64,000 nucleotides of DNA, from NCBI GenBank assembly GCA_964398665.1, contig CAYNNN010000002.1, positions 929 to 64,928 of the forward strand, given 5' to 3'. This document shows positions 1-64,000 of the stretch, piece by piece. The position numbers and the translations under genes are program-made. The notes beneath the pieces were generated by a model. The model was given only the letters and a program-made list of their open reading frames with translations, ran no database searches and was not told the origin of the DNA. How positions within the stretch are numbered: position 1 is the first letter of the stretch; the number at the start of each line of letters is the position of its first letter. Origin of the DNA: an uncultured Gammaproteobacteria bacterium (GTDB lineage: Bacteria > Pseudomonadota > Gammaproteobacteria > CAYNNN01).

Positions 1-948
1 CACCCGGTTTCCAACTGGCTCTCGCGTGCAGATTTAGCCAATCTGCTGGCGTTGGCCGGCTGGGAAGTGGTGCGCTGTCAGACGGAACAGTTGTTCCCGT
101 TTCAGGTGCCGCTGCTGACCCCGCTGCTGAATCGCTTTCTGGTGCGTATGCCCGTGCTCTGGCATCTGGGCTCCACCATTTTCATCGTGGCCCGCCCGCG
201 CATGGCGCCTGTCCTGACGGGTGCCATCAGTTGCTCGGTGGTCGTGCCAGCCCGCAACGAAGCCGGTAATATCGCCGCTGCCCTGGCCCGGATTCCAGTG
301 CTGGGGCAGGGTACCGAAGTCATCTTTGTCGAAGGCCATAGCCGGGACGACACCTGGGCCACGATTCAGCGCGAAGTGGCGGCTTATCAAGGCCCCCACC
401 AAGTGCGCATGCTCCAGCAGCCCGGCAAGGGCAAATGGGATGCGGTACGGGCCGGATTTGCCCTGGCCCAGGGAGATGTGCTGGTCATTCAGGATGGTGA
501 TCTGACGGCACCCCCGGAGGATTTGCCCAAATTCTACCAGGCCGTTGCAGGCGGGCAGGCCGAATTTGCCAACGGCAGTCGGCTGATTTACCCCATGGGC
601 AGTCGGGCCATGCCCTTTTTGAACCTGCTGGCCAACTGGTTTTTTGCCCGGCTGCTATCCTATATTCTGGGCCAGCCGATCAAAGACAGCCTGTGCGGTA
701 CCAAGATGCTGCTGCGCAGTGACTATCAGCGCTTGCTGGACCGGATCAGACCGTTTGGGGATTTTGACCCCTTCGGAGATTTCAATTTGCTGTTTGGTGC
801 CGTGCTGCTGAATCTGCGTCTGGTGGATATTCCAGTGCGCTATCAGGATCGCAGTTACGGCAGCACCAACATCTCGCGCTGGCGTCATGGAGTGCTGCTG
901 CTGCGCATGATGGGGTTCGGACTGCGTTGGCTGCGTTTCCACCGTTAA
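1..948 (+). CDS. Glycosyltransferase family 2 (DPM1-like), 5'-partial. The reading frame is open back to position 1, so the gene begins upstream of the window.
   Basis: Frame-1 translation has no stop from nt 1. 'VVVPARNEAGNI...VLVIQDGDL' is a typical GT2 catalytic core with DxD. Confidence 0.7.
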   Translation, partial: HPVSNWLSRADLANLLALAGWEVVRCQTEQLFPFQVPLLTPLLNRFLVRMPVLWHLGSTIFIVARPRMAPVLTGAISCSVVVPARNEAGNIAAALARIPVLGQGTEVIFVEGHSRDDTWATIQREVAAYQGPHQVRMLQQPGKGKWDAVRAGFALAQGDVLVIQDGDLTAPPEDLPKFYQAVAGGQAEFANGSRLIYPMGSRAMPFLNLLANWFFARLLSYILGQPIKDSLCGTKMLLRSDYQRLLDRIRPFGDFDPFGDFNLLFGAVLLNLRLVDIPVRYQDRSYGSTNISRWRHGVLLLRMMGFGLRWLRFHR

Positions 949-958
949 TATCATCCAC

Positions 959-1732
959 ATGACAGGGTCAGACGTGAGTAAGTTTCCGGTTCTTGATCTG
1001 GCCAGCATCAAAGTCGCTTGCCAACAATGCAGTGTCGCCCGGCTGTGTCTGCCCGCCGGCCTGGATGCCGAGGAGATGCCCTTGCTGGATCAGGCCAGTC
1101 TGGTGCGGCGGACCTTGCGACGGGGCGAAGCGCTGTTTGCCGATGGGGATACCTTTGCTGCCGTGTATGCCGTACGTTCGGGCTGCATCAAGACCGTGCT
1201 CGTGGATGCCAGCGGCGCCGAACACATTGCCAACTTTCACCTGCCCGGCGAGCTGGTCGGACTGGAAGCGTTCAAGGAAGACCGCCACCTGTGCCACGCC
1301 ATCGCCGTGGACACCACCCACATCTGCGCCCTGCCGATCGCGCAGCTCCATGCGCTGGCCCAGCGCCTGCCCAGCCTGAATCAGCATCTGTTTCGGCTCC
1401 TGGGTCAAGAATTATCCCAGGATCAGGAAATGCTGCTGTGGCTGAGTGCCAAAAGCGCACCGGAACGGCTGGCCAGCTTTCTACTGGGCTTCTCGACCCG
1501 GATGCGGCGGCGGGGCTTGTCTGACCGTCAATTCATCCTGCCGATGTCGCGCCACGAACTGGCCAACCATCTGGGTCTGACTCCGGAAACCATCAGCCGC
1601 ACCTTTGGCCAATTACAGAAAGATCAGTTGATTCGACTGGTAGGCAAAGAAATTGAATTACTGGATTTGATTCAGTTGCGCCAGTTGCAGGGCAGCGAGT
1701 GCGCGCCCAAGCACCACTGCAAGAGCGCCTGA
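959..1732 (+). CDS. fnr: FNR/CRP-family oxygen-sensing transcription regulator
   Basis: N-terminal Cys cluster CQQCSVARLC (C-x2-C-x5-C) plus a further Cys, a cNMP-binding-like core and a C-terminal HTH (RHELANHLGLTPETISR). Collinear with E. coli FNR. Confidence 0.85.
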   Translation: MTGSDVSKFPVLDLASIKVACQQCSVARLCLPAGLDAEEMPLLDQASLVRRTLRRGEALFADGDTFAAVYAVRSGCIKTVLVDASGAEHIANFHLPGELVGLEAFKEDRHLCHAIAVDTTHICALPIAQLHALAQRLPSLNQHLFRLLGQELSQDQEMLLWLSAKSAPERLASFLLGFSTRMRRRGLSDRQFILPMSRHELANHLGLTPETISRTFGQLQKDQLIRLVGKEIELLDLIQLRQLQGSECAPKHHCKSA

Positions 1733-2086
1733 CACAGGGGCGTGCTATCGGGGGCCATACCGCCGCCTGATGATGGCGCGCCGCACAGCGCCCACCTTGC
1801 CAATGCCCCTGATTATAACCCGCTGCCTGCCCCAGGCTACACTGACTGCAACCCCTATACGCTCACACCGCACGCGCGCAGTAGAACGGGTCTCATGTTG
1901 CCCCAGTAGGCGGGCAGTGTAACCGACGGTGTGCGCGGCACTACGCCCAAACATGGTCAGGCTGGGCTTGATAGCGGCCAGCTGTGCTGTATTGTTACAG
2001 GCACCAACAAGCACCGAACGCTTGCCTTGCGTGCCCCGCTTCGGAAGGGTTTCATCCCGGCCATCGCTTCGGTATAGTGTGCGGCC

Positions 2087-3190
2087 ATGAACCTTTACCG
2101 CACCCCTCTATACACCGCCCACCAGGCAGCAGGCGCTCATCTGGTGCCCTTTGCCGGTTGGGAAATGCCGTTGCACTATGGCTCCCAACTGCGTGAACAT
2201 CAGGTCGTACGCACGGCTTGCGGCCTGTTTGATGTTTCGCACATGCTCGGCACGGACTTTACCGGCACCCGGGCTACGGCCTTTTTGCGCCAGTTGCTGG
2301 CCAACGATGTCGCCCGGCTGGCTCCCGGTCAGGCCCAATATGGCTGCCTGCTGGACGCGGATGGCCATATTCTGGATGACATCATTGTTTACAACCGGGG
2401 CGAACGCGGTTATCGCATCGTCAGCAACGCAGGCACCCGCACCCGCAATCTGGCCTGGTACGCCCAACAGGCTCAGGCGTGGGAGGTGCGGGTCCAGGCG
2501 CGGGATGACCTGGCCATGCTGGCCTTGCAGGGGCCGCAGGCCCGCACCTGTTTGGCGGGTCTGTTGCCACCTGAAGCCGGAGACGCGGTGCTGGCCCTGC
2601 CCCGCTTTGCGGCGCTGGAACTGGGCCAGTATTTCATTGCCCGCACCGGTTATACGGGCGAAGACGGCTTTGAGATCATTCTCCCGGCGGCTCAGGCGCC
2701 CGGCTTGTGGCAGTCCTTGCGGGAACGCGGCGCTCAACCCTGTGGTCTGGGTGCCCGGGATACCCTGCGCCTGGAAGCGGGTATGCTGTTGTACGGCACG
2801 GATATGGATTCCCGCACCACACCGCTGGATTGCGGGCTGGGCTGGACAGTGGCCTGGACGCCCGCAGAACGAGATTTCATGGGCCGAGCTGCCTTGGTCA
2901 CGCGCCGGGCGCAGGCACCCGTGCCGGTGTTGCGCGGCGTGATGCTGCGCGGCAAGGGCGTGTTGCGCAACGGCATGGTGATACAGCTGGATGATGGGCA
3001 ACAGGCTACGCTCAGCAGCGGTGGCTTTGCCCCGACCTTGCAGCGCGGGATCGGTCTGACCTGCGCCCTGCCCGAGGCGGCCACGACCGGGCAGGTCAGC
3101 GTGCGGGGCCAGTCCCTGCCGGTTGTCCTGTTGCCGCTGCCCCTGGTGCGTCAGGGCCGCAGCCGGGTGCCCCAGGAATTTTTATCTTGA
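2087..3190 (+). CDS. gcvT: Glycine cleavage system T protein (aminomethyltransferase)
   Basis: GWEMPLHYGS, FDVSHM and YTGEDGFEI motifs. Followed by gcvH and gcvP. Confidence 0.9.
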   Translation: MNLYRTPLYTAHQAAGAHLVPFAGWEMPLHYGSQLREHQVVRTACGLFDVSHMLGTDFTGTRATAFLRQLLANDVARLAPGQAQYGCLLDADGHILDDIIVYNRGERGYRIVSNAGTRTRNLAWYAQQAQAWEVRVQARDDLAMLALQGPQARTCLAGLLPPEAGDAVLALPRFAALELGQYFIARTGYTGEDGFEIILPAAQAPGLWQSLRERGAQPCGLGARDTLRLEAGMLLYGTDMDSRTTPLDCGLGWTVAWTPAERDFMGRAALVTRRAQAPVPVLRGVMLRGKGVLRNGMVIQLDDGQQATLSSGGFAPTLQRGIGLTCALPEAATTGQVSVRGQSLPVVLLPLPLVRQGRSRVPQEFLS

Positions 3191-3211
3191 TCCAAGAGGT
3201 TCAACAGTCAC

Positions 3212-3601
3212 ATGAGCGTAATACCCACTGACCGGCGTTATGTCGCCACCCATGAATGGCTGCGTGTCACGGGTGATATGGCCACCGTCGGCATCACGGC
3301 CCATGCTCAGGAACAACTGGGTGATGTGGTGTATGTCCAGTTGCCGGAAGTCGGACGCTCGGTAGCCGCCCAGGAGGCCTGCACCGTGGTCGAATCCGTC
3401 AAGGCGGCCGCCGACGTGTACAGCCCGCTGGCCGGGACAATCGTCGCGGTCAACACCGCGCTGCATGAAGCGCCGGAAACCTTGAATCAGGACCCTTATG
3501 AAGCCGGCTGGCTGTTTCAATTGGCCCTGGCACCCGGACAAACACCCGAAAGCCTTCTGGACGCAGCGGCTTATGCAGCCGTGGCAGACGCAGGCCACTG
3601 A
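3212..3601 (+). CDS. gcvH: Glycine cleavage system H protein (lipoyl carrier)
   Basis: [10 protein letters not shown]...VESVKAA contains the lipoyl-lysine motif (ESVK). 129 aa. Confidence 0.9.
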
Positions 3602-4974
3602 TGCCGTTCATCCCCCATACTGAAACCGAGCTGGCCACCATGCTGGCGGCGGTCGGCGTGCCCAATCTGGCCGCGCTGTTTGCCGAAGTTCCGGCCAGCT
3701 TGCGGGCCGCACCACTGAACTTGCCACCGGGGCTGTCCGAGGCGGCAATTAGCCGCCTGATGCGGCAACGTGCCCAACAGGATGCCGGGGCATTGTGTTA
3801 TATCGGCGCCGGTGCCTATGACCATCACATCCCGGCAGCGGTCTGGGCCATTGTCAGCCGGGGTGAGTTTTACAGCGCCTACACCCCTTATCAGGCCGAG
3901 GCCAGTCAGGGTACCCTGCAGGTACTGTACGAATTTCAGTCCCTGCTGACCCAACTCACCGCCCTGGATGTGGCCAATGCTTCGCTGTACGACGGGGCTT
4001 CGGCATTGGCCGAGGCTGTGTTGATGGCGGCGCGTCTGAAAGCGCAGAGTCCTGCCCGCATCCTGCTGCCCCGGAATCTGCATCCGCGTTATCGTCAGGT
4101 GCTGCGTAGTCTGGTCAGCGCCCAAGGTATCGAACTGGTGGAGATTGACTATGACCGCGCCGGCGGCCATCTGGCCCCGGAAACGCTGGCCGAAGCCGCC
4201 GGTCCCTGGACGGCCTTGGTCATCAGCCAGCCGAATTTCTTCGGGGTGCTGGAAGAAGTGGACAGCCTGACCGACTGGGCGCATGCCCAAGGCGCCCTGG
4301 TCATCGGCGTGGTCAACCCGGTGGCGCTGGGTCTGCTCAAACCGCCAGGACACTGGGGCCAGCGCGGCGCCGACATCGCATGTGGCGAAGCCCAGCCGTT
4401 GGGGATACCACTGGGTTCCGGCGGCCCGTATCTGGGTTTTTTGAGCTGCCGGCGCGCCCATATCCGCCAGTTGCCGGGTCGGCTCGTGGGGGCTACCGTG
4501 GACGCCGAAGGTCGTCGGGCCTACACCCTGACCTTGCAGGCGCGGGAACAGCATATCCGCCGGGCCAAGGCCACTTCCAACATCTGTACCAATCAGGGCC
4601 TGCTGGCCATCGCCGTCACGCTACACCTGGCCCTGCTGGGGCCACAGGGCCTACAGGCCACGGCACAGGCCTGCCATGCCAGCTTGCGTGATCTGCGTGC
4701 CCGCCTGGCGACCGTCGCGGGCGTAACCCCAATTTTCAACCGCCCGGTTTTTCATGAAATGGCCCTGCGTCTGGACGCGGACGCTTATGATGTGCTGCGC
4801 AATCTGGCGGCGCAACAACTACAGGCGGGCTTCGCCCTGGGTCAGGATTACCCTGAACTGGGCAAGGGCAGCCTGCTGGTGTGCGCCACAGAGCAGCGGC
4901 TGGCCGAGGACCATGCGCGTTATGTCCAGTTGCTGACCCAAGCCCTGCGCCCGCCGATGGCGGTGCATCCGTAA
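3601..4974 (+). CDS. gcvPA: Glycine dehydrogenase (decarboxylating) subunit 1
   Basis: Start overlaps the gcvH stop (TGATG). N-terminal PFIPHTE.., typical of the two-subunit P protein. 457 aa. Confidence 0.9.
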
Positions 4975-5002
4975 CTTACCCCTATTTTCAAGCGAGCGTG
5001 TT

Positions 5003-5503
5003 ATGGCCCGAATCACCCTGAAAGGCAATCCGATTCACACCAATGGCACTGTGCCTGCCGTCGGCAGCCTGGCCCCCGATTTCTGTCTGACCACCAAAGA
5101 CCTGGCGGATGTCGGACTGGCGGCATTTGCAGGCAAGAAGAAATTGATCAACATCGTCCCCAGCCTGGATACCGGGATTTGCGCGCTGTCCACCCGCGCC
5201 TTCAATGCCCAGGCAAGCCAGCATCCGGATACCGTGATGCTGGTGATTTCCGCCGACCTGCCTTTTGCGCAAGGCCGGTTCTGCGGGGCTGAAAACACCC
5301 ATGACGTGGTCACGCTGTCCATGCTGCGCAACAAGCAATTTGCCGAAACGTACGGCGTGCTGATTGTGGATGGGCCGCTGGCCGGGCTGACGGCCCGGGC
5401 CGTACTGGTCCTGGATGCCGAAAACCGGGTGCTTTATAACGAGCTGGTGCCTGAAATCGTTCAGGAACCTGATTACGCTGCTGCCTTGGCAGCCCTGAAG
5501 TAA
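5003..5503 (+). CDS. tpx: Thiol peroxidase (atypical 2-Cys peroxiredoxin)
   Basis: Collinear with Tpx, including SLDTGICA (peroxidatic Cys) and the resolving Cys. 166 aa. Confidence 0.85.
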
Positions 5504-5512
5504 ACCTTGCGT

Positions 5513-5532
5513 GCGCCTGCCGTGGCAGGCGC
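5513..5532 (+). promoter_or_regulatory. Perfect 9-bp stem / 3-nt loop hairpin between tpx and gcvPB
   Basis: GCGCCTGCC-GTG-GGCAGGCGC, 10 nt after the tpx stop. No U-tract follows. Confidence 0.5.
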
Positions 5533-5545
5533 CGACACACTACCC

Positions 5546-7006
5546 ATGCCGACTGCACCGCTGATTTTTGAATTATCCAGCCTAGGCCGCACCGCAGCCC
5601 CGTATGCCGCTGTCCCGCTGGATACGGATATTCCAGCCCACCTGCTGCGCACCCGACCTCCGGCCCTGCCGGAAGTTTCGGAGTTGCAGGTGGTGCGGCA
5701 TTATACCCGGCTGTCCCAGCAGAATTTTTCCATAGATACCCATTTCTATCCGCTGGGTTCCTGCACCATGAAATATAACCCCAAGATTTGCCATGTCCTG
5801 GCCAGTCTGGAGGGATTTGCCGGACGCCATCCGCTGGCCGACGACGCCAGCGGCCAGGGTGTCCTGGCCTGTTTGCATGAACTCCAGCAAATCCTGGCCG
5901 AAGTCACTGGCATGGCGGCGGTTTCGCTGGCGCCGGCGGCAGGGGCACAGGGCGAATTCGCCGGGGTGGCCATGATCCGGGCCTATCATCAGGCCCGTGC
6001 TGACCATGCCCGGACGGAAATCCTGATTCCCGATGCCGCCCACGGCACCAACCCGGCCTCGGCAGTGATGTGCGGTTTCAAGGTCCGGGAAATTCCGACC
6101 ACTGCGGCTGGTGATGTGGATTTGGCCGCCTTACAGCACGCTCTGGGGCCGCAGACGGCGGGCCTGATGCTGACCAATCCCTCCACCCTGGGCGTATTTG
6201 AACGCAATATCGAAACCATCGCCCGACTGACGCATGCCGCCGGCGGCCTGCTGTATTACGACGGCGCCAACCTGAATGCCATTCTGGGCAAGGTGCGGCC
6301 CGGTGACATGGGTTTTGATGTGATGCATCTGAATCTGCACAAAACCTTCGCAACACCGCATGGCAGTGGCGGCCCCGGCGCAGGACCGGTCGGCGCCAGC
6401 GCCCGGCTGGCTGAATTCCTGCCCCAGCCAGTGGTGGTGCAGACCGCTGAAGGCTACCGCTGGCGCACCGATGACGCAGCCCCACACAGCATCGGCCGGA
6501 TGACGGCTTTTGGCGGCAATGTCGGCGTGCTGTTGCGCGCTTACATCTATGCCCGGCTGCTGGGCGGCCCCGGCTGCCAGCGGGTAGGAGAGTATGCGGC
6601 ACTGAATGCGGCCTACCTGCTGGCCCGGCTGCGTGCCCTGGGCCTGACCCCGGCGTACCCGGAGCGTCAGGCCAGCCATGAATTTGTGCTGACCTTGAAA
6701 GCCGAGGCCAAGGCTACGTCCCTGAGTGCCTTGACCCTGGCCAAGCGCCTGCTGGACTATGGCATGCACGCCCCGACCACCTATTTCCCGCTCCGGGTAC
6801 CCGAAGCCTTGCTGATTGAGCCGACTGAAACCGAGGATCTGGCTACCCTGGACGCTTTTGTGGCCGCAGTGGCGGCCATCGTGGCGGAGAGCCGGGAACA
6901 GCCCACGCGCCTGCAACAGGCCCCCCACACCTTGCCGGTGCGGCGCCTGGATGAGGTTCGCGCCGCCCGTGAGCTGAACGTAGCCTGGCAGCCGCCCTCT
7001 GCCTGA
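5546..7006 (+). CDS. gcvPB: Glycine dehydrogenase (decarboxylating) subunit 2. The ORF track starts at 5507; start trimmed to the ATG at 5546.
   Basis: PLP-lysine context ([15 protein letters not shown]). Collinear with GcvPB. The 5507 start would overlap the tpx terminal hairpin. Confidence 0.9.
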
Positions 7007-7012
7007 CGGGTC

Positions 7013-7375
7013 ATGGCCAAACCTCGGGGCTTGCGGCGCATGTGGTTGGCAGCCTGGTACTCGCTGGCCGGGTTGCGGGCGGCGTTTACCCACGAAGAAG
7101 CCTTTCGTACCGAAGTCAGCGCCGCCTTGCTGCTGGTACCACTCGGTTTGTGGCTAGGCCAGACCCCGGTAGAAAAATTGATGCTGGCGGCCAGCGTGTT
7201 TTTGATTCTGGTCGTGGAGTTGCTCAACAGCGCCATTGAGGCCGTGGTGGACAGGGTTGGTGCCGAACACCATGAACTCTCCGGACGCGCCAAGGATTTG
7301 GGTTCGGCTGCCGTGCTGCTCAGTGTGATTGGTGGCATTACCACCTGGATTATTCTTTTATTACCCGTGAGTTGA
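7013..7375 (+). CDS. dgkA: Diacylglycerol kinase (prokaryotic DgkA)
   Basis: 120-aa membrane protein. The AFTHEEAFRTEV... pattern matches DgkA. Confidence 0.8.
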   Translation: MAKPRGLRRMWLAAWYSLAGLRAAFTHEEAFRTEVSAALLLVPLGLWLGQTPVEKLMLAASVFLILVVELLNSAIEAVVDRVGAEHHELSGRAKDLGSAAVLLSVIGGITTWIILLLPVS

Positions 7376-7379
7376 ATTT

Positions 7380-8312
7380 ATGCCCGTCATCGTCTGTGGT
7401 TCGCTGGCTTATGACACCATCATGGTGTTTCATGACCGCTTCAAACACCATATCCTGCCTGAACAGGTCCATATCCTGAACGTCTCCTTTCAGGTGCCCG
7501 TGATGCGCCGGGAGTTTGGTGGCTGCGCCGGTAATATTGCCTATAACCTCAAACTCCTGGACGTGCCAGCCTGGCCCCTGGCAGCAGCGGGGAAAGATTT
7601 TGCCAGTTACGCCGCCTGGTTCGAGCGCTGCCGCATTGATGCCCGTTACGTGCGGGTGCTGGAAGACAGCTATACTGCACAGGCTTTTATCACCACTGAT
7701 CTGGATGCCAACCAGATTACGGCCTTTCATCCGGGCGCCATGAACCGGGCACATGAGCTGCCCATTCCCACCGACGCCGGCGTCAAATTGGCCCTGATAG
7801 CCCCTGATGGCCGCGAAGGCATGTTGCTTCATGCCACACAATGTGCCGCCGCCGGCATCCCTTTCATTTTTGATCCGGGTCAGGGCATGCCGCTGTTCAG
7901 CGGCCCGGAATTGCTGGAATTCATCGCCCAGGCCGATTGGGCTGTGCTGAACGACTACGAGTCCCGGATGCTTCAGGAACGTACCGGGGTCAGTCTGGAC
8001 TCGCTGGCAGGCCGGCTGCGCGCCCTGATCATCACCCAGGGCGGCAATGGTTCCCGGATTTATGCCAATGGCCAGCAATTTGAAATTCCCGCCGTGCCGG
8101 TAACCACCGTAGTCGATCCGACCGGCTGTGGCGACGCATACCGGGCCGGGATTGTCTACGGGATCCTGCATAATCTGGACTGGCCCACTACCGGACGCCT
8201 GGCCAGCCTGATGGGGGCCATCAAGGTGGAATGCGCGGGCACCCAGAATCATGTCCTGACCCTGGAAAATGCCCGAATACGTTTCAAGGCGGCCTTTGGC
8301 TATGAATTCTAA
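7380..8312 (+). CDS. PfkB-family carbohydrate/nucleoside kinase
   Basis: C-terminal DPTGCGDAYRAG (PfkB signature 2) and an N-terminal GG motif region. Confidence 0.7.
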   Translation: MPVIVCGSLAYDTIMVFHDRFKHHILPEQVHILNVSFQVPVMRREFGGCAGNIAYNLKLLDVPAWPLAAAGKDFASYAAWFERCRIDARYVRVLEDSYTAQAFITTDLDANQITAFHPGAMNRAHELPIPTDAGVKLALIAPDGREGMLLHATQCAAAGIPFIFDPGQGMPLFSGPELLEFIAQADWAVLNDYESRMLQERTGVSLDSLAGRLRALIITQGGNGSRIYANGQQFEIPAVPVTTVVDPTGCGDAYRAGIVYGILHNLDWPTTGRLASLMGAIKVECAGTQNHVLTLENARIRFKAAFGYEF

Positions 8313-8670
8313 ATCCTTGCTGGCGGTTGTCGAACTGGGCGGCTACCCCGATTTCAGCCGCCTGTATGCCGAGGCCGGCTTTGAACCCGTGACGGTGACA
8401 TCCGTACGCAAGGCCCTGAGCAAGCTCAAAACCCGGCAGTTTGCCGCTGTGGTGGCCGAGTTCAATTTTCAATCAGATTTCCGTGACCGCACCAGCAGCC
8501 TGGAAAGTCTGCTGGCTGTGTTGCAGCAGCATGGCCCGGATACTGTGGTCATCTTGCTGTATGAACCCGAACACCGGGTTGCGCTGGACCGCCTGCTGGC
8601 GCGCTTTCCAGTGGCGCATACCCTGAGCCTGCCGGTGGCGGCAGCCCAATTGCAGGCAGCCCTGCCCTAA
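8302..8670 (+). CDS. Hypothetical protein, possibly a degenerate CheY-like receiver fold
   Basis: ATG at 8302 overlaps the PfkB stop. Alternating hydrophobic beta/alpha pattern (LLAVVELGG ... FAAVVAEFNF ... VVILLYEP) with no phospho-accepting Asp. Inference only. Confidence 0.35.
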   Translation: MNSKSLLAVVELGGYPDFSRLYAEAGFEPVTVTSVRKALSKLKTRQFAAVVAEFNFQSDFRDRTSSLESLLAVLQQHGPDTVVILLYEPEHRVALDRLLARFPVAHTLSLPVAAAQLQAALP

Positions 8671-8674
8671 CATC

Positions 8675-9970
8675 ATGGAAAGTATCCATTCAAGCATTCT
8701 GCTGATACTGCTCGTGCTGTGCCTGATTCTTTCGGCATTCTTCTCAGGCTCGGAAACGGCGCTGATGACCATGAACCGCTATCGGCTCAAGCACCTGGCC
8801 GCGCAAGGCCATCGCGGGGCCCGCAAGGCCCAGCAATTGCTGAGCCGGCCCGATCGGCTGCTGGGCCTGATTTTACTGGGTAATAATCTGGTCAACAATT
8901 TTGCCTCGGCCCTGGCAACCTTGCTGGTCATCCAGTTTTATGGCGAGGGTAGCCTGGCGCTAGGCATTGCCCTGCTGACCGTGATCATGCTGATTACCAG
9001 TGAAGTGGCCCCCAAGACCCTGGGGGCACTGTATCCCGACCGCCTGGCCCTGCCTGCGGCCCATGTCTATGTTCCCTTGCAGCGGTTCCTGCACCCCGTG
9101 ATCTGGAGCCTCAACCTGATAGCCAATGGCTTGTTACGCCTGTTGGGCTTGCCCCCTCAACCCGGAACGCAACAGACCCTGAGCCGGGAGGAGTTGCGCA
9201 GCGTGATGCTGGAAGCTGGCTCGCTGATCGCCAAACCCCATCAGGAAATCTTGTTGCGCGTGCTGGATCTGGAGCAGGCAACCGTTGAAGATGTCATGGT
9301 CCCGCGTCTTGCCATCGAAGCCCTGGACCTCAATCAGCTACCCAAACACCTGAGCCAGCGTCTGGCACAACTGCCCTACAGCCGGATTCCGGTTTATGAA
9401 GACCAGCTGGAGCATATTCGGGGCATTCTACCTGTGCGCAAGGCACTCCAACATCTGAGTTCCCAGACAGAAATCACCCGAGAGTCAATCGAAGCGCAGC
9501 TGATCCCTGCGGTGTTTGCAGCACCTAATACCCTTATTTACAATCAATTGTTGCGATTCAGGGAGCAGAAACAGCGGATGGGACTGGTCGTGGACGAATA
9601 CGGTGCCTTGCTGGGTCTGATCACCCTGGGTGATATTCTGGAGGAAATGGTCGGAGAATTTACCGATGCGCAAACCGCCGAACAGCCACTGGAGAAGCAA
9701 GCTGATGGCAGTGTTGTGGTTTCTGCGCAGTGCAGCGTCCGGGAACTCAACCGGCGCCTGCGTCTGGAATTGCCCCTGGGGGGGCCGCGCACCCTCAATG
9801 GCCTGATTCTGGAGTATCTGGAAGACATCCCCACGAGTAAACTGGGCTTGCGCCTGGCAGGTTATGCCCTGGAAATCGTGGAGATCAGCCCTCAGGCGAT
9901 CGTACGGGTGCGCCTGCATGTGCAGCTCCCCCGGCTGCTGGATGAAGCAGCCGGCCAGCATCTGGCCTAG
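8675..9970 (+). CDS. CNNM/HlyC/CorC-family transporter (DUF21 membrane domain + CBS pair + CorC_HlyC)
   Basis: N-terminal TM segments with the SGSETAL motif, then CBS domains and a C-terminal transporter-associated domain. Confidence 0.8.
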   Translation: MESIHSSILLILLVLCLILSAFFSGSETALMTMNRYRLKHLAAQGHRGARKAQQLLSRPDRLLGLILLGNNLVNNFASALATLLVIQFYGEGSLALGIALLTVIMLITSEVAPKTLGALYPDRLALPAAHVYVPLQRFLHPVIWSLNLIANGLLRLLGLPPQPGTQQTLSREELRSVMLEAGSLIAKPHQEILLRVLDLEQATVEDVMVPRLAIEALDLNQLPKHLSQRLAQLPYSRIPVYEDQLEHIRGILPVRKALQHLSSQTEITRESIEAQLIPAVFAAPNTLIYNQLLRFREQKQRMGLVVDEYGALLGLITLGDILEEMVGEFTDAQTAEQPLEKQADGSVVVSAQCSVRELNRRLRLELPLGGPRTLNGLILEYLEDIPTSKLGLRLAGYALEIVEISPQAIVRVRLHVQLPRLLDEAAGQHLA

Positions 9971-9980
9971 GGGGGCAATC

Positions 9981-11090
9981 ATGCGTGCCAGTCTGCCTGC
10001 GCCCTGGCATACCGGTCCTGACCATCTGCGCTATGCCCAGTGCTGGGAAGATGCGGATATTTTATTGACAGCCTTGCAGATAAAGGCGGGTGACTGCTGC
10101 CTGTCCATCGCCTCGGCAGGCGACAACAGCCTGGCCCTGCTCATCGCCGACCCGGCGCAAGTGGTGGCCATCGATTTGACCCCCAGCCAACTGCATGCCT
10201 TGGCCCTGCGCGTGGCTGCCTACCGGAACTTACAACACCCGGAACTGCTGGAATTGATCGGCTCCAGGCCCAGTACCCGACGCTTGGCACTCCTGCAACG
10301 ATGCTTGCCAGACCTGATACCCGAAGCTCAAGACTACTGGCGGCAACAGGCCCCGGCAGTCGCACGCTGGGGCGTGGGCGGAGTCGGCAGGTTTGAACGC
10401 TATTTCCGGCTGTTCCGGCAATTCGTTCTGCCCCTGGCACACCGCAATGCCACGGTGCAGGCGCTGTTGCAGCCCCGCACCCCGGCAGAACGCCGGCACT
10501 TTTACCAGACCCGCTGGCAAAACTGGCGCTGGCGCCTGCTCATGCGGCTGTTTTTCTCGCAATCGGTGATGGCCCGGCTGGGCCGGGATCCGGCCTTTTT
10601 CACCTATGCCGAAGGCAGTATGGCTGAGCAGGTTGCCAGGCGCACGGCCCACGCCCTGCAAACGCTGGATCCGGCACAAAATCCCTACCTGCACTGGATT
10701 CTGACCGGCCAACACGGCGCAACCCTGCCGCTGGCACTGCGCCCCGAGCACTTTGCCACCATTCGGGCACGTCTGGATCGGGTAAGCTGGCACCTGCTGG
10801 CGGCTGAAGCAACAGGCACGCTGGGTCTGCGTTTTGATGCCTTCAATCTCAGTGACATCTTTGAATATCTGGCGCCCGAGACCCATGCGGTCCTGTATGG
10901 GCACTTGCTGGCCTGCGCCAATCCCGGCGCCCGACTGGCTTACTGGAACATGCGCGTGCTGCGCGCTGCTCCCGCCCACCTTGAACATCAGGTACGCCGT
11001 GACCTGGCCCGTGCGGAAACCCTGCATGCTCAGGATCGGGCCTTTTTCTACCGGCGTCTGGTCCTGGAAACCGTGTTGCCGGCTCGTTGA
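9981..11090 (+). CDS. DUF3419 (BtaA-like, SAM-dependent) family protein. The ORF track begins at 9864; start trimmed to the ATG at 9981, just after the upstream stop.
   Basis: YAQCWEDADILLTAL and the overall layout resemble BtaA-like DUF3419 proteins. No btaB-like methyltransferase adjacent. Confidence 0.5.
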   Translation: MRASLPAPWHTGPDHLRYAQCWEDADILLTALQIKAGDCCLSIASAGDNSLALLIADPAQVVAIDLTPSQLHALALRVAAYRNLQHPELLELIGSRPSTRRLALLQRCLPDLIPEAQDYWRQQAPAVARWGVGGVGRFERYFRLFRQFVLPLAHRNATVQALLQPRTPAERRHFYQTRWQNWRWRLLMRLFFSQSVMARLGRDPAFFTYAEGSMAEQVARRTAHALQTLDPAQNPYLHWILTGQHGATLPLALRPEHFATIRARLDRVSWHLLAAEATGTLGLRFDAFNLSDIFEYLAPETHAVLYGHLLACANPGARLAYWNMRVLRAAPAHLEHQVRRDLARAETLHAQDRAFFYRRLVLETVLPAR

Positions 11091-11159
11091 TTCAGGAGCC
11101 TGATTGCATTTTGGCCAACAATCCTTAAACTGGATTCATCCCCCCTCCCGGAGTCTGCC

Positions 11160-12986
11160 ATGTACATCCCCCAGCGCCCTGCCCCCATCATTTCGACCCT
11201 GGCCCTGCTGGGATTGCTGGGCGCATCCGCTCCCTCCTGGGGGCATGGGTCTGTGCCAGCCATTCGCGGCACCCTGAGCACGGATTCTGGACCCACTGCA
11301 CTGGATGTTGTGATCAGCAATACCGGGAGTGAGCGTCAGTGTGAGGGTAACGGTGCGGGCCTGCTCAATTTTTGTGCAAGTTTCAATACGGCTGCCGGCA
11401 ATAATGGCCAAATCGCGGTTGGGGATATTGATCAGGACGGCTGGGCGGATGTGGTCGTTGCGGGTAACGCCGATAATCAGGAACAACTCTGTCTGAATAA
11501 TCAGGATGGTGGCTTTGATTGTGCAGATTTTGGCACTCTGGACAGCAGCTGGGGCGTTGCCTTGGGCGACTTGAACGGTGATGGCACCCTGGATGTGGTG
11601 CTGGCAAATTTTGATATCGACCAAGGCGATCAGCGCTGCCTGAACAATGGCTCGGGCGGCTTTGCCAGTTGCGCCAGCTTCAATGCCTTTGACACCAGCC
11701 TGGCTGTGGCGCTGGGCGACCTGGACGGTGACGGGGATTTGGACGCCGCCCTTGCCAACAATAGCGCGGCTTATGATCGGGTCTGCTTCAATGATGGCAG
11801 TGGCAATTTTACTCAATGTAGCAATTTTGGCACCCAGGATCTGAGTACCGCCATTGCCCTGGGGGATCTGGATCGTGACCGTGATCTGGACATTGTCCTG
11901 GTCAACAACCTTGAAGAACGTTACTGTCTGAATGATGGTTCCGGGGGCTTCACCGATTGCCGGACTTTCAACGGCTCGGACAGCAGCCGGGGCTTGGCGC
12001 TGGGCGACTTGAACGGCGATGCCTATCTGGATGTGGTCATTGCCAATATCGGCAACCTGGAATCGGGTAATGGACGGCTTTGCCTGAACGATGGCTCCGG
12101 GAATTTCCCCAGTTGTGCCGATTTCAACAGTGCCAACAACCGGGGTTATGGCGTTGCCCTGGGCGATCTGGACGGGGATGGGGATCTGGATGCCGTGATC
12201 GCCAATGGCGGGACTGTCAGCAATGAAGCCGAGGCGCGCTGCCTCAACGACGGGGCGGGCAATCTGGATAGCTGCGTGACTTTTGGCAATGCTGACACCA
12301 GCATCAGCCTGGCGCTGGGTCAATTTGATAATGACTTCTTCCCGGATGTCACAACCAGCTTTGTGGGGGGTGTCACGACCAGCAACTTTGCCCTGACCCT
12401 GGCTTCGATGGTCAGCGGGTACCAGCCTGCCGGACTGGTGGCCGTTTATGAATTTGATGCGCAATACTGCAATACCGGTAGCGATGAACTGAGCGACCTC
12501 CGCACCCGCACCGTGCGCCTGAGCAAAGGCAATGCCCTGCGCTTTGACGATTACAGCCTGCCTGCGGACAAGGACAAGTTCCTGAGCGCCCCGGAGTGGC
12601 GTGAAGGGGGAATCGGCGCCGAATTGCGGGTCACCAGCGATGGTTCGGATGACTATAGCGACGGTGTGCTGGCCTCCTTGGAATGTGTCACGGTACACTA
12701 CCGCTTCAATCTGTTCAGCCTGAGCAAATACAAGTTTGCAGTGCGTCTCTTTGGCGCATCGGTCACCCCTGGGGACGTGGCCCTGTCGATGATGCTGCAA
12801 CCTGGCAGCAGTGCCGATATTGCTGCCAGCCCGGCCCTCGAGCTGGATTTGGGCAGCCTGATGGAAACCACGCCGTCCACGACGACGCCACCCGTTACCG
12901 CCTTGCCGGGCGGTACGGCGCCGACCCCCGTGACACCGGCACTCAGTTTCCCGACAGGTACCAGCAATCTGCCCAGTCGGCGCTGA
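11160..12986 (+). CDS. Secreted FG-GAP (integrin-alpha-type beta-propeller) repeat protein with a ~200-aa C-terminal domain
   Basis: Signal peptide (LALLGLLGASAPSWG). At least 6 repeats of the form xCLNDGSGxFxxCxxFxxxDxSxxxALGDLDGDGDLD. The minus-strand ORF 11136..13016 is judged an antisense artefact. Confidence 0.75.
   Translation: MYIPQRPAPIISTLALLGLLGASAPSWGHGSVPAIRGTLSTDSGPTALDVVISNTGSERQCEGNGAGLLNFCASFNTAAGNNGQIAVGDIDQDGWADVVVAGNADNQEQLCLNNQDGGFDCADFGTLDSSWGVALGDLNGDGTLDVVLANFDIDQGDQRCLNNGSGGFASCASFNAFDTSLAVALGDLDGDGDLDAALANNSAAYDRVCFNDGSGNFTQCSNFGTQDLSTAIALGDLDRDRDLDIVLVNNLEERYCLNDGSGGFTDCRTFNGSDSSRGLALGDLNGDAYLDVVIANIGNLESGNGRLCLNDGSGNFPSCADFNSANNRGYGVALGDLDGDGDLDAVIANGGTVSNEAEARCLNDGAGNLDSCVTFGNADTSISLALGQFDNDFFPDVTTSFVGGVTTSNFALTLASMVSGYQPAGLVAVYEFDAQYCNTGSDELSDLRTRTVRLSKGNALRFDDYSLPADKDKFLSAPEWREGGIGAELRVTSDGSDDYSDGVLASLECVTVHYRFNLFSLSKYKFAVRLFGASVTPGDVALSMMLQPGSSADIAASPALELDLGSLMETTPSTTTPPVTALPGGTAPTPVTPALSFPTGTSNLPSRR
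11400..12350 (+). repeat. In-frame degenerate ~180-bp periodicity encoding the FG-GAP blades
   Basis: Recurring GGCGA(T/C)(C/T)TGGA(C/T)GG(T/C)GA.. (ALGDLDGDGDLD) blocks at roughly 180-bp spacing. Confidence 0.6.
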
Positions 12987-13088
12987 TGGCCCCACGTGCA
13001 GCCCGCCAGGCTGCACGTGTGCCGACCCACTAAAAACCTCATGTCCAAACGCTGCAAGCCGGGGCCAAAACCGCTACAGTAAGCCCCC

Positions 13089-14885
13089 ATGCATACACCT
13101 GTCCCCGCGCCCTACCACTGGCGCCTGCTCCTGAATCTGGCTCTGAAGCACCGGTGGGTGCTGATTTGGGCCAACCTGATCGCCCTGGGCGCAGCGCTGG
13201 CCAGCGTGCCGGTGCCGTTGCTGTTGCCACTGCTGGTGGACGAAGTGCTGTTGCACCAGCCGGGTGCTGCCGTGGCCAGCATCAATGCCCTGTTTCCCAT
13301 TACCTGGCAGGGGGCTACGCTCTATCTGAGCGTCATGCTCCTGCTGACCGTGCTGCTGCGTGCCCTGACCGTGGCGCTCAACGTCTGGCAAACCTGGCAT
13401 TTCACCCGCATTGCCAAGGAAATCACCTATCAGCTCCGCAAGGACTTGCTCGGGCGTCTGGAACGCGCAGCCCTGGTGGAATACGAGTTGTTGGGCAGCG
13501 GCGCCGTCAGCAGCCATTTTGTTACCGATATGGAAGCACTGGATCAATTCATCGGCAATGCGGTGGGGCGTTTTGTGGTAGCCAGCCTGAGTCTGGTCGG
13601 GATCGCCGTGGTTTTGCTCTGGATTCACTGGGAGCTGGCACTGCTGATTTTAATCCTCAATCCGCTGGTCATTTTACTCACCACCTGGGTCGGTGGGCGG
13701 GTCAAAGAGTTGAAACGCCGGGAAAACAGCGCGTATGAACGCTTTCAGCAACGTCTGACCGAAACCCTGGACGCCATCGTGCAGCTACGTGCCAGCAATC
13801 GGGCCGGTCATTATTTGCACCGCGTTGCTACCGAAGCCAGGGCCGTGCGGGATCATGCCGTGGCCTACACCTGGCAGAGTGATGCAGCCAACCGCACTTC
13901 GTTTTTGATCTTTTTGGCCGGGTTCGACGCCTTCCGTGCCTTGAGCATGGGCTTGGTGGTATTCTCTGACCTGAGCATCGGCGAGATGCTGGCCGTCTTC
14001 GGGTATCTGTGGTTCATGATGACTCCGGTGCAGGAAATCTTGAACATTCAGTATTCCTATTACAGTGCGCGGGCCGCCCTGCACCGGCTCAATCGCCTGG
14101 CCCGCCTGCACCCGGAACCGGATTATCCGGCACAGGCTGACCCGTTTGCCGGGGTTCCCACGGTGAGCGTGACTGTAGAGGGGCTGCGGTTTCGCTATGC
14201 TGAAGGGCCGTGGGTGCTGGATGATCTGGGCTTGCATATCCGGGCCGGGGAAAAGGTCGCGCTGGTAGGCGCCAGCGGGGGCGGGAAATCCACCCTGGTA
14301 CAAGTGCTGCTGGGCCTGTATCCGCTTGACAGTGGCCAGATCCGTTATGGCGGTGCCCTGCTGGAACAGATCGGCCTGGCCCGGATTCGGGAACAGGTGG
14401 CCGTGGTACTACAACATCCGGCCCTGTTCAACGACACGGTGCGCCAGAATCTGACCCTGGGACGAGAATTACCCGAGGCTGCGCTGTGGCAGGCCCTGGA
14501 ACTGGCACAACTGCGGCCTGACATCGAGGCCCTGCCACAAGGGCTGGACAGTGTGCTGGGGCGCCAGGGTATCCGGCTGTCCGGGGGCCAGCGCCAGCGG
14601 CTGGCCATTGCGCGCATGATCCTGACCCAGCCCAAGGTCGTCATCCTGGACGAAGCCACTTCCGCGCTGGATACGGCCACGGAAGCCCGGTTACATCAGG
14701 CCCTGCAAGGCTTTCTTGCCGGGCGCACCACCTTGATCATTGCCCATCGCCTCAGTGCCGTCAAACAGGCCGACCGGGTTTACGTATTTGATGCGGGCAA
14801 AATCATTGAGCAAGGCGCGCATCAGGAATTGCTCGATGCCGGGGGACTGTATACCCGGCTCTATGGTACCGTCCAAACCCCTTAG
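13089..14885 (+). CDS. ABC exporter, fused permease + ATPase (MsbA/ABCB-like)
   Basis: Six-TM N-terminal half, Walker A GASGGGKST, signature LSGGQRQRLAIAR, Walker B ILDEATSALD. Confidence 0.85.
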   Translation: MHTPVPAPYHWRLLLNLALKHRWVLIWANLIALGAALASVPVPLLLPLLVDEVLLHQPGAAVASINALFPITWQGATLYLSVMLLLTVLLRALTVALNVWQTWHFTRIAKEITYQLRKDLLGRLERAALVEYELLGSGAVSSHFVTDMEALDQFIGNAVGRFVVASLSLVGIAVVLLWIHWELALLILILNPLVILLTTWVGGRVKELKRRENSAYERFQQRLTETLDAIVQLRASNRAGHYLHRVATEARAVRDHAVAYTWQSDAANRTSFLIFLAGFDAFRALSMGLVVFSDLSIGEMLAVFGYLWFMMTPVQEILNIQYSYYSARAALHRLNRLARLHPEPDYPAQADPFAGVPTVSVTVEGLRFRYAEGPWVLDDLGLHIRAGEKVALVGASGGGKSTLVQVLLGLYPLDSGQIRYGGALLEQIGLARIREQVAVVLQHPALFNDTVRQNLTLGRELPEAALWQALELAQLRPDIEALPQGLDSVLGRQGIRLSGGQRQRLAIARMILTQPKVVILDEATSALDTATEARLHQALQGFLAGRTTLIIAHRLSAVKQADRVYVFDAGKIIEQGAHQELLDAGGLYTRLYGTVQTP

Positions 14886-14895
14886 GAGACCTCCC

Positions 14896-15120
14896 ATGCC
14901 CTACTACGTCTACAAGATTTTCCCACCCAAACGTCTGGAACTGGCCGCTGAATTTCCGGATTATCAGGCCGCACGCACCTGCGCCCGCGAGTTGCGGGGC
15001 TTGGCAACCCTGCAAGCGCCCTACACGGCAAAATTGATCTTTGCCCGTTCGGAGCTGGAAGCGGCCCACCTGCTGACTCAGGAGCGGGAAAAGCCAGTAT
15101 TGCGGGAAGATGAGATTTAA
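14896..15120 (+). CDS. Small hypothetical protein (74 aa)
   Basis: ATG at 14896 preceded by AGGAGA. No recognisable family. The ORF-track N-extension (14740) overlaps the ABC gene. Confidence 0.35.
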   Translation: MPYYVYKIFPPKRLELAAEFPDYQAARTCARELRGLATLQAPYTAKLIFARSELEAAHLLTQEREKPVLREDEI

Positions 15121-15226
15121 CGCTATCCCCTAATGGATAGGAATAAAATCCGGGGTCAGGCCGTCTCCATTATCAGCAGCCTGTCTGGGCTGCCACCACC
15201 CTTGACACAATACCCGGAGTAATACC

Positions 15227-15670
15227 ATGAAGCTACTGACAGCCCTGCTGACCACCCTGGCCCTGTGCGCCGCCGCACTGGTTCCGGCACAGGCAGATGA
15301 TTACTATGGCAAGCAAAAGGTCGTCTATCACATCAACTACGACGACGCCAAGCAGCAAGATGGCGCGCTGCGTAACGTGCGCAACCATATTGATGCCGTC
15401 GGTGCCGACAACATCGAGATCAAGATTGTCCTGCACGGTCCCGGCATTGACCTGCTGGTGCGGGCCAATGACGATGAAAAATTGCAAACTCAAATCGCCG
15501 GCCTCAAAGCCCAGAATGTCGGCTTTGCTGTCTGCAATAACACCCTGAAGGCCAGGAAGCTGGATTACGAAAAGCAGTTGTACGACACGTCCAAGGCCGA
15601 TATCGTGCCCGCCGGCGTCGCGGAACTGGCTCGGCTGCAAGGGATGGGCTACACCTACATCAAGCCCTGA
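15227..15670 (+). CDS. Periplasmic DsrE/DsrF-like (DrsE_2-type) family protein
   Basis: Signal peptide (ALCAAALVPAQA). Pattern KVVYHIN ... IKIVLHGPGIDLL ... VGFAVCNNTL is collinear with the YchN/DsrE fold, including the conserved Cys. Confidence 0.5.
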   Translation: MKLLTALLTTLALCAAALVPAQADDYYGKQKVVYHINYDDAKQQDGALRNVRNHIDAVGADNIEIKIVLHGPGIDLLVRANDDEKLQTQIAGLKAQNVGFAVCNNTLKARKLDYEKQLYDTSKADIVPAGVAELARLQGMGYTYIKP

Positions 15671-15723
15671 CCCCCTCAGGATGCCGGAACCCTGCGTCCC
15701 TCGCCCGAGGCGGCTTGGGCGCC

Positions 15724-15763
15724 GGGGGCCAGTTTGCTATACTGCGCAGCAGATTTGGCCCCC
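15724..15763 (+). promoter_or_regulatory. 8-bp inverted repeat (GGGGGCCA ... TGGCCCCC) enclosing a TATACT -10-like hexamer, upstream of the GalT-like gene
   Basis: Seen directly in the sequence. 24-nt spacer contains TTGCTATACT. Confidence 0.3.
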
Positions 15764-15784
15764 TGCCGCAACCTGAGCCGCCGC

Positions 15785-16870
15785 ATGAGCAATCCTAGCT
15801 TTACCCGCGAAATTCGCATCAATCCCATCGTTCCCAGCGAGTCGGTGCTGATCTCCACTGCCCGCGGCATGCGTCCGCGCAAGGAGGAAGAGCGCCTCCC
15901 CCGTGATACCCGCGCCCACGTGGAAACGTGCCCCTTTTGTCGGGGTAACGAAGCCAGAACACCGCCGACCATTGCCGAATATCCTGAAGGCCCGCTCTGG
16001 GAAGTCCGGGTGGTCGAAAACCTGTACCCCGTCCTGGGCGCCGATAGTGGCAACGATTCTGTCAGCCTGGGGTTGCAGCAGATTATCTCTGGCTATGGCC
16101 GCCATGAAGTCGTCATTGACCATCCGGCCCACGGCATTGCGGTGCATGAAATGTCGGTGGCGCATCTGACCCTGCTCCTGCAAACCTATCGCGACCGGAT
16201 GCGCGCCCTGTATGCCAGCGACCCGCGCCTGCGCTACGTCCTGGTATTCAAGAATTTTGGCCCGGCCGCCGGGGCCAGCATTGCCCATACCCATAGCCAG
16301 ATCATCGCCATGCCGGTACTCCCGGAGAATGTGTATAACGAGCATGAGCACAGTCTGAATTACTACCGCAAGCACAACCGCTGCATCTTCTGTGCCCTGA
16401 TTGATGAAGCCCTGACGTTCGAGGCCACCCTCTACGACCGGGAAAGCGGTGAAGTCAAGCGTAAAATCAATGTAGGGCAGTATATTATCGAAAAAAGTGC
16501 CCATTTCATCGCCATCAAGCCCTTTGCCAGCCGCTATGAGTGGGAAGTTCACATCCTGCCGCTCAAACATCAGGGCGACTATAGCCATGTGACGGAAGAT
16601 TTACTGGCCGATTTCGCCCGCCTGCTCCAGCGCACCATGCTGCGTCTGGACAAGGTACTGGGCGGGGCGCAGTACAATTTCTTCCTGCACTCGCTGGCAC
16701 ATGGCTGTGACCACCGGGATTGTGCCTCCAGCTACCACTGGCACCTGGAAATTTGCCCACGCACCAGCATTCCGACTGGGTTTGAACTGGGTTCCGGCCT
16801 GTTTGTCAGCACGATCAGCCCGGAATCTGCCGCTGCGCAATTACGCGCCCTGGAGCTGCCCAGTGAATAA
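15785..16870 (+). CDS. Galactose-1-phosphate uridylyltransferase-like (GalT/HIT superfamily) nucleotidyltransferase
   Basis: CPFCRGNE zinc knuckle, H-x-H-x-Q active site (IAHTHSQI), and a duplicated HIT-like half (NRCIFCALI ... HILPLKHQG). Start trimmed to the ATG at 15785. Confidence 0.65.
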   Translation: MSNPSFTREIRINPIVPSESVLISTARGMRPRKEEERLPRDTRAHVETCPFCRGNEARTPPTIAEYPEGPLWEVRVVENLYPVLGADSGNDSVSLGLQQIISGYGRHEVVIDHPAHGIAVHEMSVAHLTLLLQTYRDRMRALYASDPRLRYVLVFKNFGPAAGASIAHTHSQIIAMPVLPENVYNEHEHSLNYYRKHNRCIFCALIDEALTFEATLYDRESGEVKRKINVGQYIIEKSAHFIAIKPFASRYEWEVHILPLKHQGDYSHVTEDLLADFARLLQRTMLRLDKVLGGAQYNFFLHSLAHGCDHRDCASSYHWHLEICPRTSIPTGFELGSGLFVSTISPESAAAQLRALELPSE

Positions 16871-16883
16871 CGCATCCACTCCC

Positions 16884-17414
16884 ATGAATCATTTTCTGGT
16901 CCTGGTTGCAGTTGGGGCCGATCAACCGGGGCTGGTCAATGAGCTGACCCAGACCATACTCGATTGCGGCGGAAATGTAGCCGATAGCCGCATGGCGGTG
17001 CTGGGCGGCGAGTTTGCCATGCTGATCCTGCTCTCGGGGCAGTGGAATGCCATTGCCAAGCTGGAACAGGCCCTACCCCGGCTGGAACAGAAGCTGGGCC
17101 TGACCCTGATCCTGCGGCGCACCAAGGAACGCAGTCTCAGCAAGCAGCTCTTGCCCTATGCGGTGGAAGTAGTCGCCCTGGATCATCCCGGCATCGTGCA
17201 TCAGCTGGCGAGCTTTTTTGCCCAGCGCGGGATCAACATTGAAGAACTGGCCACCAGTAGCTATGCCGCCGCCCACACCGGTACGCCGATGTTTTCCGTG
17301 CGCATGAGTGTGGCGGTTCCAGCTGATCTGCATATTGCATCCCTGCGTGACGAGTTCATGGACTTTTGCGACCGGCAAAACCTGGACGCCGTGATGGAAC
17401 CCATTCGAGGCTAA
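16884..17414 (+). CDS. gcvR: Glycine cleavage system transcriptional repressor-like protein (tandem ACT domains)
   Basis: Two ACT-like halves (FLVLVAVGADQPGLVNELT ... VEVVALDHPGIVHQLASFF) about 176 aa long, typical of GcvR. Start trimmed to the ATG at 16884. Confidence 0.6.
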   Translation: MNHFLVLVAVGADQPGLVNELTQTILDCGGNVADSRMAVLGGEFAMLILLSGQWNAIAKLEQALPRLEQKLGLTLILRRTKERSLSKQLLPYAVEVVALDHPGIVHQLASFFAQRGINIEELATSSYAAAHTGTPMFSVRMSVAVPADLHIASLRDEFMDFCDRQNLDAVMEPIRG

Positions 17415-17415
17415 C

Positions 17416-17898
17416 ATGCACTATATCCTGGGCCAGACCCTGCCTGATTTCAATGCGCCTTGCGCCCCCGACCAGACCCTGAGCCTGACGGCCCTGCGCG
17501 GGCGCTGGGTGGTGCTGTATTTTTACCCCCGTGATGACACGCCGGGCTGCACCCTGGAAAGTCAGGAATTTCGGGACCGCTACCCCGAATTTCAGCAGCT
17601 GGGTGCCGAGGTGCTGGGCATTTCCCGCGATACCCTGGCCTCCCATGCGCGCTTTCAAAGCAAGTATCAACTACCGTTCCCGCTCTTGGCTGACCCTGAA
17701 GAGACCGTCTGTAATGCCTTTGGGGTAATGGTGGACAAGACGATGTATGGCAAACCGGCCCGAGGCATTGAGCGCAGCACCTTTTTGATTGATCCACAAG
17801 GTGTTTTGCGTGCCCAGTGGCGCAAGGTCAAGGCAGAAGGCCACGCCGCCGAAGTGCTGACCGAATTGCGCAAGCACCAGGCCGCTGATGCCATCTGA
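17416..17898 (+). CDS. bcp: Peroxiredoxin Bcp (thioredoxin-dependent thiol peroxidase)
   Basis: FYPRDDTPGCTLE is the Bcp peroxidatic-Cys motif. 160 aa. Confidence 0.85.
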   Translation: MHYILGQTLPDFNAPCAPDQTLSLTALRGRWVVLYFYPRDDTPGCTLESQEFRDRYPEFQQLGAEVLGISRDTLASHARFQSKYQLPFPLLADPEETVCNAFGVMVDKTMYGKPARGIERSTFLIDPQGVLRAQWRKVKAEGHAAEVLTELRKHQAADAI

Positions 17899-17922
17899 AT
17901 GACAGCAACAGGGCGTCTGTCC

Positions 17923-18909
17923 TCAACTGCAGATGCACGCTGCCGTTGGGGGCGGAGCCTCGGCCAGCGCACCAATCAGGTCCGCTGGTTCCCGCAGGCC
18001 ATGACGCTGTAGATAAGCCAGCAACCCGGCATTGATCGTTGCACAGACCAGCGGGTCGTAAAACAGGGCAGTACCAACACCCAGGGCAGTAGCCCCTGCC
18101 AGCAGGAACTCGATGGCATCTTCAGCATTGCACAACCCACCCTGGCCGATAATGGGAATGCCCTGCGTCTTGCAGACCTGATACACCTGATGCACCTTGA
18201 GCAAGGCAATCGGCTTGATCGCCGGACCAGACAAGCCACCCTGGCGGTTGCCCAGCACCGGCTTACGCTGGTGAATATCAATCCGCATCCCGCTTAGGGT
18301 ATTGATCACGGCAAAGGCATCCGCTCCGGCATCCATGCAACGTCGGGCGTTATCTGCAATATCAGTCTGGTTGGGTGAGAGTTTGACAATGAGAGGCTTG
18401 CGGGTCTGGGCCCGACAGGCAGCCACGACCCGGGCCGACATTTCGGGAGAATTGCCAAAGACTACCCCCCCTTCCTTGACGTTGGGACACGAGATGTTGA
18501 CCTCAATGGCCGCCACCGGGCTTTGGTCAAACAAGGCAGTGACCGCAGCATATTCTTCCACCGTCGAACCTGACACGTTGGCGATATAAGGGGTAGCCTG
18601 GGTGTCCAGGGTCGGCAGGATATGCTGGATGACAGCCGGGGCACCGGGGTTTTGCAGGCCAATGGCATTCAGCATCCCGCCAGGGGTCTCACAGACGCGA
18701 TGAGCCGGGTTACCCAGACGGGGTTGCAAGGTCGTGCCCTTGAGGCACACCGCACCCACCTGAGCCAGACTAAATCCGGCAACCCGCGTATATTCATCGC
18801 CAAAGCCCACACAGCCCGAAAGCAGCACCAAGGGTGTGCGCAACGGCAGGGCGCCAAATTTCACTTCAAGACGCGGTGATTGCGAATGTTCCATATCGTG
18901 TTGTACCAA
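17923..18909 (-). CDS. pyrD: Dihydroorotate dehydrogenase, class 1 family (Cys catalytic base)
   Basis: FMN-barrel motifs including NISCPN (class-1 active-site Cys) and a GG...GA tail. Could alternatively be a PreA-like dihydropyrimidine dehydrogenase subunit. Confidence 0.65.
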   Translation of the reverse strand: MVQHDMEHSQSPRLEVKFGALPLRTPLVLLSGCVGFGDEYTRVAGFSLAQVGAVCLKGTTLQPRLGNPAHRVCETPGGMLNAIGLQNPGAPAVIQHILPTLDTQATPYIANVSGSTVEEYAAVTALFDQSPVAAIEVNISCPNVKEGGVVFGNSPEMSARVVAACRAQTRKPLIVKLSPNQTDIADNARRCMDAGADAFAVINTLSGMRIDIHQRKPVLGNRQGGLSGPAIKPIALLKVHQVYQVCKTQGIPIIGQGGLCNAEDAIEFLLAGATALGVGTALFYDPLVCATINAGLLAYLQRHGLREPADLIGALAEAPPPTAACICS

Positions 18910-19353
18910 CCTGAAATCCCCCCGAACACGGGTAATATTATGCGGTTATGCGCCAATGCCGGAGCGACCCTGCACCTGATTCATCCGCTGGGATTCCAGC
19001 TGGATGCGGCCAAGCTGCGGCGCGCCGGGATGGATTACCGGGCCGCCGTCACCCTGCATGAACACGCCGACTGGACGAGGTGCCAACACTGGCTGGCCGC
19101 CCATCTTCCCCTGAGCACACTATACGCGCTGACCACCAAGGCAACGGTCACTTATACCACGGTCACTTATCAGCCTGGAGATGTCTTGTTGCTGGGGCCG
19201 GAGACGCGGGGGTTGCCGCCATCGGTGCTGGCCGACCTGCCAGCCCCGCAACAGGTGCGCATTCCCATGCGGGCTGGAAATCGCAGCCTGAACCTGGCCA
19301 ATGCGGCCGCGATCGTGCTGTATGAAGCCTGGCGCCAGCAGGGCTTTGGATAG
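18886..19353 (+). CDS. trmL: tRNA (cytidine/uridine-2'-O)-methyltransferase TrmL (SPOUT)
   Basis: Collinear with E. coli TrmL/YibK over its whole length (IVLYQPEIPPNTGNIMRLCAN ... GPETRGLP ... IPM). Confidence 0.85.
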   Translation: MFHIVLYQPEIPPNTGNIMRLCANAGATLHLIHPLGFQLDAAKLRRAGMDYRAAVTLHEHADWTRCQHWLAAHLPLSTLYALTTKATVTYTTVTYQPGDVLLLGPETRGLPPSVLADLPAPQQVRIPMRAGNRSLNLANAAAIVLYEAWRQQGFG

Positions 19354-19363
19354 ACCCCGAGGT

Positions 19364-20251
19364 TCAGCCCACGTCCACATCGCCGGATGGTGCGCAACCA
19401 TAACGTTTTTTTGCCGCCTGGGCCTGCGCCAGCCACTGTTGCAGGGCCACCGGGTCAGCCTCGGGCTGCAAACTGCGCTGGACTTGCTGCAATTGCACCT
19501 GCAAACGCTCGCACCACTGCAACAGTGCCGTGCGATTCTGGGTAAAAATCTCCTGCCACAAGGCCGGATCGCTGGCTGCAATCCGGGTAACATCGCGCAA
19601 CGCCCCGGCGCCATACCCAAAAATGGCGCCACTCGGGTCAGCTTCCCGTAGGGCTGCAACCAGCGCGTAGGCCATGACATGAGGTAAATGGCTGGTCCCG
19701 GCAAGGATCTCATCGTGACTGACCGCATCCATCTGGCTAACCTGGGCACCGACTTGCGTCCACAGCGCCGTCACGGCGGCGATAGCCTCAGGGTCGGTGT
19801 CCGGACGTGGGGTCAGAATCACCCGGCGCCGGGCAAATAACCGGGCTTGCGCAGCGGCTATCCCGCTTTGCTCGCTGCCGGCCAACGGATGTCCGGCAAC
19901 CAGGCGCGGGGGCACATAGCCCCAAACTGCCTCGCAATCGGCGTAAATCTGCTGCTTGACGCTCCCCACATCAGTCAGCATCTGGGCCGGGTGCCAGTGG
20001 GGCCGGATCTGGGCCAGCAAATCCCGATAAGCACCCAGCGGCGCGGCCAGCAGGATCAGATCGGCCCCCTGCACAGCCTCGGCCACACTGGTCGCGCCCG
20101 CATCCAGGACACCCAGGGCCTGCGCCTGGGTCAACGTCTCGGACCGCCGGGCATAACCGATGATCTGACCTTGCCAGCCACTTTGGCGCAGCCCCAGGGC
20201 CAGCGAACCGCCGATCAGCCCCACGCCCAGCAGGGCGATGCGCCGAATCAC
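19364..20251 (-). CDS. tyrA: Prephenate/arogenate dehydrogenase
   Basis: NAD-binding IALLGVGLIGGS and the TyrA core. Sits in the aromatic cluster next to hisC and pheA. Confidence 0.85.
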   Translation of the reverse strand: MIRRIALLGVGLIGGSLALGLRQSGWQGQIIGYARRSETLTQAQALGVLDAGATSVAEAVQGADLILLAAPLGAYRDLLAQIRPHWHPAQMLTDVGSVKQQIYADCEAVWGYVPPRLVAGHPLAGSEQSGIAAAQARLFARRRVILTPRPDTDPEAIAAVTALWTQVGAQVSQMDAVSHDEILAGTSHLPHVMAYALVAALREADPSGAIFGYGAGALRDVTRIAASDPALWQEIFTQNRTALLQWCERLQVQLQQVQRSLQPEADPVALQQWLAQAQAAKKRYGCAPSGDVDVG

Positions 20252-21366
20252 CGCAATACCTCAGTCAATGCATTGATTAAACGCTGATTTTGTCCTGGCA
20301 GACCTACACTGATGCGCAAATGCTGCGGCAAGCCGTACTCGGCTACCGGACGTGTGATCAGACCATGACGGAGCAAGGCTTCAAAGACCGGACGGGCCGG
20401 ACGCCCCAGATCGACACAGACAAAATTCCCGACCGAGGGGATGACCGCCAGACCTAATGCCGTCAGGGCAGCAGTCAACTGCGCACGCGCCTGGGCATTC
20501 AGTTGCACGGTGGCGGCCACGTGGGCAACATCGGCCAAAGCAGCCGTGGCAGCGGCCAGGGCCACGCTGTTGACATTGAAGGGCTGGCGGATACGGTTGA
20601 ACAGATCGGCCAATTCCACGCTGCTGAGCGCATAACCAACTCGCAGGCCTGCCAGCCCGTAGGCTTTGGAAAAAGTGCGCGTCACCACCAGATTGGGAAA
20701 TTCCGCCAGCCAGGTGCTGGCATCAGGGTAGTCGGGGGTCGTGACATACTCCACATAGGCCTCATCCACCACGACCACCACTTCAGTAGGTATCTGGCGC
20801 AACAGGCCGTACAACTCGGACCGAGACAGATAGGTGCCTGTCGGATTATTGGGATTGGCAATGAACAGCAACCGGGTTTCCGCAGTCAGGGCCGCCAGCA
20901 GGCTTTCGGCGTCATGACCATAGCGCACCCCACGCCGGCCATCATGTGCAGGCGCGACCTGCGCCAGCGCACTCGTGGCACGGATAACAATGGGATAAAC
21001 GATGAAGGCGTGCTCGGCATATACTGCTGCCCGACCCGGCCCCAGGAATGTCCGGGCGATGATGTCCAGCACGTCGTTGGAGCCATTGCCCAGGGTAATT
21101 TGACTCAGTGTCACCCCATGTTTGGCCGCCAGGGCCAGCTTGAGCTGATGGCCGTTGGCATCCGGGTAAAGGCCCACGGTCGCCAGAGCGGTCTGGGCGG
21201 CGGCCAAAGCCTGTGGGCTGGGACCGAGCGGATTTTCATTCGAGGCCAGCTTGGCCGCGCCGGTAATCCCGAGTTCACGTTCCAGTTCCGCCAGGGGCTT
21301 ACCCGGTTGATAGGGCTGGAGCTGGGCCAGACCGGGCATCGCTAGGGACAGGTAAGGCTTGGTCAT
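20248..21366 (-). CDS. hisC: Histidinol-phosphate/aromatic aminotransferase (class II PLP)
   Basis: ASNENPLGPSP motif and PLP-Lys region (TFSKAYGLAGLRVGY). Start trimmed to MTKPYL at 21366. Confidence 0.85.
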   Translation of the reverse strand: MTKPYLSLAMPGLAQLQPYQPGKPLAELERELGITGAAKLASNENPLGPSPQALAAAQTALATVGLYPDANGHQLKLALAAKHGVTLSQITLGNGSNDVLDIIARTFLGPGRAAVYAEHAFIVYPIVIRATSALAQVAPAHDGRRGVRYGHDAESLLAALTAETRLLFIANPNNPTGTYLSRSELYGLLRQIPTEVVVVVDEAYVEYVTTPDYPDASTWLAEFPNLVVTRTFSKAYGLAGLRVGYALSSVELADLFNRIRQPFNVNSVALAAATAALADVAHVAATVQLNAQARAQLTAALTALGLAVIPSVGNFVCVDLGRPARPVFEALLRHGLITRPVAEYGLPQHLRISVGLPGQNQRLINALTEVLR

Positions 21367-21379
21367 AAAAAAGCTCAAA

Positions 21380-22465
21380 TCAATTGGCAATGGCTTTGGG
21401 GTAAGCCCCCAGAATGCGAAACTCGGAAGCACTTTCCCGCACCGCAGCCAGGGCGGCGGCCACAGCGGGTTCCTGGGCATGACCTTCGCTGTCTACAAAA
21501 AACACATAATCCCACGCAGCCCGGCGGGAAGGCCGGGACTCAATGCGGCTCAGGCTGACGCCGTGGCGGGCAAACGGTTCCAGCAGGCGATACAAGGCGC
21601 CGGGCTGATTGGAAGTAGCCAGCAGCAGGCTGGTCTTGTCCGCACCGCTGGGTGGCACGGACTGCTTGCCGATCACCAGAAAGCGGGTTGTGTTATTGGG
21701 GTCATCCTCAATACGGGCCGCCAGGGTTTGCAACCCATACAACTGGGCGGCAGCTTCGCTGGCAATGGCTGCTGCCTGTGCTTCGTCCTGTACGCGCCGG
21801 GCGGCCTCACCATTGCTACTGACGGGTACGGTGCTGACCTGAGGCAGGTGCTGGCTCAGCCAGCGCTGGCATTGCGCCAGCGCCTGCGGATGCGCATACA
21901 CACATCGGACCTGCGTCAAATCCCCCGTTCTGGCCAGCAGGTGGTGATGGACCGGCAGCAGGATTTCACCACAGATATGCAGGGTGGAACCCAAAAAACA
22001 ATCCAGGGTATGGGTCACTGCACCTTCACTGGAATTTTCAATCGGCACCACGCCGTAATGCACGGCATCGGCCTCGACTTCGCGGAATACGTCGGTGATG
22101 GTGGCCAGTGGCGCCAGTTCCACCGTCTGGCCAAACTGCTTCAAGGCAGCCTGCTGCGTATAGGTACCGGGTGGCCCCAGATAAGCCACCCGGGTCGGCG
22201 CCTGCAACTGGCGACACACAGCCATGATTTCCCGAAACAGACCCTGCATGGTCGCCACACTGAGCGGGCCTTGCTGACGGGCTGCAACAGCACGCAGGAT
22301 TTGCGCCTCACGCTCGGGCCGATAAACATCGGCCCCAGCCCCGGCGTTACGCTTGCTGGCCACCACCGCCTGGGCCAGCGTGGCCCGTGCATTGAGCAGT
22401 TCCTGCAACTGAAGGTCAATCTGGTCAATCTGGGCACGCAACTGGCCCAGGTCGAAGGTGTTCAT
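21380..22465 (-). CDS. pheA: Bifunctional chorismate mutase / prephenate dehydratase
   Basis: N-terminal CM domain (LRAQIDQIDLQLQELLNARA), PDT domain (VAYLGPPGTYTQQAA...) and a C-terminal ACT domain. Confidence 0.9.
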   Translation of the reverse strand: MNTFDLGQLRAQIDQIDLQLQELLNARATLAQAVVASKRNAGAGADVYRPEREAQILRAVAARQQGPLSVATMQGLFREIMAVCRQLQAPTRVAYLGPPGTYTQQAALKQFGQTVELAPLATITDVFREVEADAVHYGVVPIENSSEGAVTHTLDCFLGSTLHICGEILLPVHHHLLARTGDLTQVRCVYAHPQALAQCQRWLSQHLPQVSTVPVSSNGEAARRVQDEAQAAAIASEAAAQLYGLQTLAARIEDDPNNTTRFLVIGKQSVPPSGADKTSLLLATSNQPGALYRLLEPFARHGVSLSRIESRPSRRAAWDYVFFVDSEGHAQEPAVAAALAAVRESASEFRILGAYPKAIAN

Positions 22466-23631
22466 CCGACTTTACGCACCGCCAGCACGCCATTGATGGC
22501 TGCAATCTGGGCCAGGATGTCTGCGGTCAGCGGGGTGTTGACATCCACCAGGGTATAGGCCAGATCGCCTCGGGAGCGGTTGACAATTTCGCTGATGTTG
22601 ATGCCCGCCGTGCCCAGATCGGAGGTCAGCTGGCCCAGCATGTTGGGCACATTGGCATTGACCACCGCCAGCCGGCAGCAACCCTCGGACTTGGGCATGG
22701 CCACTTCCGGGAAATTCACCGAATTGCGGATATTGCCATTCTCCAGATAATCCCGCACCTGATCGGCCACCATCACTGCACAGTTTTCTTCGGCTTCTTC
22801 GGTAGAAGCCCCGATATGCGGCAAGGCGATGACTTTGGAATGGTCCTTGATCAGGTTATTTGGGAAATCACAGACATAAGCCCGGAGTTTATCGCTGTCC
22901 AGCCCGGCCAGCACGGCCGCATCATCCACAATGCCATAACGGGCAAAGTTCAGGATCACGGCGCCCTTTTTCAAGAGCTTGATCCGATCCTCGTTCAACA
23001 GGTTCCTGGTTGCGTTGTTGAGCGGCACATGGAACGTGATGAAATCCGAGCGCATCAGCAAATCATCGAGGCTCAGGGCCTGCTGCACCTGTGCGGACAA
23101 CTGCCAGGCACCCTGGACGGTAATGCCGGGGTCATAACCGATGACCTTCATACCTAAGGCAATCGCGGCGTTAGCCACTTTGACCCCGATGGCACCCAGA
23201 CCCACCACACCCAGGGTGCGGTTGGGTAGCTCAAATCCGGCAAAACGCTTTTTCTCTTTTTCCATCTGGGCATTCATGCTGGCGTCATCGCCCTGCAGGG
23301 TGCGCGCATATTGCCAGGCTGCGCCGATATTGCGATAGGCCATCAGCATCCCGGCCAGCACCAGTTCTTTCACGGCATTGGCATTGGCACCGGGGGCATT
23401 GAACACCACCACGCCCCGCTGGCTGCACTTGTCCACGGGGATGTTGTTGACCCCGGCACCCGCCCGCCCGATGGCCACCACCGAACCCGGCAGCTCCAGC
23501 GCGTGCATATTGTGCGAGCGCACCAGAATCGCATCAGGATGCGCGATCTCGGAGGCCACTTCGTAGCGATCACGTGGCAGACGTTCCAGCCCGGCGACCG
23601 AAATATTATTCAACGTGAGAATTTTGAACAT
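22462..23631 (-). CDS. serA: D-3-phosphoglycerate dehydrogenase (with C-terminal ACT domain)
   Basis: 2-hydroxyacid dehydrogenase NAD motif GLGAIGVKVA, catalytic HIGASTEEA, ACT tail. Start at MFKILT. Confidence 0.85.
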   Translation of the reverse strand: MFKILTLNNISVAGLERLPRDRYEVASEIAHPDAILVRSHNMHALELPGSVVAIGRAGAGVNNIPVDKCSQRGVVVFNAPGANANAVKELVLAGMLMAYRNIGAAWQYARTLQGDDASMNAQMEKEKKRFAGFELPNRTLGVVGLGAIGVKVANAAIALGMKVIGYDPGITVQGAWQLSAQVQQALSLDDLLMRSDFITFHVPLNNATRNLLNEDRIKLLKKGAVILNFARYGIVDDAAVLAGLDSDKLRAYVCDFPNNLIKDHSKVIALPHIGASTEEAEENCAVMVADQVRDYLENGNIRNSVNFPEVAMPKSEGCCRLAVVNANVPNMLGQLTSDLGTAGINISEIVNRSRGDLAYTLVDVNTPLTADILAQIAAINGVLAVRKVG

Positions 23632-23648
23632 CTTTCCTCCAGAAGGCA

Positions 23649-24734
23649 TTAACCGTGACGTTGGGCAAAGTCCTGCATGAAGCCAGTCAGGGCCTCAACC
23701 CCCGCTTCGGGCATGGCGTTGTAAATGCTGGCCCGCATCCCACCCACGGAGCGATGGCCTTTGAGCGTGGTCAGCCCGACCGCCTTGGCCGCTTTCAGGA
23801 ACGGGTCATCCAGGGCGGCATCCTTGAGAATGAATGGCACGTTCATCCAGGACCGACTGTCAACCGCCACCGGATTACGATAAAAACCCCCGGACTGATC
23901 AATCGCGGCATACAATCTGGCGGCCTTGCGCTGGTTAATTTCCGCCATCGCACTCAGGCCGCCCAGTTGCCTGAGCCACTGGAACACCAGGCCGGCGATA
24001 TACCAGGCATAGGTCGGCGGGGTATTCAGCATCGAGCCTTCCTTGGCGTGGGCCGCGTAGTTGAACATGGTCGGAGTATGGGGCAACACCTGCCCCAGCA
24101 GGTCTTCACGTACAATGACAATCGTCAGCCCCGCCGGACCGATATTTTTTTGGGCACCGGCATAAATCAGGCCAAATTTCTCCACGGGCAATGGCCGGGA
24201 CAGCAAGGTGGAAGACATATCCGCCACCAGCGGTACCGACCCGGTCTCGGGGATCCAGCCAAATTCCACCCCGCCGATGGTCTCATTCGGGGTGTAATGC
24301 ACATAGGCCGCATCTGCGTCCAGCTGCCACTCGGTTTGTGGGGGCACATGGCTGAAGTGGCTGGACTGACTGCTCGCCACCACATTGACCTGGGCATAAC
24401 GGCTGGCTTCTTCGATGGCCTTTTTCGACCAGGCCCCGGTGTTGACATAATCGGCGCGGGTTTTACCCCGCAGCAGATTCAAAGGCACCATGGCAAACTG
24501 GCTGCTGGCCCCGCCCTGGAGAAACAAAACCTTATAATGGGCTGGAATCGCTAGTAATTCCCGCAGGTCAGCTTCGGCCGTCTCGGCAATCTGGATATAT
24601 TCCTTGCCGCGATGGCTCATTTCCATCACCGACATGCCAGTGCCATGCCAATCCAGCAGCTCGGCCTGCGCCTGTTCCAGCACTGCCTGGGGCAGCATCG
24701 CCGGCCCGGCGCTAAAATTATAAACTCGTTTCAT
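23649..24734 (-). CDS. serC: Phosphoserine aminotransferase
   Basis: [16 protein letters not shown]-terminus and the class-V aminotransferase core. Confidence 0.9.
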
Positions 24735-27273
24735 CGGTTACCTCAGTGAGTGTCGTTGCAAGCTGTTCGGCGCTGACCAGAAATTCACCGTCCTGAAGGC
24801 TGATCAGCTTAACACCTTGGGCGTTGCGTCCGGTTTGGCGAATTTCGCCGCAGCGGGTGCGGATCAAGGTGCCGCCGTTGGTGATCAGCAGTAACTCATC
24901 CTGTTCCCGGACCTGGAGCGCCCCGACCAACTGGCCATTGCGGGTGCTCAACTGCATGGCGATTACGCCCTGACCACCGCGTCCACGCAGCGGGAATTCG
25001 GCCACCGGGGTGCGCTTGCCATAACCATTGGCGCTCAGGGTGAGAACTTCCCCTTCCGGGGCAATGACGATCAGCGAGATGACCGACTGGTTTTCCAACA
25101 GGCGCATCCCACGCACCCCGGTAGCGGTGCGCCCCAGTGAACGCGCTTCCTCCTCGTGAAAACGCAGGGCCTTGCCCGCATCGGAACACAGGAGGATTTC
25201 CTGCTGGCCATCCGTCAGGGCCACCCCGATCAGGCGATCATCCGTACGTAAATCCACCGCGATGATGCCCCCCGGGCGAGGCCGGGCAAATTCGCTCAGC
25301 GGAGTCTTCTTCACCGTGCCTTGGCGGGTGGCCATGAACACATAGCGCCCGGCGTCGAATTCGCGCACGGGCAACAGGGTCGTGATGCGTTCTCCGGCAC
25401 TCAGGGGCATGAAATTCACGATGGGCTTGCCCAGCGCGTTGCGTTCGGCACGCGGCAGTTCATAAACCTTGATCCAGTACAACCGTCCCAGGCTGGAAAA
25501 GCAGAGCAGGGTGTCATGGGCCGTCGCAGCCACCAGGTGTTCCACCCGGTCTTCATCCTTCAGGCCCGTCGCCAGCTTGCCGCGCCCACCCCGTTTCTGG
25601 GCCACATAACTGGTCTGAGGCTGCGCCTTGATGTAGCCGCTGCGCGAGAGCGTGACCAGCAACGGGGTATCATCAATCAGGTCTTCAGTACGAAAATTTT
25701 GCTGCACCCCGACCAGTTCGGTACGGCGCGGATCGGCAAATTCGGCGCGCAACTGGAGTAACTCCTCGCGCAACACCTGCGCCAGCCGGACCGGATTATG
25801 CAAGATTTCCAGCAAATCATGCACCTGTGCAGCCAGATCCAGATATTCACCGGTAATCTTGTCCTGCTCCAGGGCTGTCAGCCGCTGTAACTGCAAATCC
25901 AGAATGGCTTTGGCCTGGATTTCGGACAGGCGGTAACGTTCGCCCTGCAAGCCGGCCTCGGCGTCGAGTTGCTCGGGGCGCAACTGGGCACAGTCTGCCC
26001 GCTGCAACAGCTCACCCACCTGCGCTACCGGCCAGGTCTGCGCCAACAGAACCTGCCGGGCCGCAGCGGGAGAAGGCGCGGACTTAATCAGCGCAATCAC
26101 GGCGTCCAGGTGCGCCAAAGCCACCGCCAGCCCTTCGAGAATATGTGCCCGTGCGCGTGCCCGGCCCAGTTCGTAGCGGCTGCGCCGGGTGATCACCACC
26201 CGACGATGTTGCAGGAATGCCTCCAGAATCTGCTTCAGGTTCAACAGGCGAGGCTCACCGCCCAGCAATGCGACCATGTTGAAACTGAAGGCAGTTTCCA
26301 GCGCCGTTTGCTGATATAGGTTATTGACCAGCACAGCAGCGTTCTCCCCACGCCGCACCTCGATCACCACCCGCATCCCGTCCTTGTCGGACTCGTCGCG
26401 CAGTTCGCTAATACCCTGAATTTTCTTGTCCTTGACCAGTTCAGCAATCTGTTCGATCAGGCGTGCCTTATTGACCTGATATGGCAATTCGGTGACGATG
26501 ATGCTTTCCCGACCACTTTTATCCTGCTCGATTTCATGGCGTGCCCGGAGCAGAATCCGTCCCCGGCCCGTATGATACGCATCAGCAATGCCCTCAATGC
26601 CGTTGATCAGGCCCGCCGTGGGAAAATCCGGTCCCGGCAGGTAGCGCATCAGCGCAGCGATTTCAAGTTCCGGCTCAGCCAGCAGGGCCAGCAAGGCGTC
26701 CACCACTTCGCCCAGATTGTGGGGCGGAATGTTGGTGGCCATCCCGACTGCAATCCCCGTTGCCCCATTGACCAGCAGGTTGGGCGACCGGGTAGGCAAA
26801 ACGGTGGGTTCGGTTTCGGCATCATCATAATTGGGAATGAAATCTACCGTATCCAGATCCAGATCGGCCAGCAGGCTATGGGCAATCCGGCTCATGCGCA
26901 CCTCGGTGTAGCGCATGGCTGCCGGCGGGTCACCGTCTACCGAGCCGAAGTTGCCCTGGCCGTCGATCAGGGGATAACGCATGGAAAAGGTCTGCGCCAT
27001 CCGCACCAGTGCGTCATAGACGGCCAATTCGCCATGCGGATGATATTTGCCGATCACGTCACCGACGATACGCGCCGATTTTTTATACGGCTTGTTATGC
27101 TGGACGCCCAGTTCCTGCATCGCATACAACACCCGCCGATGCACCGGTTTCAGCCCGTCGCGCACATCCGGCAGAGCGCGCCCGATGATCACCCGCATGG
27201 CGTAGGCCATGTAGGACTGGCGCATCTCCTCTTCGATGTTGATGGGAAGCAGTTCTTTGGCGAAAGCGACCAT
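24718..27273 (-). CDS. gyrA: DNA gyrase subunit A
   Basis: [28 protein letters not shown], the active-site Tyr region and a GyrA C-terminal beta-pinwheel. 851 aa. Confidence 0.95.
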
Positions 27274-27368
27274 GCGGATACCTGGAAAAATGAACCGCCA
27301 ATCCTACCACAGGCGCTGCGGTTTTCGCAGCGCCCGCCCGGTGGCCGGCATGCTTCTGTTGCAGTCGC

Positions 27369-27935
27369 TCAGGGCAGGGCCTGGTACAAGCCCTGGGTAC
27401 GGATGTAGTCCACCACCGGCGCCCCCAGCAGCGGGTAAAGCGCGGCAAAATCCAGTTCGCCACGCCAGGCCCGGGCCAGGGCGGCCCGACATAAGCTACT
27501 GCGTCCAGGCACGCGCTCGGCCACCACCCAGGGCTGGAAATCGCGCGCCAGGGCCTCGGCCTCATGAAAGCGCGCCCAGACCTGCGGCTGGGCATTATCC
27601 GGGCCAATGACCAGGCGCACCGGCTGTTGCAGGCGGCGCTGGAGTTCTTGCAGGACGGGATAGGTATAAATTGGCCCCTGGCCACCTTGAGCAGCGAGTA
27701 ATTCGGCCTCCAGCGGGCAGATGACCACGGGCTGGGTGGCTGACCAGTGGTGCTGGCCCAATTCCAGCATGGCCAGCCGATGGGCCCAGGCCACAGGCTG
27801 CTTGCCGAAGGCATGGCTGGCGCTGGGCAGCAGCCAGACTCCGGCGGCCTCGGGGTACACCTGCGCCACGCTGTCCCAATGTCCGGCATGAGGCGGGTCG
27901 AAGGTTGCGCCCAGCACGGCGACAGGTCGGGTCAT
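27369..27935 (-). CDS. Cytidylyltransferase-fold protein resembling nicotinate/nicotinamide-nucleotide adenylyltransferase (NadD-like)
   Basis: LGATFDPPHAGH fits the (H/T)xGH nucleotidyltransferase motif of the NadD/NadR family. Short at 188 aa. Confidence 0.5.
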   Translation of the reverse strand: MTRPVAVLGATFDPPHAGHWDSVAQVYPEAAGVWLLPSASHAFGKQPVAWAHRLAMLELGQHHWSATQPVVICPLEAELLAAQGGQGPIYTYPVLQELQRRLQQPVRLVIGPDNAQPQVWARFHEAEALARDFQPWVVAERVPGRSSLCRAALARAWRGELDFAALYPLLGAPVVDYIRTQGLYQALP

Positions 27936-28882
27936 AGTCCGGGGTTGGTGCTGGTTACCAGATGCACGCCCTGGGCAGCAAATTCCCTGAGGGCCGCCTC
28001 AGCCAGGGCCGGAAAATCCGGTCCACCCGGCAGCCGGGGGACCGGACTCATGCAGTCCACCAGCAGATACAAGCGTCCGATGGCTTCCGGAGCGGTTGCC
28101 TGCATCCGGCGGACCAGCGAGGCGACTGTTTCCGGCACACAGTGGCTGGAGGCTTCGCCAAAGATATAAATCCGGTCATAGCCCAGCAATTCGGCATACA
28201 AGGCAGCGTCAAAATCACCTACGGGCGTATCGCCCACCGTTTTGACCTCGGGTTCCAGGGCGCTGTAATTTTCGGTCCAGGGATGTTCGCCCTTGAGGAT
28301 GTAACGGGTCGGACTGTGCCGCAACAGCGCATGGTACAAGGCCGCTTCCTGCACGGCAGGTACCAGGGCATGACTCAGACCGCCCAGCAGGGTGTGATAG
28401 GGCCAGATGACCAGCTGCCTGCGCCCGGTGCGTTCCAGGGCTTCGCAGTAGGCCAGGGCACGCGCCGGGGCGCTGGGGGCTTGCCAGCGGCCAGCCCGCA
28501 CCTCGGCAGCGCTGATGAGGGTGAACGGTGCAGGCGGCTGGCCGCTGGCATCCTGCCAGAAGGCAGGATGGAAAATCTGAAAGGCGGAGTGGGTATCCAG
28601 CGAGAAAAACAGCCGGGTCAGCCGCCCTGCATGGGTATAGATGAAGTGCAGGGCACGGTTCATGTCTGCCACGGCGCCGGGCACTTGCAAGCTGGCCCCC
28701 GGTGTGATGAACCCAGTCTGGCAATCAATGCCTAGCACGGCGATGCGCAGGCCATCGTCGGCCGCCGGGGCAACCGGCGCGGTTTGCTGATGCGTTCGGA
28801 CCGCTGCCGCGACCGTCGCTGCACGTTCCAGCCAAAGCTGGCCGGTTTGGTCAGGGTCAAAATAGCTAGGCAACATGGTCAC
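27932..28882 (-). CDS. Isochorismatase-family cysteine hydrolase (long nicotinamidase-like)
   Basis: Isochorismatase-like core (IAVLGIDCQTGF ... catalytic Cys in FGEASSHCV). Start/stop overlap with the NadD-like gene. Confidence 0.6.
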   Translation of the reverse strand: MTMLPSYFDPDQTGQLWLERAATVAAAVRTHQQTAPVAPAADDGLRIAVLGIDCQTGFITPGASLQVPGAVADMNRALHFIYTHAGRLTRLFFSLDTHSAFQIFHPAFWQDASGQPPAPFTLISAAEVRAGRWQAPSAPARALAYCEALERTGRRQLVIWPYHTLLGGLSHALVPAVQEAALYHALLRHSPTRYILKGEHPWTENYSALEPEVKTVGDTPVGDFDAALYAELLGYDRIYIFGEASSHCVPETVASLVRRMQATAPEAIGRLYLLVDCMSPVPRLPGGPDFPALAEAALREFAAQGVHLVTSTNPGL

Positions 28883-28889
28883 CTCTTTG

Positions 28890-28935
28890 GTGTCAATTTG
28901 ACACTAACTTAAACGCACTTCGTAAACTTGTCAAG
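28890..28935. promoter_or_regulatory. Two TGTCAA/TTGACA-containing palindromes (GTGTCAA-T-TTGACAC and CTTG-T-CAAG) in the divergent promoter region
   Basis: 28890-28904 is a perfect 7-1-7 palindrome. 28927-28935 is a 4-1-4 palindrome. Both lie in the 71-bp gap between divergent genes. Confidence 0.35.
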
Positions 28936-28953
28936 CTGTGCTAATTTTTCCTT

Positions 28954-30786
28954 ATGAACCTATCCGCACCCCTGAACCATACCCTGACGCTAGCGCCTGA
29001 GGCCCACGAATATCAGGTGCACTTGCTGGTACCCAGCCCTGACCCCCAAGGCCAGCGCCTGCGCTTGCCAGCCTGGGTGCCCGGCAGCTACCTGATTCGA
29101 GATTTTGCCCGGCACGTCATCCAGCTGGAAGCCTGTTGTGCAGACAGGCCACTGGAGGTGCACAAGCAGGACAAGCACACCTGGGTGTGTGCCCCCTGCA
29201 TGGGTCCGCTGGAAGTGCGCTATCGGGTGTATGCGTTTGATAAATCGGTACGCGGGGCATATCTGGACGATATGCAGGGCTTTTTTGATGGTGCCGCCTT
29301 GCTGTTGCAGGTTCTGGGTCAGGAAGATGCCCCCTGTCGGTTATGTCTGCCGCCGCCCTTGCAGCCCGCTTTGGCGACCTGGCAGGTGGCAACTGCGATG
29401 CAGCCCCAGGCGGTGGACTCGGCCGGGTTTGGGGTCTATCAGGCTGAAGATTATGCCGCGATGATCGATCATCCCTTCCTGTTGGGCCATCTGGAACGCT
29501 ACCCTTTTGAAGTGGGAGGCATTCCTCATCAGTTGGCGGTGCAGGGACGTCATGGCGGGGATATGACCCGGCTGTTGCGGGATATGCATGCCATCTGCAC
29601 GGCTGCGCTGGCCCTGTTTGGGGCCAGCCCGGTCCTGCATTATGTCTTCCTGCTGCGAGTGGTGGATGAAGGTTACGGGGGACTGGAGCATCGGCATTCC
29701 TGTCACCTGCTGGCCAGTCGGGACGATTTACCCCGCTTCGGGTTAGCGGCACCGTCTTCGGATTACCGCAAACTGCTGGGACTGATCAGCCACGAATATT
29801 TTCACACCTGGTGGGTAAAAAGTCTCAAGCCGCGCTGTTTCCAGCCCTATGACCTGACTCGGGAAACTTATACCGGGCTGCTATGGGTGTTCGAGGGTAT
29901 CACGTCTTATTACGACGACCTGCTGCTGCTGCGGGCCGGCGTGATCAGCCTGGAGAGCTATCTGGAATTGCTGGCCCAGAATATCACTCGCCTGTGGCGC
30001 ACGCCGGGGCGACAACAGCAGAGCCTGGCCGAATCGAGCTTTGACGCCTGGATCAAGTTTTATCAGCCTAACGAAAATACCCTCAACACCCAGGTCAGTT
30101 ACTATCTCAAGGGCGGTCTGGTGGCCTTGTTGCTGGACGTGGCCTTGCGCCAGCACAGTGCAGATCGGCATAGCCTGGACACCCTGGTACGCACACTGTG
30201 GCAGACGCATGCGTCCAGTGGTCTGGGCGAAACCGAGTTCGAGGCTCAGGCCAGCCTACAGGCCGGGGTGGATCTGAGTGCATTTTTTGCCCGGACCGTA
30301 CAGGGGACGATGGAACTGGATCTTGGTCCGGCGCTGGCCCAGTTCGGAATCCGGCTGCACGCGCTGCCCGCAACCAGCCTGAACGATGGCGGGGGCTATC
30401 TGGCGCAGGTTCCGGCCCCCGAACGCCTGCCCCGGATAACCCTGGGTGCGCACTGGAATGTCCAGATGGGCGAAATCGCCCTGCTGACTCAGGTGGTCCA
30501 CAACGGACCTGCCCAACAGGCGGGCCTGAGTCCGGGCGACGTGCTGATCGCGGTGGATGGCCTGCGGGTTACCGGCCGCACCCTGGACGCCCGCCTGCAG
30601 GTGCATGCACCGGATGCGCGTGTAGAACTGCACTATTTCCGTCGCGATGAATTGCGCACGGCCTCGGTGCAATTGCGGGCAGCAACGCCTGATACCTGCT
30701 ATCTGAGCGTGTCTGAGCACTTGCCCCCGCCGATGCAGGCGCGGCAACAGGGCTGGGTCCGACCTGGCGGAATTCCGGAGACGTGA
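28954..30786 (+). CDS. Peptidase M61 (glycyl aminopeptidase family) with C-terminal PDZ domain
   Basis: HEYFHTWWVKSL (HExxH) in an M61-like N-domain. C-terminal PDZ-like segment (ALLTQVVHNGPAQQAGLSPGDVLIAVDG). Confidence 0.7.
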   Translation: MNLSAPLNHTLTLAPEAHEYQVHLLVPSPDPQGQRLRLPAWVPGSYLIRDFARHVIQLEACCADRPLEVHKQDKHTWVCAPCMGPLEVRYRVYAFDKSVRGAYLDDMQGFFDGAALLLQVLGQEDAPCRLCLPPPLQPALATWQVATAMQPQAVDSAGFGVYQAEDYAAMIDHPFLLGHLERYPFEVGGIPHQLAVQGRHGGDMTRLLRDMHAICTAALALFGASPVLHYVFLLRVVDEGYGGLEHRHSCHLLASRDDLPRFGLAAPSSDYRKLLGLISHEYFHTWWVKSLKPRCFQPYDLTRETYTGLLWVFEGITSYYDDLLLLRAGVISLESYLELLAQNITRLWRTPGRQQQSLAESSFDAWIKFYQPNENTLNTQVSYYLKGGLVALLLDVALRQHSADRHSLDTLVRTLWQTHASSGLGETEFEAQASLQAGVDLSAFFARTVQGTMELDLGPALAQFGIRLHALPATSLNDGGGYLAQVPAPERLPRITLGAHWNVQMGEIALLTQVVHNGPAQQAGLSPGDVLIAVDGLRVTGRTLDARLQVHAPDARVELHYFRRDELRTASVQLRAATPDTCYLSVSEHLPPPMQARQQGWVRPGGIPET

Positions 30787-33700
30787 TGCGTATGATTCCC
30801 CAATCGCTATCTCAACGTTTGCTGTTGATTTTGCTGGGCCTGGGTTTGCCCCTGCTGATCCTGGCTGCGCTCACGCTCAGCTGGCTGATAGATAGCCATG
30901 CCGAACAGCAAAAGCGGATGGTGGAACAGGCAACGCTGGAGCGTATCGCCTGGCTGGTCGAAACTGAAATACGCGAGGGACGTCTGGGAACCGCGCGTAC
31001 CCAGTTCCAGAAAATGCTGGCACAGTCTTTCATCGGAGTCCAGCGCATTGAACTCTACGACACTCAGGAACGCCTGCTGGTGCAGGCAGTCGCTGCCGAC
31101 CCGACTGCCGTCCCGGCACACCTGACCCAGCGCCTGGAGCAGAAACTGGGGACAACTGCCCAGCCGCTGGGACGTCTGGTGGCAGAATTCCATGCCCCGG
31201 CATTTGAAGACATTCCTCGGCGAGTCAAGTGGATCGCACTGGGTTTGCTCGTCATGCCCGGCACGGCGGCCCTGCTGGGTGCCTGGTTTTTTGCCCGCTC
31301 CCTGCGGCGGCGCCTGACCCGAATCCTGAACGCCGTGGAGCAGATTACCCAGGGTGATTTCAAGCTCAAGCTGATCCCGCGTGGTGAGGATGAACTGGCC
31401 CGGTTAGGGCGGGGCATCCTCCAGATGGCCGGGGAACTGGAGCAGAAACTGTTGGCGCTGCGGGAAAGTGAAGAGCGTTACAACCTGGCGATGCGGGGCA
31501 GTCGGGACAGCTTGTGGGACTGGCAAATTCCCAGCGACATCTTTTACATTTCCGACCGGTTTCTGGAGTGGCTGCAAATCCCGGACGCCAAACGTCCCCA
31601 GACCTTTCAGGGCTGGTTGAAGTTCATTCATCCAGACGACATCAACCGGGTCAAGGCCGAACTGGGTCAGCATCTGGAACGGCGTCAGCCTTTTGAGCTG
31701 GAATTTCGCATGGCCCGTGTGGATGGCGAATTTCGCTGGATGGTCGGGCGTGGAGCCGTGGTGTCCGATGCCAGCGGCAAGCCTTACCGTATCGCGGGGT
31801 CCGTCACTGATACCACAGAAACCCGTCAGGCCCAGACCCGATTGCAGGATGCCCTGAAACGTCTGATGACCTTGATTGAAACCTTGCCGGATGTTGTCAT
31901 CTTCAAGGATGAAATGGGTCGCTGGCAAATCCTCAATCCGGCGGCCCAGACCCTGTTCCAGCTTGATGACACCCACTGGACGGGCAAAACTGACCTGGAT
32001 CTGGCCCGGGAACATTCCGAATTACGCCGGATTTTCCTGACCTGTCATCAACACGACCAGGCCTGTTGGGCGCAGGGAAATCGTTATAACAGCCTCGAAG
32101 TGGTGCCCAGCCTGCAGGGGGGCCCGACCCGTACTTTTGAAGTGGTGCGTACCCCGCTGTTCGACAGCAATAAACAGCGTCGAGGACTGGTAATCGTCGC
32201 CCGGGATACCACCCAGCGCAAACGCGATGAAGAAGCCTTGTTTGCCGAAAAGGAACGGGCACAAGTGACCCTGCAGGCCATTACCGATGGCGTGATCACG
32301 GTTGATCTGCATGGCCGGATTGATTACTTGAATCCCAGTGCCGAAACCCTGACCGGCTGGCCGCTGGCCCAGGCCAGGGGTCAAAATCTGAATCTGGTAT
32401 TCAACTTGTTACACCCGGAAACCCGGCTGACCATCGGTAGCCCGATTGAAAGCGTGTTGAATCAGGGCATGGCGATTCAGCCGGAAGGCACTTTGATTTT
32501 ATTACATAATCAGGGTAATGAGGCGCGTATCACCCTGAACGCTGCCCCGATTCGGGACCGGGCGGGCCACCTGAGCGGTGCCGTGATCGTATTTCATGAC
32601 AGCAGCGAGCAGTACGCGCTGATGAGCAAGCTGGCTCATCAGGCCACCCACGATGCCCTGACCCAGCTCTACAACCGGGCGGCTTTTGAGCAGCACCTGC
32701 AACGGCTGCTCAGCCTGCCGCTGGAACAGCGCGCTACAGACAATGTGCTGTGTTATATGGATTTGGACCAGTTCAAAATCATCAATGATACCTGTGGCCA
32801 TGAGGCCGGAGATGAGCTGCTGCGCCGGCTGGCGGTCATCCTGCAGGGCAAATTGCGCAAGCAGGACATGCTGGCCCGGCTAGGCGGGGATGAATTTGCC
32901 CTGTTGCTGGAAAATTGCCCGCTGGCCCGTGCAGTGGAAATTGCGGAAAATCTGCGCAAGGCGGTAGGTGAGTTCCGCTTCGTCTGGCAGGACAAGATCT
33001 TCTCGGTCACGCTCAGCATCGGTGTTTTACCCATCCCGCCGGATGCTACCTTGCTGACCGAAGTTGTCAGTGCGGCAGATGACGCCTGTTATGCCGCCAA
33101 GGAGCGAGGCCGTGACCGGGTGCATGTCACCCAACTGAACGATGCCGAGTTTGTCCGGCGTCGGGATGAAAAACGCTGGGCCAATCAGGTACAGCGCGCC
33201 CTGGAGCAGGACCGGTTTGAACTCTACGCCCAGCCCATCATCGCCCAGGACCCCAGACATGCCCAGCCCGCGCATTTCGAGGTCTTGATCCGGATGCGCG
33301 ATGAACGCGGCGAAGTAGTCTCGCCGGGGCTGTTTTTACCGGCCGCCGAACGCTATGGCCTGATGGTGCAACTGGATCGCTGGGTGGTCATGAATGTACT
33401 GCGGACCTTGGGTGATCTGCTGCGCCAGGGTCAGATCAGACGCGCTGACGTATTGCTCAGCGTCAATCTGTCCGGTGCTTCTTTGGGCGAAGCCAGTTTG
33501 CTAAACTTCATCCGTGAGCATCTGTGGGAAAACGGCGTGGCGGCACGGATGTTGTGCTTTGAAATCACGGAAACGGCGGCCATCACCAATTTCAACCAGG
33601 CCCAGCATCTGATCAGTGAACTGAAAAAACTGGGCTGTCAATTCTCCCTGGACGACTTCGGAAGCGGGTTCTCTTCCTTCAGCTATTTGAAAAACATGCC

Positions 33701-33944
33701 GGTTGACTACCTGAAGATAGATGGCTCCTTCGTACGCAACATTACTACTTCACCCCAGGATGCCGCGATGGTCGAAGTGATGAATCAGATTGGCCACCTC
33801 ATGGGCCTGAGGACCATCGCCGAATTTGTCAGCGATGCGGCAATCTGGGCACGGATTCAGAGCCTCGGCATTGATTATGGACAGGGTTTTTATCTGGGCA
33901 AACCCCAGCCGCTGCTTACCTTGCTGGGCCGTCAGCCCGCTTAG
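30786..33944 (+). CDS. Membrane sensor with periplasmic domain, HAMP, PAS domains, GGDEF and EAL (bifunctional c-di-GMP turnover protein)
   Basis: Two TM segments flanking a ~130-aa periplasmic region. HAMP and PAS motifs, [12 protein letters not shown] (GGDEF) and an EAL domain (CFEITE...DDFGSGFSS). Confidence 0.85.
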
Positions 33945-33976
33945 TCTCCACACCACTACTCTATAGGACTTGCTTT

Positions 33977-34753
33977 ATGGGTTTATTGACCAACAAACGC
34001 GCCGTGATCGTCGGGCTGGCCAGCGACCGTTCGATAGCCTGGGGCATTGCCACAGCCATGCGCCGCGAAGGCGCCGAACTGATCCTGGTCTGCCAGAATG
34101 ACAAACTGAAAGACCGGGTCATGAAGCTGGCCGCTGCCCTGGAAACCGACATCGTATTACCCTGCGACGTAGGCAACGATGCCGAGATCGAGGCGCTGTT
34201 TGCCCAAATTGATGATTATTGGGATCACATTGATATTCTGGTGCATTCTGTTGCTTTTGCGCCGCGTGAGGCCCTGCAGGGCGATTATCTGGATGCCGTG
34301 ACCCGGGCGGGCTTTCATACCGCCCACGACATCAGTTCCTACAGCTTTGCGGCGCTGGCCAAAGCCGCCCGGCCCATGATGCAGAACCGGTCGGCATCCA
34401 TGCTGACCCTGAGTTATCTGGGTGCCGAGCGGGTGATTCCCAATTACAACGTCATGGGTGTGGCCAAAGCCAGTCTGGAAGCCAATGTGCGCTACATGGC
34501 CAACAGCCTGGGACCAGAAGGCATTCGGGTGAATGCCATTTCCGCCGGACCGATTCGCACCCTGGCCGCCTCAGGCATTGCAGATTTCCGCGCCATGTTG
34601 AACTATGCCGAGCAGAAATCGCCCCTGCGTCGCAATGTCACCATCGAAGAAGTTGGCAACATTGCAGCCTTTCTCGGTTCCGACTGGGCCACGGCCATCA
34701 CCGGCGAAGTGATTTACGCCGATGCCGGGTTCCACATCGTCGGCATGGTTTAG
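33977..34753 (+). CDS. fabI: Enoyl-[ACP] reductase (NADH)
   Basis: [25 protein letters not shown]-terminus and the Y-x6-K catalytic region typical of FabI. 258 aa. Confidence 0.9.
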
Positions 34754-34792
34754 TGCTGCGCCAGCCCAGGCTGCCCCTCCTGGCAGGGGAAT

Positions 34793-35416
34793 TCAGACGT
34801 AGCGACTGCGCAGCGGGCTGCTGCGCGGGAAATGGGCCTTGAGGTAGCTCATCTGGTCGCTCAGCACGCGATGGCCCTGGAGAAAAATGTACTCGGCATG
34901 GTTGGGCGTAAACGGAATGGCCAACAGCGCCATCCCGGCCTGCTCAGGCGTCCGTCCGGCTTTGTGGTTATTGCAACGTTTGCAGGCCGTAACCACATTA
35001 TTCCAGGTATCGGCGCCATGCTGACTGAGCGGCCGGATATGGTCGCGGGACAATTCGCTGCCGGCAAAACGGTTGCCGCAGTACAGGCACAGATGCGCAT
35101 CCCGTCGAAACAGGGCCGCGTTGCTCAGCGGTGGGGTGTAATCCCGCAACAGCTTGTCCAGATGCAGGCTTTTGTCCCGGGTGGCAATCACGGCGCTCAA
35201 ACACAACGTGCTTTGCTGGCCATTGCGGGTATTGAACCCGCCGTGCAGGCAATACAGTCGCTCACCCCAGGCGTAGGCAATTTGATCCTGAGCATAAAGG
35301 CGCGCTGCTTCACGGTAATCTACCCATTCAACGGGCATTCCACAGGCATCCACGCGCAAAATCTGCTGATGCAAGTCGTACATGGCACACTGAACTACCG
35401 ATAACCCAAGCCGCAT
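34793..35416 (-). CDS. HNH endonuclease-family protein
   Basis: CLYCG ... DHIRPLSQHG ... CKRCNNHK is an HNH zinc-finger nuclease motif. Start trimmed to MMRLG. Confidence 0.6.
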   Translation of the reverse strand: MRLGLSVVQCAMYDLHQQILRVDACGMPVEWVDYREAARLYAQDQIAYAWGERLYCLHGGFNTRNGQQSTLCLSAVIATRDKSLHLDKLLRDYTPPLSNAALFRRDAHLCLYCGNRFAGSELSRDHIRPLSQHGADTWNNVVTACKRCNNHKAGRTPEQAGMALLAIPFTPNHAEYIFLQGHRVLSDQMSYLKAHFPRSSPLRSRYV

Positions 35417-35553
35417 CATACGCCTTCCCCCATGCGGTGCAAGCCGGCCACAGCCAGTCAAAAATATTTCATATCGTTTCCGGGGCCAATCCCCACCGTC
35501 TGCCAGTTCTCTGCTACGCTGCATGAGCGGCTTTATACAACACGGGAGAACTC

Positions 35554-36375
35554 ATGAATCGCTATAGTTTGACAGACAAACCACTTGCCGGGCAGCGGGC
35601 CCTGGTGACGGGGGCCAGCTCGGGTATCGGGGCGGCCATTGCGCGGTCATTGGCTTTGGCCGGTGCCAAGGTTGCGGTGAATTACGCCGGGGGGGCAGAA
35701 CGCGCCCAGCAGGTGGTGCAGGATATTCAGACCCAAGGCGGCGAGGCTATCGCACTCCAGGCCAATGTGGGTGAAGAGGCGGATGTCCAGCGCATGTTTG
35801 ACCAGTTGTTTGCGCACTGGGGCAGTGTGGATATTCTGGTCAACAACGCCGGCTTGCAGCGGGATGCGCCTTTGGTGGACATGAGCCTGGCTGACTGGGA
35901 TCAGGTCTTGCGTACCAACCTGACCGGGCAATTTCTCTGTACTCGGGCGGCGGTGCGGGAATTCCTGCGGCGCGGTATCGTGCCGGAGCTATCCTGCGCG
36001 ATGGGCAAAGTCATCTGCGTATCTTCCGTGCATGATGTCATTCCCTGGGCTGGACACGTCAATTATGCCGCTTCCAAAGGGGGCCTGCTGTTATTCATGA
36101 AAAGCGTGGCTCAGGAAGTCGCCCATCTGAAAATCCGGGTCAACAGCATTTCACCGGGGGCCATCCGCACCCCGATCAATCGGGCGGCCTGGGAAACACC
36201 GGATGCCGAGCAGGCATTGCTCAAGCTGATTCCCTACAAGCGCGTCGGAGAGCCGGTGGATATTGGCCATGCAGCCGTGTGGCTGGCATCGGATTTTTCC
36301 GATTATGTCACTGGCACCACGATCTACGTGGATGGCGGCATGACCTTGTACCCCGGTTTTGAGGAGGGCGGCTAA
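35554..36375 (+). CDS. SDR-family oxidoreductase (glucose-1-dehydrogenase-like)
   Basis: TGASSGIGAAIA Rossmann motif, NNAG, catalytic Y-x3-K (YAASKGG). Confidence 0.85.
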   Translation: MNRYSLTDKPLAGQRALVTGASSGIGAAIARSLALAGAKVAVNYAGGAERAQQVVQDIQTQGGEAIALQANVGEEADVQRMFDQLFAHWGSVDILVNNAGLQRDAPLVDMSLADWDQVLRTNLTGQFLCTRAAVREFLRRGIVPELSCAMGKVICVSSVHDVIPWAGHVNYAASKGGLLLFMKSVAQEVAHLKIRVNSISPGAIRTPINRAAWETPDAEQALLKLIPYKRVGEPVDIGHAAVWLASDFSDYVTGTTIYVDGGMTLYPGFEEGG

Positions 36376-37370
36376 TGCACGGAGTCTGGGTCCTGCTCTG
36401 TAGCCTGAGCCTGTTGCTGCCGGTGTGGGCGGCGGACAGCCGCCAGGATTTCACCGGCCTGCCCGAAGGTGAACGCCCCTGGTGGCCCAGCCGCTACGGC
36501 GCGGACGATCAGTTGGGTACCCTCAACGAGATTACCCCGGCAGTCATGCAGCGTGCTGCGACCTTGGTGAAAACGGGTACGGTAGTGGATCTGGGCCGGG
36601 TGCTGGACGACCAGACACCCAAATTTCCGGGGCGGTTCTGGCATCAGGTCGTGGACGTCTCGCCCCACTACACCAATCTGCGCCGTCCCGACCGGGTGGG
36701 CAAAGGCTGGGGCAAGAACCAGATTAACTGGATTACCGAAATTCAGAGCGGCACGTTCCAGGTCGGCACGCAACTGGACTCTCTGGGCCACATCCAGATT
36801 GCAGACCGCTTTTACAACGGCTGGCGCACGGAAGACGTGGTGGAAAGTTGGGGACTGAACCGGTTTGGCATGGAAACCGTACCGCCCATCATGACGCGGG
36901 GAGTCTTGCTGGACATTGCAGCGCTGAAGGGGACAGCCCGTCTAGAGGCTGGTTATGTGATCAGCATTCAGGATCTGGAACAGGCGCTGGCGCGGCAAAA
37001 ACTGAGCCTGCAGGCCGGCGATGCCGTGCTGCTGCACACGGGCTGGGGCAGCTTGTGGGGCCAGGACAACACGGCTTTTCTGGCCGGTGAGCCGGGGCCG
37101 GGGCTGGCTGGCATCCACTGGCTGTACGAGCGGCGTATTGCCTTGCTGGGTACTGATACCTGGAGCATCGGTCCGGTACCGGGTGAAGATCCGGAGCGGC
37201 CTTTCGTGGTGCCTCAGACCATGTACGTCAAGCTGGGGCTGGTCGGGCTGGAAAATCTGGCCACGGAAATGCTGGCCCAGCGCCAGGTTTATGAATTTCT
37301 GCTGACGGTCACCCACGCCAAGACCCGAGGGTCAACTGCCGCCATCATTGCCCCGGCTGCGGCTTACTGA
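36375..37370 (+). CDS. Secreted putative cyclase-family protein (kynurenine formamidase-like fold)
   Basis: Signal peptide, and HxGxH/D-type metal motif regions (DSLGHIQ ... LLHTGWG) typical of Pfam 'Cyclase'. TAATG overlap with the SDR gene. Confidence 0.55.
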   Translation: MHGVWVLLCSLSLLLPVWAADSRQDFTGLPEGERPWWPSRYGADDQLGTLNEITPAVMQRAATLVKTGTVVDLGRVLDDQTPKFPGRFWHQVVDVSPHYTNLRRPDRVGKGWGKNQINWITEIQSGTFQVGTQLDSLGHIQIADRFYNGWRTEDVVESWGLNRFGMETVPPIMTRGVLLDIAALKGTARLEAGYVISIQDLEQALARQKLSLQAGDAVLLHTGWGSLWGQDNTAFLAGEPGPGLAGIHWLYERRIALLGTDTWSIGPVPGEDPERPFVVPQTMYVKLGLVGLENLATEMLAQRQVYEFLLTVTHAKTRGSTAAIIAPAAAY

Positions 37371-37465
37371 AAGTGGCCTGCGTCACTAGACGCTACCCAT
37401 TTTGGCGACTATAGTTAGCAGGGCCGATGCGGTGGCGTCCCGCAGCCGGTCCTGTACCAAGGAGC

Positions 37466-37870
37466 ATGATAGTGACCACAGAAGCAAGCGTGAATATCTC
37501 CGGGCTAAAAGTCATGGTAATTGACGATAGTAAAACTATTCGTCGTACCGCGGAAACCCTGCTCAAGAAGGAAGGGTGTGAAGTGATCACGGCGACGGAT
37601 GGGTTCGAAGCCTTGGCCAAAATCGCAGATTCTCATCCGGACGTCATCTTCGTGGACATCATGATGCCCCGTCTGGATGGCTATCAGACCTGTGCCCTGA
37701 TCAAGCATAACCGCACCTTCAAGCACACGCCGGTGATCATGCTGTCCAGCAAGGATGGCCTGTTTGATCGGGCCCGCGGCAAGATCGTCGGCTCGGAGCA
37801 ATACCTGACCAAGCCCTTCACCAAGGATGAACTGCTGGACGCCATCACCCGCCATGTCCACAAGACCTGA
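37466..37870 (+). CDS. pilG: Twitching-motility response regulator PilG (CheY-like)
   Basis: Receiver domain (VMVIDDS ... DVIFVDIMMP ... LSSK). Position and sequence match PilG of Pil-Chp systems. Start trimmed to the ATG at 37466. Confidence 0.8.
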   Translation: MIVTTEASVNISGLKVMVIDDSKTIRRTAETLLKKEGCEVITATDGFEALAKIADSHPDVIFVDIMMPRLDGYQTCALIKHNRTFKHTPVIMLSSKDGLFDRARGKIVGSEQYLTKPFTKDELLDAITRHVHKT

Positions 37871-37886
37871 AGCAGGGTAGGCCATC

Positions 37887-38252
37887 ATGTTGCGTGTGCT
37901 GGTTGTCGATGATTCCGAAGCGGATGCCCAGTTCATGAAAGTATTGCTGGAAAAGTCAGGCTATCAGGTGGCCGTGGCCCATACGCTGGATCAGGCGATG
38001 GCCGCCCTGCGGCGGGAGCCGATCAGCCTGATCCTGATGGATGTCGTCCTGCCGGGTGCCAGTGGCTTCCAGGCCACGCGCACCCTGAGTAAGGATCCAC
38101 AGACTCATGATATTCCAATCATTCTGGTGAGCGCCAAATCCCAGGAAACCGACCGGGTCTGGGGATTACGTCAGGGAGCGCGGGATTACGTACGCAAGCC
38201 CGTTGACCCGACGGAGCTTGTGGCCAAGGTACGCAACATCATTGGAGGTTAG
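37887..38252 (+). CDS. pilH: Twitching-motility response regulator PilH (CheY-like)
   Basis: Receiver domain (VLVVDDSEAD ... LILMDVVLP ... VSAK) directly after pilG. Confidence 0.8.
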   Translation: MLRVLVVDDSEADAQFMKVLLEKSGYQVAVAHTLDQAMAALRREPISLILMDVVLPGASGFQATRTLSKDPQTHDIPIILVSAKSQETDRVWGLRQGARDYVRKPVDPTELVAKVRNIIGG

Positions 38253-38257
38253 GCGAA

Positions 38258-38821
38258 ATGGCAACAGCAACCCACTCCTTGACCGCTGCTCAGATGACGC
38301 CTTTTGCCCTACTGCTGGCGCTGGAACAGCGGGCCTTGCAGGATGCGCTGCCGTTACCTCAGGAAATAGAAATTCGCAGGGAATGGGTTGGGGTTGCCTT
38401 CCGTCTCGGTGAAACCTCATTTGTTGCCAGCCTGAACGAGGTAATCGAATTGCTGTCGTATCCGGTCGTGACGCGGGTACCCGCGACCAAGGGCTGGGTG
38501 CGTGGACTGGCCAACGTACGTGGTTCGTTGCTGCCGGTGGCGGATTTGGCGGGCTTTTTCTTTGCCAGGAATGGCGAGCTGACCAAGCGTAGCCGGGTTC
38601 TGGTGGTCTCCCAGCAAGGCGTGCGGGCCGGTTTACTGGTGGATGAAGTTCTGGGTTTGCGACATTTTTTTGAAGATGACCGAACTGCGCCTCCTGCGCA
38701 CCTGCATGGGCGCGTCCAGGAATTGCTGAGTTCCGGGTTTCGGCAGGGCGGAATCACGTGGCCAGTGCTGAGCATCCAGCGACTGACCGAGTTCCCGGAT
38801 TTTTTACAAGCGGCGTTATAG
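38258..38821 (+). CDS. pilI: CheW-like coupling protein PilI
   Basis: CheW-domain architecture. Position between pilH and pilJ. Confidence 0.65.
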   Translation: MATATHSLTAAQMTPFALLLALEQRALQDALPLPQEIEIRREWVGVAFRLGETSFVASLNEVIELLSYPVVTRVPATKGWVRGLANVRGSLLPVADLAGFFFARNGELTKRSRVLVVSQQGVRAGLLVDEVLGLRHFFEDDRTAPPAHLHGRVQELLSSGFRQGGITWPVLSIQRLTEFPDFLQAAL

Positions 38822-38901
38822 CCCTGATTATCAATCATTATCAATATAGAGAGGCGTGCGATGCGAAGGGTTGTTGACTTGCAGTTGGCGGGAGGGCAGC
38901 A

Positions 38902-40959
38902 ATGATTACCACGACAACTGATGCCAAACGGCAGATTATTGGTAGTGCGGTCAAAATTACCGCCGGGGTATTGATGGCCGTCATCCTGACCGCCCTGGGC
39001 GTGTTCATGTGGATTGCCTACCTCGACAGAAACGACCGCTTGTACGTCAGCTATGCCAATGAACAGCGATTGCTGGCCCAGTCCATCGCCAAATACACCC
39101 TGGGGGCTGCGGTGGGCGACGACAAGCTGTTTGCCAAACTGAAGGAGGGCCGGGATCGCTTTGATCAGACTCTGGCCGTTCTCAGGCAGGGCGATCCCAG
39201 TGTGCCGTTTTACCTGCCCCCCTCTTCCCCTGCCGTCACGGACTATGTGCAGCAGGTCGAAAAACAATGGGAAGAACTGCGCAATCAGGCTGATCAGGTG
39301 TTGAAGGCCAAAAGCGGCATTCTGACCGTGCGCGAGCTGGTTTCGGTGGTCACCGAATTTATCCCCCAGCTGGAAAAATATTCCACAGAAATTGCCGATT
39401 TGCTGGTGCAGAAAAAGGCCAAGCCCGAACAGATTTTCGTCGCAACCCGGCAACTGATGCTGGCCCAGCGTCTGGAAAACAATGTCAATCGCGTGTTGGC
39501 TGGCAAGGGTGACTCAGCTCAGGCTGCCGAAGGGTTTGCCCAGGACGCCGAAGAATTTGGTGTCGTACTGGAAGGCATGTTGCGAGGCAATGCCGAGCGC
39601 AAGATCGAGAAAGTGGCCGATGCCAGCGCCGATCAGAAATTGCGCGAAATTGCCATGCTGTTCAGTACAGTGAGCGAACATGCCAAGGAAATTATCGAGT
39701 TGGCTCCGGAAGTCCTGCCTGCGCAGGTGGCTGCCTCGCGGGTGACGGAGCTGAGCGAGAAACTGGGCGACGCCACGGGTCTGCTGGCGCAGGTCTATGA
39801 GCGTCAGGTAGGTCGGCCCGGCATTCCCGGCACCGATATTGTGGTAGGCCCCTGGCTGGTGATTTTCCTCGGCGTCATGGCGGGCTTGCTGGCCGTGGTT
39901 CTGGCCATCCAGTTCATCTACGACGCCCGGCGGCGTGAGGCACTCAGTGCCGAACAAAATCAGCGGAATCAACAGGCCATTTTGCGACTGCTGGACGAAA
40001 TGGGCGATTTGGCAGACGGGGATCTCACCGTGACTGCCACAGTGACCGAAGACGTGACCGGGGCTATCGCCGACTCGATCAACTACGCCATCGAAGCCTT
40101 GCGTAGTCTGGTCACCACCATTAACAGCACGACCGAACGGGTTTCAGGTGCTGCAGAGTCCACCCGCTCCACAGCCATGCAGCTGGCTGATGCCAGCACC
40201 CATCAGGCCGAGCAGATTTCCACGGCAACCGAGGTCATCAACCGCATGGCAGACTCGGTGAACGCCATTTCCAAACGTGCCCTGGACACTGCGTTGGCCG
40301 CCCAGAACGCCGTGCGGATCGCCAACAAGGGCGCTGATACCGTGCGCCGTACCATTCAGGGTATGGACGCCATCCGTGAGCAGATTCAGGAGACCTCGAA
40401 GCGGATTAAACGCCTGGGTGAAAGCTCCCAGGAAATCGGTGATATCGTGGAACTCATTGACGACATTGCGGACCAGACCAACATTCTGGCCTTGAACGCA
40501 GCCATGCAGGCCGCCATGGCCGGTGAAGCGGGCCGGGGCTTTGCCGTGGTTGCCGATGAAGTGCAACGCCTTGCAGAACGTTCCAGTAATGCAACCAAGC
40601 AGATTGAAGCCCTGGTCAAAACCATTCAGGCAGATACCAAGGAAGCGGTGAGTTCGATGGAACAAACCACGGCCGGGGTCGTCAACGGGGCGCGACTGGC
40701 TGAAGACGCCGGTGATGCCCTGCAGGAAATCGAATCGGTATCCACCCAGATTGCCGGTCTGATTCAAGAGTTTGCAAAGGCCACTGAAGAACAGTCCCAG
40801 GCGGCGGTTTCCGTGAACGATACCATGCACGTCATTCTGGAAATCAGCACCCAGACAACCGAGGGCAGTAGCGAAACGGCACGCTCCATTGGTGAGCTGG
40901 CTGATTTGGCAGTTGACCTCAGGCGGTCGGTCTCGGGCTTCAAGCTGCCTGAGATGTAA
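38902..40959 (+). CDS. pilJ: Methyl-accepting chemotaxis protein PilJ
   Basis: N-terminal TM and periplasmic region, HAMP, and the highly conserved MCP signalling domain (QTNILALNAAMQAAMAGEAGRGFAVVADEVQRLAERS). Confidence 0.85.
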   Translation: MITTTTDAKRQIIGSAVKITAGVLMAVILTALGVFMWIAYLDRNDRLYVSYANEQRLLAQSIAKYTLGAAVGDDKLFAKLKEGRDRFDQTLAVLRQGDPSVPFYLPPSSPAVTDYVQQVEKQWEELRNQADQVLKAKSGILTVRELVSVVTEFIPQLEKYSTEIADLLVQKKAKPEQIFVATRQLMLAQRLENNVNRVLAGKGDSAQAAEGFAQDAEEFGVVLEGMLRGNAERKIEKVADASADQKLREIAMLFSTVSEHAKEIIELAPEVLPAQVAASRVTELSEKLGDATGLLAQVYERQVGRPGIPGTDIVVGPWLVIFLGVMAGLLAVVLAIQFIYDARRREALSAEQNQRNQQAILRLLDEMGDLADGDLTVTATVTEDVTGAIADSINYAIEALRSLVTTINSTTERVSGAAESTRSTAMQLADASTHQAEQISTATEVINRMADSVNAISKRALDTALAAQNAVRIANKGADTVRRTIQGMDAIREQIQETSKRIKRLGESSQEIGDIVELIDDIADQTNILALNAAMQAAMAGEAGRGFAVVADEVQRLAERSSNATKQIEALVKTIQADTKEAVSSMEQTTAGVVNGARLAEDAGDALQEIESVSTQIAGLIQEFAKATEEQSQAAVSVNDTMHVILEISTQTTEGSSETARSIGELADLAVDLRRSVSGFKLPEM

Positions 40960-41004
40960 GACTGGATTGGAACAGGGTTTGTGGAGTTAGGGCGGGAGCA
41001 GGCA

Positions 41005-44000
41005 ATGAGTCATGGCGCGCTGAATTGGGTCAAGAAGGAGCTTGATGAAACCCTCAAACTGGCCAGTCAGACCCTGGAAGAATATGTCGAGGGGGGGCGT
41101 GATGCCGCCTTGCTGCAACAAAGTGCCCTGCATCTGCATCAGGCCTATGGCACGCTGCAGATGGTGGAAGTTTACGGCGCAGCCCAGCTGGCCGAGGAGC
41201 TGGAAATTACCCTCCAGGCCTTGGCACGTGGCGAGCTGGGCCAGGCTGGGCACGATGCTTATGAGGTGCTTGCCCGCGCAGTGTTGCAGCTTCAGGAGTA
41301 TCTGAATCGCGTCCACGCGGGCCAGGCAGACACTCCGGCCGTCTTGCTGCCTTTGCTCAATGATTTACGTGCGTTGCGCGGTGTTGCGCTGCTTTCTGAG
41401 GGGGCACTGTTTCCGCTGGATCTGACTCCCCTGGAGACCCAGCCACCAGGGGTCAAACCGGCCCGTCTGGCAGCGCCTCAGGCTGCAGCGATGGTCAAGC
41501 GGCTGCGGACGTTCTACCAATTGGGCTTGCTAGGCTGGCTGCGCGGTCAGGAGATGGACAAGAATCTGGGTCAGCTGGAGCAAAGTCTGCTCCAGCTTGC
41601 TCAACTGGCGACCCAGGCTTCCGTAGCGCATCTGTGGTGGATTAGCGCAGGATTGGTGGAAGCGCTGCGGCGGCGAGGCCTGGATTCCACAACGGCCGTA
41701 CGGGTGCTGCTGGGTCAGATCGATCGGCAGATTCGCCGCCTGAGCGAAGAAAACGAAGCGGCTCTGGTGCGCGAACCCGCGACCGGGCTTTATAAAAATC
41801 TGTTGTACTATCTAGCCCAGGCGCGCGTGCAGTCCACGCTGATTACCCAGATCAAACAACTTTTTGCACTTGACACCCTGTTACCGGGCATTGCACAGCT
41901 TGAATCGGCACGCAACAATCTCCTGAGCCCTGATGCCGGGGTCATGCACACGGTCCTGACCGCCATCAAGGAAGATATGGCCGGAGTCAAGGATGGTCTG
42001 GAGACATTTGCCCGCCAGACTCAGGCGCCTGAAGCGCTCCGCCCCTTGCTGGATGCCTTGCGCAAGGTCTCGGATACGTTGGGGCTGCTGGGCTATGGTG
42101 CCCTGAGACGGCGGGTTCAACAGCAGATTTTGCGTTTGCAGCAACTGATGGAAGCAGGCGGCGAAATTGATGAAACTGCCCTGATGCAGGTGGCTGGTGA
42201 GCTGCTGTATGTAGAATCTTCACTCGGTGGCGCACCTACTGCAGTTCATGCGGCCAACACGGCGGTCTATGCTTCCCATGAAGACGAACCCCTGGTGCCC
42301 GAGGCGGAATTTCAGACCGTGCGGGCCGTCACCATGCGCGAGGTCATGCTGGACCTGAGCAAGGCCAAGGACGGTGTGATTGCTTTCAACTCCACGGGCC
42401 AGAAGGAACTCCTGGAACTTGCCCCTCAGTACCTGCGTGGAGTGCGGGGGGTCATGGAGATGATGGAGCTGGGCCGAGCCGCCGCCGTGGTACTGCGTAT
42501 TGCCGATTATATCCAGCAGGAACTGCTGACTGCTGCGCACTTGACGCCCAAGGTCGTGGAATGGGTGGCAGAAGCCCTCTCAGGCGTTGAATATTATCTG
42601 GAAACGGTGCAGCAGCAGCTTCCGGATCATACAGATAGCCTTGGTCAAGCCGAGGCGCGGCTGGCCAATCTGACCCAGGGACCGGTATCGGAGGCAACGG
42701 TATCACCTCCGCCGGTGCCCACAGCCCCTGTGGTTCAAGCGCCCCCGACCATATCTGCTGGTGCAGCAGTCCCGCAGCCTGAAGTCACGCCGACCAGCAC
42801 CCTTCCCGTATGGCCCGCTGACCAGATTGACGAAGAAATTTTTGATATTTTCCTGGAAGAAGCCAACGAAGTGGTGGCTTCCCTGCAAACCTACTGGCCG
42901 CGCTGGCGCGCCGATGCAGAACAGCGTGATGCGCTGGTGACGGTCCGCCGGGGTTTCCATACCCTCAAAGGCAGTGGCCGGATGGCAGGAGCCCATGGCC
43001 TGGGCGAGCTGGCCTGGGCAGCGGAGAGTTTGTTGAACCGGGTCCTGGACGGCACGCTTACAGCAAGCCAGATGACGGGCCAGGCACTGGATGCAGTCGT
43101 GGATCTGCTGCCCCAGATGCTGGAAGCACTGGCGCGGCATCAAGCCGTTCCGGATCAGGCGCCCGTGTTGGCTGCGCATGTACAGGCACTGGTGCGTGGT
43201 GAGGCCAGCACCTTGGCGCCGGCGCAGAGGGACACAGGGCTGGTTGTCACTGAAGCAGCACCTGGCCCTGACCTGGCACCTGATACCACGACGCTGGCAG
43301 CAGCGCCGATAGCACCTGATGAAGTGGACACGCTGATTGTCGATCTGGATTCGGGCGCGGCTGAGGCGCCTGTCACCGGACCTGAAGCGACCGCTGAACC
43401 TGAGGCAGCCCCACCTGCCGTAACCGCCCCACCCGTACCACAACCGTTGGTCCTGGATGTGGACGATGAGATCCTGGAAATCTTCCTGGAAGAGGCACAG
43501 GAAGTGGTTGGAACCTTGAACGAATATTTCCCGCAATGGCGCGCCGATACGCAGGATCACGAGGCGCTGACCACAATACGCCGAGGATTTCATACCCTCA
43601 AGGGTAGTGGACGCATGGTGGGTGCCAAGGTGCTGGGTGAGCTGGCCTGGTCTATCGAGAACATGCTCAACCGGGTACTGGATGGCAGCATTCAACCCGG
43701 CCCGGTCCTGATGGCAACGATTGAAGCATCCATTAGCGCGTTCCCGGTACTGCTGGAGAGCCTGCAAGCCCGCTTGCAGGCTACGCTGGATGTCGAACCG
43801 ATTGCCCAGCGGGCCCACGCCCTGAGCCGGGGAGAGGTAGTAGCCGAACCGGTTGTGGCTCCACCGGTTTCCACACCGGTTGCAGCATCCGATGTCTCTC
43901 CGGTCACTGAACCTGTGCCCGTTGCGGAACCGGAGTTCATCTGGGATGTTCCGGCTGAATCCGTCCCTGCCACCTTACCGGTGGCGGATGTTGCCCCAGC

Positions 44001-47000
44001 CGAGGCAGAACCTGACTGGGTGTCGCCTGTGCTGGCGGATCCGGCACCGGTCCTGGAATGGGAACTACCGGCACCGGTTGCAAAACCCGAGGCTGTAGCA
44101 CCAGCCGACGAGGCGTTGCCCGAGCCACTGGCGACAGATACAGTGGTCCAGCTGCCAGTGCCGTCAGAAATCCCGCTGCCCCCTACGCATACGGCAGAGG
44201 AACCACCGGCCATTCCGGAAGCGGCTGTGGAGGAAGTTCCGGCACCTGTCGCTACCCCGTTGCCTGCAACCGCGCTTGATGACCTTGATGAATCGGATGC
44301 CCGGCCTGAGCCGCTGCTGATGGACGAAGCACTGTATGAAATATTCAGCATCGAAGCAAAGGCGCACCTCGCGGTCATCGAAGAATTTTTACTCCATTGT
44401 CAACAGTCGGCAGTGCCATGCCGAGGCAGTGATGTCCTGGTGCGGGCCATTCACACTCTGCATGGCAGTGCCCATATGGCCGGCGCCAAGGATATTGCTG
44501 AAATCAGCGGGGGGCTGGAATCGGCATTACGTGGCTACATTGCTCACCAGATGTCGTTTGATGCAGCGTTACTGGGCTTGCTGGAGTCCGGTCTGGAAAA
44601 GGTGGCGCAGGCTTTGGCCTGTATCAACCAGCCTGACAAGCGCCCGCCCAATGCCCAGCCCTTGATAGAAGCGCTGCGCCGGTTCAACGAGGCGATGCAG
44701 GCCAGGCTGGCAGGTGCCAACGCTGTGACCACAGCCCCTGCCGAGGTGCAGCCAGTGGCTGAACATGCTGTGGCCAGTGGCCTGCCACCCGCACCAGATG
44801 AAGAGTTGCTGGCGATTTTCCTGAGCGAGAACCAGGATATCCTTGAGGCACTGAATACGGCGGTCGATGCCTGGCGGGATCGCACCCATGACAGCCTGCT
44901 GGCGATGGAACTACAACGTCTGCTGCATACCCTCAAGGGAAGCGCGCGCCTGGTTGGTTTTCAGTCCATGGGGGATCTGGCTCAGGCATTGGAAGGGTTG
45001 GTGGGTGCTTCGATCCAGCGACATGAACCATTGCCCCAGCAAGCACTGGCGCTGGTTCATACTGCCCTGGAACGGCTGGCCGATATGCTAGACGAGATCG
45101 CCCAGGGTGCCACGCCCGGCCCGGCGGATACCCTGGTAGCCGAGCTATATGCGCAGGGCGTGACACCAGTCACTTATGAAGAAACGGCCCTGGCACCGGT
45201 GGTGGTGCCTGAGGGCACACTACCGGATGAAGCAGCGGCGGTCATACCCACAGCAGAAGAAACGGCCCTGGCACCGGTGGTGGTGCCTGAGGACACACTG
45301 CCGGATGAAGCAGCGGCGGTCATACCCACAGCAGAGGACGCCGTCTTGGCGGATACCGAAGCTGCACCGCCATCAAACTGGCCTGAAGCACATGGCGTTG
45401 ATGGCCAGCTGTCTGATGCAGTTCCGGATGATCGGGCACAGGCAGCATTGCCCGAGGCTGAGCAGATGCCTGAGCCGGTATTGCCGCCGGTGGTCGAGTT
45501 GCAGCCCGTGGTCCAGGAAACCCATCCGGTGGCGGCATTGGAAGAACCCGTTTCCGAATGGGTTATGCCTGAATCTGCCCCCGCCTTGCGGGCCATGCCG
45601 GAATCCGGGGCTGAGGCACTACCCGAACCGATGGCAGAAGCGGTACCTCCGTCCGATGCAGCGACCGAAGCAACACCCGCACCATCAGCACAGCTGACGG
45701 ATATACCGGAAGCCTGGGTGCCGGCGGAAGTGACGCCAGCGGTGATGTCGGCAGGATCCCCCTTATCCGTCGGGGGTACGCAGCCCCTGGCCTTGCCAGG
45801 CGAGGATACTGAGGTTGAAACCTATGATACGGCACTCATCGAAGTGTTCCAGGATGAGGGCAAGGAGCTGCTGGACGGCCTGGATCAGGCCTTTGGTCTA
45901 TGGCGTGCCGAACCCGAGGATACCACACAGCACGCCTTGATTCAGCGCCTGCTGCATACCCTGAAGGGCAGCGCTCGCCTCGTGGGCCTGATGGGTGTAG
46001 GCGACCTGACCCATGCCCTGGAAACGCTGATCATTGAGGTCCAGCAAGGCCGCAAACCCGCAGACGCCGAAATCATGCACCTGGCCCAGCAGGCCCTGGA
46101 TCACTACGCACTGACCTTCGAGCGTCTGCTACGGGGTGAGACCCTATATCGTCCCCAACGTCTGATCCAGGCGCTCGAACAGCAGGGCCAGAGCATCGTT
46201 ACCGCACCCACGCCTGCACCGGTACCACCACCGGTCATCCTGCCGGTCGTCGAGGTCGAGGGCGATCTGGACGGTGAATATGACGTCAATCTTATCAATA
46301 TCTTCCTTGAAGAAAGTCGTGATATTCTGGATAACCTTGAACCAGTCTTTACAGCCTGGTGTGAAATCCCTCAGGATGCTGCGGTCAGCGCCCAGTTCAA
46401 GCGTGCCCTGCACACGCTGAAAGGGGGGGCACGCCTGGTCGGAATCACTTCCCTGGGTGATCTGAGTCACGCGCTGGAAACGGCAGTCAACACGGTAGGC
46501 GAACAGAATCTGGCCGTGGATCCACCCTTGCAAGCTTTGTTACGTCGGACACTGGACGTCATCAATGCGGCCCTGGAAGTGGTGGCACGCGGTGACCGTG
46601 CCCGTCGCCCGTCGGCCCTGATCCATGCCTTGGAGCGGATTGGCCAGGCTGCGGATGCCGAAGTCACCCAAGTGCCGGTTCCAAGCAAATCCGTACCCCC
46701 CCCGGAGGCTGTGCGGCCCCAGCCGGCAGCCGAACCCGCCACACCCACCGCTGCGTCCGCCACCCGTACTCCGCAAGAGCAAGTGCGGGTGCGGGCCGAC
46801 CTGCTGGATAACCTGGTCAATTTTGCTGGTGAAATCAGCATCTACCGTGCGCGTTTGGAGCAACAGTGGAGTCTGCTGAAATTCAACCTGGCAGAATTTG
46901 AACAGACCACGCGCCGCCTGCGGGAACAATTGCGCAAGATGGAGCTGGAAACAGAAGCTCAGGTCTTGTTCCGTTACGAACGTGAAGGTGGACATGAGAA

Positions 47001-48612
47001 ATTTGCCGAGTTCGATCCGCTGGAAATGGATCGCTACTCCACGATGCAACAACTTTCCAGGGCACTGAGCGAAAGCGTCTCGGATCTGGATAACCTGCAT
47101 CGGCTCATGAGCGACAGCGGGCGCGATGCCGAAACCTTGCTGCTGCAACAATCGCGGGTCAATACCGAGTTGCAGGAAGGACTGATGCGCACCCGCATGG
47201 TGCCCTTTGCCAGTCTGGTACCCCGGCTCCGGCGTCTGGTGCGGCAAACTGCCGATAGCGTCGGGAAGCGGGCTGAACTGGATGTCATTGGAGCCGAAGG
47301 TGAAATGGATCGCACCATTCTGGATAGAATCACGGCACCGCTGGAACATTTGCTGCGCAATGCCCTGGCGCACGGGGTGGAAACACCGGCTGACCGGGTT
47401 GCGGTCGGTAAGCCGGAGGTGGGCAAAATCACGCTGTTGCTGGCACGTGAAGGTGCTGAAATCGTCATCGAGATCGCTGATGACGGACGTGGCATAGATC
47501 CGACAGCCATCCGCCGCAAGGCCATCCAGATGGGGTTGCTGCGCCCGGAGACGGTGATTAGTGAAGTGGAATTGATTCAGTTCATTCTGGAATCCGGCTT
47601 CAGCACCGCCAAAGATGTGAGCCAGATCGCGGGCCGGGGCGTCGGGATGGACGTGGTGAACAGCGAGATCAAGCAAATGGGCGGCACGCTGGGCATCAAA
47701 TCCCAGGTTGGCGTAGGCAGCCGGTTCATCATCAACCTGCCGCTGACCCTGGCCATCAACCAGGCCATCATGGTCTATGTCGGGGAAGACGTCTTTGCTG
47801 TTCCGCTGGCCGCCCTGGAAGGCATCATCCGGGTTTCCCAGCAGGACCTGCTACGTTGTTACGAAAGCGACCGCGAGCATATCCAGTATGCAGGCAAGGA
47901 CTATCAGGTCAAACACCTGGGTAGCTTGCTGGGCACGATGGAAAACAAGTTCCCCGAACAGAAACGCTGGTATCCCCTGCTGCTGGTGCGCAGTGGTGAT
48001 TACCGCGTTGGTCTGCATGTGGAGGGCTTGCTGGGCAACCGCGAAGTGGTGATCAAGCCGGTCGGGCCGCAATTGAGTACGGTGCGCTGGATTTCAGGCG
48101 CGACCATTCTGGCCGATGGCCGGGTGGTCTTGATTCTTGATATCGGCACCATCTCCCGGATGCGCACCACGGTGCGGACCGTGGCGGAAGCCGACACGCG
48201 GGTACCGGCCGTTGAGGAGGCACCGCCGGTTCGCCAGGTCAAGGTACTGGTGGTGGACGACTCCATCACGGTGCGTAAGGTGACGGGTCGGGTACTGGAG
48301 CGCTACGGGATGGAAGTCATGACCGCCAAAGACGGTATCGAAGCCCTGACCACGCTCCAGGAATATATCCCGGACATCATGTTGCTGGATATTGAAATGC
48401 CGCGCATGGACGGATTTGAACTGGCCCGGAACATCCGTAATGCCGAACATCTGAAGCATATCCCCATCATCATGATCACCTCGCGTACGGGAGACAAACA
48501 CCGGCAACGGGCTATGGAGCTGGGTGTGAACGACTATATCGGCAAACCCTTCCAGGAAGCTGATTTAATCTCACATATCAATGCCTTGGTTGGAAGTGGG
48601 GCTACAGCATGA
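41005..48612 (+). CDS. chpA: Chemosensory pili hybrid histidine kinase ChpA/PilL, 2,537 aa, with multiple Hpt-like domains, CheA catalytic core, CheW domain and C-terminal receiver
   Basis: At least six Hpt-like cores (FHTLKGSGRMAGA, FHTLKGSGRMVGA, IHTLHGSAHMAGA, LHTLKGSARLVGF, LHTLKGSARLVGL, LHTLKGGARLVGI). HATPase motifs (GRGIDP, GRGVGMDVV, GVGSRF), CheW-like region and REC (VLVVDDSITVRK...MLLDIEMP). Start trimmed to the ATG at 41005. Confidence 0.9.
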   Translation: MSHGALNWVKKELDETLKLASQTLEEYVEGGRDAALLQQSALHLHQAYGTLQMVEVYGAAQLAEELEITLQALARGELGQAGHDAYEVLARAVLQLQEYLNRVHAGQADTPAVLLPLLNDLRALRGVALLSEGALFPLDLTPLETQPPGVKPARLAAPQAAAMVKRLRTFYQLGLLGWLRGQEMDKNLGQLEQSLLQLAQLATQASVAHLWWISAGLVEALRRRGLDSTTAVRVLLGQIDRQIRRLSEENEAALVREPATGLYKNLLYYLAQARVQSTLITQIKQLFALDTLLPGIAQLESARNNLLSPDAGVMHTVLTAIKEDMAGVKDGLETFARQTQAPEALRPLLDALRKVSDTLGLLGYGALRRRVQQQILRLQQLMEAGGEIDETALMQVAGELLYVESSLGGAPTAVHAANTAVYASHEDEPLVPEAEFQTVRAVTMREVMLDLSKAKDGVIAFNSTGQKELLELAPQYLRGVRGVMEMMELGRAAAVVLRIADYIQQELLTAAHLTPKVVEWVAEALSGVEYYLETVQQQLPDHTDSLGQAEARLANLTQGPVSEATVSPPPVPTAPVVQAPPTISAGAAVPQPEVTPTSTLPVWPADQIDEEIFDIFLEEANEVVASLQTYWPRWRADAEQRDALVTVRRGFHTLKGSGRMAGAHGLGELAWAAESLLNRVLDGTLTASQMTGQALDAVVDLLPQMLEALARHQAVPDQAPVLAAHVQALVRGEASTLAPAQRDTGLVVTEAAPGPDLAPDTTTLAAAPIAPDEVDTLIVDLDSGAAEAPVTGPEATAEPEAAPPAVTAPPVPQPLVLDVDDEILEIFLEEAQEVVGTLNEYFPQWRADTQDHEALTTIRRGFHTLKGSGRMVGAKVLGELAWSIENMLNRVLDGSIQPGPVLMATIEASISAFPVLLESLQARLQATLDVEPIAQRAHALSRGEVVAEPVVAPPVSTPVAASDVSPVTEPVPVAEPEFIWDVPAESVPATLPVADVAPAEAEPDWVSPVLADPAPVLEWELPAPVAKPEAVAPADEALPEPLATDTVVQLPVPSEIPLPPTHTAEEPPAIPEAAVEEVPAPVATPLPATALDDLDESDARPEPLLMDEALYEIFSIEAKAHLAVIEEFLLHCQQSAVPCRGSDVLVRAIHTLHGSAHMAGAKDIAEISGGLESALRGYIAHQMSFDAALLGLLESGLEKVAQALACINQPDKRPPNAQPLIEALRRFNEAMQARLAGANAVTTAPAEVQPVAEHAVASGLPPAPDEELLAIFLSENQDILEALNTAVDAWRDRTHDSLLAMELQRLLHTLKGSARLVGFQSMGDLAQALEGLVGASIQRHEPLPQQALALVHTALERLADMLDEIAQGATPGPADTLVAELYAQGVTPVTYEETALAPVVVPEGTLPDEAAAVIPTAEETALAPVVVPEDTLPDEAAAVIPTAEDAVLADTEAAPPSNWPEAHGVDGQLSDAVPDDRAQAALPEAEQMPEPVLPPVVELQPVVQETHPVAALEEPVSEWVMPESAPALRAMPESGAEALPEPMAEAVPPSDAATEATPAPSAQLTDIPEAWVPAEVTPAVMSAGSPLSVGGTQPLALPGEDTEVETYDTALIEVFQDEGKELLDGLDQAFGLWRAEPEDTTQHALIQRLLHTLKGSARLVGLMGVGDLTHALETLIIEVQQGRKPADAEIMHLAQQALDHYALTFERLLRGETLYRPQRLIQALEQQGQSIVTAPTPAPVPPPVILPVVEVEGDLDGEYDVNLINIFLEESRDILDNLEPVFTAWCEIPQDAAVSAQFKRALHTLKGGARLVGITSLGDLSHALETAVNTVGEQNLAVDPPLQALLRRTLDVINAALEVVARGDRARRPSALIHALERIGQAADAEVTQVPVPSKSVPPPEAVRPQPAAEPATPTAASATRTPQEQVRVRADLLDNLVNFAGEISIYRARLEQQWSLLKFNLAEFEQTTRRLREQLRKMELETEAQVLFRYEREGGHEKFAEFDPLEMDRYSTMQQLSRALSESVSDLDNLHRLMSDSGRDAETLLLQQSRVNTELQEGLMRTRMVPFASLVPRLRRLVRQTADSVGKRAELDVIGAEGEMDRTILDRITAPLEHLLRNALAHGVETPADRVAVGKPEVGKITLLLAREGAEIVIEIADDGRGIDPTAIRRKAIQMGLLRPETVISEVELIQFILESGFSTAKDVSQIAGRGVGMDVVNSEIKQMGGTLGIKSQVGVGSRFIINLPLTLAINQAIMVYVGEDVFAVPLAALEGIIRVSQQDLLRCYESDREHIQYAGKDYQVKHLGSLLGTMENKFPEQKRWYPLLLVRSGDYRVGLHVEGLLGNREVVIKPVGPQLSTVRWISGATILADGRVVLILDIGTISRMRTTVRTVAEADTRVPAVEEAPPVRQVKVLVVDDSITVRKVTGRVLERYGMEVMTAKDGIEALTTLQEYIPDIMLLDIEMPRMDGFELARNIRNAEHLKHIPIIMITSRTGDKHRQRAMELGVNDYIGKPFQEADLISHINALVGSGATA
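45178..45333 (+). repeat. Near-perfect in-frame 78-bp tandem duplication (2 copies) inside a chpA linker
   Basis: Unit 1 at 45178-45255 and unit 2 at 45256-45333 differ at ~2-3 nt. They encode EETALAPVVVPE(G/D)TLPDEAAAVIPTA twice. Confidence 0.85.
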
Positions 48613-49115
48613 TCAGTCAGCGTCCCAGTCTGGCAGCTGCGGTGGCAAAAGCAGGCGCCCTACGCTGTCTGTTGCTACCCATAGAAGACGGACATTTGAT
48701 TCTGCCCAATGCGGCAGTGCGGGAAGTCTTGGGCTACCGGCAGGTACAGCCGCTGGCCGGCGCTCCCAACTGGCTGCAAGGCATGTTGACCTGGCATCAG
48801 CAACGTGTGCCGGTTGTGAGCTTTGAGGCTCTGTGTGGCCGGGCTTGGCGTGGCCAGGGAGAACGCAAGCGGATCGTAATTTGTGCGGCCCTACGCGGCA
48901 AAGCCGATCTGGGTTTTTTCGGGATTGTGGCGGCAAACAACCCCAAATTACTGAAAACAGAGGAAGAATCAATCAAGCCCATTACTGGCCACACAGCGCA
49001 TGCCCCGGTCGTACTGCAATGGGCCTTGGCCTTTGGCGAAGAAGTGATGATTCCCGACCTGGAACGCATTGAAGACTTGCTGCGAGAACAGCGCCGGGTT
49101 GGTGTGAAATTATGA
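48609..49115 (+). CDS. chpC: CheW-like protein ChpC
   Basis: ATGA overlap with the chpA stop. CheW-like domain. Position as in pilGHIJ-chpA-chpC clusters. Confidence 0.6.
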   Translation: MISQRPSLAAAVAKAGALRCLLLPIEDGHLILPNAAVREVLGYRQVQPLAGAPNWLQGMLTWHQQRVPVVSFEALCGRAWRGQGERKRIVICAALRGKADLGFFGIVAANNPKLLKTEEESIKPITGHTAHAPVVLQWALAFGEEVMIPDLERIEDLLREQRRVGVKL

Positions 49116-49166
49116 TCTTCATTGACTTCAGACTGCTAGCCCGTTAGAATCCCGGTTCCCCCCTCG

Positions 49167-49241
49167 GGGCGATTAGCTCAGCGGTAGAGCACTGCCTTCA
49201 CACGGCAGGGGTCGCAGGTTCGAACCCTGCATCGCCCACCA
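49167..49241 (+). tRNA. tRNA-Val (anticodon CAC), with encoded CCA
   Basis: Manual fold. Acceptor GGGCGAT/ATCGCCC, D-stem GCTC/GAGC, anticodon stem CTGCC/GGCAG with loop TTCACAC (anticodon CAC), T-arm GCAGG-TTCGAAC-CCTGC, discriminator A. Close to E. coli tRNA-Val. Confidence 0.85.
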
Positions 49242-49425
49242 TCCATATCAATGCGTTATCGCCTTATTCTTGCTGCGGGTAGCGCGTTACCGTGACTGGA
49301 TCGTGACTCAAACGCCCTATAGCCCGCACTCGTGGAACTATAGGCCGTGCTACACCACTCCATGGCCCTGTCGCCCCCGTGCGGTGCGATTTTTGTATTG
49401 ATTCAATGAATTATAATGGTATTTT

Positions 49426-50022
49426 ATGATACGTTCTAGCCGTCTGGGCTTGGGGCTGGCCTTGCTGGGCCTGCTGCTGACGATTCCCTACGGCCTGGAC
49501 GCATTGGGACAGTGGGTCCGTCTGCAGGAATCCCTAGACCGGGTGGATGCGCTGTTGCTGCTACCCGGAGACCGCAACACGGCCCCTCAGGCTGTTGCCC
49601 GCTTCTATCACCAAGGCTTGACGCATCGGGTGCTGCTGATTGCCCGTCAGCCTACCCGACTGGAACGACTGGGGTTGCGTCCCCCACGACATGAGCGCCA
49701 GCGCCAGGCGCTGCTGGCGCTGGGGGTTTCAGCTTCAGACATTGACGTGTTGGGGCCACCGGTCAGCCACGACCCCGCCAGCGGCAGCGTGCTGGCCCGT
49801 TGGGCCAAGGCGCAGCTTCAACCACAGCGGGTGCTGGCGGTGACCGCTGAGCCTTGGGGACGCTTGTGGCGCCACGATCTGCGCCAGGGTTTGGGGCCAA
49901 CATCACTGGAATTGGCCCTCTGGAGTGCCCCGTCCAGCCGCTTTGGCCCGCACTGGTGGCGAAGTCGGCATGGCCTGATGGCGTATTTCGATGCTTTTGT
50001 GTTAGGGTTGCGCCGCCTTTAG
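49426..50022 (+). CDS. Hypothetical membrane-anchored protein, tentatively DUF218/YdcF(ElyC)-like
   Basis: N-terminal TM or signal segment. LLLPGDRNTAPQAVARFYHQGLTHRVLLIA loosely resembles the DUF218 N-terminal block that is clear in the paralog at 52179. Weak. Confidence 0.35.
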   Translation: MIRSSRLGLGLALLGLLLTIPYGLDALGQWVRLQESLDRVDALLLLPGDRNTAPQAVARFYHQGLTHRVLLIARQPTRLERLGLRPPRHERQRQALLALGVSASDIDVLGPPVSHDPASGSVLARWAKAQLQPQRVLAVTAEPWGRLWRHDLRQGLGPTSLELALWSAPSSRFGPHWWRSRHGLMAYFDAFVLGLRRL

Positions 50023-50042
50023 CGCAGTGCTGATGAGTTGCC

Positions 50043-51788
50043 ATGAGTCTTATTCTGGGTCTGAATGCCTTTCACGGCGATGCCTCCGCCTGTCTTGTCC
50101 AGGACGGCGAACTGCTGGCCGCAGCTGAAGAAGAACGTTTTTGCCGTATCAAGCACTGGGCCGGATTCCCCAGCCAGGCGATTCGTTATTGCCTGGCACA
50201 GGCCGGCGTGGAACTGCACCAGATCGATCACATTGCCCAAAACAGCGATCCGGGCGTGCATTGGCCGCGCAAGCTCGCCTACGCCCTGCTGCGACGGCCC
50301 AGCCTGGGCCTGCTGCGCGACCGCCTGCGCAATCGTCAGCAGCGGGCCAGCCTGCCTGCCCTGTTTGCCCGGCATTTTCCCGATCAAACGGTCCGGGCCC
50401 AGTGGCATACGGTAGAGCATCATTATGCCCACCTGGCCTCGGCCTTTCTGGTCTCACCCTTTCGGGAAGCCGTGGTCGTCTCGGTAGATGGCTTTGGTGA
50501 TTTTGCCAGCGCAGCCTGGGGCGTCGGACACGGTAATGATCTGCGCCTGGACGGCCAGGTTTATTTTCCGCACTCCCTGGGAATGTTTTATCAGGCCCTG
50601 ACCCAGTACCTGGGTTTTCCCAATTATGGCGATGAATACAAAGTGATGGGCTTTGCACCCTATGGCCAGCCCCGTCACGTCGCGGCCCTGCGCCAGGTGC
50701 TGCGCTTATTGCCAGACGGCAGCTTTCGGCTCAATCTGCGTTATTTCCGTCATGGCCGTGAGCAGGTTCCCTATCGCTGGGAAGATGGCAGTCCTCAGGT
50801 CGGAACCTTGTATACCCCGGCGCTGGAACAACTGCTGGGGCCTGCCCGGCAGCCGGGTACTCCATTGACGGAACGCCATCAGGATCTGGCGCATTCCGTA
50901 CAGGCGGTCTACGAAGAAGCCCTGTTTCACCTGCTACGTGCCCTGCACCGACGTTACGGCCTCGACGCCGTGGCGCTGGCGGGTGGCTGTGCCATGAATT
51001 CGGTCGCCAACGGCAAAATCACCGTGCAGACACCCTTTCGCCAGGTCTATGTCCAGGCTGCTGCCGGGGACGCCGGGGGGGCCTTGGGCGCTGCTTATGC
51101 CGTGGCACAACGCCTGGGCGAGGCCGCCCGATTTTATCTCGAACACGCCTATTGGGGACCAGCGGCAGACAGCGAGGCCATCGCGGCCTTGCTTGCGGAT
51201 CAGACTGCGGCCTTGCAGGCTGCCGGTTGTTACTGGGTCCAGCTACCAGAGGCCGATCTGGTGGCTCATACCGCGCAAGCCCTGGTACAAGGCAAGGTCG
51301 TCGGCTGGTTTCAAGGTCGCATGGAATGGGGGCCCCGCTCCTTGGGCGCACGTTCGATTCTGGCTGACCCACGCCGCAGCGACATGAAGGACATTCTCAA
51401 TCACAAGATCAAGCGCCGGGAGTCATTTCGGCCCTTTGCCCCGGCCATCCTGCGCGAAGCGACAGCTGAGTGGTTTGAACTGGATCTGCCGGTACCGTTC
51501 ATGAGCCAGGTCTTGACAGTGCGGCCCGAAAAACGCGCATTGATCCCGGCAGTCACCCACGTGGATGGCAGTGGCCGGCTACAAACGGTCGAACGATTGA
51601 GCAATCCGCGCTACCATGAGCTTATCCGGCAATTTGGCACGCTCACCGGGGTACCCATTTTGCTTAATACCTCGTTTAACGAAAATGAGCCGGTCGTCTG
51701 TCGGCCTCAGGAGGCCCTGGACTGTTTTTTACGCACCCAGATGGACGTGCTGGTTCTGGGTGATTGGTTGATTCGGCGGGGCACCTGA
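50043..51788 (+). CDS. Carbamoyltransferase (NodU/CmcH family)
   Basis: N-terminal ILGLNAFHGDASACLVQDGELLAAAEEERFCRIKH (YgjD/Kae1-like fold of NodU) and C-terminal carbamoyltransferase domain. 581 aa. Confidence 0.85.
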   Translation: MSLILGLNAFHGDASACLVQDGELLAAAEEERFCRIKHWAGFPSQAIRYCLAQAGVELHQIDHIAQNSDPGVHWPRKLAYALLRRPSLGLLRDRLRNRQQRASLPALFARHFPDQTVRAQWHTVEHHYAHLASAFLVSPFREAVVVSVDGFGDFASAAWGVGHGNDLRLDGQVYFPHSLGMFYQALTQYLGFPNYGDEYKVMGFAPYGQPRHVAALRQVLRLLPDGSFRLNLRYFRHGREQVPYRWEDGSPQVGTLYTPALEQLLGPARQPGTPLTERHQDLAHSVQAVYEEALFHLLRALHRRYGLDAVALAGGCAMNSVANGKITVQTPFRQVYVQAAAGDAGGALGAAYAVAQRLGEAARFYLEHAYWGPAADSEAIAALLADQTAALQAAGCYWVQLPEADLVAHTAQALVQGKVVGWFQGRMEWGPRSLGARSILADPRRSDMKDILNHKIKRRESFRPFAPAILREATAEWFELDLPVPFMSQVLTVRPEKRALIPAVTHVDGSGRLQTVERLSNPRYHELIRQFGTLTGVPILLNTSFNENEPVVCRPQEALDCFLRTQMDVLVLGDWLIRRGT

Positions 51789-51827
51789 TCCCGGGTGCTT
51801 GAAATCAGAGAGTTGCTGGAGATCATC

Positions 51828-52178
51828 ATGTGGCATAAAGCGTTAATGGGTTTGAGTCTGATTCTGGGCGTCAGCTTTGCCGCCCCGGCCACAGCCGGCT
51901 GGCCCGGCATTTACTGGTGGCAGAAGGAAGTCGGTGGCTCGGTACGCGCCTGCGTATCACGGGCCAAAAGCGTCTATGACGAAGAGGGCTTTTACGATAT
52001 CAAGGTCGATAGTCATGAGACCAGCGATGTCGGTTCGGTCTGGGCACATACCGATAACGAAGCTTCCTACATCATCTGCCGCAAGACGGACAGTGGCGTG
52101 GTTGCCACCGTGGTGGTCAGCGGTGACAATAACAAAAATATCAAGCGCTACCGCGACCTGCTCCGCGACGCGATGTAG
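51828..52178 (+). CDS. Small secreted hypothetical protein (116 aa). By eye it looks less GC-rich than its neighbours.
   Basis: Signal peptide (LMGLSLILGVSFAAPATA). Its stop abuts the GTG start of the next gene. No recognisable family. Confidence 0.4.
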   Translation: MWHKALMGLSLILGVSFAAPATAGWPGIYWWQKEVGGSVRACVSRAKSVYDEEGFYDIKVDSHETSDVGSVWAHTDNEASYIICRKTDSGVVATVVVSGDNNKNIKRYRDLLRDAM

Positions 52179-52802
52179 GTGTTTTGCCTGACGGTACGCC
52201 TTGTGCTCAGTCTGGGTGTGGCCAGCCTGCTGGGCGCAGGCTGGCTGCTGGCTGTACCTCAAGCGCTGGCGCGTGGCTGCCTGTTGCTGGAAACACTGGG
52301 TAATACCGGGGTCTGCGTAGCCTTGGCAGCACCGCTGCTGGCCAAGGCCCAGCCTGCCCGCCCCGCTGACGTGATCGTCATTCTGGGCCGTGATGGCCGG
52401 GAACGCATGAATCTGGGCGCAGAACTCTACCTGGCCGGCTTTGCGCCCCGGATCGTGCTGTTCAATTCCAGCCTGCACTATCTGCCCCATGCAGCGCAGC
52501 TGCGCCCGGCCTTGCTGCAAGTGGATGGCCCCCGTGATACCTGGGCTGAAGCCCGGCATACGGCCCGACTGGCCCGTCAGTACGGCTGGCACCGGATTCT
52601 GGTCATCTCCGACCCACCCCACCTGCGCCGGGTGCATTGGCTGTTCAAAAAAGAGTGTGCAGACAAAGCTGAGCTGGTTCTGGTCGCCACCCGGCCAACC
52701 TGGTGGCAGTGGCCGTCCTGGTGGCACTCGCAGTACGGTGCCGGTTATGTCCAGCATGAACTCGCCAGCCTGCTGTATCACCAGTTCCGGGTCGGCGGAT
52801 GA
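52179..52802 (+). CDS. DUF218 (YdcF/ElyC-family) protein
   Basis: ADVIVILGRDGRERMNLGAELYLAGFAPRIVL ... ILVISDPPHLRRV matches the DUF218 core. GTG start immediately after the upstream stop, and ATGA overlap with the next gene. Confidence 0.65.
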   Translation: MFCLTVRLVLSLGVASLLGAGWLLAVPQALARGCLLLETLGNTGVCVALAAPLLAKAQPARPADVIVILGRDGRERMNLGAELYLAGFAPRIVLFNSSLHYLPHAAQLRPALLQVDGPRDTWAEARHTARLARQYGWHRILVISDPPHLRRVHWLFKKECADKAELVLVATRPTWWQWPSWWHSQYGAGYVQHELASLLYHQFRVGG

Positions 52803-54004
52803 AACTGATTTTTATCAATCGGTACTTTTACCCCGACACCGCCCCGACCAGCCAACTCCTGGCTGACTTGGCCTTTGCGCTGGCGGCGCACGGTCATGAA
52901 GTCACCGTGCTGACCAGCCGTCAGCTTTATACCAATTCCCAGGCCCGGCTACCAACACAAGAAGCCATCGCCGGCGTTCAGATACGCCGAGTCTGGAGCA
53001 GCCGCTTTGGCCGTGCCGGACTCCTAGGCCGTGCCGGGGATTATCTGACTTTTTATTTCAGCATCACGCTCGCGCTGCTCCGTATCGCCCGACCCGGCCT
53101 GTTGGTGATTCCCAAAACCGACCCCCCCCTAATGGGCGTGCTGGCGGCCTGGATCTGTCGCCTGCGTGGAGCTACTTGCCTGCATTGGTTACAGGATATC
53201 TTCCCCGAGATTGCCGAAGCGCTGGGCTTGCGGCTAGGATTTTGGGGCCGCTGGCTGGCCGCCCGGCGCGATGCTTCGCTCAAGCACAGCCTGGGCGCAG
53301 TGGTGATTGGGCAGGATATGCTGGCTCGCCTGCAAGCCCGAGGCATTAGGGCGGATAAACTCCATGTGATTCCCAACTGGGCCGACGCCACAGCCCTGCA
53401 ACCACAATCCGGCCCCCACCCACAACGCACGGCCTGGGGCTGGGAGACCCGACTGGTGGTGGGTTATGCCGGCAACCTGGGCCGTGCCCATGAGCTGGAT
53501 ACCCTGATCACAGCCCTGATAGCCCTGGCTGATGACCCTCGCATCGGCTTTGTCTTCAGCGGGGGCGGGGCCGGCTGGCAACGATTGCGCCGTCTGCAAG
53601 CGCAGCACGGCTGGACACATGTGCGGTTTCTCCCCTATCAGCCTCTGGAAAAGCTGGCGGCTTTGCTGAGCCTCAGCGATGTCCACTTAGTGAGCTTGCG
53701 CGCCGGGCTGGAAGGCTGGCTGGTGCCGAGCAAGTTTTACGCCAGCCTGGCCGTGGCCCGACCCGTCCTCTATCTGGGACCTGCCAACAGCGAGGTAGCC
53801 CAACAAGTACTTACCTACCATTGTGGGTGGCAGGTCACACCCGGCCAGTCCGAAGCGCTGTTACACTGCCTGCGCCAGCTGGACCAGGCGACCTGTCAGG
53901 CAGCGGGACAGCGGGGCCGGGCCGCCCTGCTGTCCCACTGGGACAAGCCGCACGCCCTGGCGCGCTGGCAACATTTATTGGCACAACTGGAGCAAACCGC
54001 ATGA
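52799..54004 (+). CDS. Glycosyltransferase family 4 (GT-B, group 1)
   Basis: KLIFINRYFYPDTAPTSQLLADLAFALAAHGHEVTVLT is a GT4 N-domain. C-domain has the EX7E-like region (GWLVPSKFYASLAVARPVLYLG). Confidence 0.8.
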   Translation: MKLIFINRYFYPDTAPTSQLLADLAFALAAHGHEVTVLTSRQLYTNSQARLPTQEAIAGVQIRRVWSSRFGRAGLLGRAGDYLTFYFSITLALLRIARPGLLVIPKTDPPLMGVLAAWICRLRGATCLHWLQDIFPEIAEALGLRLGFWGRWLAARRDASLKHSLGAVVIGQDMLARLQARGIRADKLHVIPNWADATALQPQSGPHPQRTAWGWETRLVVGYAGNLGRAHELDTLITALIALADDPRIGFVFSGGGAGWQRLRRLQAQHGWTHVRFLPYQPLEKLAALLSLSDVHLVSLRAGLEGWLVPSKFYASLAVARPVLYLGPANSEVAQQVLTYHCGWQVTPGQSEALLHCLRQLDQATCQAAGQRGRAALLSHWDKPHALARWQHLLAQLEQTA

Positions 54005-55077
54005 CCCTGGACATCAGTCTCAATTTCTGGATCGCCCTGGGCCTGAGCGGCTTCTTTTGCCTGGCCCTGCAACCCCTGGCCCTGCATTGGGGCCTCGTGG
54101 ACGAACCGGATGCGCGCAAACGTCACCACGGCCCTGTACCGCTGGTCGGTGGCCTGGCGATGGTGTTGGCGCTGTTCTTTGCCCTGATGCTCACTGACCT
54201 GCCCTTGACCCCCTGGCGGCCCCTGTTTGTGGGCATCGCCATCCTGCTGCTGGTAGGATTATTCGACGATGCCCATGAACTGCACCCGCGTAACCGGCTC
54301 CTGGCCCAGATCGGCGCAGCTCTGCTGATGGTGTTCTGGGGTCAGGTGTACCTGACGGATTTGGGTGATTTAGGGGGCATGGGGCATCTGGAACTGGGCT
54401 GGCTGACAGTGCCCGTGACGGTATTTGCGGTTGTCGGGGTCATCAATGCGGTCAACCTGAGCGATGGCATGGATGGTCTGGCCGGCAGTCTGGCCCTGAT
54501 CAGCCTGGGCAGCCTGGCGGTGGTCGCAAGGGATGCCGGACAGACTGCGCCCCTGACCCTGTTACTGTTGTTTGGCGCCGTGATCCTGGGCTTTCTGGCC
54601 CTTAATTTGCGCAGTCCCTGGCTGGCGCGAGCACAGATATTCATGGGCGACGGTGGGAGCCTGATGTTGGGGTTTGTCATTGCCTGGTTTGCAGTCGCGC
54701 TGACGCAGGGCGAACAGCGGGTCCTAGCGCCCGTGACCGTCTTATGGCTCTGTGCCATCCCGTTGTTTGATACGGTAGCCAGCCTGTTGCGCCGGGCATT
54801 GAACCGGCGGGCGCTGATGCAGCCGGATCGGGGCCATTTTCATCATATCCTGCTGGCTGCCGGGCTTACGGTGCCCCAAACTTGGGGCGTCATGGTCAGC
54901 CTGGCCCTGCTCTGCGCCCTGTTTGGCCTGCAGGGCCATTATGCCCACTGGCCGGAACCCGTGATGTTTGGACTATTTTTGGCTGTATTTGCGCTATTTT
55001 TTGCCATCGTCCGCCGGGCCTGGCGAGTCAAATGCCTGCTGGGCCGGGTCCTGGCCCACGGTGATGGCCATGATTGA
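54001..55077 (+). CDS. Polyprenol-phosphate sugar-1-phosphate transferase (WecA/MraY superfamily, GT family 4 polytopic)
   Basis: Ten or more TM helices, LVDEPDARKRHHGPVPLVGG, NAVNLSDGMDGLAG (DDxxD-like) and a cytoplasmic HHILL motif region. ATGA overlap with the GT4 gene. Start trimmed to 54001. Confidence 0.8.
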   Translation: MTLDISLNFWIALGLSGFFCLALQPLALHWGLVDEPDARKRHHGPVPLVGGLAMVLALFFALMLTDLPLTPWRPLFVGIAILLLVGLFDDAHELHPRNRLLAQIGAALLMVFWGQVYLTDLGDLGGMGHLELGWLTVPVTVFAVVGVINAVNLSDGMDGLAGSLALISLGSLAVVARDAGQTAPLTLLLLFGAVILGFLALNLRSPWLARAQIFMGDGGSLMLGFVIAWFAVALTQGEQRVLAPVTVLWLCAIPLFDTVASLLRRALNRRALMQPDRGHFHHILLAAGLTVPQTWGVMVSLALLCALFGLQGHYAHWPEPVMFGLFLAVFALFFAIVRRAWRVKCLLGRVLAHGDGHD

Positions 55078-55432
55078 GCGTTTCCAGATCCGGGTGCGCG
55101 GCCATTGCATGATGCCAGTGCTGGCCGAAGGTGCCGAGGTCACCGCTGAACGGCGGGCCTGCTATTGGCCGGGTGATATTCTGGTTATCTGGACATCCGC
55201 CCATCAGCTGCGCGTCCATCGCCTGATCGCCACCTATCCCCACCCGACAGGCTGGCGCTGGATGACTCAGGCTGACGCCGCCATCCGGCCTGATGCGGCC
55301 GTCACCCACACCCAGATTCTGGGCCGGGTTCAAGGCGTACGGGTGCCCTGGCAGTGGCGCCTGTGGGCAACGGGTCGGGGCGGGTTAGCCGTGCTGCGGC
55401 GCCTACGGGCCAAGTGGCAACCGGCCCGATGA
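55064..55432 (+). CDS. S24/S26 (signal-peptidase/LexA-like) fold protein in which the nucleophile Ser of the G-x-S-M-x-P-T-L motif is replaced by Cys (GHCMMPVL)
   Basis: RVRGHCMMPVLAEGAEVTAERRACYWPGDILVIW aligns with the SPase/LexA 'GDSMxPTL ... GD.l.v' box. ATG overlaps the wecA-like stop. 120-123 aa. Confidence 0.45.
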   Translation: MAMIERFQIRVRGHCMMPVLAEGAEVTAERRACYWPGDILVIWTSAHQLRVHRLIATYPHPTGWRWMTQADAAIRPDAAVTHTQILGRVQGVRVPWQWRLWATGRGGLAVLRRLRAKWQPAR

Positions 55433-56340
55433 ATTTTGGCACGCAATTTCTGACCTGTCCGGATTTATTCCCGGCCCGACTGGCAGGAGAAAGCTGGGGG
55501 ATGGCGCGCTGTCATCTCCATCTCGCTGGCTCAACTTACGCCCTCACTGGCCTGAGTACTGCCCAACACGCCGCCCTGCAGACCCGCTTTGGCGCACTGT
55601 GCCTGGAGGCCGATACACCGGCAGTAGCCGAGCTACGGGTATATCGCGCTGATCCTGAAGATTTCTTAGGCATCCCTTATCCCGGCTGGCCCTACAGCCT
55701 GGATAGCCGCTGGCAGCCGCAGGCGGTAGAAATGGCCGGTCTGGGTCTGATGGCCCGCCTGGAGCTGGCGCCCGCCTGGCGCGGGGGCCTGTGGGTAGCC
55801 CAGGCAGATGGGCAATTGATCACCGATGGTACGCTGGAAAACGTCTTGCGGGTGCTGGTTGCCTACCGCCTGCTGGCTCAAGGTGGCCTATTGCTGCATA
55901 GCGCCGGAGTGGTGCGCCACGGTCAGGCCCTGGTGTTCTTCGGCCAGTCCGGCGCCGGGAAAAGTACCATTTCTCGCCTGAGCTTAAGCACTGGGCACAC
56001 GGTGCTCAGCGATGACATGAACGCCCTGGTCTGGCGTGACGACCGGTTCTGGGTGGAAAAACTGCCATTTGCCGGCGATCTGGGCCAAAATGCCACGGAT
56101 GCAGGCTGTTATCCCCTGCACGGCCTGTACCGGCTCATCCAGGCGCCCACACCGGCCTTGCGCGGGCTGACGCCTGCCCAAGCGGGCGCCAGGCTCCTGG
56201 CCTGTGCACCCTATGTCAACCAGAATCCGCACCAGCTCGACGCGCTGCTCACCGGGATTAACCGGATAATCAGCGTGGTAACGGTGTCGGAACTGGAATT
56301 TGCCCTAAACTCGCATTTCTGGGGTCTTTTTGAGGCTTGA
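55429..56340 (+). CDS. HprK-related kinase (HPr kinase/phosphorylase C-terminal-domain homolog) of the PqqD/rSAM-associated type
   Basis: P-loop LLHSAGVVRHGQALVFFGQSGAGKSTIS is HprK-like. ATGA overlap with the upstream gene. Followed by PqqD and rSAM/SPASM genes. Confidence 0.6.
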   Translation: MNFGTQFLTCPDLFPARLAGESWGMARCHLHLAGSTYALTGLSTAQHAALQTRFGALCLEADTPAVAELRVYRADPEDFLGIPYPGWPYSLDSRWQPQAVEMAGLGLMARLELAPAWRGGLWVAQADGQLITDGTLENVLRVLVAYRLLAQGGLLLHSAGVVRHGQALVFFGQSGAGKSTISRLSLSTGHTVLSDDMNALVWRDDRFWVEKLPFAGDLGQNATDAGCYPLHGLYRLIQAPTPALRGLTPAQAGARLLACAPYVNQNPHQLDALLTGINRIISVVTVSELEFALNSHFWGLFEA

Positions 56341-56341
56341 C

Positions 56342-56605
56342 ATGCACTATCACACCGTTTCCAGCGTGCGTTACCGCAAATTGCTGGATGAGGGGCTGGT
56401 CATTCAACAGGCGCGGGGTGAAGTCCTGGCCCTGAATGCGACCGGCTTGCGGGTGCTGGAACTGCTGGATGCCGGGCTGGCGCTAGAGGCAGTTGCAACC
56501 CAATTGGCCACCGAGTTTGCCATCACGCCCGCCGCTGCGCACACCGATGTGCAAGCTTACGTCGCAGAATTACAGGCCGCAGGCGTGCTGGCACCCGTGA
56601 CATGA
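56342..56605 (+). CDS. PqqD-family protein (RiPP recognition element / peptide chaperone)
   Basis: ~88 aa. The 'LVIQQARGEVLALNATGLRVLELLDAGLALEAVATQLATEF' pattern is typical of PqqD/RRE. Stop overlaps the rSAM start. Confidence 0.6.
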   Translation: MHYHTVSSVRYRKLLDEGLVIQQARGEVLALNATGLRVLELLDAGLALEAVATQLATEFAITPAAAHTDVQAYVAELQAAGVLAPVT

Positions 56606-57648
56606 GTGCGTTCCAGGCAGCCACAGCCAGGGCCTGGGAACAGAATGTCCTGCTCAACGTGTTGCTGGAACTGACCTATCGCTGCAACCTCGACTGTTTT
56701 TTTTGCTATAACGACTTGAATCAGCAAGGCCAGCCGCTTAGCCTGACACAATATCTGCGTCTGTTCGATGATCTGCAAGCCCTGGGTACCCTGAACCTGA
56801 CCCTTTCCGGTGGTGAACCGCTGGCGCACAAGGATTTTTTTGCCCTCGGCGCCGCAGCACGCGCACGGGGTTTCGTGATCCGGGTCAAATCCAACGGCCA
56901 TGCCCTGACCGGCAAGCTGGCCCGGCGTCTGCAAGCCGAAGTAGACCCGTTCATCATTGAGATCAGCCTGCACGGTGCCACTGCTGCGACCCACGATCGA
57001 CAAACCCGGGTTTTGGGCAGTTTTGCCCAACTCCAGCGCAACTTGCAGGAATTACGTGCCTTGGGGCTACGGGTCAAGCTCAATGCCCCGGTCACGCGCT
57101 GGAACGAGGGCGAGCTGCCCGAGATGTACGCGCTGGCGGATACATTGGGCCTGCGGATCGAATTTGATCCGCAGATTACCCTGCGGGATGACGGTGATTC
57201 TGAACCGCTGAGCATCAGTCCCAGCGCAGCCGGGGTCGCTCGGCTACACGCCCTGCACGCCGCACGTGCAGCTACAGCCGCGCCAGCCGCACCGTCGGCA
57301 CCAACGGTCAGCAAGCACTGCGGGGCCGGGTCTGCCGTCGTGGCAGTGGACCCTTACGGGAATGTGTACCCGTGTGTGCAATGGCGCCGCCGGGTGGGCA
57401 ATCTGCATCAGCAATCCATCCGGGACATCTGGCTGGGGCCTGACAGTGGCCTAGGCGAAATTCGCGCTCAAAATCAGGCGGTCAAACAGATGCTGGCCCA
57501 GCTGGGCCAGCCAACCCTGGCCTTTTGCCCCGGTTCTGCCGAACAGCAGACCGGCAGCCCGACTCAACTCTATCCTGCCGCCCGTCTGGCCTTGCAGGTG
57601 CGTCAGCTCGCCTCATCCCAAGCCTCGCACCCACACCCAGACGCCTAG
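56602..57648 (+). CDS. Radical SAM enzyme with C-terminal SPASM-type auxiliary cluster domain (peptide-modifying maturase class)
   Basis: CNLDCFFC (Cx3Cx2C) at residues ~28-35, GGEP motif, and a C-terminal Cys-rich segment (CGAGSAVVAVDPYGNVYPCVQW ... CPGS). Confidence 0.8.
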   Translation: MSAFQAATARAWEQNVLLNVLLELTYRCNLDCFFCYNDLNQQGQPLSLTQYLRLFDDLQALGTLNLTLSGGEPLAHKDFFALGAAARARGFVIRVKSNGHALTGKLARRLQAEVDPFIIEISLHGATAATHDRQTRVLGSFAQLQRNLQELRALGLRVKLNAPVTRWNEGELPEMYALADTLGLRIEFDPQITLRDDGDSEPLSISPSAAGVARLHALHAARAATAAPAAPSAPTVSKHCGAGSAVVAVDPYGNVYPCVQWRRRVGNLHQQSIRDIWLGPDSGLGEIRAQNQAVKQMLAQLGQPTLAFCPGSAEQQTGSPTQLYPAARLALQVRQLASSQASHPHPDA

Positions 57649-58284
57649 GCCGATGACCAGCAAGCCAGCGGCCCGACGGGCCCAGGGCCGCTGGGCCCAG
57701 GATGCCAGCTGCATCCCGAAAGCACCCAGAGCCAGCAGGGTCGGCAGCGTGCCCAGACCAAAACTGAGCATCAACAGGCCACCTGCCCAGGCACTACCCG
57801 CACTCAAGCTCCAGATCAACATGCTATACACCAGGCCACACGGTAAAAACCCCCAGAGCAGGCCGATCCCAAAAGCGGTCCGGCCATTGCGGATCGGTAA
57901 CCAGGCCCGGCCCAGGGGCTGAATCCGACGCCAAAGCCAGACCCCACCCTGCTCCAGATAACGCAAACCCTGCCACCAGCGACCCAGATACAAGCCCAGC
58001 GCAACCAGAAACAGGGCCGCGAGCAGTTCCAGACTACGCTGGGCCTGATGCAGCCATACAGTTGCTGCCAGCCCCTGCCCGGCTGCCCCAGCCAGGGCAC
58101 CCAAGACGGTGTAAGTGGTCAGGCGTCCGAGGTTATAAGCGCCGTGCAGGAACCAGCGAGTCTGCGGCTGCGCGGGGGCGGCGAAACTGAGCGCCGTGAC
58201 GATGCCGCCACACATGCCCACGCAATGCACTCCGCCGCTCAGGCCCGCCAGCCAGGCGCCCAGGAATAAGGGCCACTCAAACAT
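57613..58284 (-). CDS. DsbD_2 / TauE-SafE-like polytopic membrane protein (HCxxMCGG motif)
   Basis: GGVHCVGMCGG motif and ~6 TM helices. Immediately downstream of mfd on the minus strand. Confidence 0.5.
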   Translation of the reverse strand: MFEWPLFLGAWLAGLSGGVHCVGMCGGIVTALSFAAPAQPQTRWFLHGAYNLGRLTTYTVLGALAGAAGQGLAATVWLHQAQRSLELLAALFLVALGLYLGRWWQGLRYLEQGGVWLWRRIQPLGRAWLPIRNGRTAFGIGLLWGFLPCGLVYSMLIWSLSAGSAWAGGLLMLSFGLGTLPTLLALGAFGMQLASWAQRPWARRAAGLLVIGLGVWVWVRGLG

Positions 58285-61200
58285 CAGTGGGCTGTAGCTG
58301 GCGCAGCAGGTCTTCAAGCACCTGACAGCGTAACCGGGGGTCGCTCAAGTCCCGATTGACGCGCAATTTGTCCTGGCCATCCAGTTGGTACACCTTGGGC
58401 TGCTGGCGGACCAACTGCAGCAGGGCCGCAATATTGATCCGGGGCTGGGAAACAAAATGCAGCCGCAAGCCCGTGCGCTGACCGTCCACCCGCCGTAACC
58501 CCAGCGCCTGGGCCTGGAGTTTGATCCGGGCGATGCGAAACAGATTCCGGGCGGCGTCAGGCAGCGGCCCGAAACGATCGATGATTTCGGCATACAGTTG
58601 CTCCAGTGTGGCGGCGTCTTCGGCACTGGCCAGGCGCTTGTATAGCACCAGCCGGGTCTGGATATCGGGCAGGTAGTCATCTGGAAACAAGGCTGGGATG
58701 CGCAATTCCACTTCTACCCCGGTAGCAACAGGCTCAGCGTCAAGATCCAGCATCCTGCCGGCTTTCAGCAACTTGACCGCCTGCTCCAGCAACTCGGTGT
58801 ACAAGGTCAGACCCACCTCCTGCATCTGACCGCTTTGATCCTCGCCCAACAGCTCCCCGGCGCCCCGGATTTCCAGATCTTGCGTAGCCAGCAAAAAACC
58901 CGCGCCCAAATCTTCCATCTGGGTGATGGCCTCGAGCCGCTTGGCTGCATCCCCCTGTAGGTGCTGGCGGTTGGGTACCAGCAGGTAGGCATACGCCTGA
59001 TGATGCGAGCGACCTACCCGACCCCGCAGCTGGTGCAGTTGTGCCAGCCCGAGTTTGTCGGCGCGGTCGATGATGATCGTATTGGCATTGGGCACATCAA
59101 TGCCACTCTCAATGATGGTGGAACACACCAGGACCTGGCAGCGCCGATGATAGAAATCCAGCATCACCTGTTCCAGCTCTCGCTCCCGCATCTGGCCATG
59201 CGCCACCTGCACCCGCGCAAAGGGCAATAGCGCCTGAAGCTTTTCAGCGGCGTCGTGGATGGTACCAACTTCATTGTGCAGGTAGTACACCTGCCCGCCC
59301 CGCTTCAGTTCCCGCAAGGCCGCTTCCTGAATCAGTGCTGGATCATGGTTCAACAAAAAGGTCTTGATCGAATGCCGCCGGGCCGGGGGCGTGGCAATGA
59401 CGGATAAATCCCGCAGGCCCGCCAGAGCCATGTTCAGGGTGCGCGGAATCGGCGTTGCCGTCAGCGTCAGCAAATCCACTTCGGCACGCAAGGTTTTCAG
59501 GCGCTCCTTATCCCGCACCCCGAAGCGGTGCTCTTCATCCACAATCACCAGCCCCAGGCGCTTCATGCGGACGTCGGGTTGAAGCAATTTGTGGGTACCA
59601 ATCACGATATCCACCGACCCGCTGGCCAAATCTTCCAGCAGGGCAGTCTGTTCCGCCTTGCGATTGAAGCGGGATAACACCGCGATCCTGACGGGCCAGT
59701 CGGCAAACCGATCCCGGAAGGTCTGGAAATGCTGCTGCGCCAGCAGGGTAGTCGGCGCCAGCACCGCCACCTGCCTGGCATTTTGCACCGCAATAAAGGC
59801 TGCCCGCAGCGCCACTTCGGTTTTACCAAAGCCCACATCGCCGCACACCACCCGATCCATCGGTACCGGGCCACACAAATCAGCCTGCACCTGCGCGATG
59901 GCAGTAGCCTGATCCGGGGTTTCCTCAAAGGGAAAAGCGGCGCAAAAAGCCGTGAAATCGCTTTGATGCAAGCAGTGGCGCGTCCCCTGCCAGGCCGCAC
60001 GCCGGGCCTGAAGTTGCAGCAATTCTGCGGCCACATCCCGCACTTTTTCCAGGGCCCGGCGTCGCGCCCGTTGCCACTGCTCACCACCCAGCTTGTGCAG
60101 GGGTGCTGCTTCCGGCGCTGCACCGCTGTAACGGCTGATCAAGTGCAGCGCGCTGACCGGGACATAGAGTTTGTCGGAACCGGCATAGCCCACGGCAAGA
60201 AACTCACCCTCCAGACCGTCTATGGTAAGCTTTTCCAGGCCCAGATAACGCCCGACCCCATGCTGGCTATGCACTACCGGGGCGCCGACCTGCAACTCGA
60301 CCAGATCCCGCAGCAAACTGGCCGGGTCACGGGCCGCCTTGCGCCGACGCCGTTGCAACACACGCTGGCCAGCCAACTGGGCTTCCGTCACCAGCGCCAG
60401 AGACGGCTGCTGGGCAAATTCGGTCAGCAGCAGGCCCCGTTCCAGGGGAGCCACCCCTAATCCCAACTGGATAGGATTCTTTACAAATTCAGTCCACTGG
60501 GTGACGCCCTGTGGCGCCAGGCCCAGAGCCTGCAGGCGTTGCAAGGCGGCTTCCCGCTGGCCCGGCGATTCTGCCGTCAGCAAGACCCGGCCCGGAAATT
60601 GCGCGCAAAATTCCGGCAGCGCCTCCAGCGTCTGGGGCAGGTTCTGAACCGGCCGGGCAAAAGACAGGCCCGGCACGGATTCGGGCGGAGCGCCCAGCAG
60701 GATGCTGCGCGCCTGCTGCAAGGTTTGCTGCAACTCCATCGGCGCCAGATACAGCTGTTCTGGCGGCAAAGGGGGGCGCTGCACGTCACCCAGACGTTGC
60801 TGGTAACGCTGCTGGATGGCTGCCCAGAGCGTTTCGGCCTGCGCCAGCGCATCAGCCTGATAAATAAACAGAGTATTGCTAGGCAAATACGCAAAGAACG
60901 GCGCCGTAGGCTCCTCAAAAAATAGCGGCAGGTAATATTCTGCCCCGGGTACAGCCTGGCCCTGCGCGAGGTCGCGGGCTAGCAAGCAGGTGCTGCTACC
61001 CCCAAAATATTCGGCAAAATGACTGCTGAAGCGCCGTAAGCTGGCTTTATCCAGCGGAAACTCATGAGCAGGCAACAGGCGTATGGCCTGGAGTGTAGTT
61101 TGAGAGCGCTGATTTTCCACGCTAAAGGTGCGTAGACTGTCCAGCGTGTCATCCAGCCATTCCAGACGATATGCCTGATTACTCCCCATCGGATAAAGGT

Positions 61201-61720
61201 CAAGCAAGCTGCCCCGCACGGCAAATTCACCGTGCGCCTGCACCTGACGCACCGCATGGTAACCCGCCTGTTCCAGTTGCTGGCAAAACTGCGTCTGCTC
61301 CAGCACCTGCCCCACGCGCAACAGCAGGGCACGGCCCAGGTAACTGCGCGGGGGCAGGCGTTGCAAGGCCGTAGCCAGGGGCACGATCACGATGCCCGTG
61401 CGCAGCTGGGGAAGCTCGTACAAAGTTGCCAGCCGCTGTGAAATCAGCTCGGGCAACGGGGAGAAATGGTCATAGGGCAGCGTTTCGGCATCGGGAAACA
61501 GCAGCACCGGAAACTGACCAGCAGCAAAAAACCGCAGTTCCTGCTCCAGCAGGAACGCCTGGTTCATATCGGTCGTGAGCAGCACACAGGGCGCCTGGGC
61601 CTTGCTCACGGCCTGAGCCAGCGCCAGACCCTCGGCCGCATCGTGTAAGCCCTGCCATGCCAGGCGGCTACCGGGCGCAGGTAGAGGGGGATTCAGGGGA
61701 TGAACAGCGTTTTTATCCAT
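58277..61720 (-). CDS. mfd: Transcription-repair coupling factor
   Basis: UvrB-homology N-domain, RNAP-interacting domain, DEAH/SF2 translocase motifs (VCGDVGFGKTEVALRAAF ... VIVDEEHRFGV) and TRG motif. Start trimmed to the ATG at 61720. Confidence 0.95.
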   Translation of the reverse strand: MDKNAVHPLNPPLPAPGSRLAWQGLHDAAEGLALAQAVSKAQAPCVLLTTDMNQAFLLEQELRFFAAGQFPVLLFPDAETLPYDHFSPLPELISQRLATLYELPQLRTGIVIVPLATALQRLPPRSYLGRALLLRVGQVLEQTQFCQQLEQAGYHAVRQVQAHGEFAVRGSLLDLYPMGSNQAYRLEWLDDTLDSLRTFSVENQRSQTTLQAIRLLPAHEFPLDKASLRRFSSHFAEYFGGSSTCLLARDLAQGQAVPGAEYYLPLFFEEPTAPFFAYLPSNTLFIYQADALAQAETLWAAIQQRYQQRLGDVQRPPLPPEQLYLAPMELQQTLQQARSILLGAPPESVPGLSFARPVQNLPQTLEALPEFCAQFPGRVLLTAESPGQREAALQRLQALGLAPQGVTQWTEFVKNPIQLGLGVAPLERGLLLTEFAQQPSLALVTEAQLAGQRVLQRRRRKAARDPASLLRDLVELQVGAPVVHSQHGVGRYLGLEKLTIDGLEGEFLAVGYAGSDKLYVPVSALHLISRYSGAAPEAAPLHKLGGEQWQRARRRALEKVRDVAAELLQLQARRAAWQGTRHCLHQSDFTAFCAAFPFEETPDQATAIAQVQADLCGPVPMDRVVCGDVGFGKTEVALRAAFIAVQNARQVAVLAPTTLLAQQHFQTFRDRFADWPVRIAVLSRFNRKAEQTALLEDLASGSVDIVIGTHKLLQPDVRMKRLGLVIVDEEHRFGVRDKERLKTLRAEVDLLTLTATPIPRTLNMALAGLRDLSVIATPPARRHSIKTFLLNHDPALIQEAALRELKRGGQVYYLHNEVGTIHDAAEKLQALLPFARVQVAHGQMRERELEQVMLDFYHRRCQVLVCSTIIESGIDVPNANTIIIDRADKLGLAQLHQLRGRVGRSHHQAYAYLLVPNRQHLQGDAAKRLEAITQMEDLGAGFLLATQDLEIRGAGELLGEDQSGQMQEVGLTLYTELLEQAVKLLKAGRMLDLDAEPVATGVEVELRIPALFPDDYLPDIQTRLVLYKRLASAEDAATLEQLYAEIIDRFGPLPDAARNLFRIARIKLQAQALGLRRVDGQRTGLRLHFVSQPRINIAALLQLVRQQPKVYQLDGQDKLRVNRDLSDPRLRCQVLEDLLRQLQPTDV

Positions 61721-61749
61721 GCAAACAAGGTCAAAAAGGTTGACAGCAC

Positions 61750-62649
61750 TCACCCGGTGTTGGCCACACCGTGGGGAACGTGTGCGGTTGCGACATGGGG
61801 CTGGGCATTCTGACAATGCCGTTGCTGGTCGTCAAAGAAAATATCGGCACCAAAGGCTTTCAAAAATGCAGCCTTCTCCAGCCCACCCAGAAAAAATGCT
61901 TCGTCAATCCGGATATTCCAGGCACGCAAGGTCCGCACCACCCGCTCATGAGCCGGCGCACCCCGTGCCGTCACCAGCGCAGTACGAATGGGTGATTGCT
62001 CAGCTGGGAACAGGGCTTGGATCCGGTGCAAAGCGGCCAGAAAATCCTTGAAAGGCCCCCCGGATAGCGGCACTTTGGCCTCGCTGACTTCATGTTCGGT
62101 AAAGGCCTGTAAACCTTGCGTCTGGTAAATCCGCTCTGCTTCGTCGGAAAACAGTACGGCATCGCCGTCAAAGGCGATCCGCAACTGGGTGCCCGGATTG
62201 GACACCGCAGGAGAGGGTAGGATCGTTGCAGCCGCGTAGCCATCGGCCAGCGCCTTTTTGACATCTTCGGGGTTGGAGGATAAAAACAGATGGGCCCCAA
62301 AGGCGGATACATAGGGCGAAAGGCTGGCCCCACCGGTGAACACCGCCCGACTGATGCGCAATTGATGTTGCTGGATGGAACGAAACACCCGCAAGCCCGT
62401 GTCAGCGCTGTTGCGTGACAGCAGGATGACCTCGACCACGGGCTGCCCCGGAACCACCGCATTCAGAGCCAGGAGCTTCTTCACCAGCGGGAACGCCACT
62501 CCCGGCTCGATCAGATCTTCCTCATGCTCGATCTGATAACGGTAATAGGCTTCAATACCCTGTTCTTCAAAAACGCCATGCGCAGCATCCAGATTGAACA
62601 GGGTGCGGGAGGAAATCGCCAGCACCAGCTGCGCAGCCTGCTGCGACAC
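61750..62649 (-). CDS. 5'-nucleotidase-like protein (Pfam 5-nucleotidase, PF06189-type), tentative
   Basis: Overall resemblance to the bacterial cytosolic 5'-nucleotidase family (LFNLDAAHGVFEE ... ARGAPAHERVVRTLRAWNIRIDEAFFLGG). Confidence 0.45.
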   Translation of the reverse strand: MSQQAAQLVLAISSRTLFNLDAAHGVFEEQGIEAYYRYQIEHEEDLIEPGVAFPLVKKLLALNAVVPGQPVVEVILLSRNSADTGLRVFRSIQQHQLRISRAVFTGGASLSPYVSAFGAHLFLSSNPEDVKKALADGYAAATILPSPAVSNPGTQLRIAFDGDAVLFSDEAERIYQTQGLQAFTEHEVSEAKVPLSGGPFKDFLAALHRIQALFPAEQSPIRTALVTARGAPAHERVVRTLRAWNIRIDEAFFLGGLEKAAFLKAFGADIFFDDQQRHCQNAQPHVATAHVPHGVANTG

Positions 62650-62660
62650 GGTACATCAGC

Positions 62661-63239
62661 CTAAAAACTGCCCTTGGCGCCCCGGGCCATGATGTCCAGG
62701 ATGGTCTCCCTGACCTTCAGGGCTTCTTTTTTCAAATCTTCCGGCAGCGGTGCGCCTCCATAAATCATCATGTCCATGTTCAGGGTCAGCAACCAGAGCT
62801 TGCCTTTTTTATCTTCGACCAGCGCAACCCGGCACGGCAGGTAGGCACCGAAGGCATCGCTGTAATCCAGCATGTGGGCGGCAATCAGGGAATTACAGAA
62901 CATGAAAATCTTGGCATAGCGATAAGGCTTGCCGGTTTTGGCCTCAATGTCCTTATACAAGGGCAATTCGCCGACAGACGAGATATTATGCTCATTTGCA
63001 ACAAATTTCATTGTCTCTTCAACAGTTTCTGCGCTCACGCCCTCATCAACAGCCTGGCGCCAGATGGTTGCCTCCGCACCGTTGCGGGTTTCCATGAGTT
63101 TTTGGCCCAGTTCCTGGTACGTAACAAGGGCCATCGGATCAAATTGCCCGGCCACCTGCTGAAATTGGTAATAGCCCAAGCCACCGGCAATCAGGGCCAG
63201 CAGACCGATAAGTGCCAGAAGATTGCGTAATAAACCCAT
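62661..63239 (-). CDS. DUF302-domain protein with N-terminal TM anchor
   Basis: N-terminal TM LLALIGLLALIAGGLGYY, then a DUF302-like core (CNSLIAAHMLDYSDAFGAYLPCRVALVEDKKGKLWL). Start trimmed to the ATG at 63239. Confidence 0.5.
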   Translation of the reverse strand: MGLLRNLLALIGLLALIAGGLGYYQFQQVAGQFDPMALVTYQELGQKLMETRNGAEATIWRQAVDEGVSAETVEETMKFVANEHNISSVGELPLYKDIEAKTGKPYRYAKIFMFCNSLIAAHMLDYSDAFGAYLPCRVALVEDKKGKLWLLTLNMDMMIYGGAPLPEDLKKEALKVRETILDIMARGAKGSF

Positions 63240-63241
63240 CG

Positions 63242-63733
63242 TTAATTGTCCTGTTTGTTGCTTGTAGGTAATTGACAAAACAAATCGCTGGCCTGATTCT
63301 GGCGCAACCACTGGGATAAATTCAGGAATGTCAGCAAATCCCAGGCCTTTTGCTGTTGCTGCTGCCGATACAGGCGGCTGGCAGCTTCAAAATAAACGGC
63401 AAAGGCAGCCTCCTGTTTACCCTGCTGCCAATAGACATTGCCCAGCTCACCTACCAGATCGGGATTATCCGGGTACTGGCGTGCCAGCGTCTGATACAGG
63501 CGTTCGGCCTCATCCAGCCGCCCTTGCCAATAAGCCTGCCGAGCCGTCTGAATATCCAGCACGCTGCTGACTGCCAATGCCGGAACCGGTGGGGCCGCTT
63601 CCTGGGAAATCGCGCCCCCTGTGGCGTAGGCAAACAGCAGCAGGGCCGCCAGCCAGCCGCAGCGCGCCTGATTACACCAGGCGGGGATATAAGCTTGCAG
63701 CCAAGGCGGTAAATTCCCAAGCAGCTTTTCCAT
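63242..63733 (-). CDS. TPR-repeat protein (start uncertain)
   Basis: TPR-like helices (AYWQGRLDEAERLYQTLARQYPDNPDLVGELGNVYWQQGKQEAAFAVYFEA). Start at MEKLL is a guess and overlaps the upstream ParA-like ORF by ~60 nt. Confidence 0.4.
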   Translation of the reverse strand: MEKLLGNLPPWLQAYIPAWCNQARCGWLAALLLFAYATGGAISQEAAPPVPALAVSSVLDIQTARQAYWQGRLDEAERLYQTLARQYPDNPDLVGELGNVYWQQGKQEAAFAVYFEAASRLYRQQQQQKAWDLLTFLNLSQWLRQNQASDLFCQLPTSNKQDN

Positions 63734-64000
63734 GGGGCTCCAGTTCAAAAACAGCCAGACCTTCACTGAACGAACGCCGGAAAGCCGTACGCAAGCCCAA
63801 CCGACGTTTGATAAATTTTGCTTGTGGCAAGGTGACCAGCGCCGCCGCCGTTTCAGCAGTCTCACGCACGGTCGGCTGAGTATCAGCCCGGTTGATAAAT
63901 ACCAGAATTTCCGGCATCGTTGTAGTACTTTCACGGATCAGCCGGATAAAACGCTGCGTGGACCACAGATCCGCCTGGCTGGGTGGTACGGGCACAATCA
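63672..64000 (-). CDS. ParA/MinD-like ATPase, C-terminal portion only (gene continues beyond window end)
   Basis: ILVFINRADTQPTVRETAETAAALVTLPQAKFIKRRLGLRTAFRRSFSEGLAVFELEPHGKAAWEFTALAASL is collinear with the ParA/Soj C-terminus. Confidence 0.35.
   Translation of the reverse strand, partial: IVPVPPSQADLWSTQRFIRLIRESTTTMPEILVFINRADTQPTVRETAETAAALVTLPQAKFIKRRLGLRTAFRRSFSEGLAVFELEPHGKAAWEFTALAASLYPRLV

Follow-up and report, generated by a model that had tools for sequence, protein, structure and literature searches.

A 78-bp in-frame tandem duplication in the predicted disordered Hpt4-Hpt5 tether of a ChpA-type kinase

Tfp-class CheA kinases have an architecture described in earlier work (PMC10782961 and PMC5812489). 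In P. aeruginosa ChpA (PA0413)/PilL, multiple Hpt domains (eight or nine Xpt) are followed by dimerisation, ATPase and CheW domains and a C-terminal receiver, and there is no P2 domain. The chpA gene is preceded by two receiver genes, a CheW gene and a gene for a PilJ-type MCP, with CheR (pilK) placed between pilJ and chpA, and it is followed by CheB and by a second CheW gene. The kinase core of the P. aeruginosa protein phosphorylates the proximal Hpt domains, and the distal Hpt domains receive their phosphoryl groups via the receiver domain (PMC5812489).

The phosphotransfer domains of CheA proteins are mobile and are joined to the catalytic core by the P1-P2 and P2-P3 linkers, which are A/P/E-rich and of low complexity. 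The lipoyl-domain linkers of 2-oxo-acid dehydrogenase E2 chains are comparable flexible Ala/Pro-rich tethers. Long linkers have been noted in CheA (PMC10782961). Proteins whose spacers change in length are also known: 'periscope proteins' (PMC8201768) are described as surface proteins in which numerous, highly identical repeats of folded domains lengthen or shorten a spacer, in-frame tandem repetition altering the length of the gene, with documented variation between strains. As to how such repeats arise, microhomology-flanked tandem duplications are reported to be the dominant class in bacteria, with arms of at least 3 nt far exceeding random expectation (bioRxiv 10.64898/2026.02.28.708716), and microhomology-mediated tandem duplications are described as reversible (PMC8639346).

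We describe here a gene of the ChpA type with a duplicated linker segment, located in a 64-kb window (the whole stretch of DNA that was analysed, 64,000 nucleotides). The gene occupies positions 40981..48612 of the forward strand and is a 2543-codon ORF containing six Hpt domains, H-kinase_dim, HATPase_c, CheW and Response_reg. The copy of the protein in the database (P0001) is 8 residues shorter than the ORF, at 2535, a difference consistent with initiation at the ATG at 41005. Six stretches match the Pfam Hpt family (PF01627, E 1.9e-80), and there are six H[T]L[KH]G motifs, at ORF residues 660, 871, 1158, 1316, 1659 and 1811. The CheA core families PF02895, PF02518 and PF01584, corresponding to the dimerisation (P3), HATPase_c (P4) and CheW-like (P5) domains, are all above the Pfam cut-offs, NCBIfam CheA models match residues 2022-2402, and the C-terminal receiver (PF00072) spans residues 2422-2533 (E 6e-30). 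No P2 (CheY-binding) family is present among the Pfam matches of the ORF at E <= 0.01. The domain order is thus that of P. aeruginosa ChpA, but with six His-containing Pfam Hpt domains in place of eight or nine Xpt.

The gene neighbourhood is likewise similar. On the forward strand, chpA is preceded by a PilG-like receiver gene (37427-37870), a PilH-like receiver gene (37887-38252), a PilI-like CheW gene (38258-38821) and an MCP gene whose product has a PilJ N-terminal domain (PF13675; 38902-40959), and is followed by a ChpC-like gene with a CheW domain (48609..49115, +) that overlaps the chpA stop by 4 nt. The cluster differs from that of P. aeruginosa in having no CheR (pilK) gene between pilJ and chpA, where the gap is 21 nt, and no CheB (chpB) gene after chpA, a statement that concerns the cluster itself. 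The whole Pil-Chp cluster, including a tRNA-Val(CAC) that comes after the second CheW gene, is compact and extends over 37427-49241. Several homologues carry the JGI name 'chemosensory pili system protein ChpA'. Judged from this domain architecture, the Pil-gene neighbourhood and the names of the homologues, assignment of the host protein to the ChpA-type (Tfp-class) CheA kinases, and with it the label chpA given in the first-pass annotation, is justified.

That annotation had also reported, inside chpA, two adjacent 78-bp units differing by '~2-3 nt' that duplicate in frame a 26-aa Pro/Ala/Glu-rich linker segment, and our analysis bears out this description in each part. Tandem Repeats Finder identifies a repeat at 45178-45335 with a period of 78, 2.0 copies, 97% matches, no indels and a score of 302. 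Copy 1 (45178..45255, +) encodes ORF residues 1400-1425 (EETALAPVVVPEGTLPDEAAAVIPTA) and copy 2 (45256..45333, +) encodes residues 1426-1451 (EETALAPVVVPEDTLPDEAAAVIPTA). Direct alignment of the two copies, which lie head to tail with no spacer and no indels, gives 76/78 identical positions, and so the copies differ at exactly 2. Both differences are transitions: at unit position 38 a G in copy 1 is an A in copy 2 (45293), changing GGC (Gly) to GAC (Asp), and at unit position 45 an A in copy 1 is a G in copy 2 (45300), a silent CTA/CTG difference in a Leu codon. The repeat is in frame with the ORF (45178-40981 = 4197 = 3 x 1399).

A repeat of this kind is exceptional in its surroundings. Elsewhere in the gene, identity at an offset of 78 averages 23.5 +/- 6.2 of 78 and the maximum, 76, is the repeat site. 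The 28-nt core of the unit has 2 matches in the window and 0 in 100 shuffles, and no other tandem repeat in the window has a Tandem Repeats Finder score >55. A binomial estimate of chance occurrence for the whole window is about 1e-34, and a chance origin of the repeat is excluded. An older, degenerate third copy finds no support either, the unit matching the next 78 nt at 29/78 positions and the previous 78 nt at 26/78, both within the 23.5 +/- 6.2 background.

It was further suggested in the first-pass annotation that the repeat might be an assembly artefact, the true genome having either one copy (a spurious expansion) or more than two (a collapse). Assemblers are known to have difficulty with short tandem repeats, and the one NCBI contig that carries the protein (92 kb) has no second assembly beside it. 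Against this, the copies can be told apart at two sites, the sequence across the junction (ACAGCA|GAAGAA) is unique and must exist in the reads, and the reading frame is kept through the whole 2543-codon ORF. Moreover, no k-mer longer than 37 nt is exactly repeated, and therefore k >=39, or any read of 100-150 nt, resolves the structure. Since the copies differ at two sites, their junction is unique and exact repetition stops at 37 nt, we regard an artefact as very unlikely, although a collapse from 3 or more copies is possible.

The repeat lies between two phosphotransfer domains. We modeled residues 1241-1773 with AlphaFold2 from single sequence input, and the model consists of two helical bundles separated by 224 residues that have pLDDT <50 and no secondary structure. 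The first bundle corresponds to Hpt4 (44800..45153, +; residues 1274-1391), which has its phospho-His motif HTLKG at 44926, and the second to Hpt5 (45829..46191, +; residues 1617-1737), with HTLKG at 45955. The Ala/Pro/Glu/Val-rich tether between them, predicted to be disordered, covers 45163..45834 (+; residues 1395-1618). The repeat (residues 1400-1451) begins 9 residues past the last predicted Hpt4 helix, and the 26-aa unit has a pLDDT of about 33-36 and no secondary structure in the same model. The duplication is thus predicted, with low pLDDT as an indirect indicator of disorder, to sit in an intrinsically disordered tether. On one side of this tether lie the distal domains Hpt1-4, and on the other the Hpt5-6 pair, next to the kinase core.

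With A+P+E+V making up about 60% of its residues, the tether resembles the other four inter-Hpt linkers in composition but exceeds them all in length (223 aa with roughly drawn boundaries, vs 32-167 aa for the others). The spacing between the Hpt4 and Hpt5 histidines, 343 aa, falls in the top 8% of 350 spacings from 120 homologues, in which successive Hpt histidines lie 135 to 627 aa apart (median 174). Given this range, linker length is not conserved. The tether is like the P1-P2 and P2-P3 linkers of CheA in being A/P/E-rich, of low complexity and unstructured in prediction, and in joining mobile phosphotransfer domains to the catalytic core. It differs from those of the classical CheA proteins and from E2 linkers in being much longer (~224 aa), and its flexibility is predicted.

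In-frame tandem repeats in the linkers are usual in ChpA kinases. We searched the homologues for tandem repeats with periods of 12-120 aa and an identity of 70% or more, using five local-composition shuffles as a control. Tandem repeats were present in 5/119 other ChpA homologues (6/120 counting the window protein), as compared with 0/120 in each of the five shuffles. The repeats include a 40-aa unit in 2.2 copies (P0035) and a perfect 14-aa unit in 2.9 copies (P0074). Those of P0021, P0035, P0074 and P0109 fall outside the Hpt domains, a placement that covers four of the five other homologues with repeats, P0104 being the fifth. At the nucleotide level, Tandem Repeats Finder identifies in-frame repeats with units of 18, 30, 54 and 72 nt in the chpA linkers of 3/4 related loci (L001, L002 and L003). 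Among these are repeats at L003 8579-8703 (18 nt x 6.2 copies), L002 8498-8607 (18 nt x 5.6), L001 8961-9093 (72 nt x 1.9) and L001 9546-9606 (30 nt x 2). The three chpA genes are 47-53% identical to that of the window, and their repeat units have no sequence relation to its 78-nt unit.

The recurrence of linker repeats in ChpA homologues, some with 3-6 copies, and the wide variation of Hpt spacing among them would fit a contingency-like variable-number repeat, in which unequal recombination alters tether length among strains and so fine-tunes the relay of phosphoryl groups between the distal and the proximal Hpt domains. Unequal exchange or slippage can act on two 78-bp copies that are 97% identical. 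However, there are only 2.0 copies, the mismatches leave no identical block longer than 37 nt, and one unit is predicted to have a small physical effect. Contingency loci normally have short units in many copies and reside in surface or restriction-modification genes, not in those of cytoplasmic kinases. We therefore consider such a role very improbable. Extended to ChpA-type kinases in general, it would make the Hpt4-Hpt5 tether a copy-number-variable module in which 26-aa units are gained and lost by unequal exchange, altering the distance of Hpt1-4 from the kinase core and receiver. If true, this would mean strain-wise tuning of phosphoryl flow between PilG/PilH-directed and sink pathways, and a cytoplasmic counterpart of the variable-length 'periscope' surface proteins; we rate it as extremely improbable. 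In contrast to periscope proteins, the window protein is a cytoplasmic kinase with two copies of a 26-aa unit predicted to be unstructured, and it is known from one sequence.

A different kind of advantage would follow if the 26-aa unit contained a short linear motif, putatively docking PilG/PilH, FimL/FimV or another partner, whose amplification was selected. Non-phosphorylatable regions of ChpA have been proposed as protein-binding scaffolds (PMC12632253), and the duplication has persisted long enough to acquire two substitutions. Set against this, the unit shares its low-complexity A/P/E/V composition with the other linkers, it shows no secondary structure at its pLDDT of about 33-36 in the single-sequence model, and there is no sign of purifying selection, since one of the two changes (Gly to Asp) is non-synonymous. 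Queries with the linker alone or with Hpt4 plus the repeat returned no close relative, a weak point in that they also missed P0001. We judge selection for such a motif to be very doubtful.

The sequence at the edges of the array bears on how it arose. The array has the form [unit][unit]GA, the match running 2 nt past copy 2 and 0 nt leftward, and so the 2-nt 'GA' at 45334..45335 (+), defined by the Tandem Repeats Finder end at 45335 and by analysis of the junction, copies the first two bases of the unit and could be a microhomology arm. Over 17 nt, the start of the unit agrees with the bases that follow (GAGGACGCCGTCTTGGC) at 11/17 positions, and just 1.6% of windows at offset 78 do as well; the unit start is also homeologous to the post-array sequence at 4/6 positions (GA[A/G]GA). 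We propose that replication slippage or microhomology-mediated duplication may have taken place between the unit start (GAAGA...) and similar bases 78 nt downstream (GAGGA...), and that the duplicated unit would then have been fixed and gained two transitions. A slippage/microhomology origin is the most likely one for the 78-bp duplication. The arrangement is like that of microhomology-mediated or slipped-strand duplications in that the copies lie head to tail without a spacer and the first bases of the unit recur after the array. It is unlike them in that the exact arm is 2 nt, which makes the assignment over an arm-less duplication a weak one: an arm of this length has a chance expectation of about 1/16 (~6% of duplications), and the mechanism is therefore weakly indicated. 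The event is old enough for the copies to be 2.6% diverged, and so the original arm may have decayed.

Other mechanisms were considered. Hairpin-driven slippage, which could have involved the GGCACC...GGTGCC pair within the unit, finds no support, since the fold is ordinary (z = -1.41; 19/200 shuffles fold at least as well). A diversity-generating retroelement was rejected: the differences run in opposite directions (G>A, A>G) and are not confined to the adenines of one copy. Nor did the scanned ORFs, which are most of those in ~10 kb upstream and ~7 kb downstream, give a match to reverse transcriptase in a family scan, as opposed to a dedicated RT search. These neighbouring ORFs match SDR, cyclase, Pil-Chp, CheW and carbamoyltransferase families, with a tRNA-Val among them, and 49426-50022 matches no family. 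A CRISPR array and a target-site duplication are ruled out, spacer and intervening element being absent.

The two copies diverge by 2/78 (2.6%, 95% CI 0.3-9.3%). From the two substitutions acquired, and with rates of 1e-6 to 1e-9 per site per year, the event is roughly 1e4-1e7 years old, an estimate that is too low if gene conversion acted between the copies. The first-pass description of the duplication as 'very recent' stands in the sense that it is far younger than the split from the available relatives; it does not hold in the sense of an event within the sequenced culture, sample or population, in view of the two substitutions. Tandem repeats of 78 bp are prone to deletion, and the survival of this one for the time needed to collect two substitutions might be a sign that selection has kept it.

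Lengthening by one unit would take the tether from ~198 to ~224 residues (+26 aa, about 13%). Treating it as a random coil, we calculate that 26 additional residues give about 6-8% more rms reach and an effective local concentration about 17-20% lower. This predicted physical effect is small, and the duplication is therefore regarded as probably near neutral, neutrality being an assumption. Taking the evidence together, we consider it very likely that the repeat is a genuine and young in-frame 78-bp tandem duplication in the disordered Hpt4-Hpt5 tether of a ChpA/PilL kinase, with slippage or microhomology as its most likely origin and probably near neutral in its effect. It is a real, ordinary small duplication and a fresh instance of a well-known type of event, and has little importance beyond annotation. 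Nevertheless, the chpA of the window carries a candidate 26-aa insertion-type polymorphism, and it provides one clean, datable case of the disordered linkers of multi-Hpt ChpA proteins growing by in-frame tandem duplication. The 78-bp duplication is not among the features described for ChpA, and our literature search found no report of in-frame tandem variants of chpA in P. aeruginosa isolates. Given conspecific genomes, the site could serve as a strain marker by PCR sizing and as a natural test of how far the ChpA phosphorelay tolerates changes in tether length.

The available relatives are distant. In the protein collection the sole 100% match is P0001, from a cluster of one member and one NCBI contig (92,025 bp), and the next best matches have about 50% identity. 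They belong to uncultured Gammaproteobacteria or Chromatiales MAGs and to Thiohalobacter, Thiohalophilus, Thiogranum and Marinobacter. Among species-representative loci, the best are in MAGs that carry the label Gammaproteobacteria or Chromatiales, with 47-53% identity, and a scan of genome contigs gave no relative above ~53% protein identity. Metagenome scans with peptide patterns around the repeat and with the exact 28-nt core yielded no match, and an exact look-up of the ORF protein and of P0001 turned up no recorded contig. The two negative results for parts of the ORF, one for the linker alone and one for Hpt4 plus the repeat, are weak, both searches having missed even the identical P0001; unlike these sub-fragments, the full-length ORF query did return P0001, and negatives from short low-complexity queries do not amount to absence.

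Some further features of the sequence deserve mention. The sole other repeat in the window with a Tandem Repeats Finder score >50 is a 19-nt unit at 23296-23333 (2.0 copies, 84% matches), whose period would break the reading frame if the region were coding. Two ORFs overlap the linker, one in another frame of the forward strand (45176-45697; 173 aa) and one on the reverse strand (45174-45596; 140 aa). The former has its ATG 2 nt before the repeat, and its predicted peptide is very Arg/Trp-rich. Both are unlikely to be genes and are taken as shadow ORFs, the chpA frame being continuous with homologous Hpt domains on both sides; the GC1 of 0.85 results from the Ala, Pro, Glu and Val codons in the chpA frame.

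Lastly, Hpt1 (residues ~612-732) and Hpt2 (~823-943), which are spaced 633 nt apart, share 54% protein identity, whereas other Hpt pairs share 24-41%. Around their His motifs, 42958-43013 and 43591-43646 are 79% identical over 56 nt. This likeness points to an older and larger internal duplication of a whole Hpt-plus-linker module.

Follow-up and report, generated by a model that had tools for sequence, protein, structure and literature searches.

The window, by which we mean the whole 64,000-nucleotide stretch that was analysed, carries an operon whose genes all lie on the + strand downstream of a tRNA-Val(CAC) gene (49167..49241, +; ARAGORN), which forms the upstream boundary. No att-like second copy of the tRNA 3' end was found in the window. 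The first gene of the operon (49426..50022) encodes a 198-aa protein that had no Pfam or NCBIfam match and was 66% identical to its orthologue in L004, the closest relative of this locus (approximate dN/dS 0.13). It is followed by genes for a NodU-type carbamoyltransferase (50043..51788; Pfam Carbam_trans_N, E 5e-55, and Carbam_trans_C, E 2e-71), a 116-aa, predicted secreted globular protein (51828..52178), a DUF218 protein (52179..52802; Pfam PF02698, E 2.6e-11), a WcaI-like GT4 glycosyltransferase (52799..54004; Pfam Glyco_trans_4_4 and Glycos_transf_1) and a WecA/MraY-family polyprenyl-phosphate sugar-1-phosphate transferase (54001..55077; Pfam Glycos_transf_4, E 6e-38). The GT4 protein scored 155 bits against the NCBIfam WcaI subfamily (cut-off 276) and the WecA-like protein 269.5 bits against TIGR02380 WecA (cut-off 326); the window proteins were below the cut-off of each NCBIfam family that they matched.

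The 3' end of the operon is a four-gene cassette encoding a soluble Sec11/SipW-type (S26B-like) Cys peptidase of 122 aa (55064..55432, +), a ScmC-family, HprK-related P-loop protein of 303 aa (55429..56340, +), a discrete PqqD-type RiPP recognition element (56342..56605, +) and a radical SAM (rSAM) enzyme whose SPASM domain is abbreviated and Twitch-like (56602..57648, +). The first-pass annotation, which was made from the sequence alone, had recognised the last two of these and overlooked the peptidase (55064-55432) and the kinase-like protein (55429-56340). Genes are tightly packed: from the 116-aa ORF onward the gaps are 0, -4, -4, -14, -4, +1 and -4 nt, where -14 is the overlap of the WecA-like gene with the first gene of the cassette. 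The earlier statement that the genes in 52179-57648 leave no space between them was therefore correct (-14 to +1 nt). Non-coding DNA in 49242-57650 amounts to 49242-49425, in which only ORFs of 13 and 15 codons were seen when the sequence was read by eye, and gaps of 20 nt and 39 nt. A DsbD_2-family membrane protein gene (57613..58284, -; gene call and Pfam assignment on the identical contig L086) is convergent to the rSAM gene and overlaps its 3' end.

Roles for all of the cassette enzymes were inferred from sequence and are given here as putative. The peptidase gene was found in 72 of 86 cassette loci, each time immediately upstream of the ScmC-family gene. Family invariants were G-x-[C/S]-M-x-P, H-R, D and D, and the nucleophile was Cys in 60 of 68 sequences, including the window copy, and Ser in the other 8. 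Pfam Peptidase_S24 was detected in 16 of 18 members, the window's own protein having no Pfam match, and the top match of the family profile was human SEC11A/C (7p2p, E 9e-6), with which the catalytic Ser, His and Asp positions aligned; the protein is a putative leader peptidase. Matches of the 303-aa protein to HprK_rel_B, HprK_rel_A and ScmC were weak, with scores well short of the respective thresholds; the identical L086 protein and orthologues carried a precomputed Pfam PF27840 (ScmC) assignment that was not marked as weak or faint. It retains a Walker A motif (G-x-S-G-A-G-K-x-T) and S-D-D and is a putative peptide kinase; we found no characterised ScmC-family member. The PqqD protein matched Pfam PqqD at 46 bits (cut-off 23.4, E 7e-12), and its top NCBIfam match was the lasso PqqD chaperone NF033530 (41.8 bits, cut-off 70).

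The rSAM enzyme matched Pfam Radical_SAM (E 1.7e-18) and SPASM (E 5e-8), did not reach the cut-off of any NCBIfam rSAM family, and was ~60% identical across phyla. Exactly six of its Cys residues are conserved: C28, C32 and C35, forming a C28-x3-C32-x2-C35 (CX3CX2C) motif invariant in 21 of 21 sequences, together with C240, C258 and C309. According to the SPASM/Twitch definition of PMC6231123, the auxiliary domain has only the CX13GX4C...C part (C240, C258, C309), which points to a single-cluster, Twitch-like site. The nearest solved structures were PqqE, BlsE, MoaA, CteB, SkfB and SuiB.

This cassette is a widespread, so far unnamed and undescribed peptide-maturation unit. Close relatives of the rSAM enzyme occurred in at least 535 species-representative genomes, mostly of Acidobacteriota, and the order peptidase-ScmC-PqqD-rSAM was conserved, the four genes being present in 72, 81, 71 and 84 of 86 loci, respectively. 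The glycan genes and the 116-aa ORF accompanied it in only 3-4 loci (4 of 86 for the carbamoyltransferase). Gene content was counted in all 86 loci, and the 85 loci other than the window were scanned for a precursor gene by all-against-all ORF clustering. The comparative search for a conserved small ORF beside the cassette, which had been proposed with the first-pass annotation, succeeded: 77 of these 85 loci contained a gene of 53-65 codons, convergent with the rSAM gene and ending ~24 nt past its stop, that matched the precursor profile built from the clustered ORFs with E < 1e-8 in every case. It occupies the slot that is filled in the window by the DsbD_2 gene. A reverse scan of metagenomes, centred on the peptide, showed a convergent rSAM gene in most of those loci whose downstream sequence extended for at least 1.3 kb. 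Adjacency of rSAM and peptide was the most conserved link of the family, a link that is broken in the window.

The peptide has the architecture of a leader and a core. Its leader reads Y-x-x-P-R-I-L-S-R-E-P-L-E-A-x-A, with small residues at an A-x-A-A junction, and the core contains two Cys, one Lys and a C-terminal Ser. P19, E25, E28 and C34 were invariant and K45 and C53 nearly so; exactly two core Cys were present in 120 of 120 precursors, and the terminal Ser in 120 of 120 and 131 of 133 sequences. Entropy at the three codon positions was 0.73, 0.59 and 1.26, which indicated that the gene is translated. At least 1199 clusters of the family were found in the protein database, all of them annotated as 'hypothetical' and none with a Pfam domain; the peptide itself matched nothing in Pfam or NCBIfam, and gene callers often overlook it. 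The cassette family has a cognate peptide, its putative substrate.

No such gene was found in the window, in agreement with the first-pass annotation, which had reported no recognisable precursor near the rSAM and PqqD genes. There was no precursor-like ORF in 49242-57650 or in the whole 64 kb: the precursor profile, run against a six-frame stop-to-stop translation of the window, gave a best E of 0.12, and a regular expression for the leader motif had no match. Contigs reaching 7.6 kb and 2.3 kb past the window ends also contained no precursor match, so that ~74 kb surrounding the cassette was negative. The window and L004 are the two loci of the window type. Neither had a peptide within 10 kb, and their downstream neighbours differ, which argues that the loss is old and that the cassette has persisted without the peptide. 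In this lineage a WecA/GT4/carbamoyltransferase/DUF218 operon carries the cassette at its 3' end, and no precursor gene remains beside it.

The window cassette itself is, by the sequence comparisons made here, intact and under purifying selection. Compared with L004, dN/dS was 0.17 for the peptidase, 0.12 for the ScmC-family protein, 0.14 for PqqD and 0.08 for the rSAM enzyme, values that are approximate as dS was saturated (1.6-2.1). All rSAM and peptidase invariants were retained, as were 13 of 14 family-conserved positions in PqqD and 49 of 53 in the ScmC-family protein. Since the cassette is selectively maintained and has kept the residues of its family, its substrate is most likely a peptide of the 53-65-codon family whose gene is unlinked, at another place in the genome. 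Separation of enzymes and peptide was also seen at other loci: three cassettes lacked the peptide (L050, L054 and L084), two peptide genes had no cassette within 6 kb (L147 and L153), and one locus (L089) contained the rSAM and peptide genes, the other three cassette genes being absent. Of the options listed in the first-pass annotation, an unlinked precursor is thus the best supported, by the intact, selected cassette and by unlinked cases elsewhere, although we infer it from these observations, none having been found in the ~74 kb searched.

Another explanation is that the cassette was recruited to the glycan operon and now acts on an unrelated peptide or protein, or on a lipid-linked or nucleotide sugar intermediate. 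It draws on the 14-nt overlap of the first cassette gene with WecA, an arrangement shared with L004, on the absence of the peptide within 10 kb at both window-type loci, and on the sugar-acting SPASM/Twitch rSAM enzymes BlsE, BtrN and DesII, which are among the sequence or structure neighbours. Moreover, at 30-36 of 51 other loci membrane glycan-type genes (Wzy_C, NTP_transf_5) ran in the same direction as the cassette and were closely packed with it, and an EPS sugar transferase lay near. However, some conserved positions should have been relaxed or altered if the class of substrate had changed, and the window PqqD, kinase, peptidase and rSAM proteins keep nearly all of the positions conserved in peptide-bearing cassettes; nor would a PqqD protein and a leader-type peptidase have an obvious role with a sugar substrate. 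We therefore regard such retargeting as unlikely. The earlier suggestion that the target is not a ribosomal peptide was wrong for the family, which has its cognate peptide, and keeps a small share of probability in the window lineage, with its translational coupling between cassette and glycan operon.

The recurrent proximity to glycan genes also allows a broader and still more doubtful proposal, that cassette and peptide belong to a pathway for peptide-glycan conjugation and do not make a free peptide natural product. If so, the cross-linked peptide would be phosphorylated at its C-terminal Ser and then decorated or extended with a glycan built on polyprenyl phosphate. The glycan would come from WecA, GT4 and the carbamoyltransferase here, and in Acidobacteriota from NTP_transf_5, Wzy_C and the EPS sugar transferase, together with a giant C25 peptidase. 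Recurrent translational coupling to differing glycan gene sets across phyla would then be functional, and the window operon would represent a lineage-specific rewiring of the peptide-glycan link.

That the cassette is a decaying, no longer functional remnant of precursor loss would account for the missing precursor at both window-type loci, but we consider it very improbable: all four frames are intact in two lineages with saturated synonymous divergence, the dN/dS values of the cassette (0.08-0.17) are close to those of the neighbouring glycan genes, and every invariant catalytic residue has been kept.

The 116-aa secreted protein had been put forward in the first-pass annotation as a possible atypical, large precursor modified by the cassette. 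Several of the observations made there were confirmed. The TAG stop of the ORF (52176-52178) abuts the DUF218 GTG start; its GC content (0.564) is lower than that of its neighbours (0.61-0.66); and the protein is not Gly- or Cys-rich, having two Cys, both invariant. GC3, at 0.70, was similar to that of the neighbours (0.66-0.73), so the lower GC reflects amino-acid composition and not foreign origin. The gene counts as the only small one in the operon and is conserved with the cassette in the window lineage, which favours a precursor role. Against it, the protein is limited to that lineage and was missing from the other cassette loci examined (present in 3 of 86), and a 63%-identical homologue lies between carbamoyltransferase and DUF218 genes at a locus that stops there, without the rSAM cassette. 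Homologues are few (2 in the word index, 8 representatives among 1.84 billion proteins). The protein was 87% identical to that of L004 and conserved over its full length, with a dN/dS of 0.034 (approximate, dS being saturated). An AF2 model had pLDDT >90 at residues ~28-116, forming a compact alpha/beta domain, and low confidence at residues 1-22, an N-terminal signal-like segment; on this model we confidently predict a folded periplasmic protein behind a signal peptide. The leader motif and the C-terminal Ser are both absent from it, and the precursor profile did not match it. With a short leader/core gene beside 77 of 85 orthologous cassettes, the finding that the first-pass annotation itself had said would count against a large precursor, we rejected this candidate, whose chances appear slimmer still than those of a decaying cassette. 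Least credible of all is a precursor hidden within the operon, in a short reading frame with an unusual start codon or in overlap with annotated genes. High-GC DNA is rich in alternative-frame ORFs, but neither the family profile nor the motif expression matched any stop-to-stop frame of the window, and synonymous divergence from L004 showed no local dip that would point to a concealed overlapping ORF (best of ~2000 windows of synonymous-codon identity 16/20, uncorrected p 0.0025, not significant).

On the preferred reading, with a same-family precursor encoded elsewhere, PqqD would bind the Y-x-x-P-x-I-L leader motif and the rSAM enzyme would cross-link the core, probably via the two invariant Cys. 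The kinase may act on the invariant Ser at the C terminus, in the way that HprK-type kinases modify lasso peptides, and the peptidase would cut the leader off at the A-x-A-A junction. PsmK and PadeK phosphorylate a C-terminal Ser (PMC6993621), and lasso leaders carry a YxxPxL motif (PMC10368454). SkfB is a sactisynthase precedent for a single Twitch-type auxiliary site, and CteB and MoaA are examples of enzymes with open coordination sites (PMC6231123). The account as a whole, of an intact cassette for a 53-65-residue peptide that in the window is joined to a glycan operon and whose precursor probably lies elsewhere, seems to us reasonably probable.

The puzzle of a missing precursor has thus pointed to a large RiPP-type family, so far without a name and mostly from soil Acidobacteriota, whose substrate peptide had gone unrecognised, being 'hypothetical', often uncalled and outside Pfam and NCBIfam. 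The family unites features that are rarely combined: a lasso-type leader with PqqD, a Sec11-like Cys peptidase, an HprK-like kinase alongside a peptide with an invariant C-terminal Ser, a single-auxiliary-cluster rSAM enzyme, and a recurrent physical link to polysaccharide genes. It offers a concrete substrate for the biochemistry of ScmC-type cassettes. The window cassette is an orphan copy inside a glycan operon, reflecting either a simply unlinked precursor or enzyme recruitment.

Compared with a generic RRE-dependent rSAM RiPP system, the window locus has the CX3CX2C motif, the SPASM/Twitch domain and the PqqD element and lacks the precursor gene. Among known systems, SynChlorMet (Scm; ScmC, ScmD, ScmE/ScmF; TIGR04248-04251) likewise combines a ScmC-family protein, a PqqD homologue and a PqqE-like rSAM/SPASM enzyme, but its cut-offs were missed (ScmC 25.3 vs 125, ScmD 18.8 vs 100, ScmE/ScmF 76.2 and 71.3 vs 400). 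There is one rSAM enzyme here and two there, the Sec11-like Cys peptidase is additional, and a cognate peptide family can be identified here in orthologous loci. To our knowledge, no precursor has been identified for the Scm cassette (TIGRFAMs description). The HPr-rel-A system (TIGR04352, TIGR04353) was also below cut-off (HprK_rel_A 30.2 vs 200, PqqD_rel_X 21.6 vs 35). PQQ (PqqD/PqqE) and mycofactocin (MftB/MftC) biosynthesis likewise use a discrete PqqD-type chaperone with an rSAM/SPASM enzyme, PqqE being the nearest solved structure; cut-offs were again missed (PqqE 82.8 vs 381, MftC 107.1 vs 265, PqqD 32 vs 46), and unlike these pathways the cassette is accompanied neither by a PqqA- or MftA-like peptide nor by any of the remaining pathway genes.

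Lasso peptide systems with an HprK-type kinase (paeninodin, pseudomycoidin, BsfK) share a discrete PqqD protein, which here has the lasso B1 chaperone as its top match, and a leader motif, Y-x-x-P-x-[I/L] here, that resembles YxxPxL. They also share the pairing of an HprK-related kinase with a precursor ending in Ser, the residue that those kinases phosphorylate, and NTP_transf_5 genes lie near many orthologous cassette loci. In contrast to lasso systems, the cassette contains an rSAM enzyme and has neither a lasso cyclase nor a B2 transglutaminase-type protease: tblastn with a B2 protein from a neighbouring locus found nothing in the window, and no Asn-synthetase-like gene (C cyclase) is present in the operon. 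Leader removal is assigned here to the S26B-like peptidase, and the core lacks the Gly1 and Asp/Glu8-9 ring signature. The sactipeptide and ranthipeptide maturases SkfB, CteB and StsB, to which the rSAM enzyme is weakly similar, are likewise RRE-dependent enzymes of the SPASM/Twitch group acting on Cys-containing cores. The cassette described here, however, encodes its RRE as a stand-alone protein, its rSAM enzyme has no more than three auxiliary Cys, and its precursors belong to an unrelated family. Any thioether in its product is putative, and the unit also includes a kinase and an S26B-like peptidase. The motif positions of the S26B signal peptidases SEC11 and SipW (G-x-S-M-x-P, V-H-R, G-D-x5-D) align with those of the cassette peptidase, which differs in having mostly a Cys nucleophile, in being smaller (122 aa) and in having, by inspection, no N-terminal membrane anchor.

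The DNA studied here lies behind a tRNA-Val gene (49167–49241), which precedes ten forward-strand genes: a 198-aa protein (49426–50022), a NodU-type carbamoyltransferase (50043–51788), a 116-aa protein (51828–52178), DUF218 (52179–52802), a WcaI-like GT4 glycosyltransferase (52799–54004), a WecA/MraY-family transferase (54001–55077), a 122-aa predicted Sec11-like peptidase (55064–55432), a 303-aa P-loop protein of the ScmC family (55429–56340), PqqD (56342–56605) and a radical SAM (rSAM)/SPASM protein (56602–57648), the 3' end of which is overlapped by a convergent DsbD_2 gene (57613–58284, − strand). The first-pass annotation had described this operon correctly; the intergenic gaps measure 0, −4, −4, −14, −4, +1 and −4 nt from the 116-aa ORF onward. 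The first gene product, the 198-aa protein, had no Pfam or NCBIfam match and was conserved (66% identity) in the closest relative, locus L004, where an extra DUF218 gene preceded it. Directly 5' of the tRNA was a 2543-aa ORF with an overlapping 168-aa ORF (40981–49115), and by eye the larger product resembled a hybrid histidine kinase of the CheA/ChpA type, having several Hpt-like repeats (HTLKGS) and a receiver at its C terminus. A tRNA-associated island was considered and rejected, the 3' end of tRNA-Val not being repeated in the window, and a scan for promoters and terminators was uninformative (4 vs 2.4 expected; 11 vs 7.4 expected).

Homologues of the rSAM protein, ~60% identical, were found across Competibacteraceae, Betaproteobacteria, Polyangia and, above all, Thermoanaerobaculia and other Acidobacteriota. 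With this protein as the query, species-representative genomes yielded at least 535 loci, 80 of which were fetched, and gene presence was counted in 86 loci by BLAST of the window proteins against six-frame ORFs. The 122-aa protein was present in 72 of the 86 loci, the P-loop protein in 81, PqqD in 71 and the rSAM in 84, in a constant order and tightly packed, while the carbamoyltransferase, 116-aa ORF, DUF218, GT4 and WecA genes were restricted to 3–4 loci (the window and its nearest relatives). Judged by gene content and order, the cassette is thus made up of four genes, not two. Precomputed Pfam annotation of related contigs agreed (Peptidase_S24, weak; ScmC, PF27840; PqqD; Radical_SAM/SPASM).

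When all ORFs of 25 codons or more in the cassette loci were clustered all against all, a single small-ORF cluster (median 66 aa) emerged, present in 77 loci on the strand opposite to the rSAM gene, with its stop codon ~24 nt past the rSAM stop. A profile built from this cluster matched 77 of 85 non-window loci, always with E < 1e-8, and three of the misses were contigs that ended too soon. Its alignment showed a leader–core architecture, ...[KR][KR]-P-[YW]-x-x-P-R-I-L-S-R-E-P-L-E-A-[VM]-A-A-V-C followed by ~20 residues (a synthetic version of the leader would read RRPYERPRILSREPLEAVAA), with cores of the type A-P-S-P-P-A-K-G-N-P-G-L-C-P-S-G-P-I-S-S and a consensus spacing of A-A-V-C-x(8-14)-K-x(4-8)-C-x(3-7)-S-stop. 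A conserved short precursor thus adjoins orthologous cassettes, which, by the criterion that the first-pass annotation itself had set, refutes the earlier suggestion that the substrate might be an atypical, large precursor. P19, E25, E28 and C34 were invariant and K45 and C53 nearly so; all 120 database members had exactly two Cys after the E-x-L-E motif and ended in Ser, as did 131 of the 133 copies from the loci for the terminal Ser, with one of the remaining two truncated at the end of a contig. Codon-position entropies of 0.73, 0.59 and 1.26, together with the use of several synonymous codons for invariant residues, show that the precursor is a translated gene.

The protein database held at least 1199 clusters of this family among 5.8 billion proteins, ~53–65 aa in length, all labelled 'hypothetical' and none with a Pfam domain, and a scan of six representative peptides found no family model in Pfam or NCBIfam. 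Conversely, when JGI metagenomes were scanned with a narrow alignment of the peptide as the query, 75 loci were obtained, and where enough sequence was available most had a convergent rSAM gene downstream of the peptide. The precursor is frequently overlooked by gene callers: public calls lacked it in two loci (L090, 11110–11325, −; L091, 11093–11314, −) and in a third replaced it with a spurious 32-aa call (L089, 11221–11508, −), so annotation-based mining would overlook the family. Locus L073 carried two copies, at 11125–11328 (−) and 16686–16907 (−), one adjoining the rSAM gene and the other 5.5 kb off.

That no recognisable precursor lies near the cassette in the window, as first noted from the sequence, was borne out by every search. 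The profile had no match anywhere in the 64 kb when all six frames were translated stop to stop (best E 0.12), nor did an expression for the leader motif, and no precursor was present in Logan contigs extending 7.6 kb to the left and 2.3 kb to the right, in a search that detected its controls (L089–L091). The precursor's usual position is taken by the DsbD_2 gene. The closest relative (L004/L005) has the same operon with an rSAM 78% identical to that of the window, and it also lacked a precursor within 10 kb of the cassette; downstream it carries MlaD and an ABC protein, vs DsbD_2 and Mfd in the window.

All four reading frames of the cassette are intact. Relative to L004, the peptidase had a dN/dS of 0.17, ScmC of 0.12, PqqD of 0.14 and the rSAM of 0.08 (dS was 1.6–2.1 and therefore saturated), within the range of the neighbouring glycan genes. 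Every family-invariant residue was present in the rSAM and peptidase, in alignments that include the window copies, and of the positions conserved at 90% or more in peptide-bearing cassettes PqqD kept 13 of 14 and ScmC 49 of 53, among them the Walker A and S-D-D motifs of ScmC. Because these catalytic and binding residues are retained, the enzymes appear suited to a substrate of the same kind. An unlinked precursor also has precedents, as three loci had cassettes without a peptide (L050, L054 and L084), two had peptides without a cassette within 6 kb (L147 and L153), and L089 had an rSAM gene and peptide without the other three genes. In L089 (= L017, 10001–11508), a Competibacteraceae MAG, the rSAM gene adjoined the precursor with FabA and FabB upstream and no adjacent peptidase, ScmC or PqqD gene, indicating that the cassette can be split. 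We therefore favour, with moderate confidence, the reading that the window carries an orphan but working copy of a widespread cassette, with the cognate precursor encoded at another site in the genome.

The main rival is that the cassette was retargeted within its glycan operon, where the WecA-type initiating transferase gene overlaps it; set beside the retained substrate-handling residues, we regard this as rather improbable. A hidden overlapping ORF within the operon is unlikely, since synonymous-codon identity to L004, scanned in ~2000 sliding segments, peaked at 16 of 20 (uncorrected p 0.0025). The 116-aa protein is ruled out as a precursor by its full-length conservation, a dN/dS of 0.034 that was the lowest in the operon (87% identity to L004), its confidently predicted compact fold and a homologue locus that has no cassette.

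In that locus, a 63%-identical homologue lies between carbamoyltransferase and DUF218 genes, followed by a convergent FixS gene; taken with the conservation and fold, the 116-aa protein is therefore part of a carbamoyltransferase/DUF218 module. Homologues comprised only two from a word index and eight representatives among 1.84 billion proteins, aligned with two invariant Cys and an N-terminal signal-like segment ending in A-x-A and followed by [D/G][W/Y]P. The AlphaFold model of residues 28–116 was a compact beta-alpha-beta4-alpha domain (mature part pLDDT above 90), for which a search of solved structures gave weak, generic alpha/beta matches (TM ~0.45–0.5). The ORF was poorer in GC than its neighbours, as had been noted (0.564 vs 0.61–0.66), and its GC3 of 0.70 equalled theirs, which attributes the difference to amino-acid composition. 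In metagenome contigs L092 and L093 the trio of carbamoyltransferase, 117-aa secreted protein and DUF218 stood alone before a convergent FixS gene, which suggests a small, lineage-restricted envelope module.

Context was counted in 51 loci with full flanks. Co-directional Wzy_C (34/51) and TPR protein (36/51) genes were directly upstream of the peptidase, with NTP_transf_5 (30/51) further upstream; a Peptidase_C25 protein of 1100–1540 aa (26–28/51) was encoded on the peptide's strand just upstream of it, and behind this, in 20 loci, an EPS polyprenyl glycosylphosphotransferase (TIGR03025, 393 bits vs a cut-off of 295). None of these was found in the window. Given the WecA overlap here and Wzy_C/NTP_transf_5 elsewhere, the cassette is coupled to membrane glycan genes that belong to unrelated sets, and the link may be functional. 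In Acidobacteriota, too, NTP_transf_5, Wzy_C (O-antigen ligase/polymerase-type) and small TPR protein genes preceded the peptidase with overlapping stops and starts (30–36 of 51 loci; L090, 5404–8770), a coupling to glycan-type membrane proteins that differ from those of the window. The C25 (gingipain-family) genes directly upstream of the precursor were at 11326–15957 (−) in L090, 16249–20286 (−) in L091 and 11283–14612 (−) in L001. At a distance of a few kb, many acidobacterial loci also had a lasso-like set of genes that comprises another PqqD, a genuine lasso B2 protease (NF033537, 63 bits vs a cut-off of 33), NTP_transf_5 and a kinase resembling HprK_rel_A, and no recognisable cyclase (L091, 13596–16330; L003, 13615–16343; L090, 672–2111; L050, 12137–12334, −); in L050 a lasso-type precursor-like ORF (RRPYVSPRLTELGDLRSITLGGSPGFGD...) adjoined such a PqqD.

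By homology, the cassette probably carries out recognition, cross-linking, Ser modification and leader removal. PqqD, whose best NCBIfam match was a lasso chaperone (below cut-off), would recognise the leader motif Y-x-x-P-x-I-L, which resembles the YxxPxL motif at −17 to −12 in lasso-peptide leaders (PMC10368454). The rSAM would cross-link the core. It had exactly six conserved Cys, three in the SAM cluster site and three (C240, C258 and C309) in a CX13GX4C...C pattern corresponding to one auxiliary site of the Twitch type. Its nearest relatives were PqqE, BlsE, MoaA, CteB, SkfB and SuiB, and a fold search of its model placed it in the SPASM/Twitch group without separating peptide from sugar substrates. 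The sactisynthase SkfB carries a Twitch domain, and in CteB and MoaA the auxiliary cluster has an open coordination site that the enzymes use (PMC6231123). Given the two invariant core Cys, thioether cross-links are the most economical guess.

HprK-family kinases of lasso clusters phosphorylate the C-terminal Ser side chain, and hexose can then be attached to the phosphate by a nucleotidyltransferase (PMC6993621). The cassette pairs an HprK-related P-loop protein with a peptide ending in Ser, a residue that by analogy this protein would modify. The 122-aa family was invariant at G-x-[C/S]-M-x-P, H-R, D and D, and the best match to its profile was human SEC11A/C (E 9e-6), where SGSMEP, VHRV and GDNNAVDD stand opposite these motifs. 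In the window's protein the proposed catalytic residues would be C18, H55, D74 and D80. Cys occupies the nucleophile position in 60 sequences and Ser does so in 8, a natural swap within one S24/S26-fold family with His as the partner residue (55064–55432 and homologues). This predicted peptidase would cleave the leader at the A-x-A-A junction, where small residues stand just before the first Cys.

A full-text literature search of incomplete coverage, so that an earlier description is possible, returned none of the cassette or peptide. The interest lies mainly in a newly defined precursor family and an unusual enzyme set, with the window as the exception that exposed them. Compared with SynChlorMet, HPr-rel-A, GeoRSP, lasso, PQQ and mycofactocin systems, the cassette proteins scored below the curated cut-offs, the models satisfied being Pfam ScmC, PqqD, Radical_SAM and SPASM only. 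As judged by these cut-offs, the system is outside the named families compared, and by analogy its mode of action would be that of an RRE-dependent rSAM RiPP pathway in which recognition and tailoring are lasso-like.

Follow-up and report, generated by a model that had tools for sequence, protein, structure and literature searches.

Results

Organisation of the ten-gene block

The window (the whole 64-kb stretch of DNA analysed) carries ten tightly packed genes on the forward strand at positions 49426-57648, whose open reading frames and junctions were read directly. The block starts with orf198 (49426-50022), whose product has a hydrophobic segment at its N-terminus and no match in Pfam or NCBIfam. 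It is followed by the genes encoding: a carbamoyltransferase of the NodU/CmcH type (50043-51788; Pfam Carbam_trans_N 188 bits, Carbam_trans_C 240 bits), scoring far under the cutoff of the NodU equivalog model; orf116 (51828-52178), a small protein without family, for which a signal peptide (...FAAPATA|GW) is predicted; a DUF218-domain protein (52179-52802; Pfam DUF218, 44 bits); a WcaI-like glycosyltransferase of the GT4 family (52799-54004; Pfam Glyco_trans_4_4, Glyco_transf_4 and Glycos_transf_1), sub-threshold for the WcaI family NF007640 (155 bits vs a cutoff of 276); and a polyprenyl-phosphate HexNAc-1-phosphate transferase (initiating enzyme) of the WecA/MraY family (54001-55077; Pfam Glycos_transf_4, 131 bits). 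The latter matched PF00953 at family level and reached 270 bits with TIGR02380 (ECA_wecA, cutoff 326); judged from its sequence, it is a predicted WecA/WbpL-type initiating transferase whose family is clear and whose sugar is not specified by the score. The last four genes encode an S26-like protein (55064-55432), a P-loop kinase-like protein (55429-56340), a discrete RiPP recognition element (RRE) of the PqqD family (56342-56605) and a radical SAM enzyme with a SPASM/Twitch-type C-terminal domain (56602-57648). The Pfam and NCBIfam matches agree with the domains that an earlier note on this DNA had assigned (DUF218, GT4, WecA-like, PqqD, Radical_SAM plus SPASM, kinase-like).

The genes orf198, carbamoyltransferase and orf116 lie upstream of the DUF218 gene on the same strand, with gaps of 0-39 nt. 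From the orf116 stop (52178) onwards, the junctions are: 0 nt for DUF218, -4 (ATGA) for GT4, -4 nt for the WecA-like gene, -14 nt (or -8 from the next ATG) for the S26-like gene, -4 nt for the kinase-like gene, +1 nt (or -11 from a TTG) for PqqD and -4 nt for the radical SAM gene. The packing of overlapping or abutting genes reported in the earlier note is therefore real, but the unit comprises ten genes instead of seven. The translational fusion also claimed there has to be dropped, since bacterial operons often contain ATGA overlaps of four bases, which demonstrate a compact operon only. The check for independent promoters gave internal promoter-like signals not above chance (4, compared to 2.2 ± 1.4 in shuffles), and the best promoter-like site (49122-49150) belongs to the tRNA-Val at 49167-49241.

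Proteins encoded by the last four genes

The S26-like protein (122 amino acids, no transmembrane segment) has no Pfam match of its own. The catalytic boxes align in the match of its family profile to SEC11C/A (1e-14), and its AF2 model (pLDDT 87) matches the fold of SipA, SEC11A/C and LexA/UmuD; these profile and fold searches bear out its earlier designation as a Cys-type S26-like protein. Cys15 does replace the nucleophilic Ser, the likely triad being Cys15/His52/Asp77, and the elements G-x-[C/S]-M-x-P, GD, HR and D are invariant in 30 homologues. The protein is a predicted leader peptidase of the ER/archaeal-type signal-peptidase fold. It shares with the signal peptidases I of this type (SEC11, SipW; MEROPS S26B) the fold and the boxes GxSMxP, HR and GDxxxxD, and differs from them in its lack of a membrane anchor, its small size, the Cys for Ser and its RiPP-enzyme partners. 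Distant relatives have the S26-like domain as the N-terminal part of fusion proteins 2300-2600 amino acids long.

The kinase-like protein was placed in the 'ScmC' family (PF27840, precomputed match), and its matches to the NCBIfam models HprK_rel_A/B and ScmC were sub-threshold. Fold comparison of its AF2 model (pLDDT 87) gave matches to PEPCK at about 1e-7 and to HPr kinase/phosphatase at 1e-4 to 1e-3, placing it in the PEPCK/HprK fold. The Walker A motif GQSGAGKST and the putative metal site LSDD are both invariant in the family, which comprises 556 representatives at E<=1e-30; a function as a peptide Ser kinase is predicted. It is the only kinase gene of the operon, in agreement with the single HprK-like kinase described before. 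The PqqD protein reached 46 bits with Pfam PqqD (cutoff 23.4), and its best NCBIfam match was the lasso-peptide PqqD chaperone (42 bits vs a cutoff of 70).

The radical SAM enzyme (Pfam Radical_SAM 68 bits) has the core motif C28x3C32x2C35. Canonical SPASM maturases combine this CX3CX2C motif with a seven-Cys SPASM motif that binds two auxiliary clusters; the enzyme in the window scored above the Pfam SPASM cutoff (33.6 vs 21.5), yet its C-terminal domain has only three conserved Cys, C240, C258 and C309 (22 orthologues counted), and no CX2CX5CX3C. It is 49-61% identical to its orthologues in related loci, and lies far under the cutoff of all the named NCBIfam maturase models. A prokaryotic viperin acting in anti-phage defence was rejected: only the generic radical SAM core (residues 22-171) matches the pVip models (71-76 bits), the NCBIfam viperin model scored 63 (cutoff 180), and the other proteins have no PADLOC match. 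The RRE, the peptidase, the kinase-like protein and the radical SAM enzyme of the window keep all the invariant residues of their families.

Conservation of the four-gene module and a linked peptide family

The S26-like, ScmC kinase-like, PqqD and radical SAM genes recur as a conserved module in Acidobacteriota, Gammaproteobacteria and Myxococcota. Its gene order is the same in the loci from Acidobacteriota, Thiolapillus, Chromatiaceae, Sedimenticola and Contendobacter; at a Chondromyces locus, the last three genes are present and a search for the S26-like gene gave no match. The peptide (RiPP) maturation cassette proposed in the earlier note stands as such, but with four genes instead of three, the S26-like peptidase being part of it.

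About 25 related loci carry a member of a previously unmodelled peptide family beside the module. These precursors share a leader with the motif [Y/W]xxPxI[LV].[RH]E.LEA.A and a core with two Cys (Cys-x(n)-Cys), and end in Ser in 24 of the 25 strong matches and in nearly all the weaker, distant ones. The precursor gene usually lies directly downstream of a gene encoding a giant Peptidase_C25 protein; the short precursor and this protein are the constant partners of the module in the relatives. The PqqD protein of the window aligns over its full length with those of the precursor-bearing loci.

Polysaccharide genes lie beside the module in only a minority of the related loci (Pfam census), and coupling to glycan genes is not the rule of the module family. 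Some relatives carry Wzy_C, Bac_transf and NTP_transf_5 adjoining the module (NTP_transf_5 in L005, L009, L010, L087 and L090), and ABC_tran was found in 2 of 90 neighbour ORFs. Exceptions to the partnership with a precursor and a C25 gene are the window and one 73%-identical relative, which have neither gene in reach and in which the module is joined to WecA-like, GT4 and carbamoyltransferase genes. A six-frame HMM search of the 64-kb window and of 21 kb of the related locus L083 detected no peptide of the precursor family, and a [YW]xxP peptide candidate was likewise missing from both when they were searched by regular expression. Neither of them contains a C25 gene, an NTP transferase or an exporter, and tblastn with the NTP_transf_5 proteins of L087 and L090 gave no match in the window or L083. 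The absence of a nucleotidyltransferase and a precursor, noted earlier, holds for the whole window.

Constraint on the ten-gene block

The ten-gene block is kept in a second lineage, in another chromosomal context (L083/L084). The dN/dS values compared to L083 were 0.03-0.21 across all ten genes (0.08-0.21 for the four module genes), pointing to purifying selection on every one of them; the link of the cassette to the WecA, GT4 and carbamoyltransferase genes proposed in the earlier note is real. Identity to the L083 counterpart was 66-68% for orf198 (same position, dN/dS 0.13), 86% for the carbamoyltransferase (dN/dS 0.06) and 87% for orf116 (dN/dS 0.03), the most conserved gene of the block. 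The ATG start of orf116 at 51828 is kept in L083; an upstream GTG extension is not.

Comparison with known pathways

Every NCBIfam pathway model scored far under its cutoff for the cassette, and the HMM check proposed in the earlier note assigned it to none of PQQ, mycofactocin, SCM, HPr-rel-A or the named sactipeptide pathways. PQQ was rejected by the scores (PqqD 32 vs a cutoff of 46, PqqE 83 vs 381) and by the absence of PqqA/B/C genes from the operon; mycofactocin, by MftC (107 vs 265) and the absence of MftA/B genes from the operon. SCM (SynChlorMet, TIGR04248-04251) and HPr-rel-A (TIGR04352/3/5) are computationally defined, uncharacterised systems that combine an HprK-related P-loop protein with a PqqD homologue, plus radical SAM/SPASM enzymes in SCM. 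The likeness to SCM extends to the broader Pfam 'ScmC' family, but ScmC, D, E and F scored 25.6, 18.8, 76.2 and 71.3 (cutoffs 125, 100, 400 and 400), and SCM has two radical SAM genes. HPr-rel-A requires two kinases vs the single one here, and its models scored 30.4 (kinase A, cutoff 200), 31.2 (kinase B, cutoff 200) and 21.8 (PqqD_rel_X, cutoff 35). Neither definition names a signal-peptidase-like protein.

Sactipeptide and ranthipeptide synthases (for example CteB and SkfB) are thioether-forming radical SAM/SPASM or Twitch maturases that combine an RRE with a radical SAM core and a C-terminal Fe-S auxiliary domain. The window has the same three elements, and the relatives' precursors have conserved Cys; in contrast, the RRE is a separate protein here and fused there, only three auxiliary Cys are conserved, and no curated maturase model reached its cutoff.

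The closest studied system is that of the linear polyphosphorylated peptide (LPP) RiPP clusters of Bacillota (Popov et al., Nat Commun 2026, PMC13381572), described by its authors as restricted to this phylum. The earlier view that the neighbourhood is of an uncharacterised type is right in that no curated model assigns it to a named pathway, but has to be amended in the light of these 2026 experiments. The LPP set comprises a SpI-like peptidase, an RRE and an HprK-like kinase, and also occurs within polysaccharide loci; the SpI-like LppS, whose Ser-His-Asp triad was mutated, requires the RRE for leader cleavage, and LppK phosphorylates the core (PMC13381572). Both systems share an archaeal/ER-type signal-peptidase-like leader peptidase (the C15/H52/D77 spacing equals S29/H68/D93 of LppS), a discrete PqqD-type RRE, an HprK-like kinase, and a setting in polysaccharide loci. 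The likeness of the kinase lies in its invariant motifs, its fold and the sub-threshold HprK_rel_A/B matches. Aligned residue by residue, the relatives' leader and the LPP motif YxxPxVLxHQxIxFETxxS have the shared register YxxPx[V/I]L..[Q/E].[I/L]..., with cleavage three residues ahead of a conserved +3 residue. Positions -3/-1/+3 are F/T/phospho-Ser in LPP and A/V, A and Cys in the relatives' precursors, whose predicted cleavage site carries an A/V-x-A motif, a point in common with the ER/archaeal-type signal peptidases. The module differs from LPP in its distribution (Gammaproteobacteria, Acidobacteriota, Myxococcota), the added radical SAM enzyme, the Cys nucleophile instead of Ser, the absence of an MsbA-like ABC exporter from the operon and of an NTP transferase from the window, and, in the relatives, the conserved C-terminal Ser and the linked giant Peptidase_C25 protein. 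No precursor of the YxxPxVLxHQxIxFETxxS type adjoins the module of the window.

In paeninodin and pseudomycoidin, tailoring involves an HprK-type kinase (PadeK/PsmK), which phosphorylates the C-terminal Ser using a DD metal site, and the nucleotidyltransferase PsmN; in pseudomycoidin, the NTP transferase is needed to add hexose to the phosphorylated peptide (PMC6993621). An HprK-family kinase occurs together with a PqqD RRE in these systems as in the module, their precursors end in Ser like those of the relatives, and the DD site matches the invariant LSDD. The module has a radical SAM enzyme instead of the lasso cyclase (Asn-synthetase-like C protein) and the transglutaminase-type B2 protease, and the window has no nucleotidyltransferase. 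The phosphorylated residue is Ser3 of the core in LPP and the C-terminal Ser in paeninodin; position 3 is a Cys here, and the reaction of PadeK/PsmK is the best precedent for the relatives' invariant C-terminal Ser.

Discussion

We consider it fairly probable that 55064-57648 encodes a four-enzyme RiPP maturation module of the LPP/paeninodin kind with an additional radical SAM enzyme, probably acting in trans on a precursor encoded elsewhere. From the folds, catalytic motifs, module conservation, peptide family of the relatives and purifying selection described above, we infer by analogy the following chemical steps: the PqqD RRE would bind the [Y/W]xxP leader; the HprK-fold kinase would phosphorylate a Ser, most likely the C-terminal one; the radical SAM enzyme would act on the core, the likeliest sites being one or both conserved Cys, where it might form a thioether; and the cytoplasmic signal-peptidase-fold enzyme (Cys15/His52/Asp77) would remove the leader after the A/V-x-A site. 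With just three auxiliary Cys in the radical SAM enzyme, a reaction of the sactisynthase type is no more than a guess. The lack of a precursor in the window and in the 21 kb of L083, and the different positions of phosphorylation in LPP and paeninodin, weigh against the proposed pathway. The substrate in trans would be a peptide encoded away from the module; in the relatives it belongs to an operon with the giant Peptidase_C25 protein. The module is co-transcribed with the genes for the WecA-like, GT4 and carbamoyltransferase enzymes, which suggests joint production of peptide and glycan, destined for the cell surface or matrix. The locus would be a Gram-negative cousin of the LPP system that, in contrast to its relatives, has no nearby substrate peptide gene.

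The glycan genes invite other readings. As mainly proposed in the earlier note, the module and the lipid-linked glycan genes might build one molecule: either a ribosomal peptide bearing a carbamoylated HexNAc-containing glycan (for example on phospho-Ser), with the WecA-like and GT4 enzymes replacing the NTP transferase of LPP and paeninodin, or a peptide-decorated surface glycan. The conservation of the intact, constrained block in two lineages with different chromosomal contexts, its overlapping co-directional genes without internal promoter signal, the missing NTP transferase (needed in pseudomycoidin and found in some relatives), the capsule loci that also house LPP and paeninodin clusters, and the Wzy_C, Bac_transf and NTP_transf_5 genes of some relatives are consistent with it. 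We nevertheless regard it as unlikely: a shared operon is no proof of covalent attachment, genes for a flippase, polymerase, ligase or oligosaccharyltransferase are absent from the operon (as is Wzy_C from the window), WecA-family enzymes use polyprenyl phosphate with no known peptide acceptor, most relatives' modules have no nearby glycan genes, and neither the window nor the 21 kb of L083 has a precursor. The specific form of a covalent conjugate from a module wired into an undecaprenyl-phosphate-linked glycan pathway (such as a Cys-crosslinked peptide whose phosphorylated C-terminal Ser bears a carbamoylated HexNAc glycan, WecA-like, GT4 and carbamoyltransferase replacing the NTP transferase) would be rather improbable; if true, it would represent a new way of glycosylating RiPPs or of decorating surface polymers with peptides.

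A substrate encoded elsewhere, the fallback offered in the earlier note, is the best-supported reading. A rival is that the module has lost its cognate peptide and been redirected to a product of the same operon (orf116, or the C-terminal tail WDKPHAL of GT4) or to another cellular protein. We give little credence to such re-targeting. Two independent lineages have no adjacent precursor, orf116 is a predicted secreted protein with an AxA-type signal peptide and conserved Cys, besides being the most conserved of the block, and within the window a leader-like [YW]xxPx[LVIFA] pattern near an ORF end occurs in the GT4 tail alone; however, neither orf116 nor the GT4 tail resembles the leader HMM, and the GT4 match is within chance (about 8 expected vs 1 seen, by a hand estimate). 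That the RRE, peptidase and kinase of the window retain every family-invariant residue argues for an unchanged type of substrate and against re-targeting. Finally, the radical SAM enzyme, whose Twitch-like auxiliary domain is reduced, might modify a sugar or nucleotide-sugar like BtrN/BlsE, the kinase-like protein phosphorylating a sugar. The three auxiliary Cys, a weak BlsE match (54 bits vs a cutoff of 400), the PEPCK-type fold, which acts on small molecules, and the position within a glycan operon agree with this idea, which is very improbable in our view: sugar chemistry has no use for a discrete PqqD RRE or a leader-peptidase-like enzyme, and the radical SAM orthologues adjoin a precursor and an RRE at nearly all the other loci, most of which have no glycan genes.

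Organization of the ten-gene block

The block consists of ten forward-strand genes: orf198 (49426-50022) and orf116 (51828-52178), both read directly from the sequence; a carbamoyltransferase gene between them (50043-51788), read directly and identified by Pfam and NCBIfam; the DUF218 (52179-52802), GT4 (52799-54004) and WecA-like (54001-55077) genes, identified by Pfam and NCBIfam; and the four genes of the module, encoding an S26-like protein (55064-55432, recognised by profile and fold), a kinase-like protein (55429-56340, precomputed Pfam PF27840 'ScmC'), a PqqD protein (56342-56605) and a radical SAM enzyme (56602-57648, Pfam and NCBIfam). All the domain calls of the earlier note were upheld by Pfam and NCBIfam, and the tight packing that it described for seven genes was confirmed by direct reading, the final seven junctions being 0, -4, -4, -14, -4, +1 and -4 nt. 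Its description of the genes as fused was abandoned: ATGA overlaps are an ordinary operon feature, and the genes form one compact operon without fusion. Independent internal promoters, which the same note had named as evidence against a shared unit, were not in excess (4 promoter-like sites in the block compared to 2.2 ± 1.4 in shuffled sequences). The block is bordered by tRNA-Val(CAC) (49167-49241) on one side, and by a convergent DsbD_2-like gene followed by mfd on the other. The last 36 nt of the radical SAM gene (57613-57648) are shared with this DsbD_2-family membrane protein gene (reverse strand, stop end at 57613, extending to about 58284-58317), which leaves no space downstream for a precursor or a terminator.

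Proteins of the module

The S26-like protein (122 aa) had no match in the Pfam search, and a single-sequence search recovered only three proteins; a family profile was therefore used. The profile matches human SEC11C (1e-14) and SEC11A (5e-14), with GSSMxP, vHRV and tKGDxxxxD aligning to the catalytic boxes, and the AF2 model (pLDDT 87) matches the fold of SipA, SEC11A/C, LexA, UmuD and lambda cI; AF2 predictions were made with database homologues. These profile and fold matches identify a signal-peptidase fold of the ER/archaeal type (S26B) that lacks a membrane anchor. G13, M16, P18, G37, D38, H52, R53 and D71 are invariant in an alignment of 30 homologues and D77 is near-invariant; the residue at position 15 is Cys in a group of 14 close members to which the window protein belongs, and Ser in all the others. 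The catalytic triad is probably Cys15-His52-Asp77, with the same spacing as S29/H68/D93 in LppS, the peptidase of the linear polyphosphorylated peptide (LPP) clusters of Bacillota. Such a Cys/His variant of the clan-SF signal-peptidase fold would by itself interest enzymologists. In distant loci (L036 10533-17873, L043 10506-18317, L058 10473-17528, and also L048 and L074) a signal-peptidase-like domain with a Ser nucleophile is fused N-terminally to proteins of 2350-2600 aa, followed by a hydrophobic signal-anchor-like segment, a long repeat-rich region and, nearer the C-terminus, a region similar to Peptidase_C25 (C25). L049 and L072 have this domain fused to a protein of ~515 aa instead.

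In the kinase-like protein, the Walker A motif G-x-S-G-A-G-K-[ST] and LSDD are both invariant. Fold matches for its model (pLDDT 87) are PEP carboxykinases, at about 1e-7, and HPr kinase/phosphatases, at 1e-4 to 1e-3. The PqqD protein is above the Pfam cutoff and nearest to lasso-peptide RREs. The radical SAM enzyme carries C28x3C32x2C35; since only three Cys are conserved in its C-terminal domain, this domain would not qualify, judging from the sequence, as a full seven-Cys SPASM.

Conservation of the module and a precursor family in relatives

The window proteins were compared by tblastn with 80 genome loci recovered by the kinase-like profile, and with contigs of individual homologues. The gene order S26-like, kinase-like, PqqD, radical SAM recurs across loci, with radical SAM identities of 49-61%, and the order PqqD, radical SAM, kinase-like was found in a few of them. 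Module carriers include Acidobacteriota (Thermoanaerobaculia, Vicinamibacteria), Thiolapillus, Chromatiaceae, Sedimenticola and Ca. Contendobacter; the Chondromyces locus has the kinase, PqqD and radical SAM genes, and gave no tblastn match for the S26-like protein. Counted as 50%-identity clusters, the kinase-like family has 556 representatives at E<=1e-30 and 6,502 at 1e-10. One locus (L089 10001-11225) encodes the kinase-like and PqqD proteins without radical SAM or peptidase, amid pyrimidine-biosynthesis and other housekeeping genes, so the pair can occur on its own. The radical SAM gene of Contendobacter-like loci is directly followed by a DUF1902 gene (L085 12323-12556; L094 12326-12750); in L094 a HicA_toxin gene comes next, and the two form an apparent HicAB-type toxin-antitoxin pair.

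An HMM seeded with look-alike small ORFs adjoining the module in two acidobacterial contigs detected a peptide family in about 25 loci (family loci L004-L018, L085-L088 and L090; examples at L090 12450-12638 on the reverse strand, L088 7829-8005 and about 8430-8597, and L011 12204-12428), and weaker relatives in more distant loci. These candidate precursors share a leader of the form ...[KR]x[Y/W]xxPxI[LV]x[RH]ExLEAxA and a core starting two residues before a conserved Cys, with a second Cys 8-14 residues on; a C-terminal Ser (often GPISS) is present in 24 of the 25 strong matches and in nearly all the weaker, distant ones. No Pfam or NCBIfam model covers them. The precursor gene is usually located directly 3' of a giant (1300-1900 aa) C25 gene on the same strand. 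When 90 ORFs neighbouring the module in 12 genome loci were classified with Pfam, C25 stood far ahead of every other family (10 members; NTP_transf_5, 3; Wzy_C, 3; Bac_transf, 1); by tblastn it was detected in 32 of the loci compared at that stage. This gingipain-family gene is the most constant neighbour of the module (L006, L007, L008, L010, L013, L017, L018, L085, L088, L090 and others).

A glycan-linked module lacking a local precursor

Among the loci compared, only the window and one relative (L083/L084) have WecA-like, GT4, carbamoyltransferase and DUF218 genes ahead of the module. The ten-gene block is intact in both, with protein identities of 62-87%, in different surroundings: chpA-cheW-tRNA-Val and DsbD_2-mfd in the window; extra glycosyltransferases upstream, and MlaD, an ABC protein and RNase E downstream, in L083. 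Between the two, dS is saturated and dN/dS is 0.03-0.21 across all ten genes, and every family-invariant residue is kept in the window proteins. No further close relative of the kinase came out of a metagenome scan, which returned a single short contig of no relevance.

The precursor search combined a leader regular expression with an HMM of 25 peptides, and covered the six frames of the window, of L001 and of L083. No precursor-like ORF rose above noise in any frame of the 64-kb window, L001 or the 21 kb of L083 (best E=0.08), in agreement with the earlier claims that the window has no obvious precursor and no nucleotidyltransferase partner: C25, NTP transferase and exporter genes are likewise absent from the 64-kb window and the 21 kb of L083, and about 3 kb beyond the window hold neither C25 nor peptide. 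Two look-alikes were discarded. A longer reading of orf116 from an upstream GTG (orf127, start at 51795) has a superficially leader-like N-terminus, LEIRELLEIIM, and this extension is not conserved in L083. The sole regular-expression match, WDKPHAL at the GT4 C-terminus, is within chance expectation; the end of this protein (53939-54001, WDKPHALARWQHLL) fits the short [Y/W]xxPx[LVIFA] RRE-binding pattern and is conserved in L083 (WDKPQALARWQQLL); this fit is probably a coincidence.

Comparison with known systems and interpretation

Assignment to a known pathway was checked with the NCBIfam models for SCM, HPr-rel-A, PQQ, mycofactocin, NirJ (heme d1) and named sactisynthases, all of which scored far below cutoff, and these pathways were rejected. 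A role in anti-phage defence (viperin) was also rejected, PADLOC giving generic radical SAM-core similarity only. In the literature searched, no paper mentions SynChlorMet, HPr-rel-A or this Gram-negative clade. The module belongs to no curated family and is a variant of a recently described kind.

That kind is represented by the LPP clusters of Bacillota, often found inside capsule loci, whose logic is described by the authors as limited to this phylum (Popov et al. 2026, PMC13381572). Their precursors carry YxxPxVLxHQxIxFETxxS; cleavage by LppS requires the RRE protein LppB, and is abolished by each of S29A, H68A and D93A; the kinase LppK polyphosphorylates core Ser3; the final product and its biological role are still unexplained (PMC13381572). 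The leader of the relatives' peptides aligns with that of LPP position by position, F(-3), T(-1) and S(+3) of LPP corresponding to A/V(-3), A(-1) and C(+3). A classic A-x-A therefore stands at the predicted cleavage site, and the first conserved Cys occupies the phospho-Ser position. The near-universal C-terminal Ser recalls paeninodin and pseudomycoidin, where this Ser is the phosphorylation target of PadeK and PsmK, HprK-type kinases that use a DD metal site, and where hexose addition onto the phosphate depends on a nucleotidyltransferase (PMC6993621). Compared with LPP, the Gram-negative clade has an added radical SAM enzyme, a Ser to Cys change of the signal-peptidase nucleophile, a conserved precursor family of its own, for which Pfam and NCBIfam have no model, and a genetic tie to giant C25 surface proteins.

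We consider it probable that the four genes encode a working RiPP maturation module of the LPP/paeninodin kind, extended by a radical SAM step, and that its substrate is a peptide with a [Y/W]xxP leader, two Cys and a terminal Ser whose gene lies elsewhere in this genome, plausibly accompanied there by a C25 gene. By homology with these systems, the RRE would dock the leader, the kinase would phosphorylate Ser, the radical SAM enzyme would modify the peptide at Cys, and the Cys/His signal-peptidase-fold enzyme would remove the leader after A-x-A; all such functional assignments are bioinformatic predictions. The module's conserved attachment to an operon for lipid-linked glycan suggests that peptide and glycan are deployed together at the cell surface, a reading that fits the unexplained association of LPP and paeninodin clusters with capsule loci. 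The covalent peptide-glycan product proposed in the earlier note is attractive because the operon has transferases for sugar phosphate, sugar and carbamoyl groups and no NTP transferase, yet we regard such a product as unlikely. Re-targeting of the module to a protein of the operon, e.g. orf116, is more doubtful still, and sugar chemistry by the radical SAM enzyme seems highly improbable. The observation made in the earlier note stands, and its interpretation holds in part.

The window is an atypical, precursor-less and glycan-linked member of the Gram-negative variant. The combination of SpI-like peptidase, RRE and HprK-like kinase was described only in 2026, and the analysis points to a large Gram-negative sister clade, of interest to RiPP and protease specialists in itself and for its family of precursors, its signal-peptidase fold with Ser switched to Cys, and the C25 linkage. 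The placing of the module on the same transcript as a WecA-initiated glycan pathway is a rare rearrangement, which opens the long-suspected link between phosphorylated RiPPs and capsule or biofilm polymers to direct testing; if the coupling were co-regulation only, the window would be simply an atypical, precursor-less clade member.

Surroundings of the block

The best sigma-70-like promoter of the region (49122-49150, TTGACT-17-TAGAAT) lies upstream of tRNA-Val(CAC) and serves the tRNA, which sits between cheW and orf198 and is followed 3' by a terminator-like hairpin (49369-49386). This tRNA may mark an insertion point, because the same ten genes have another context in L083. Directly upstream of the tRNA/block region, ORFs of 2543 and 168 aa overlap by 4 nt (40981-49115); by eye, the former is ChpA-type histidine kinase-like, with several Hpt-like repeats, and the latter CheW-like, and the pair appear unrelated to the module.
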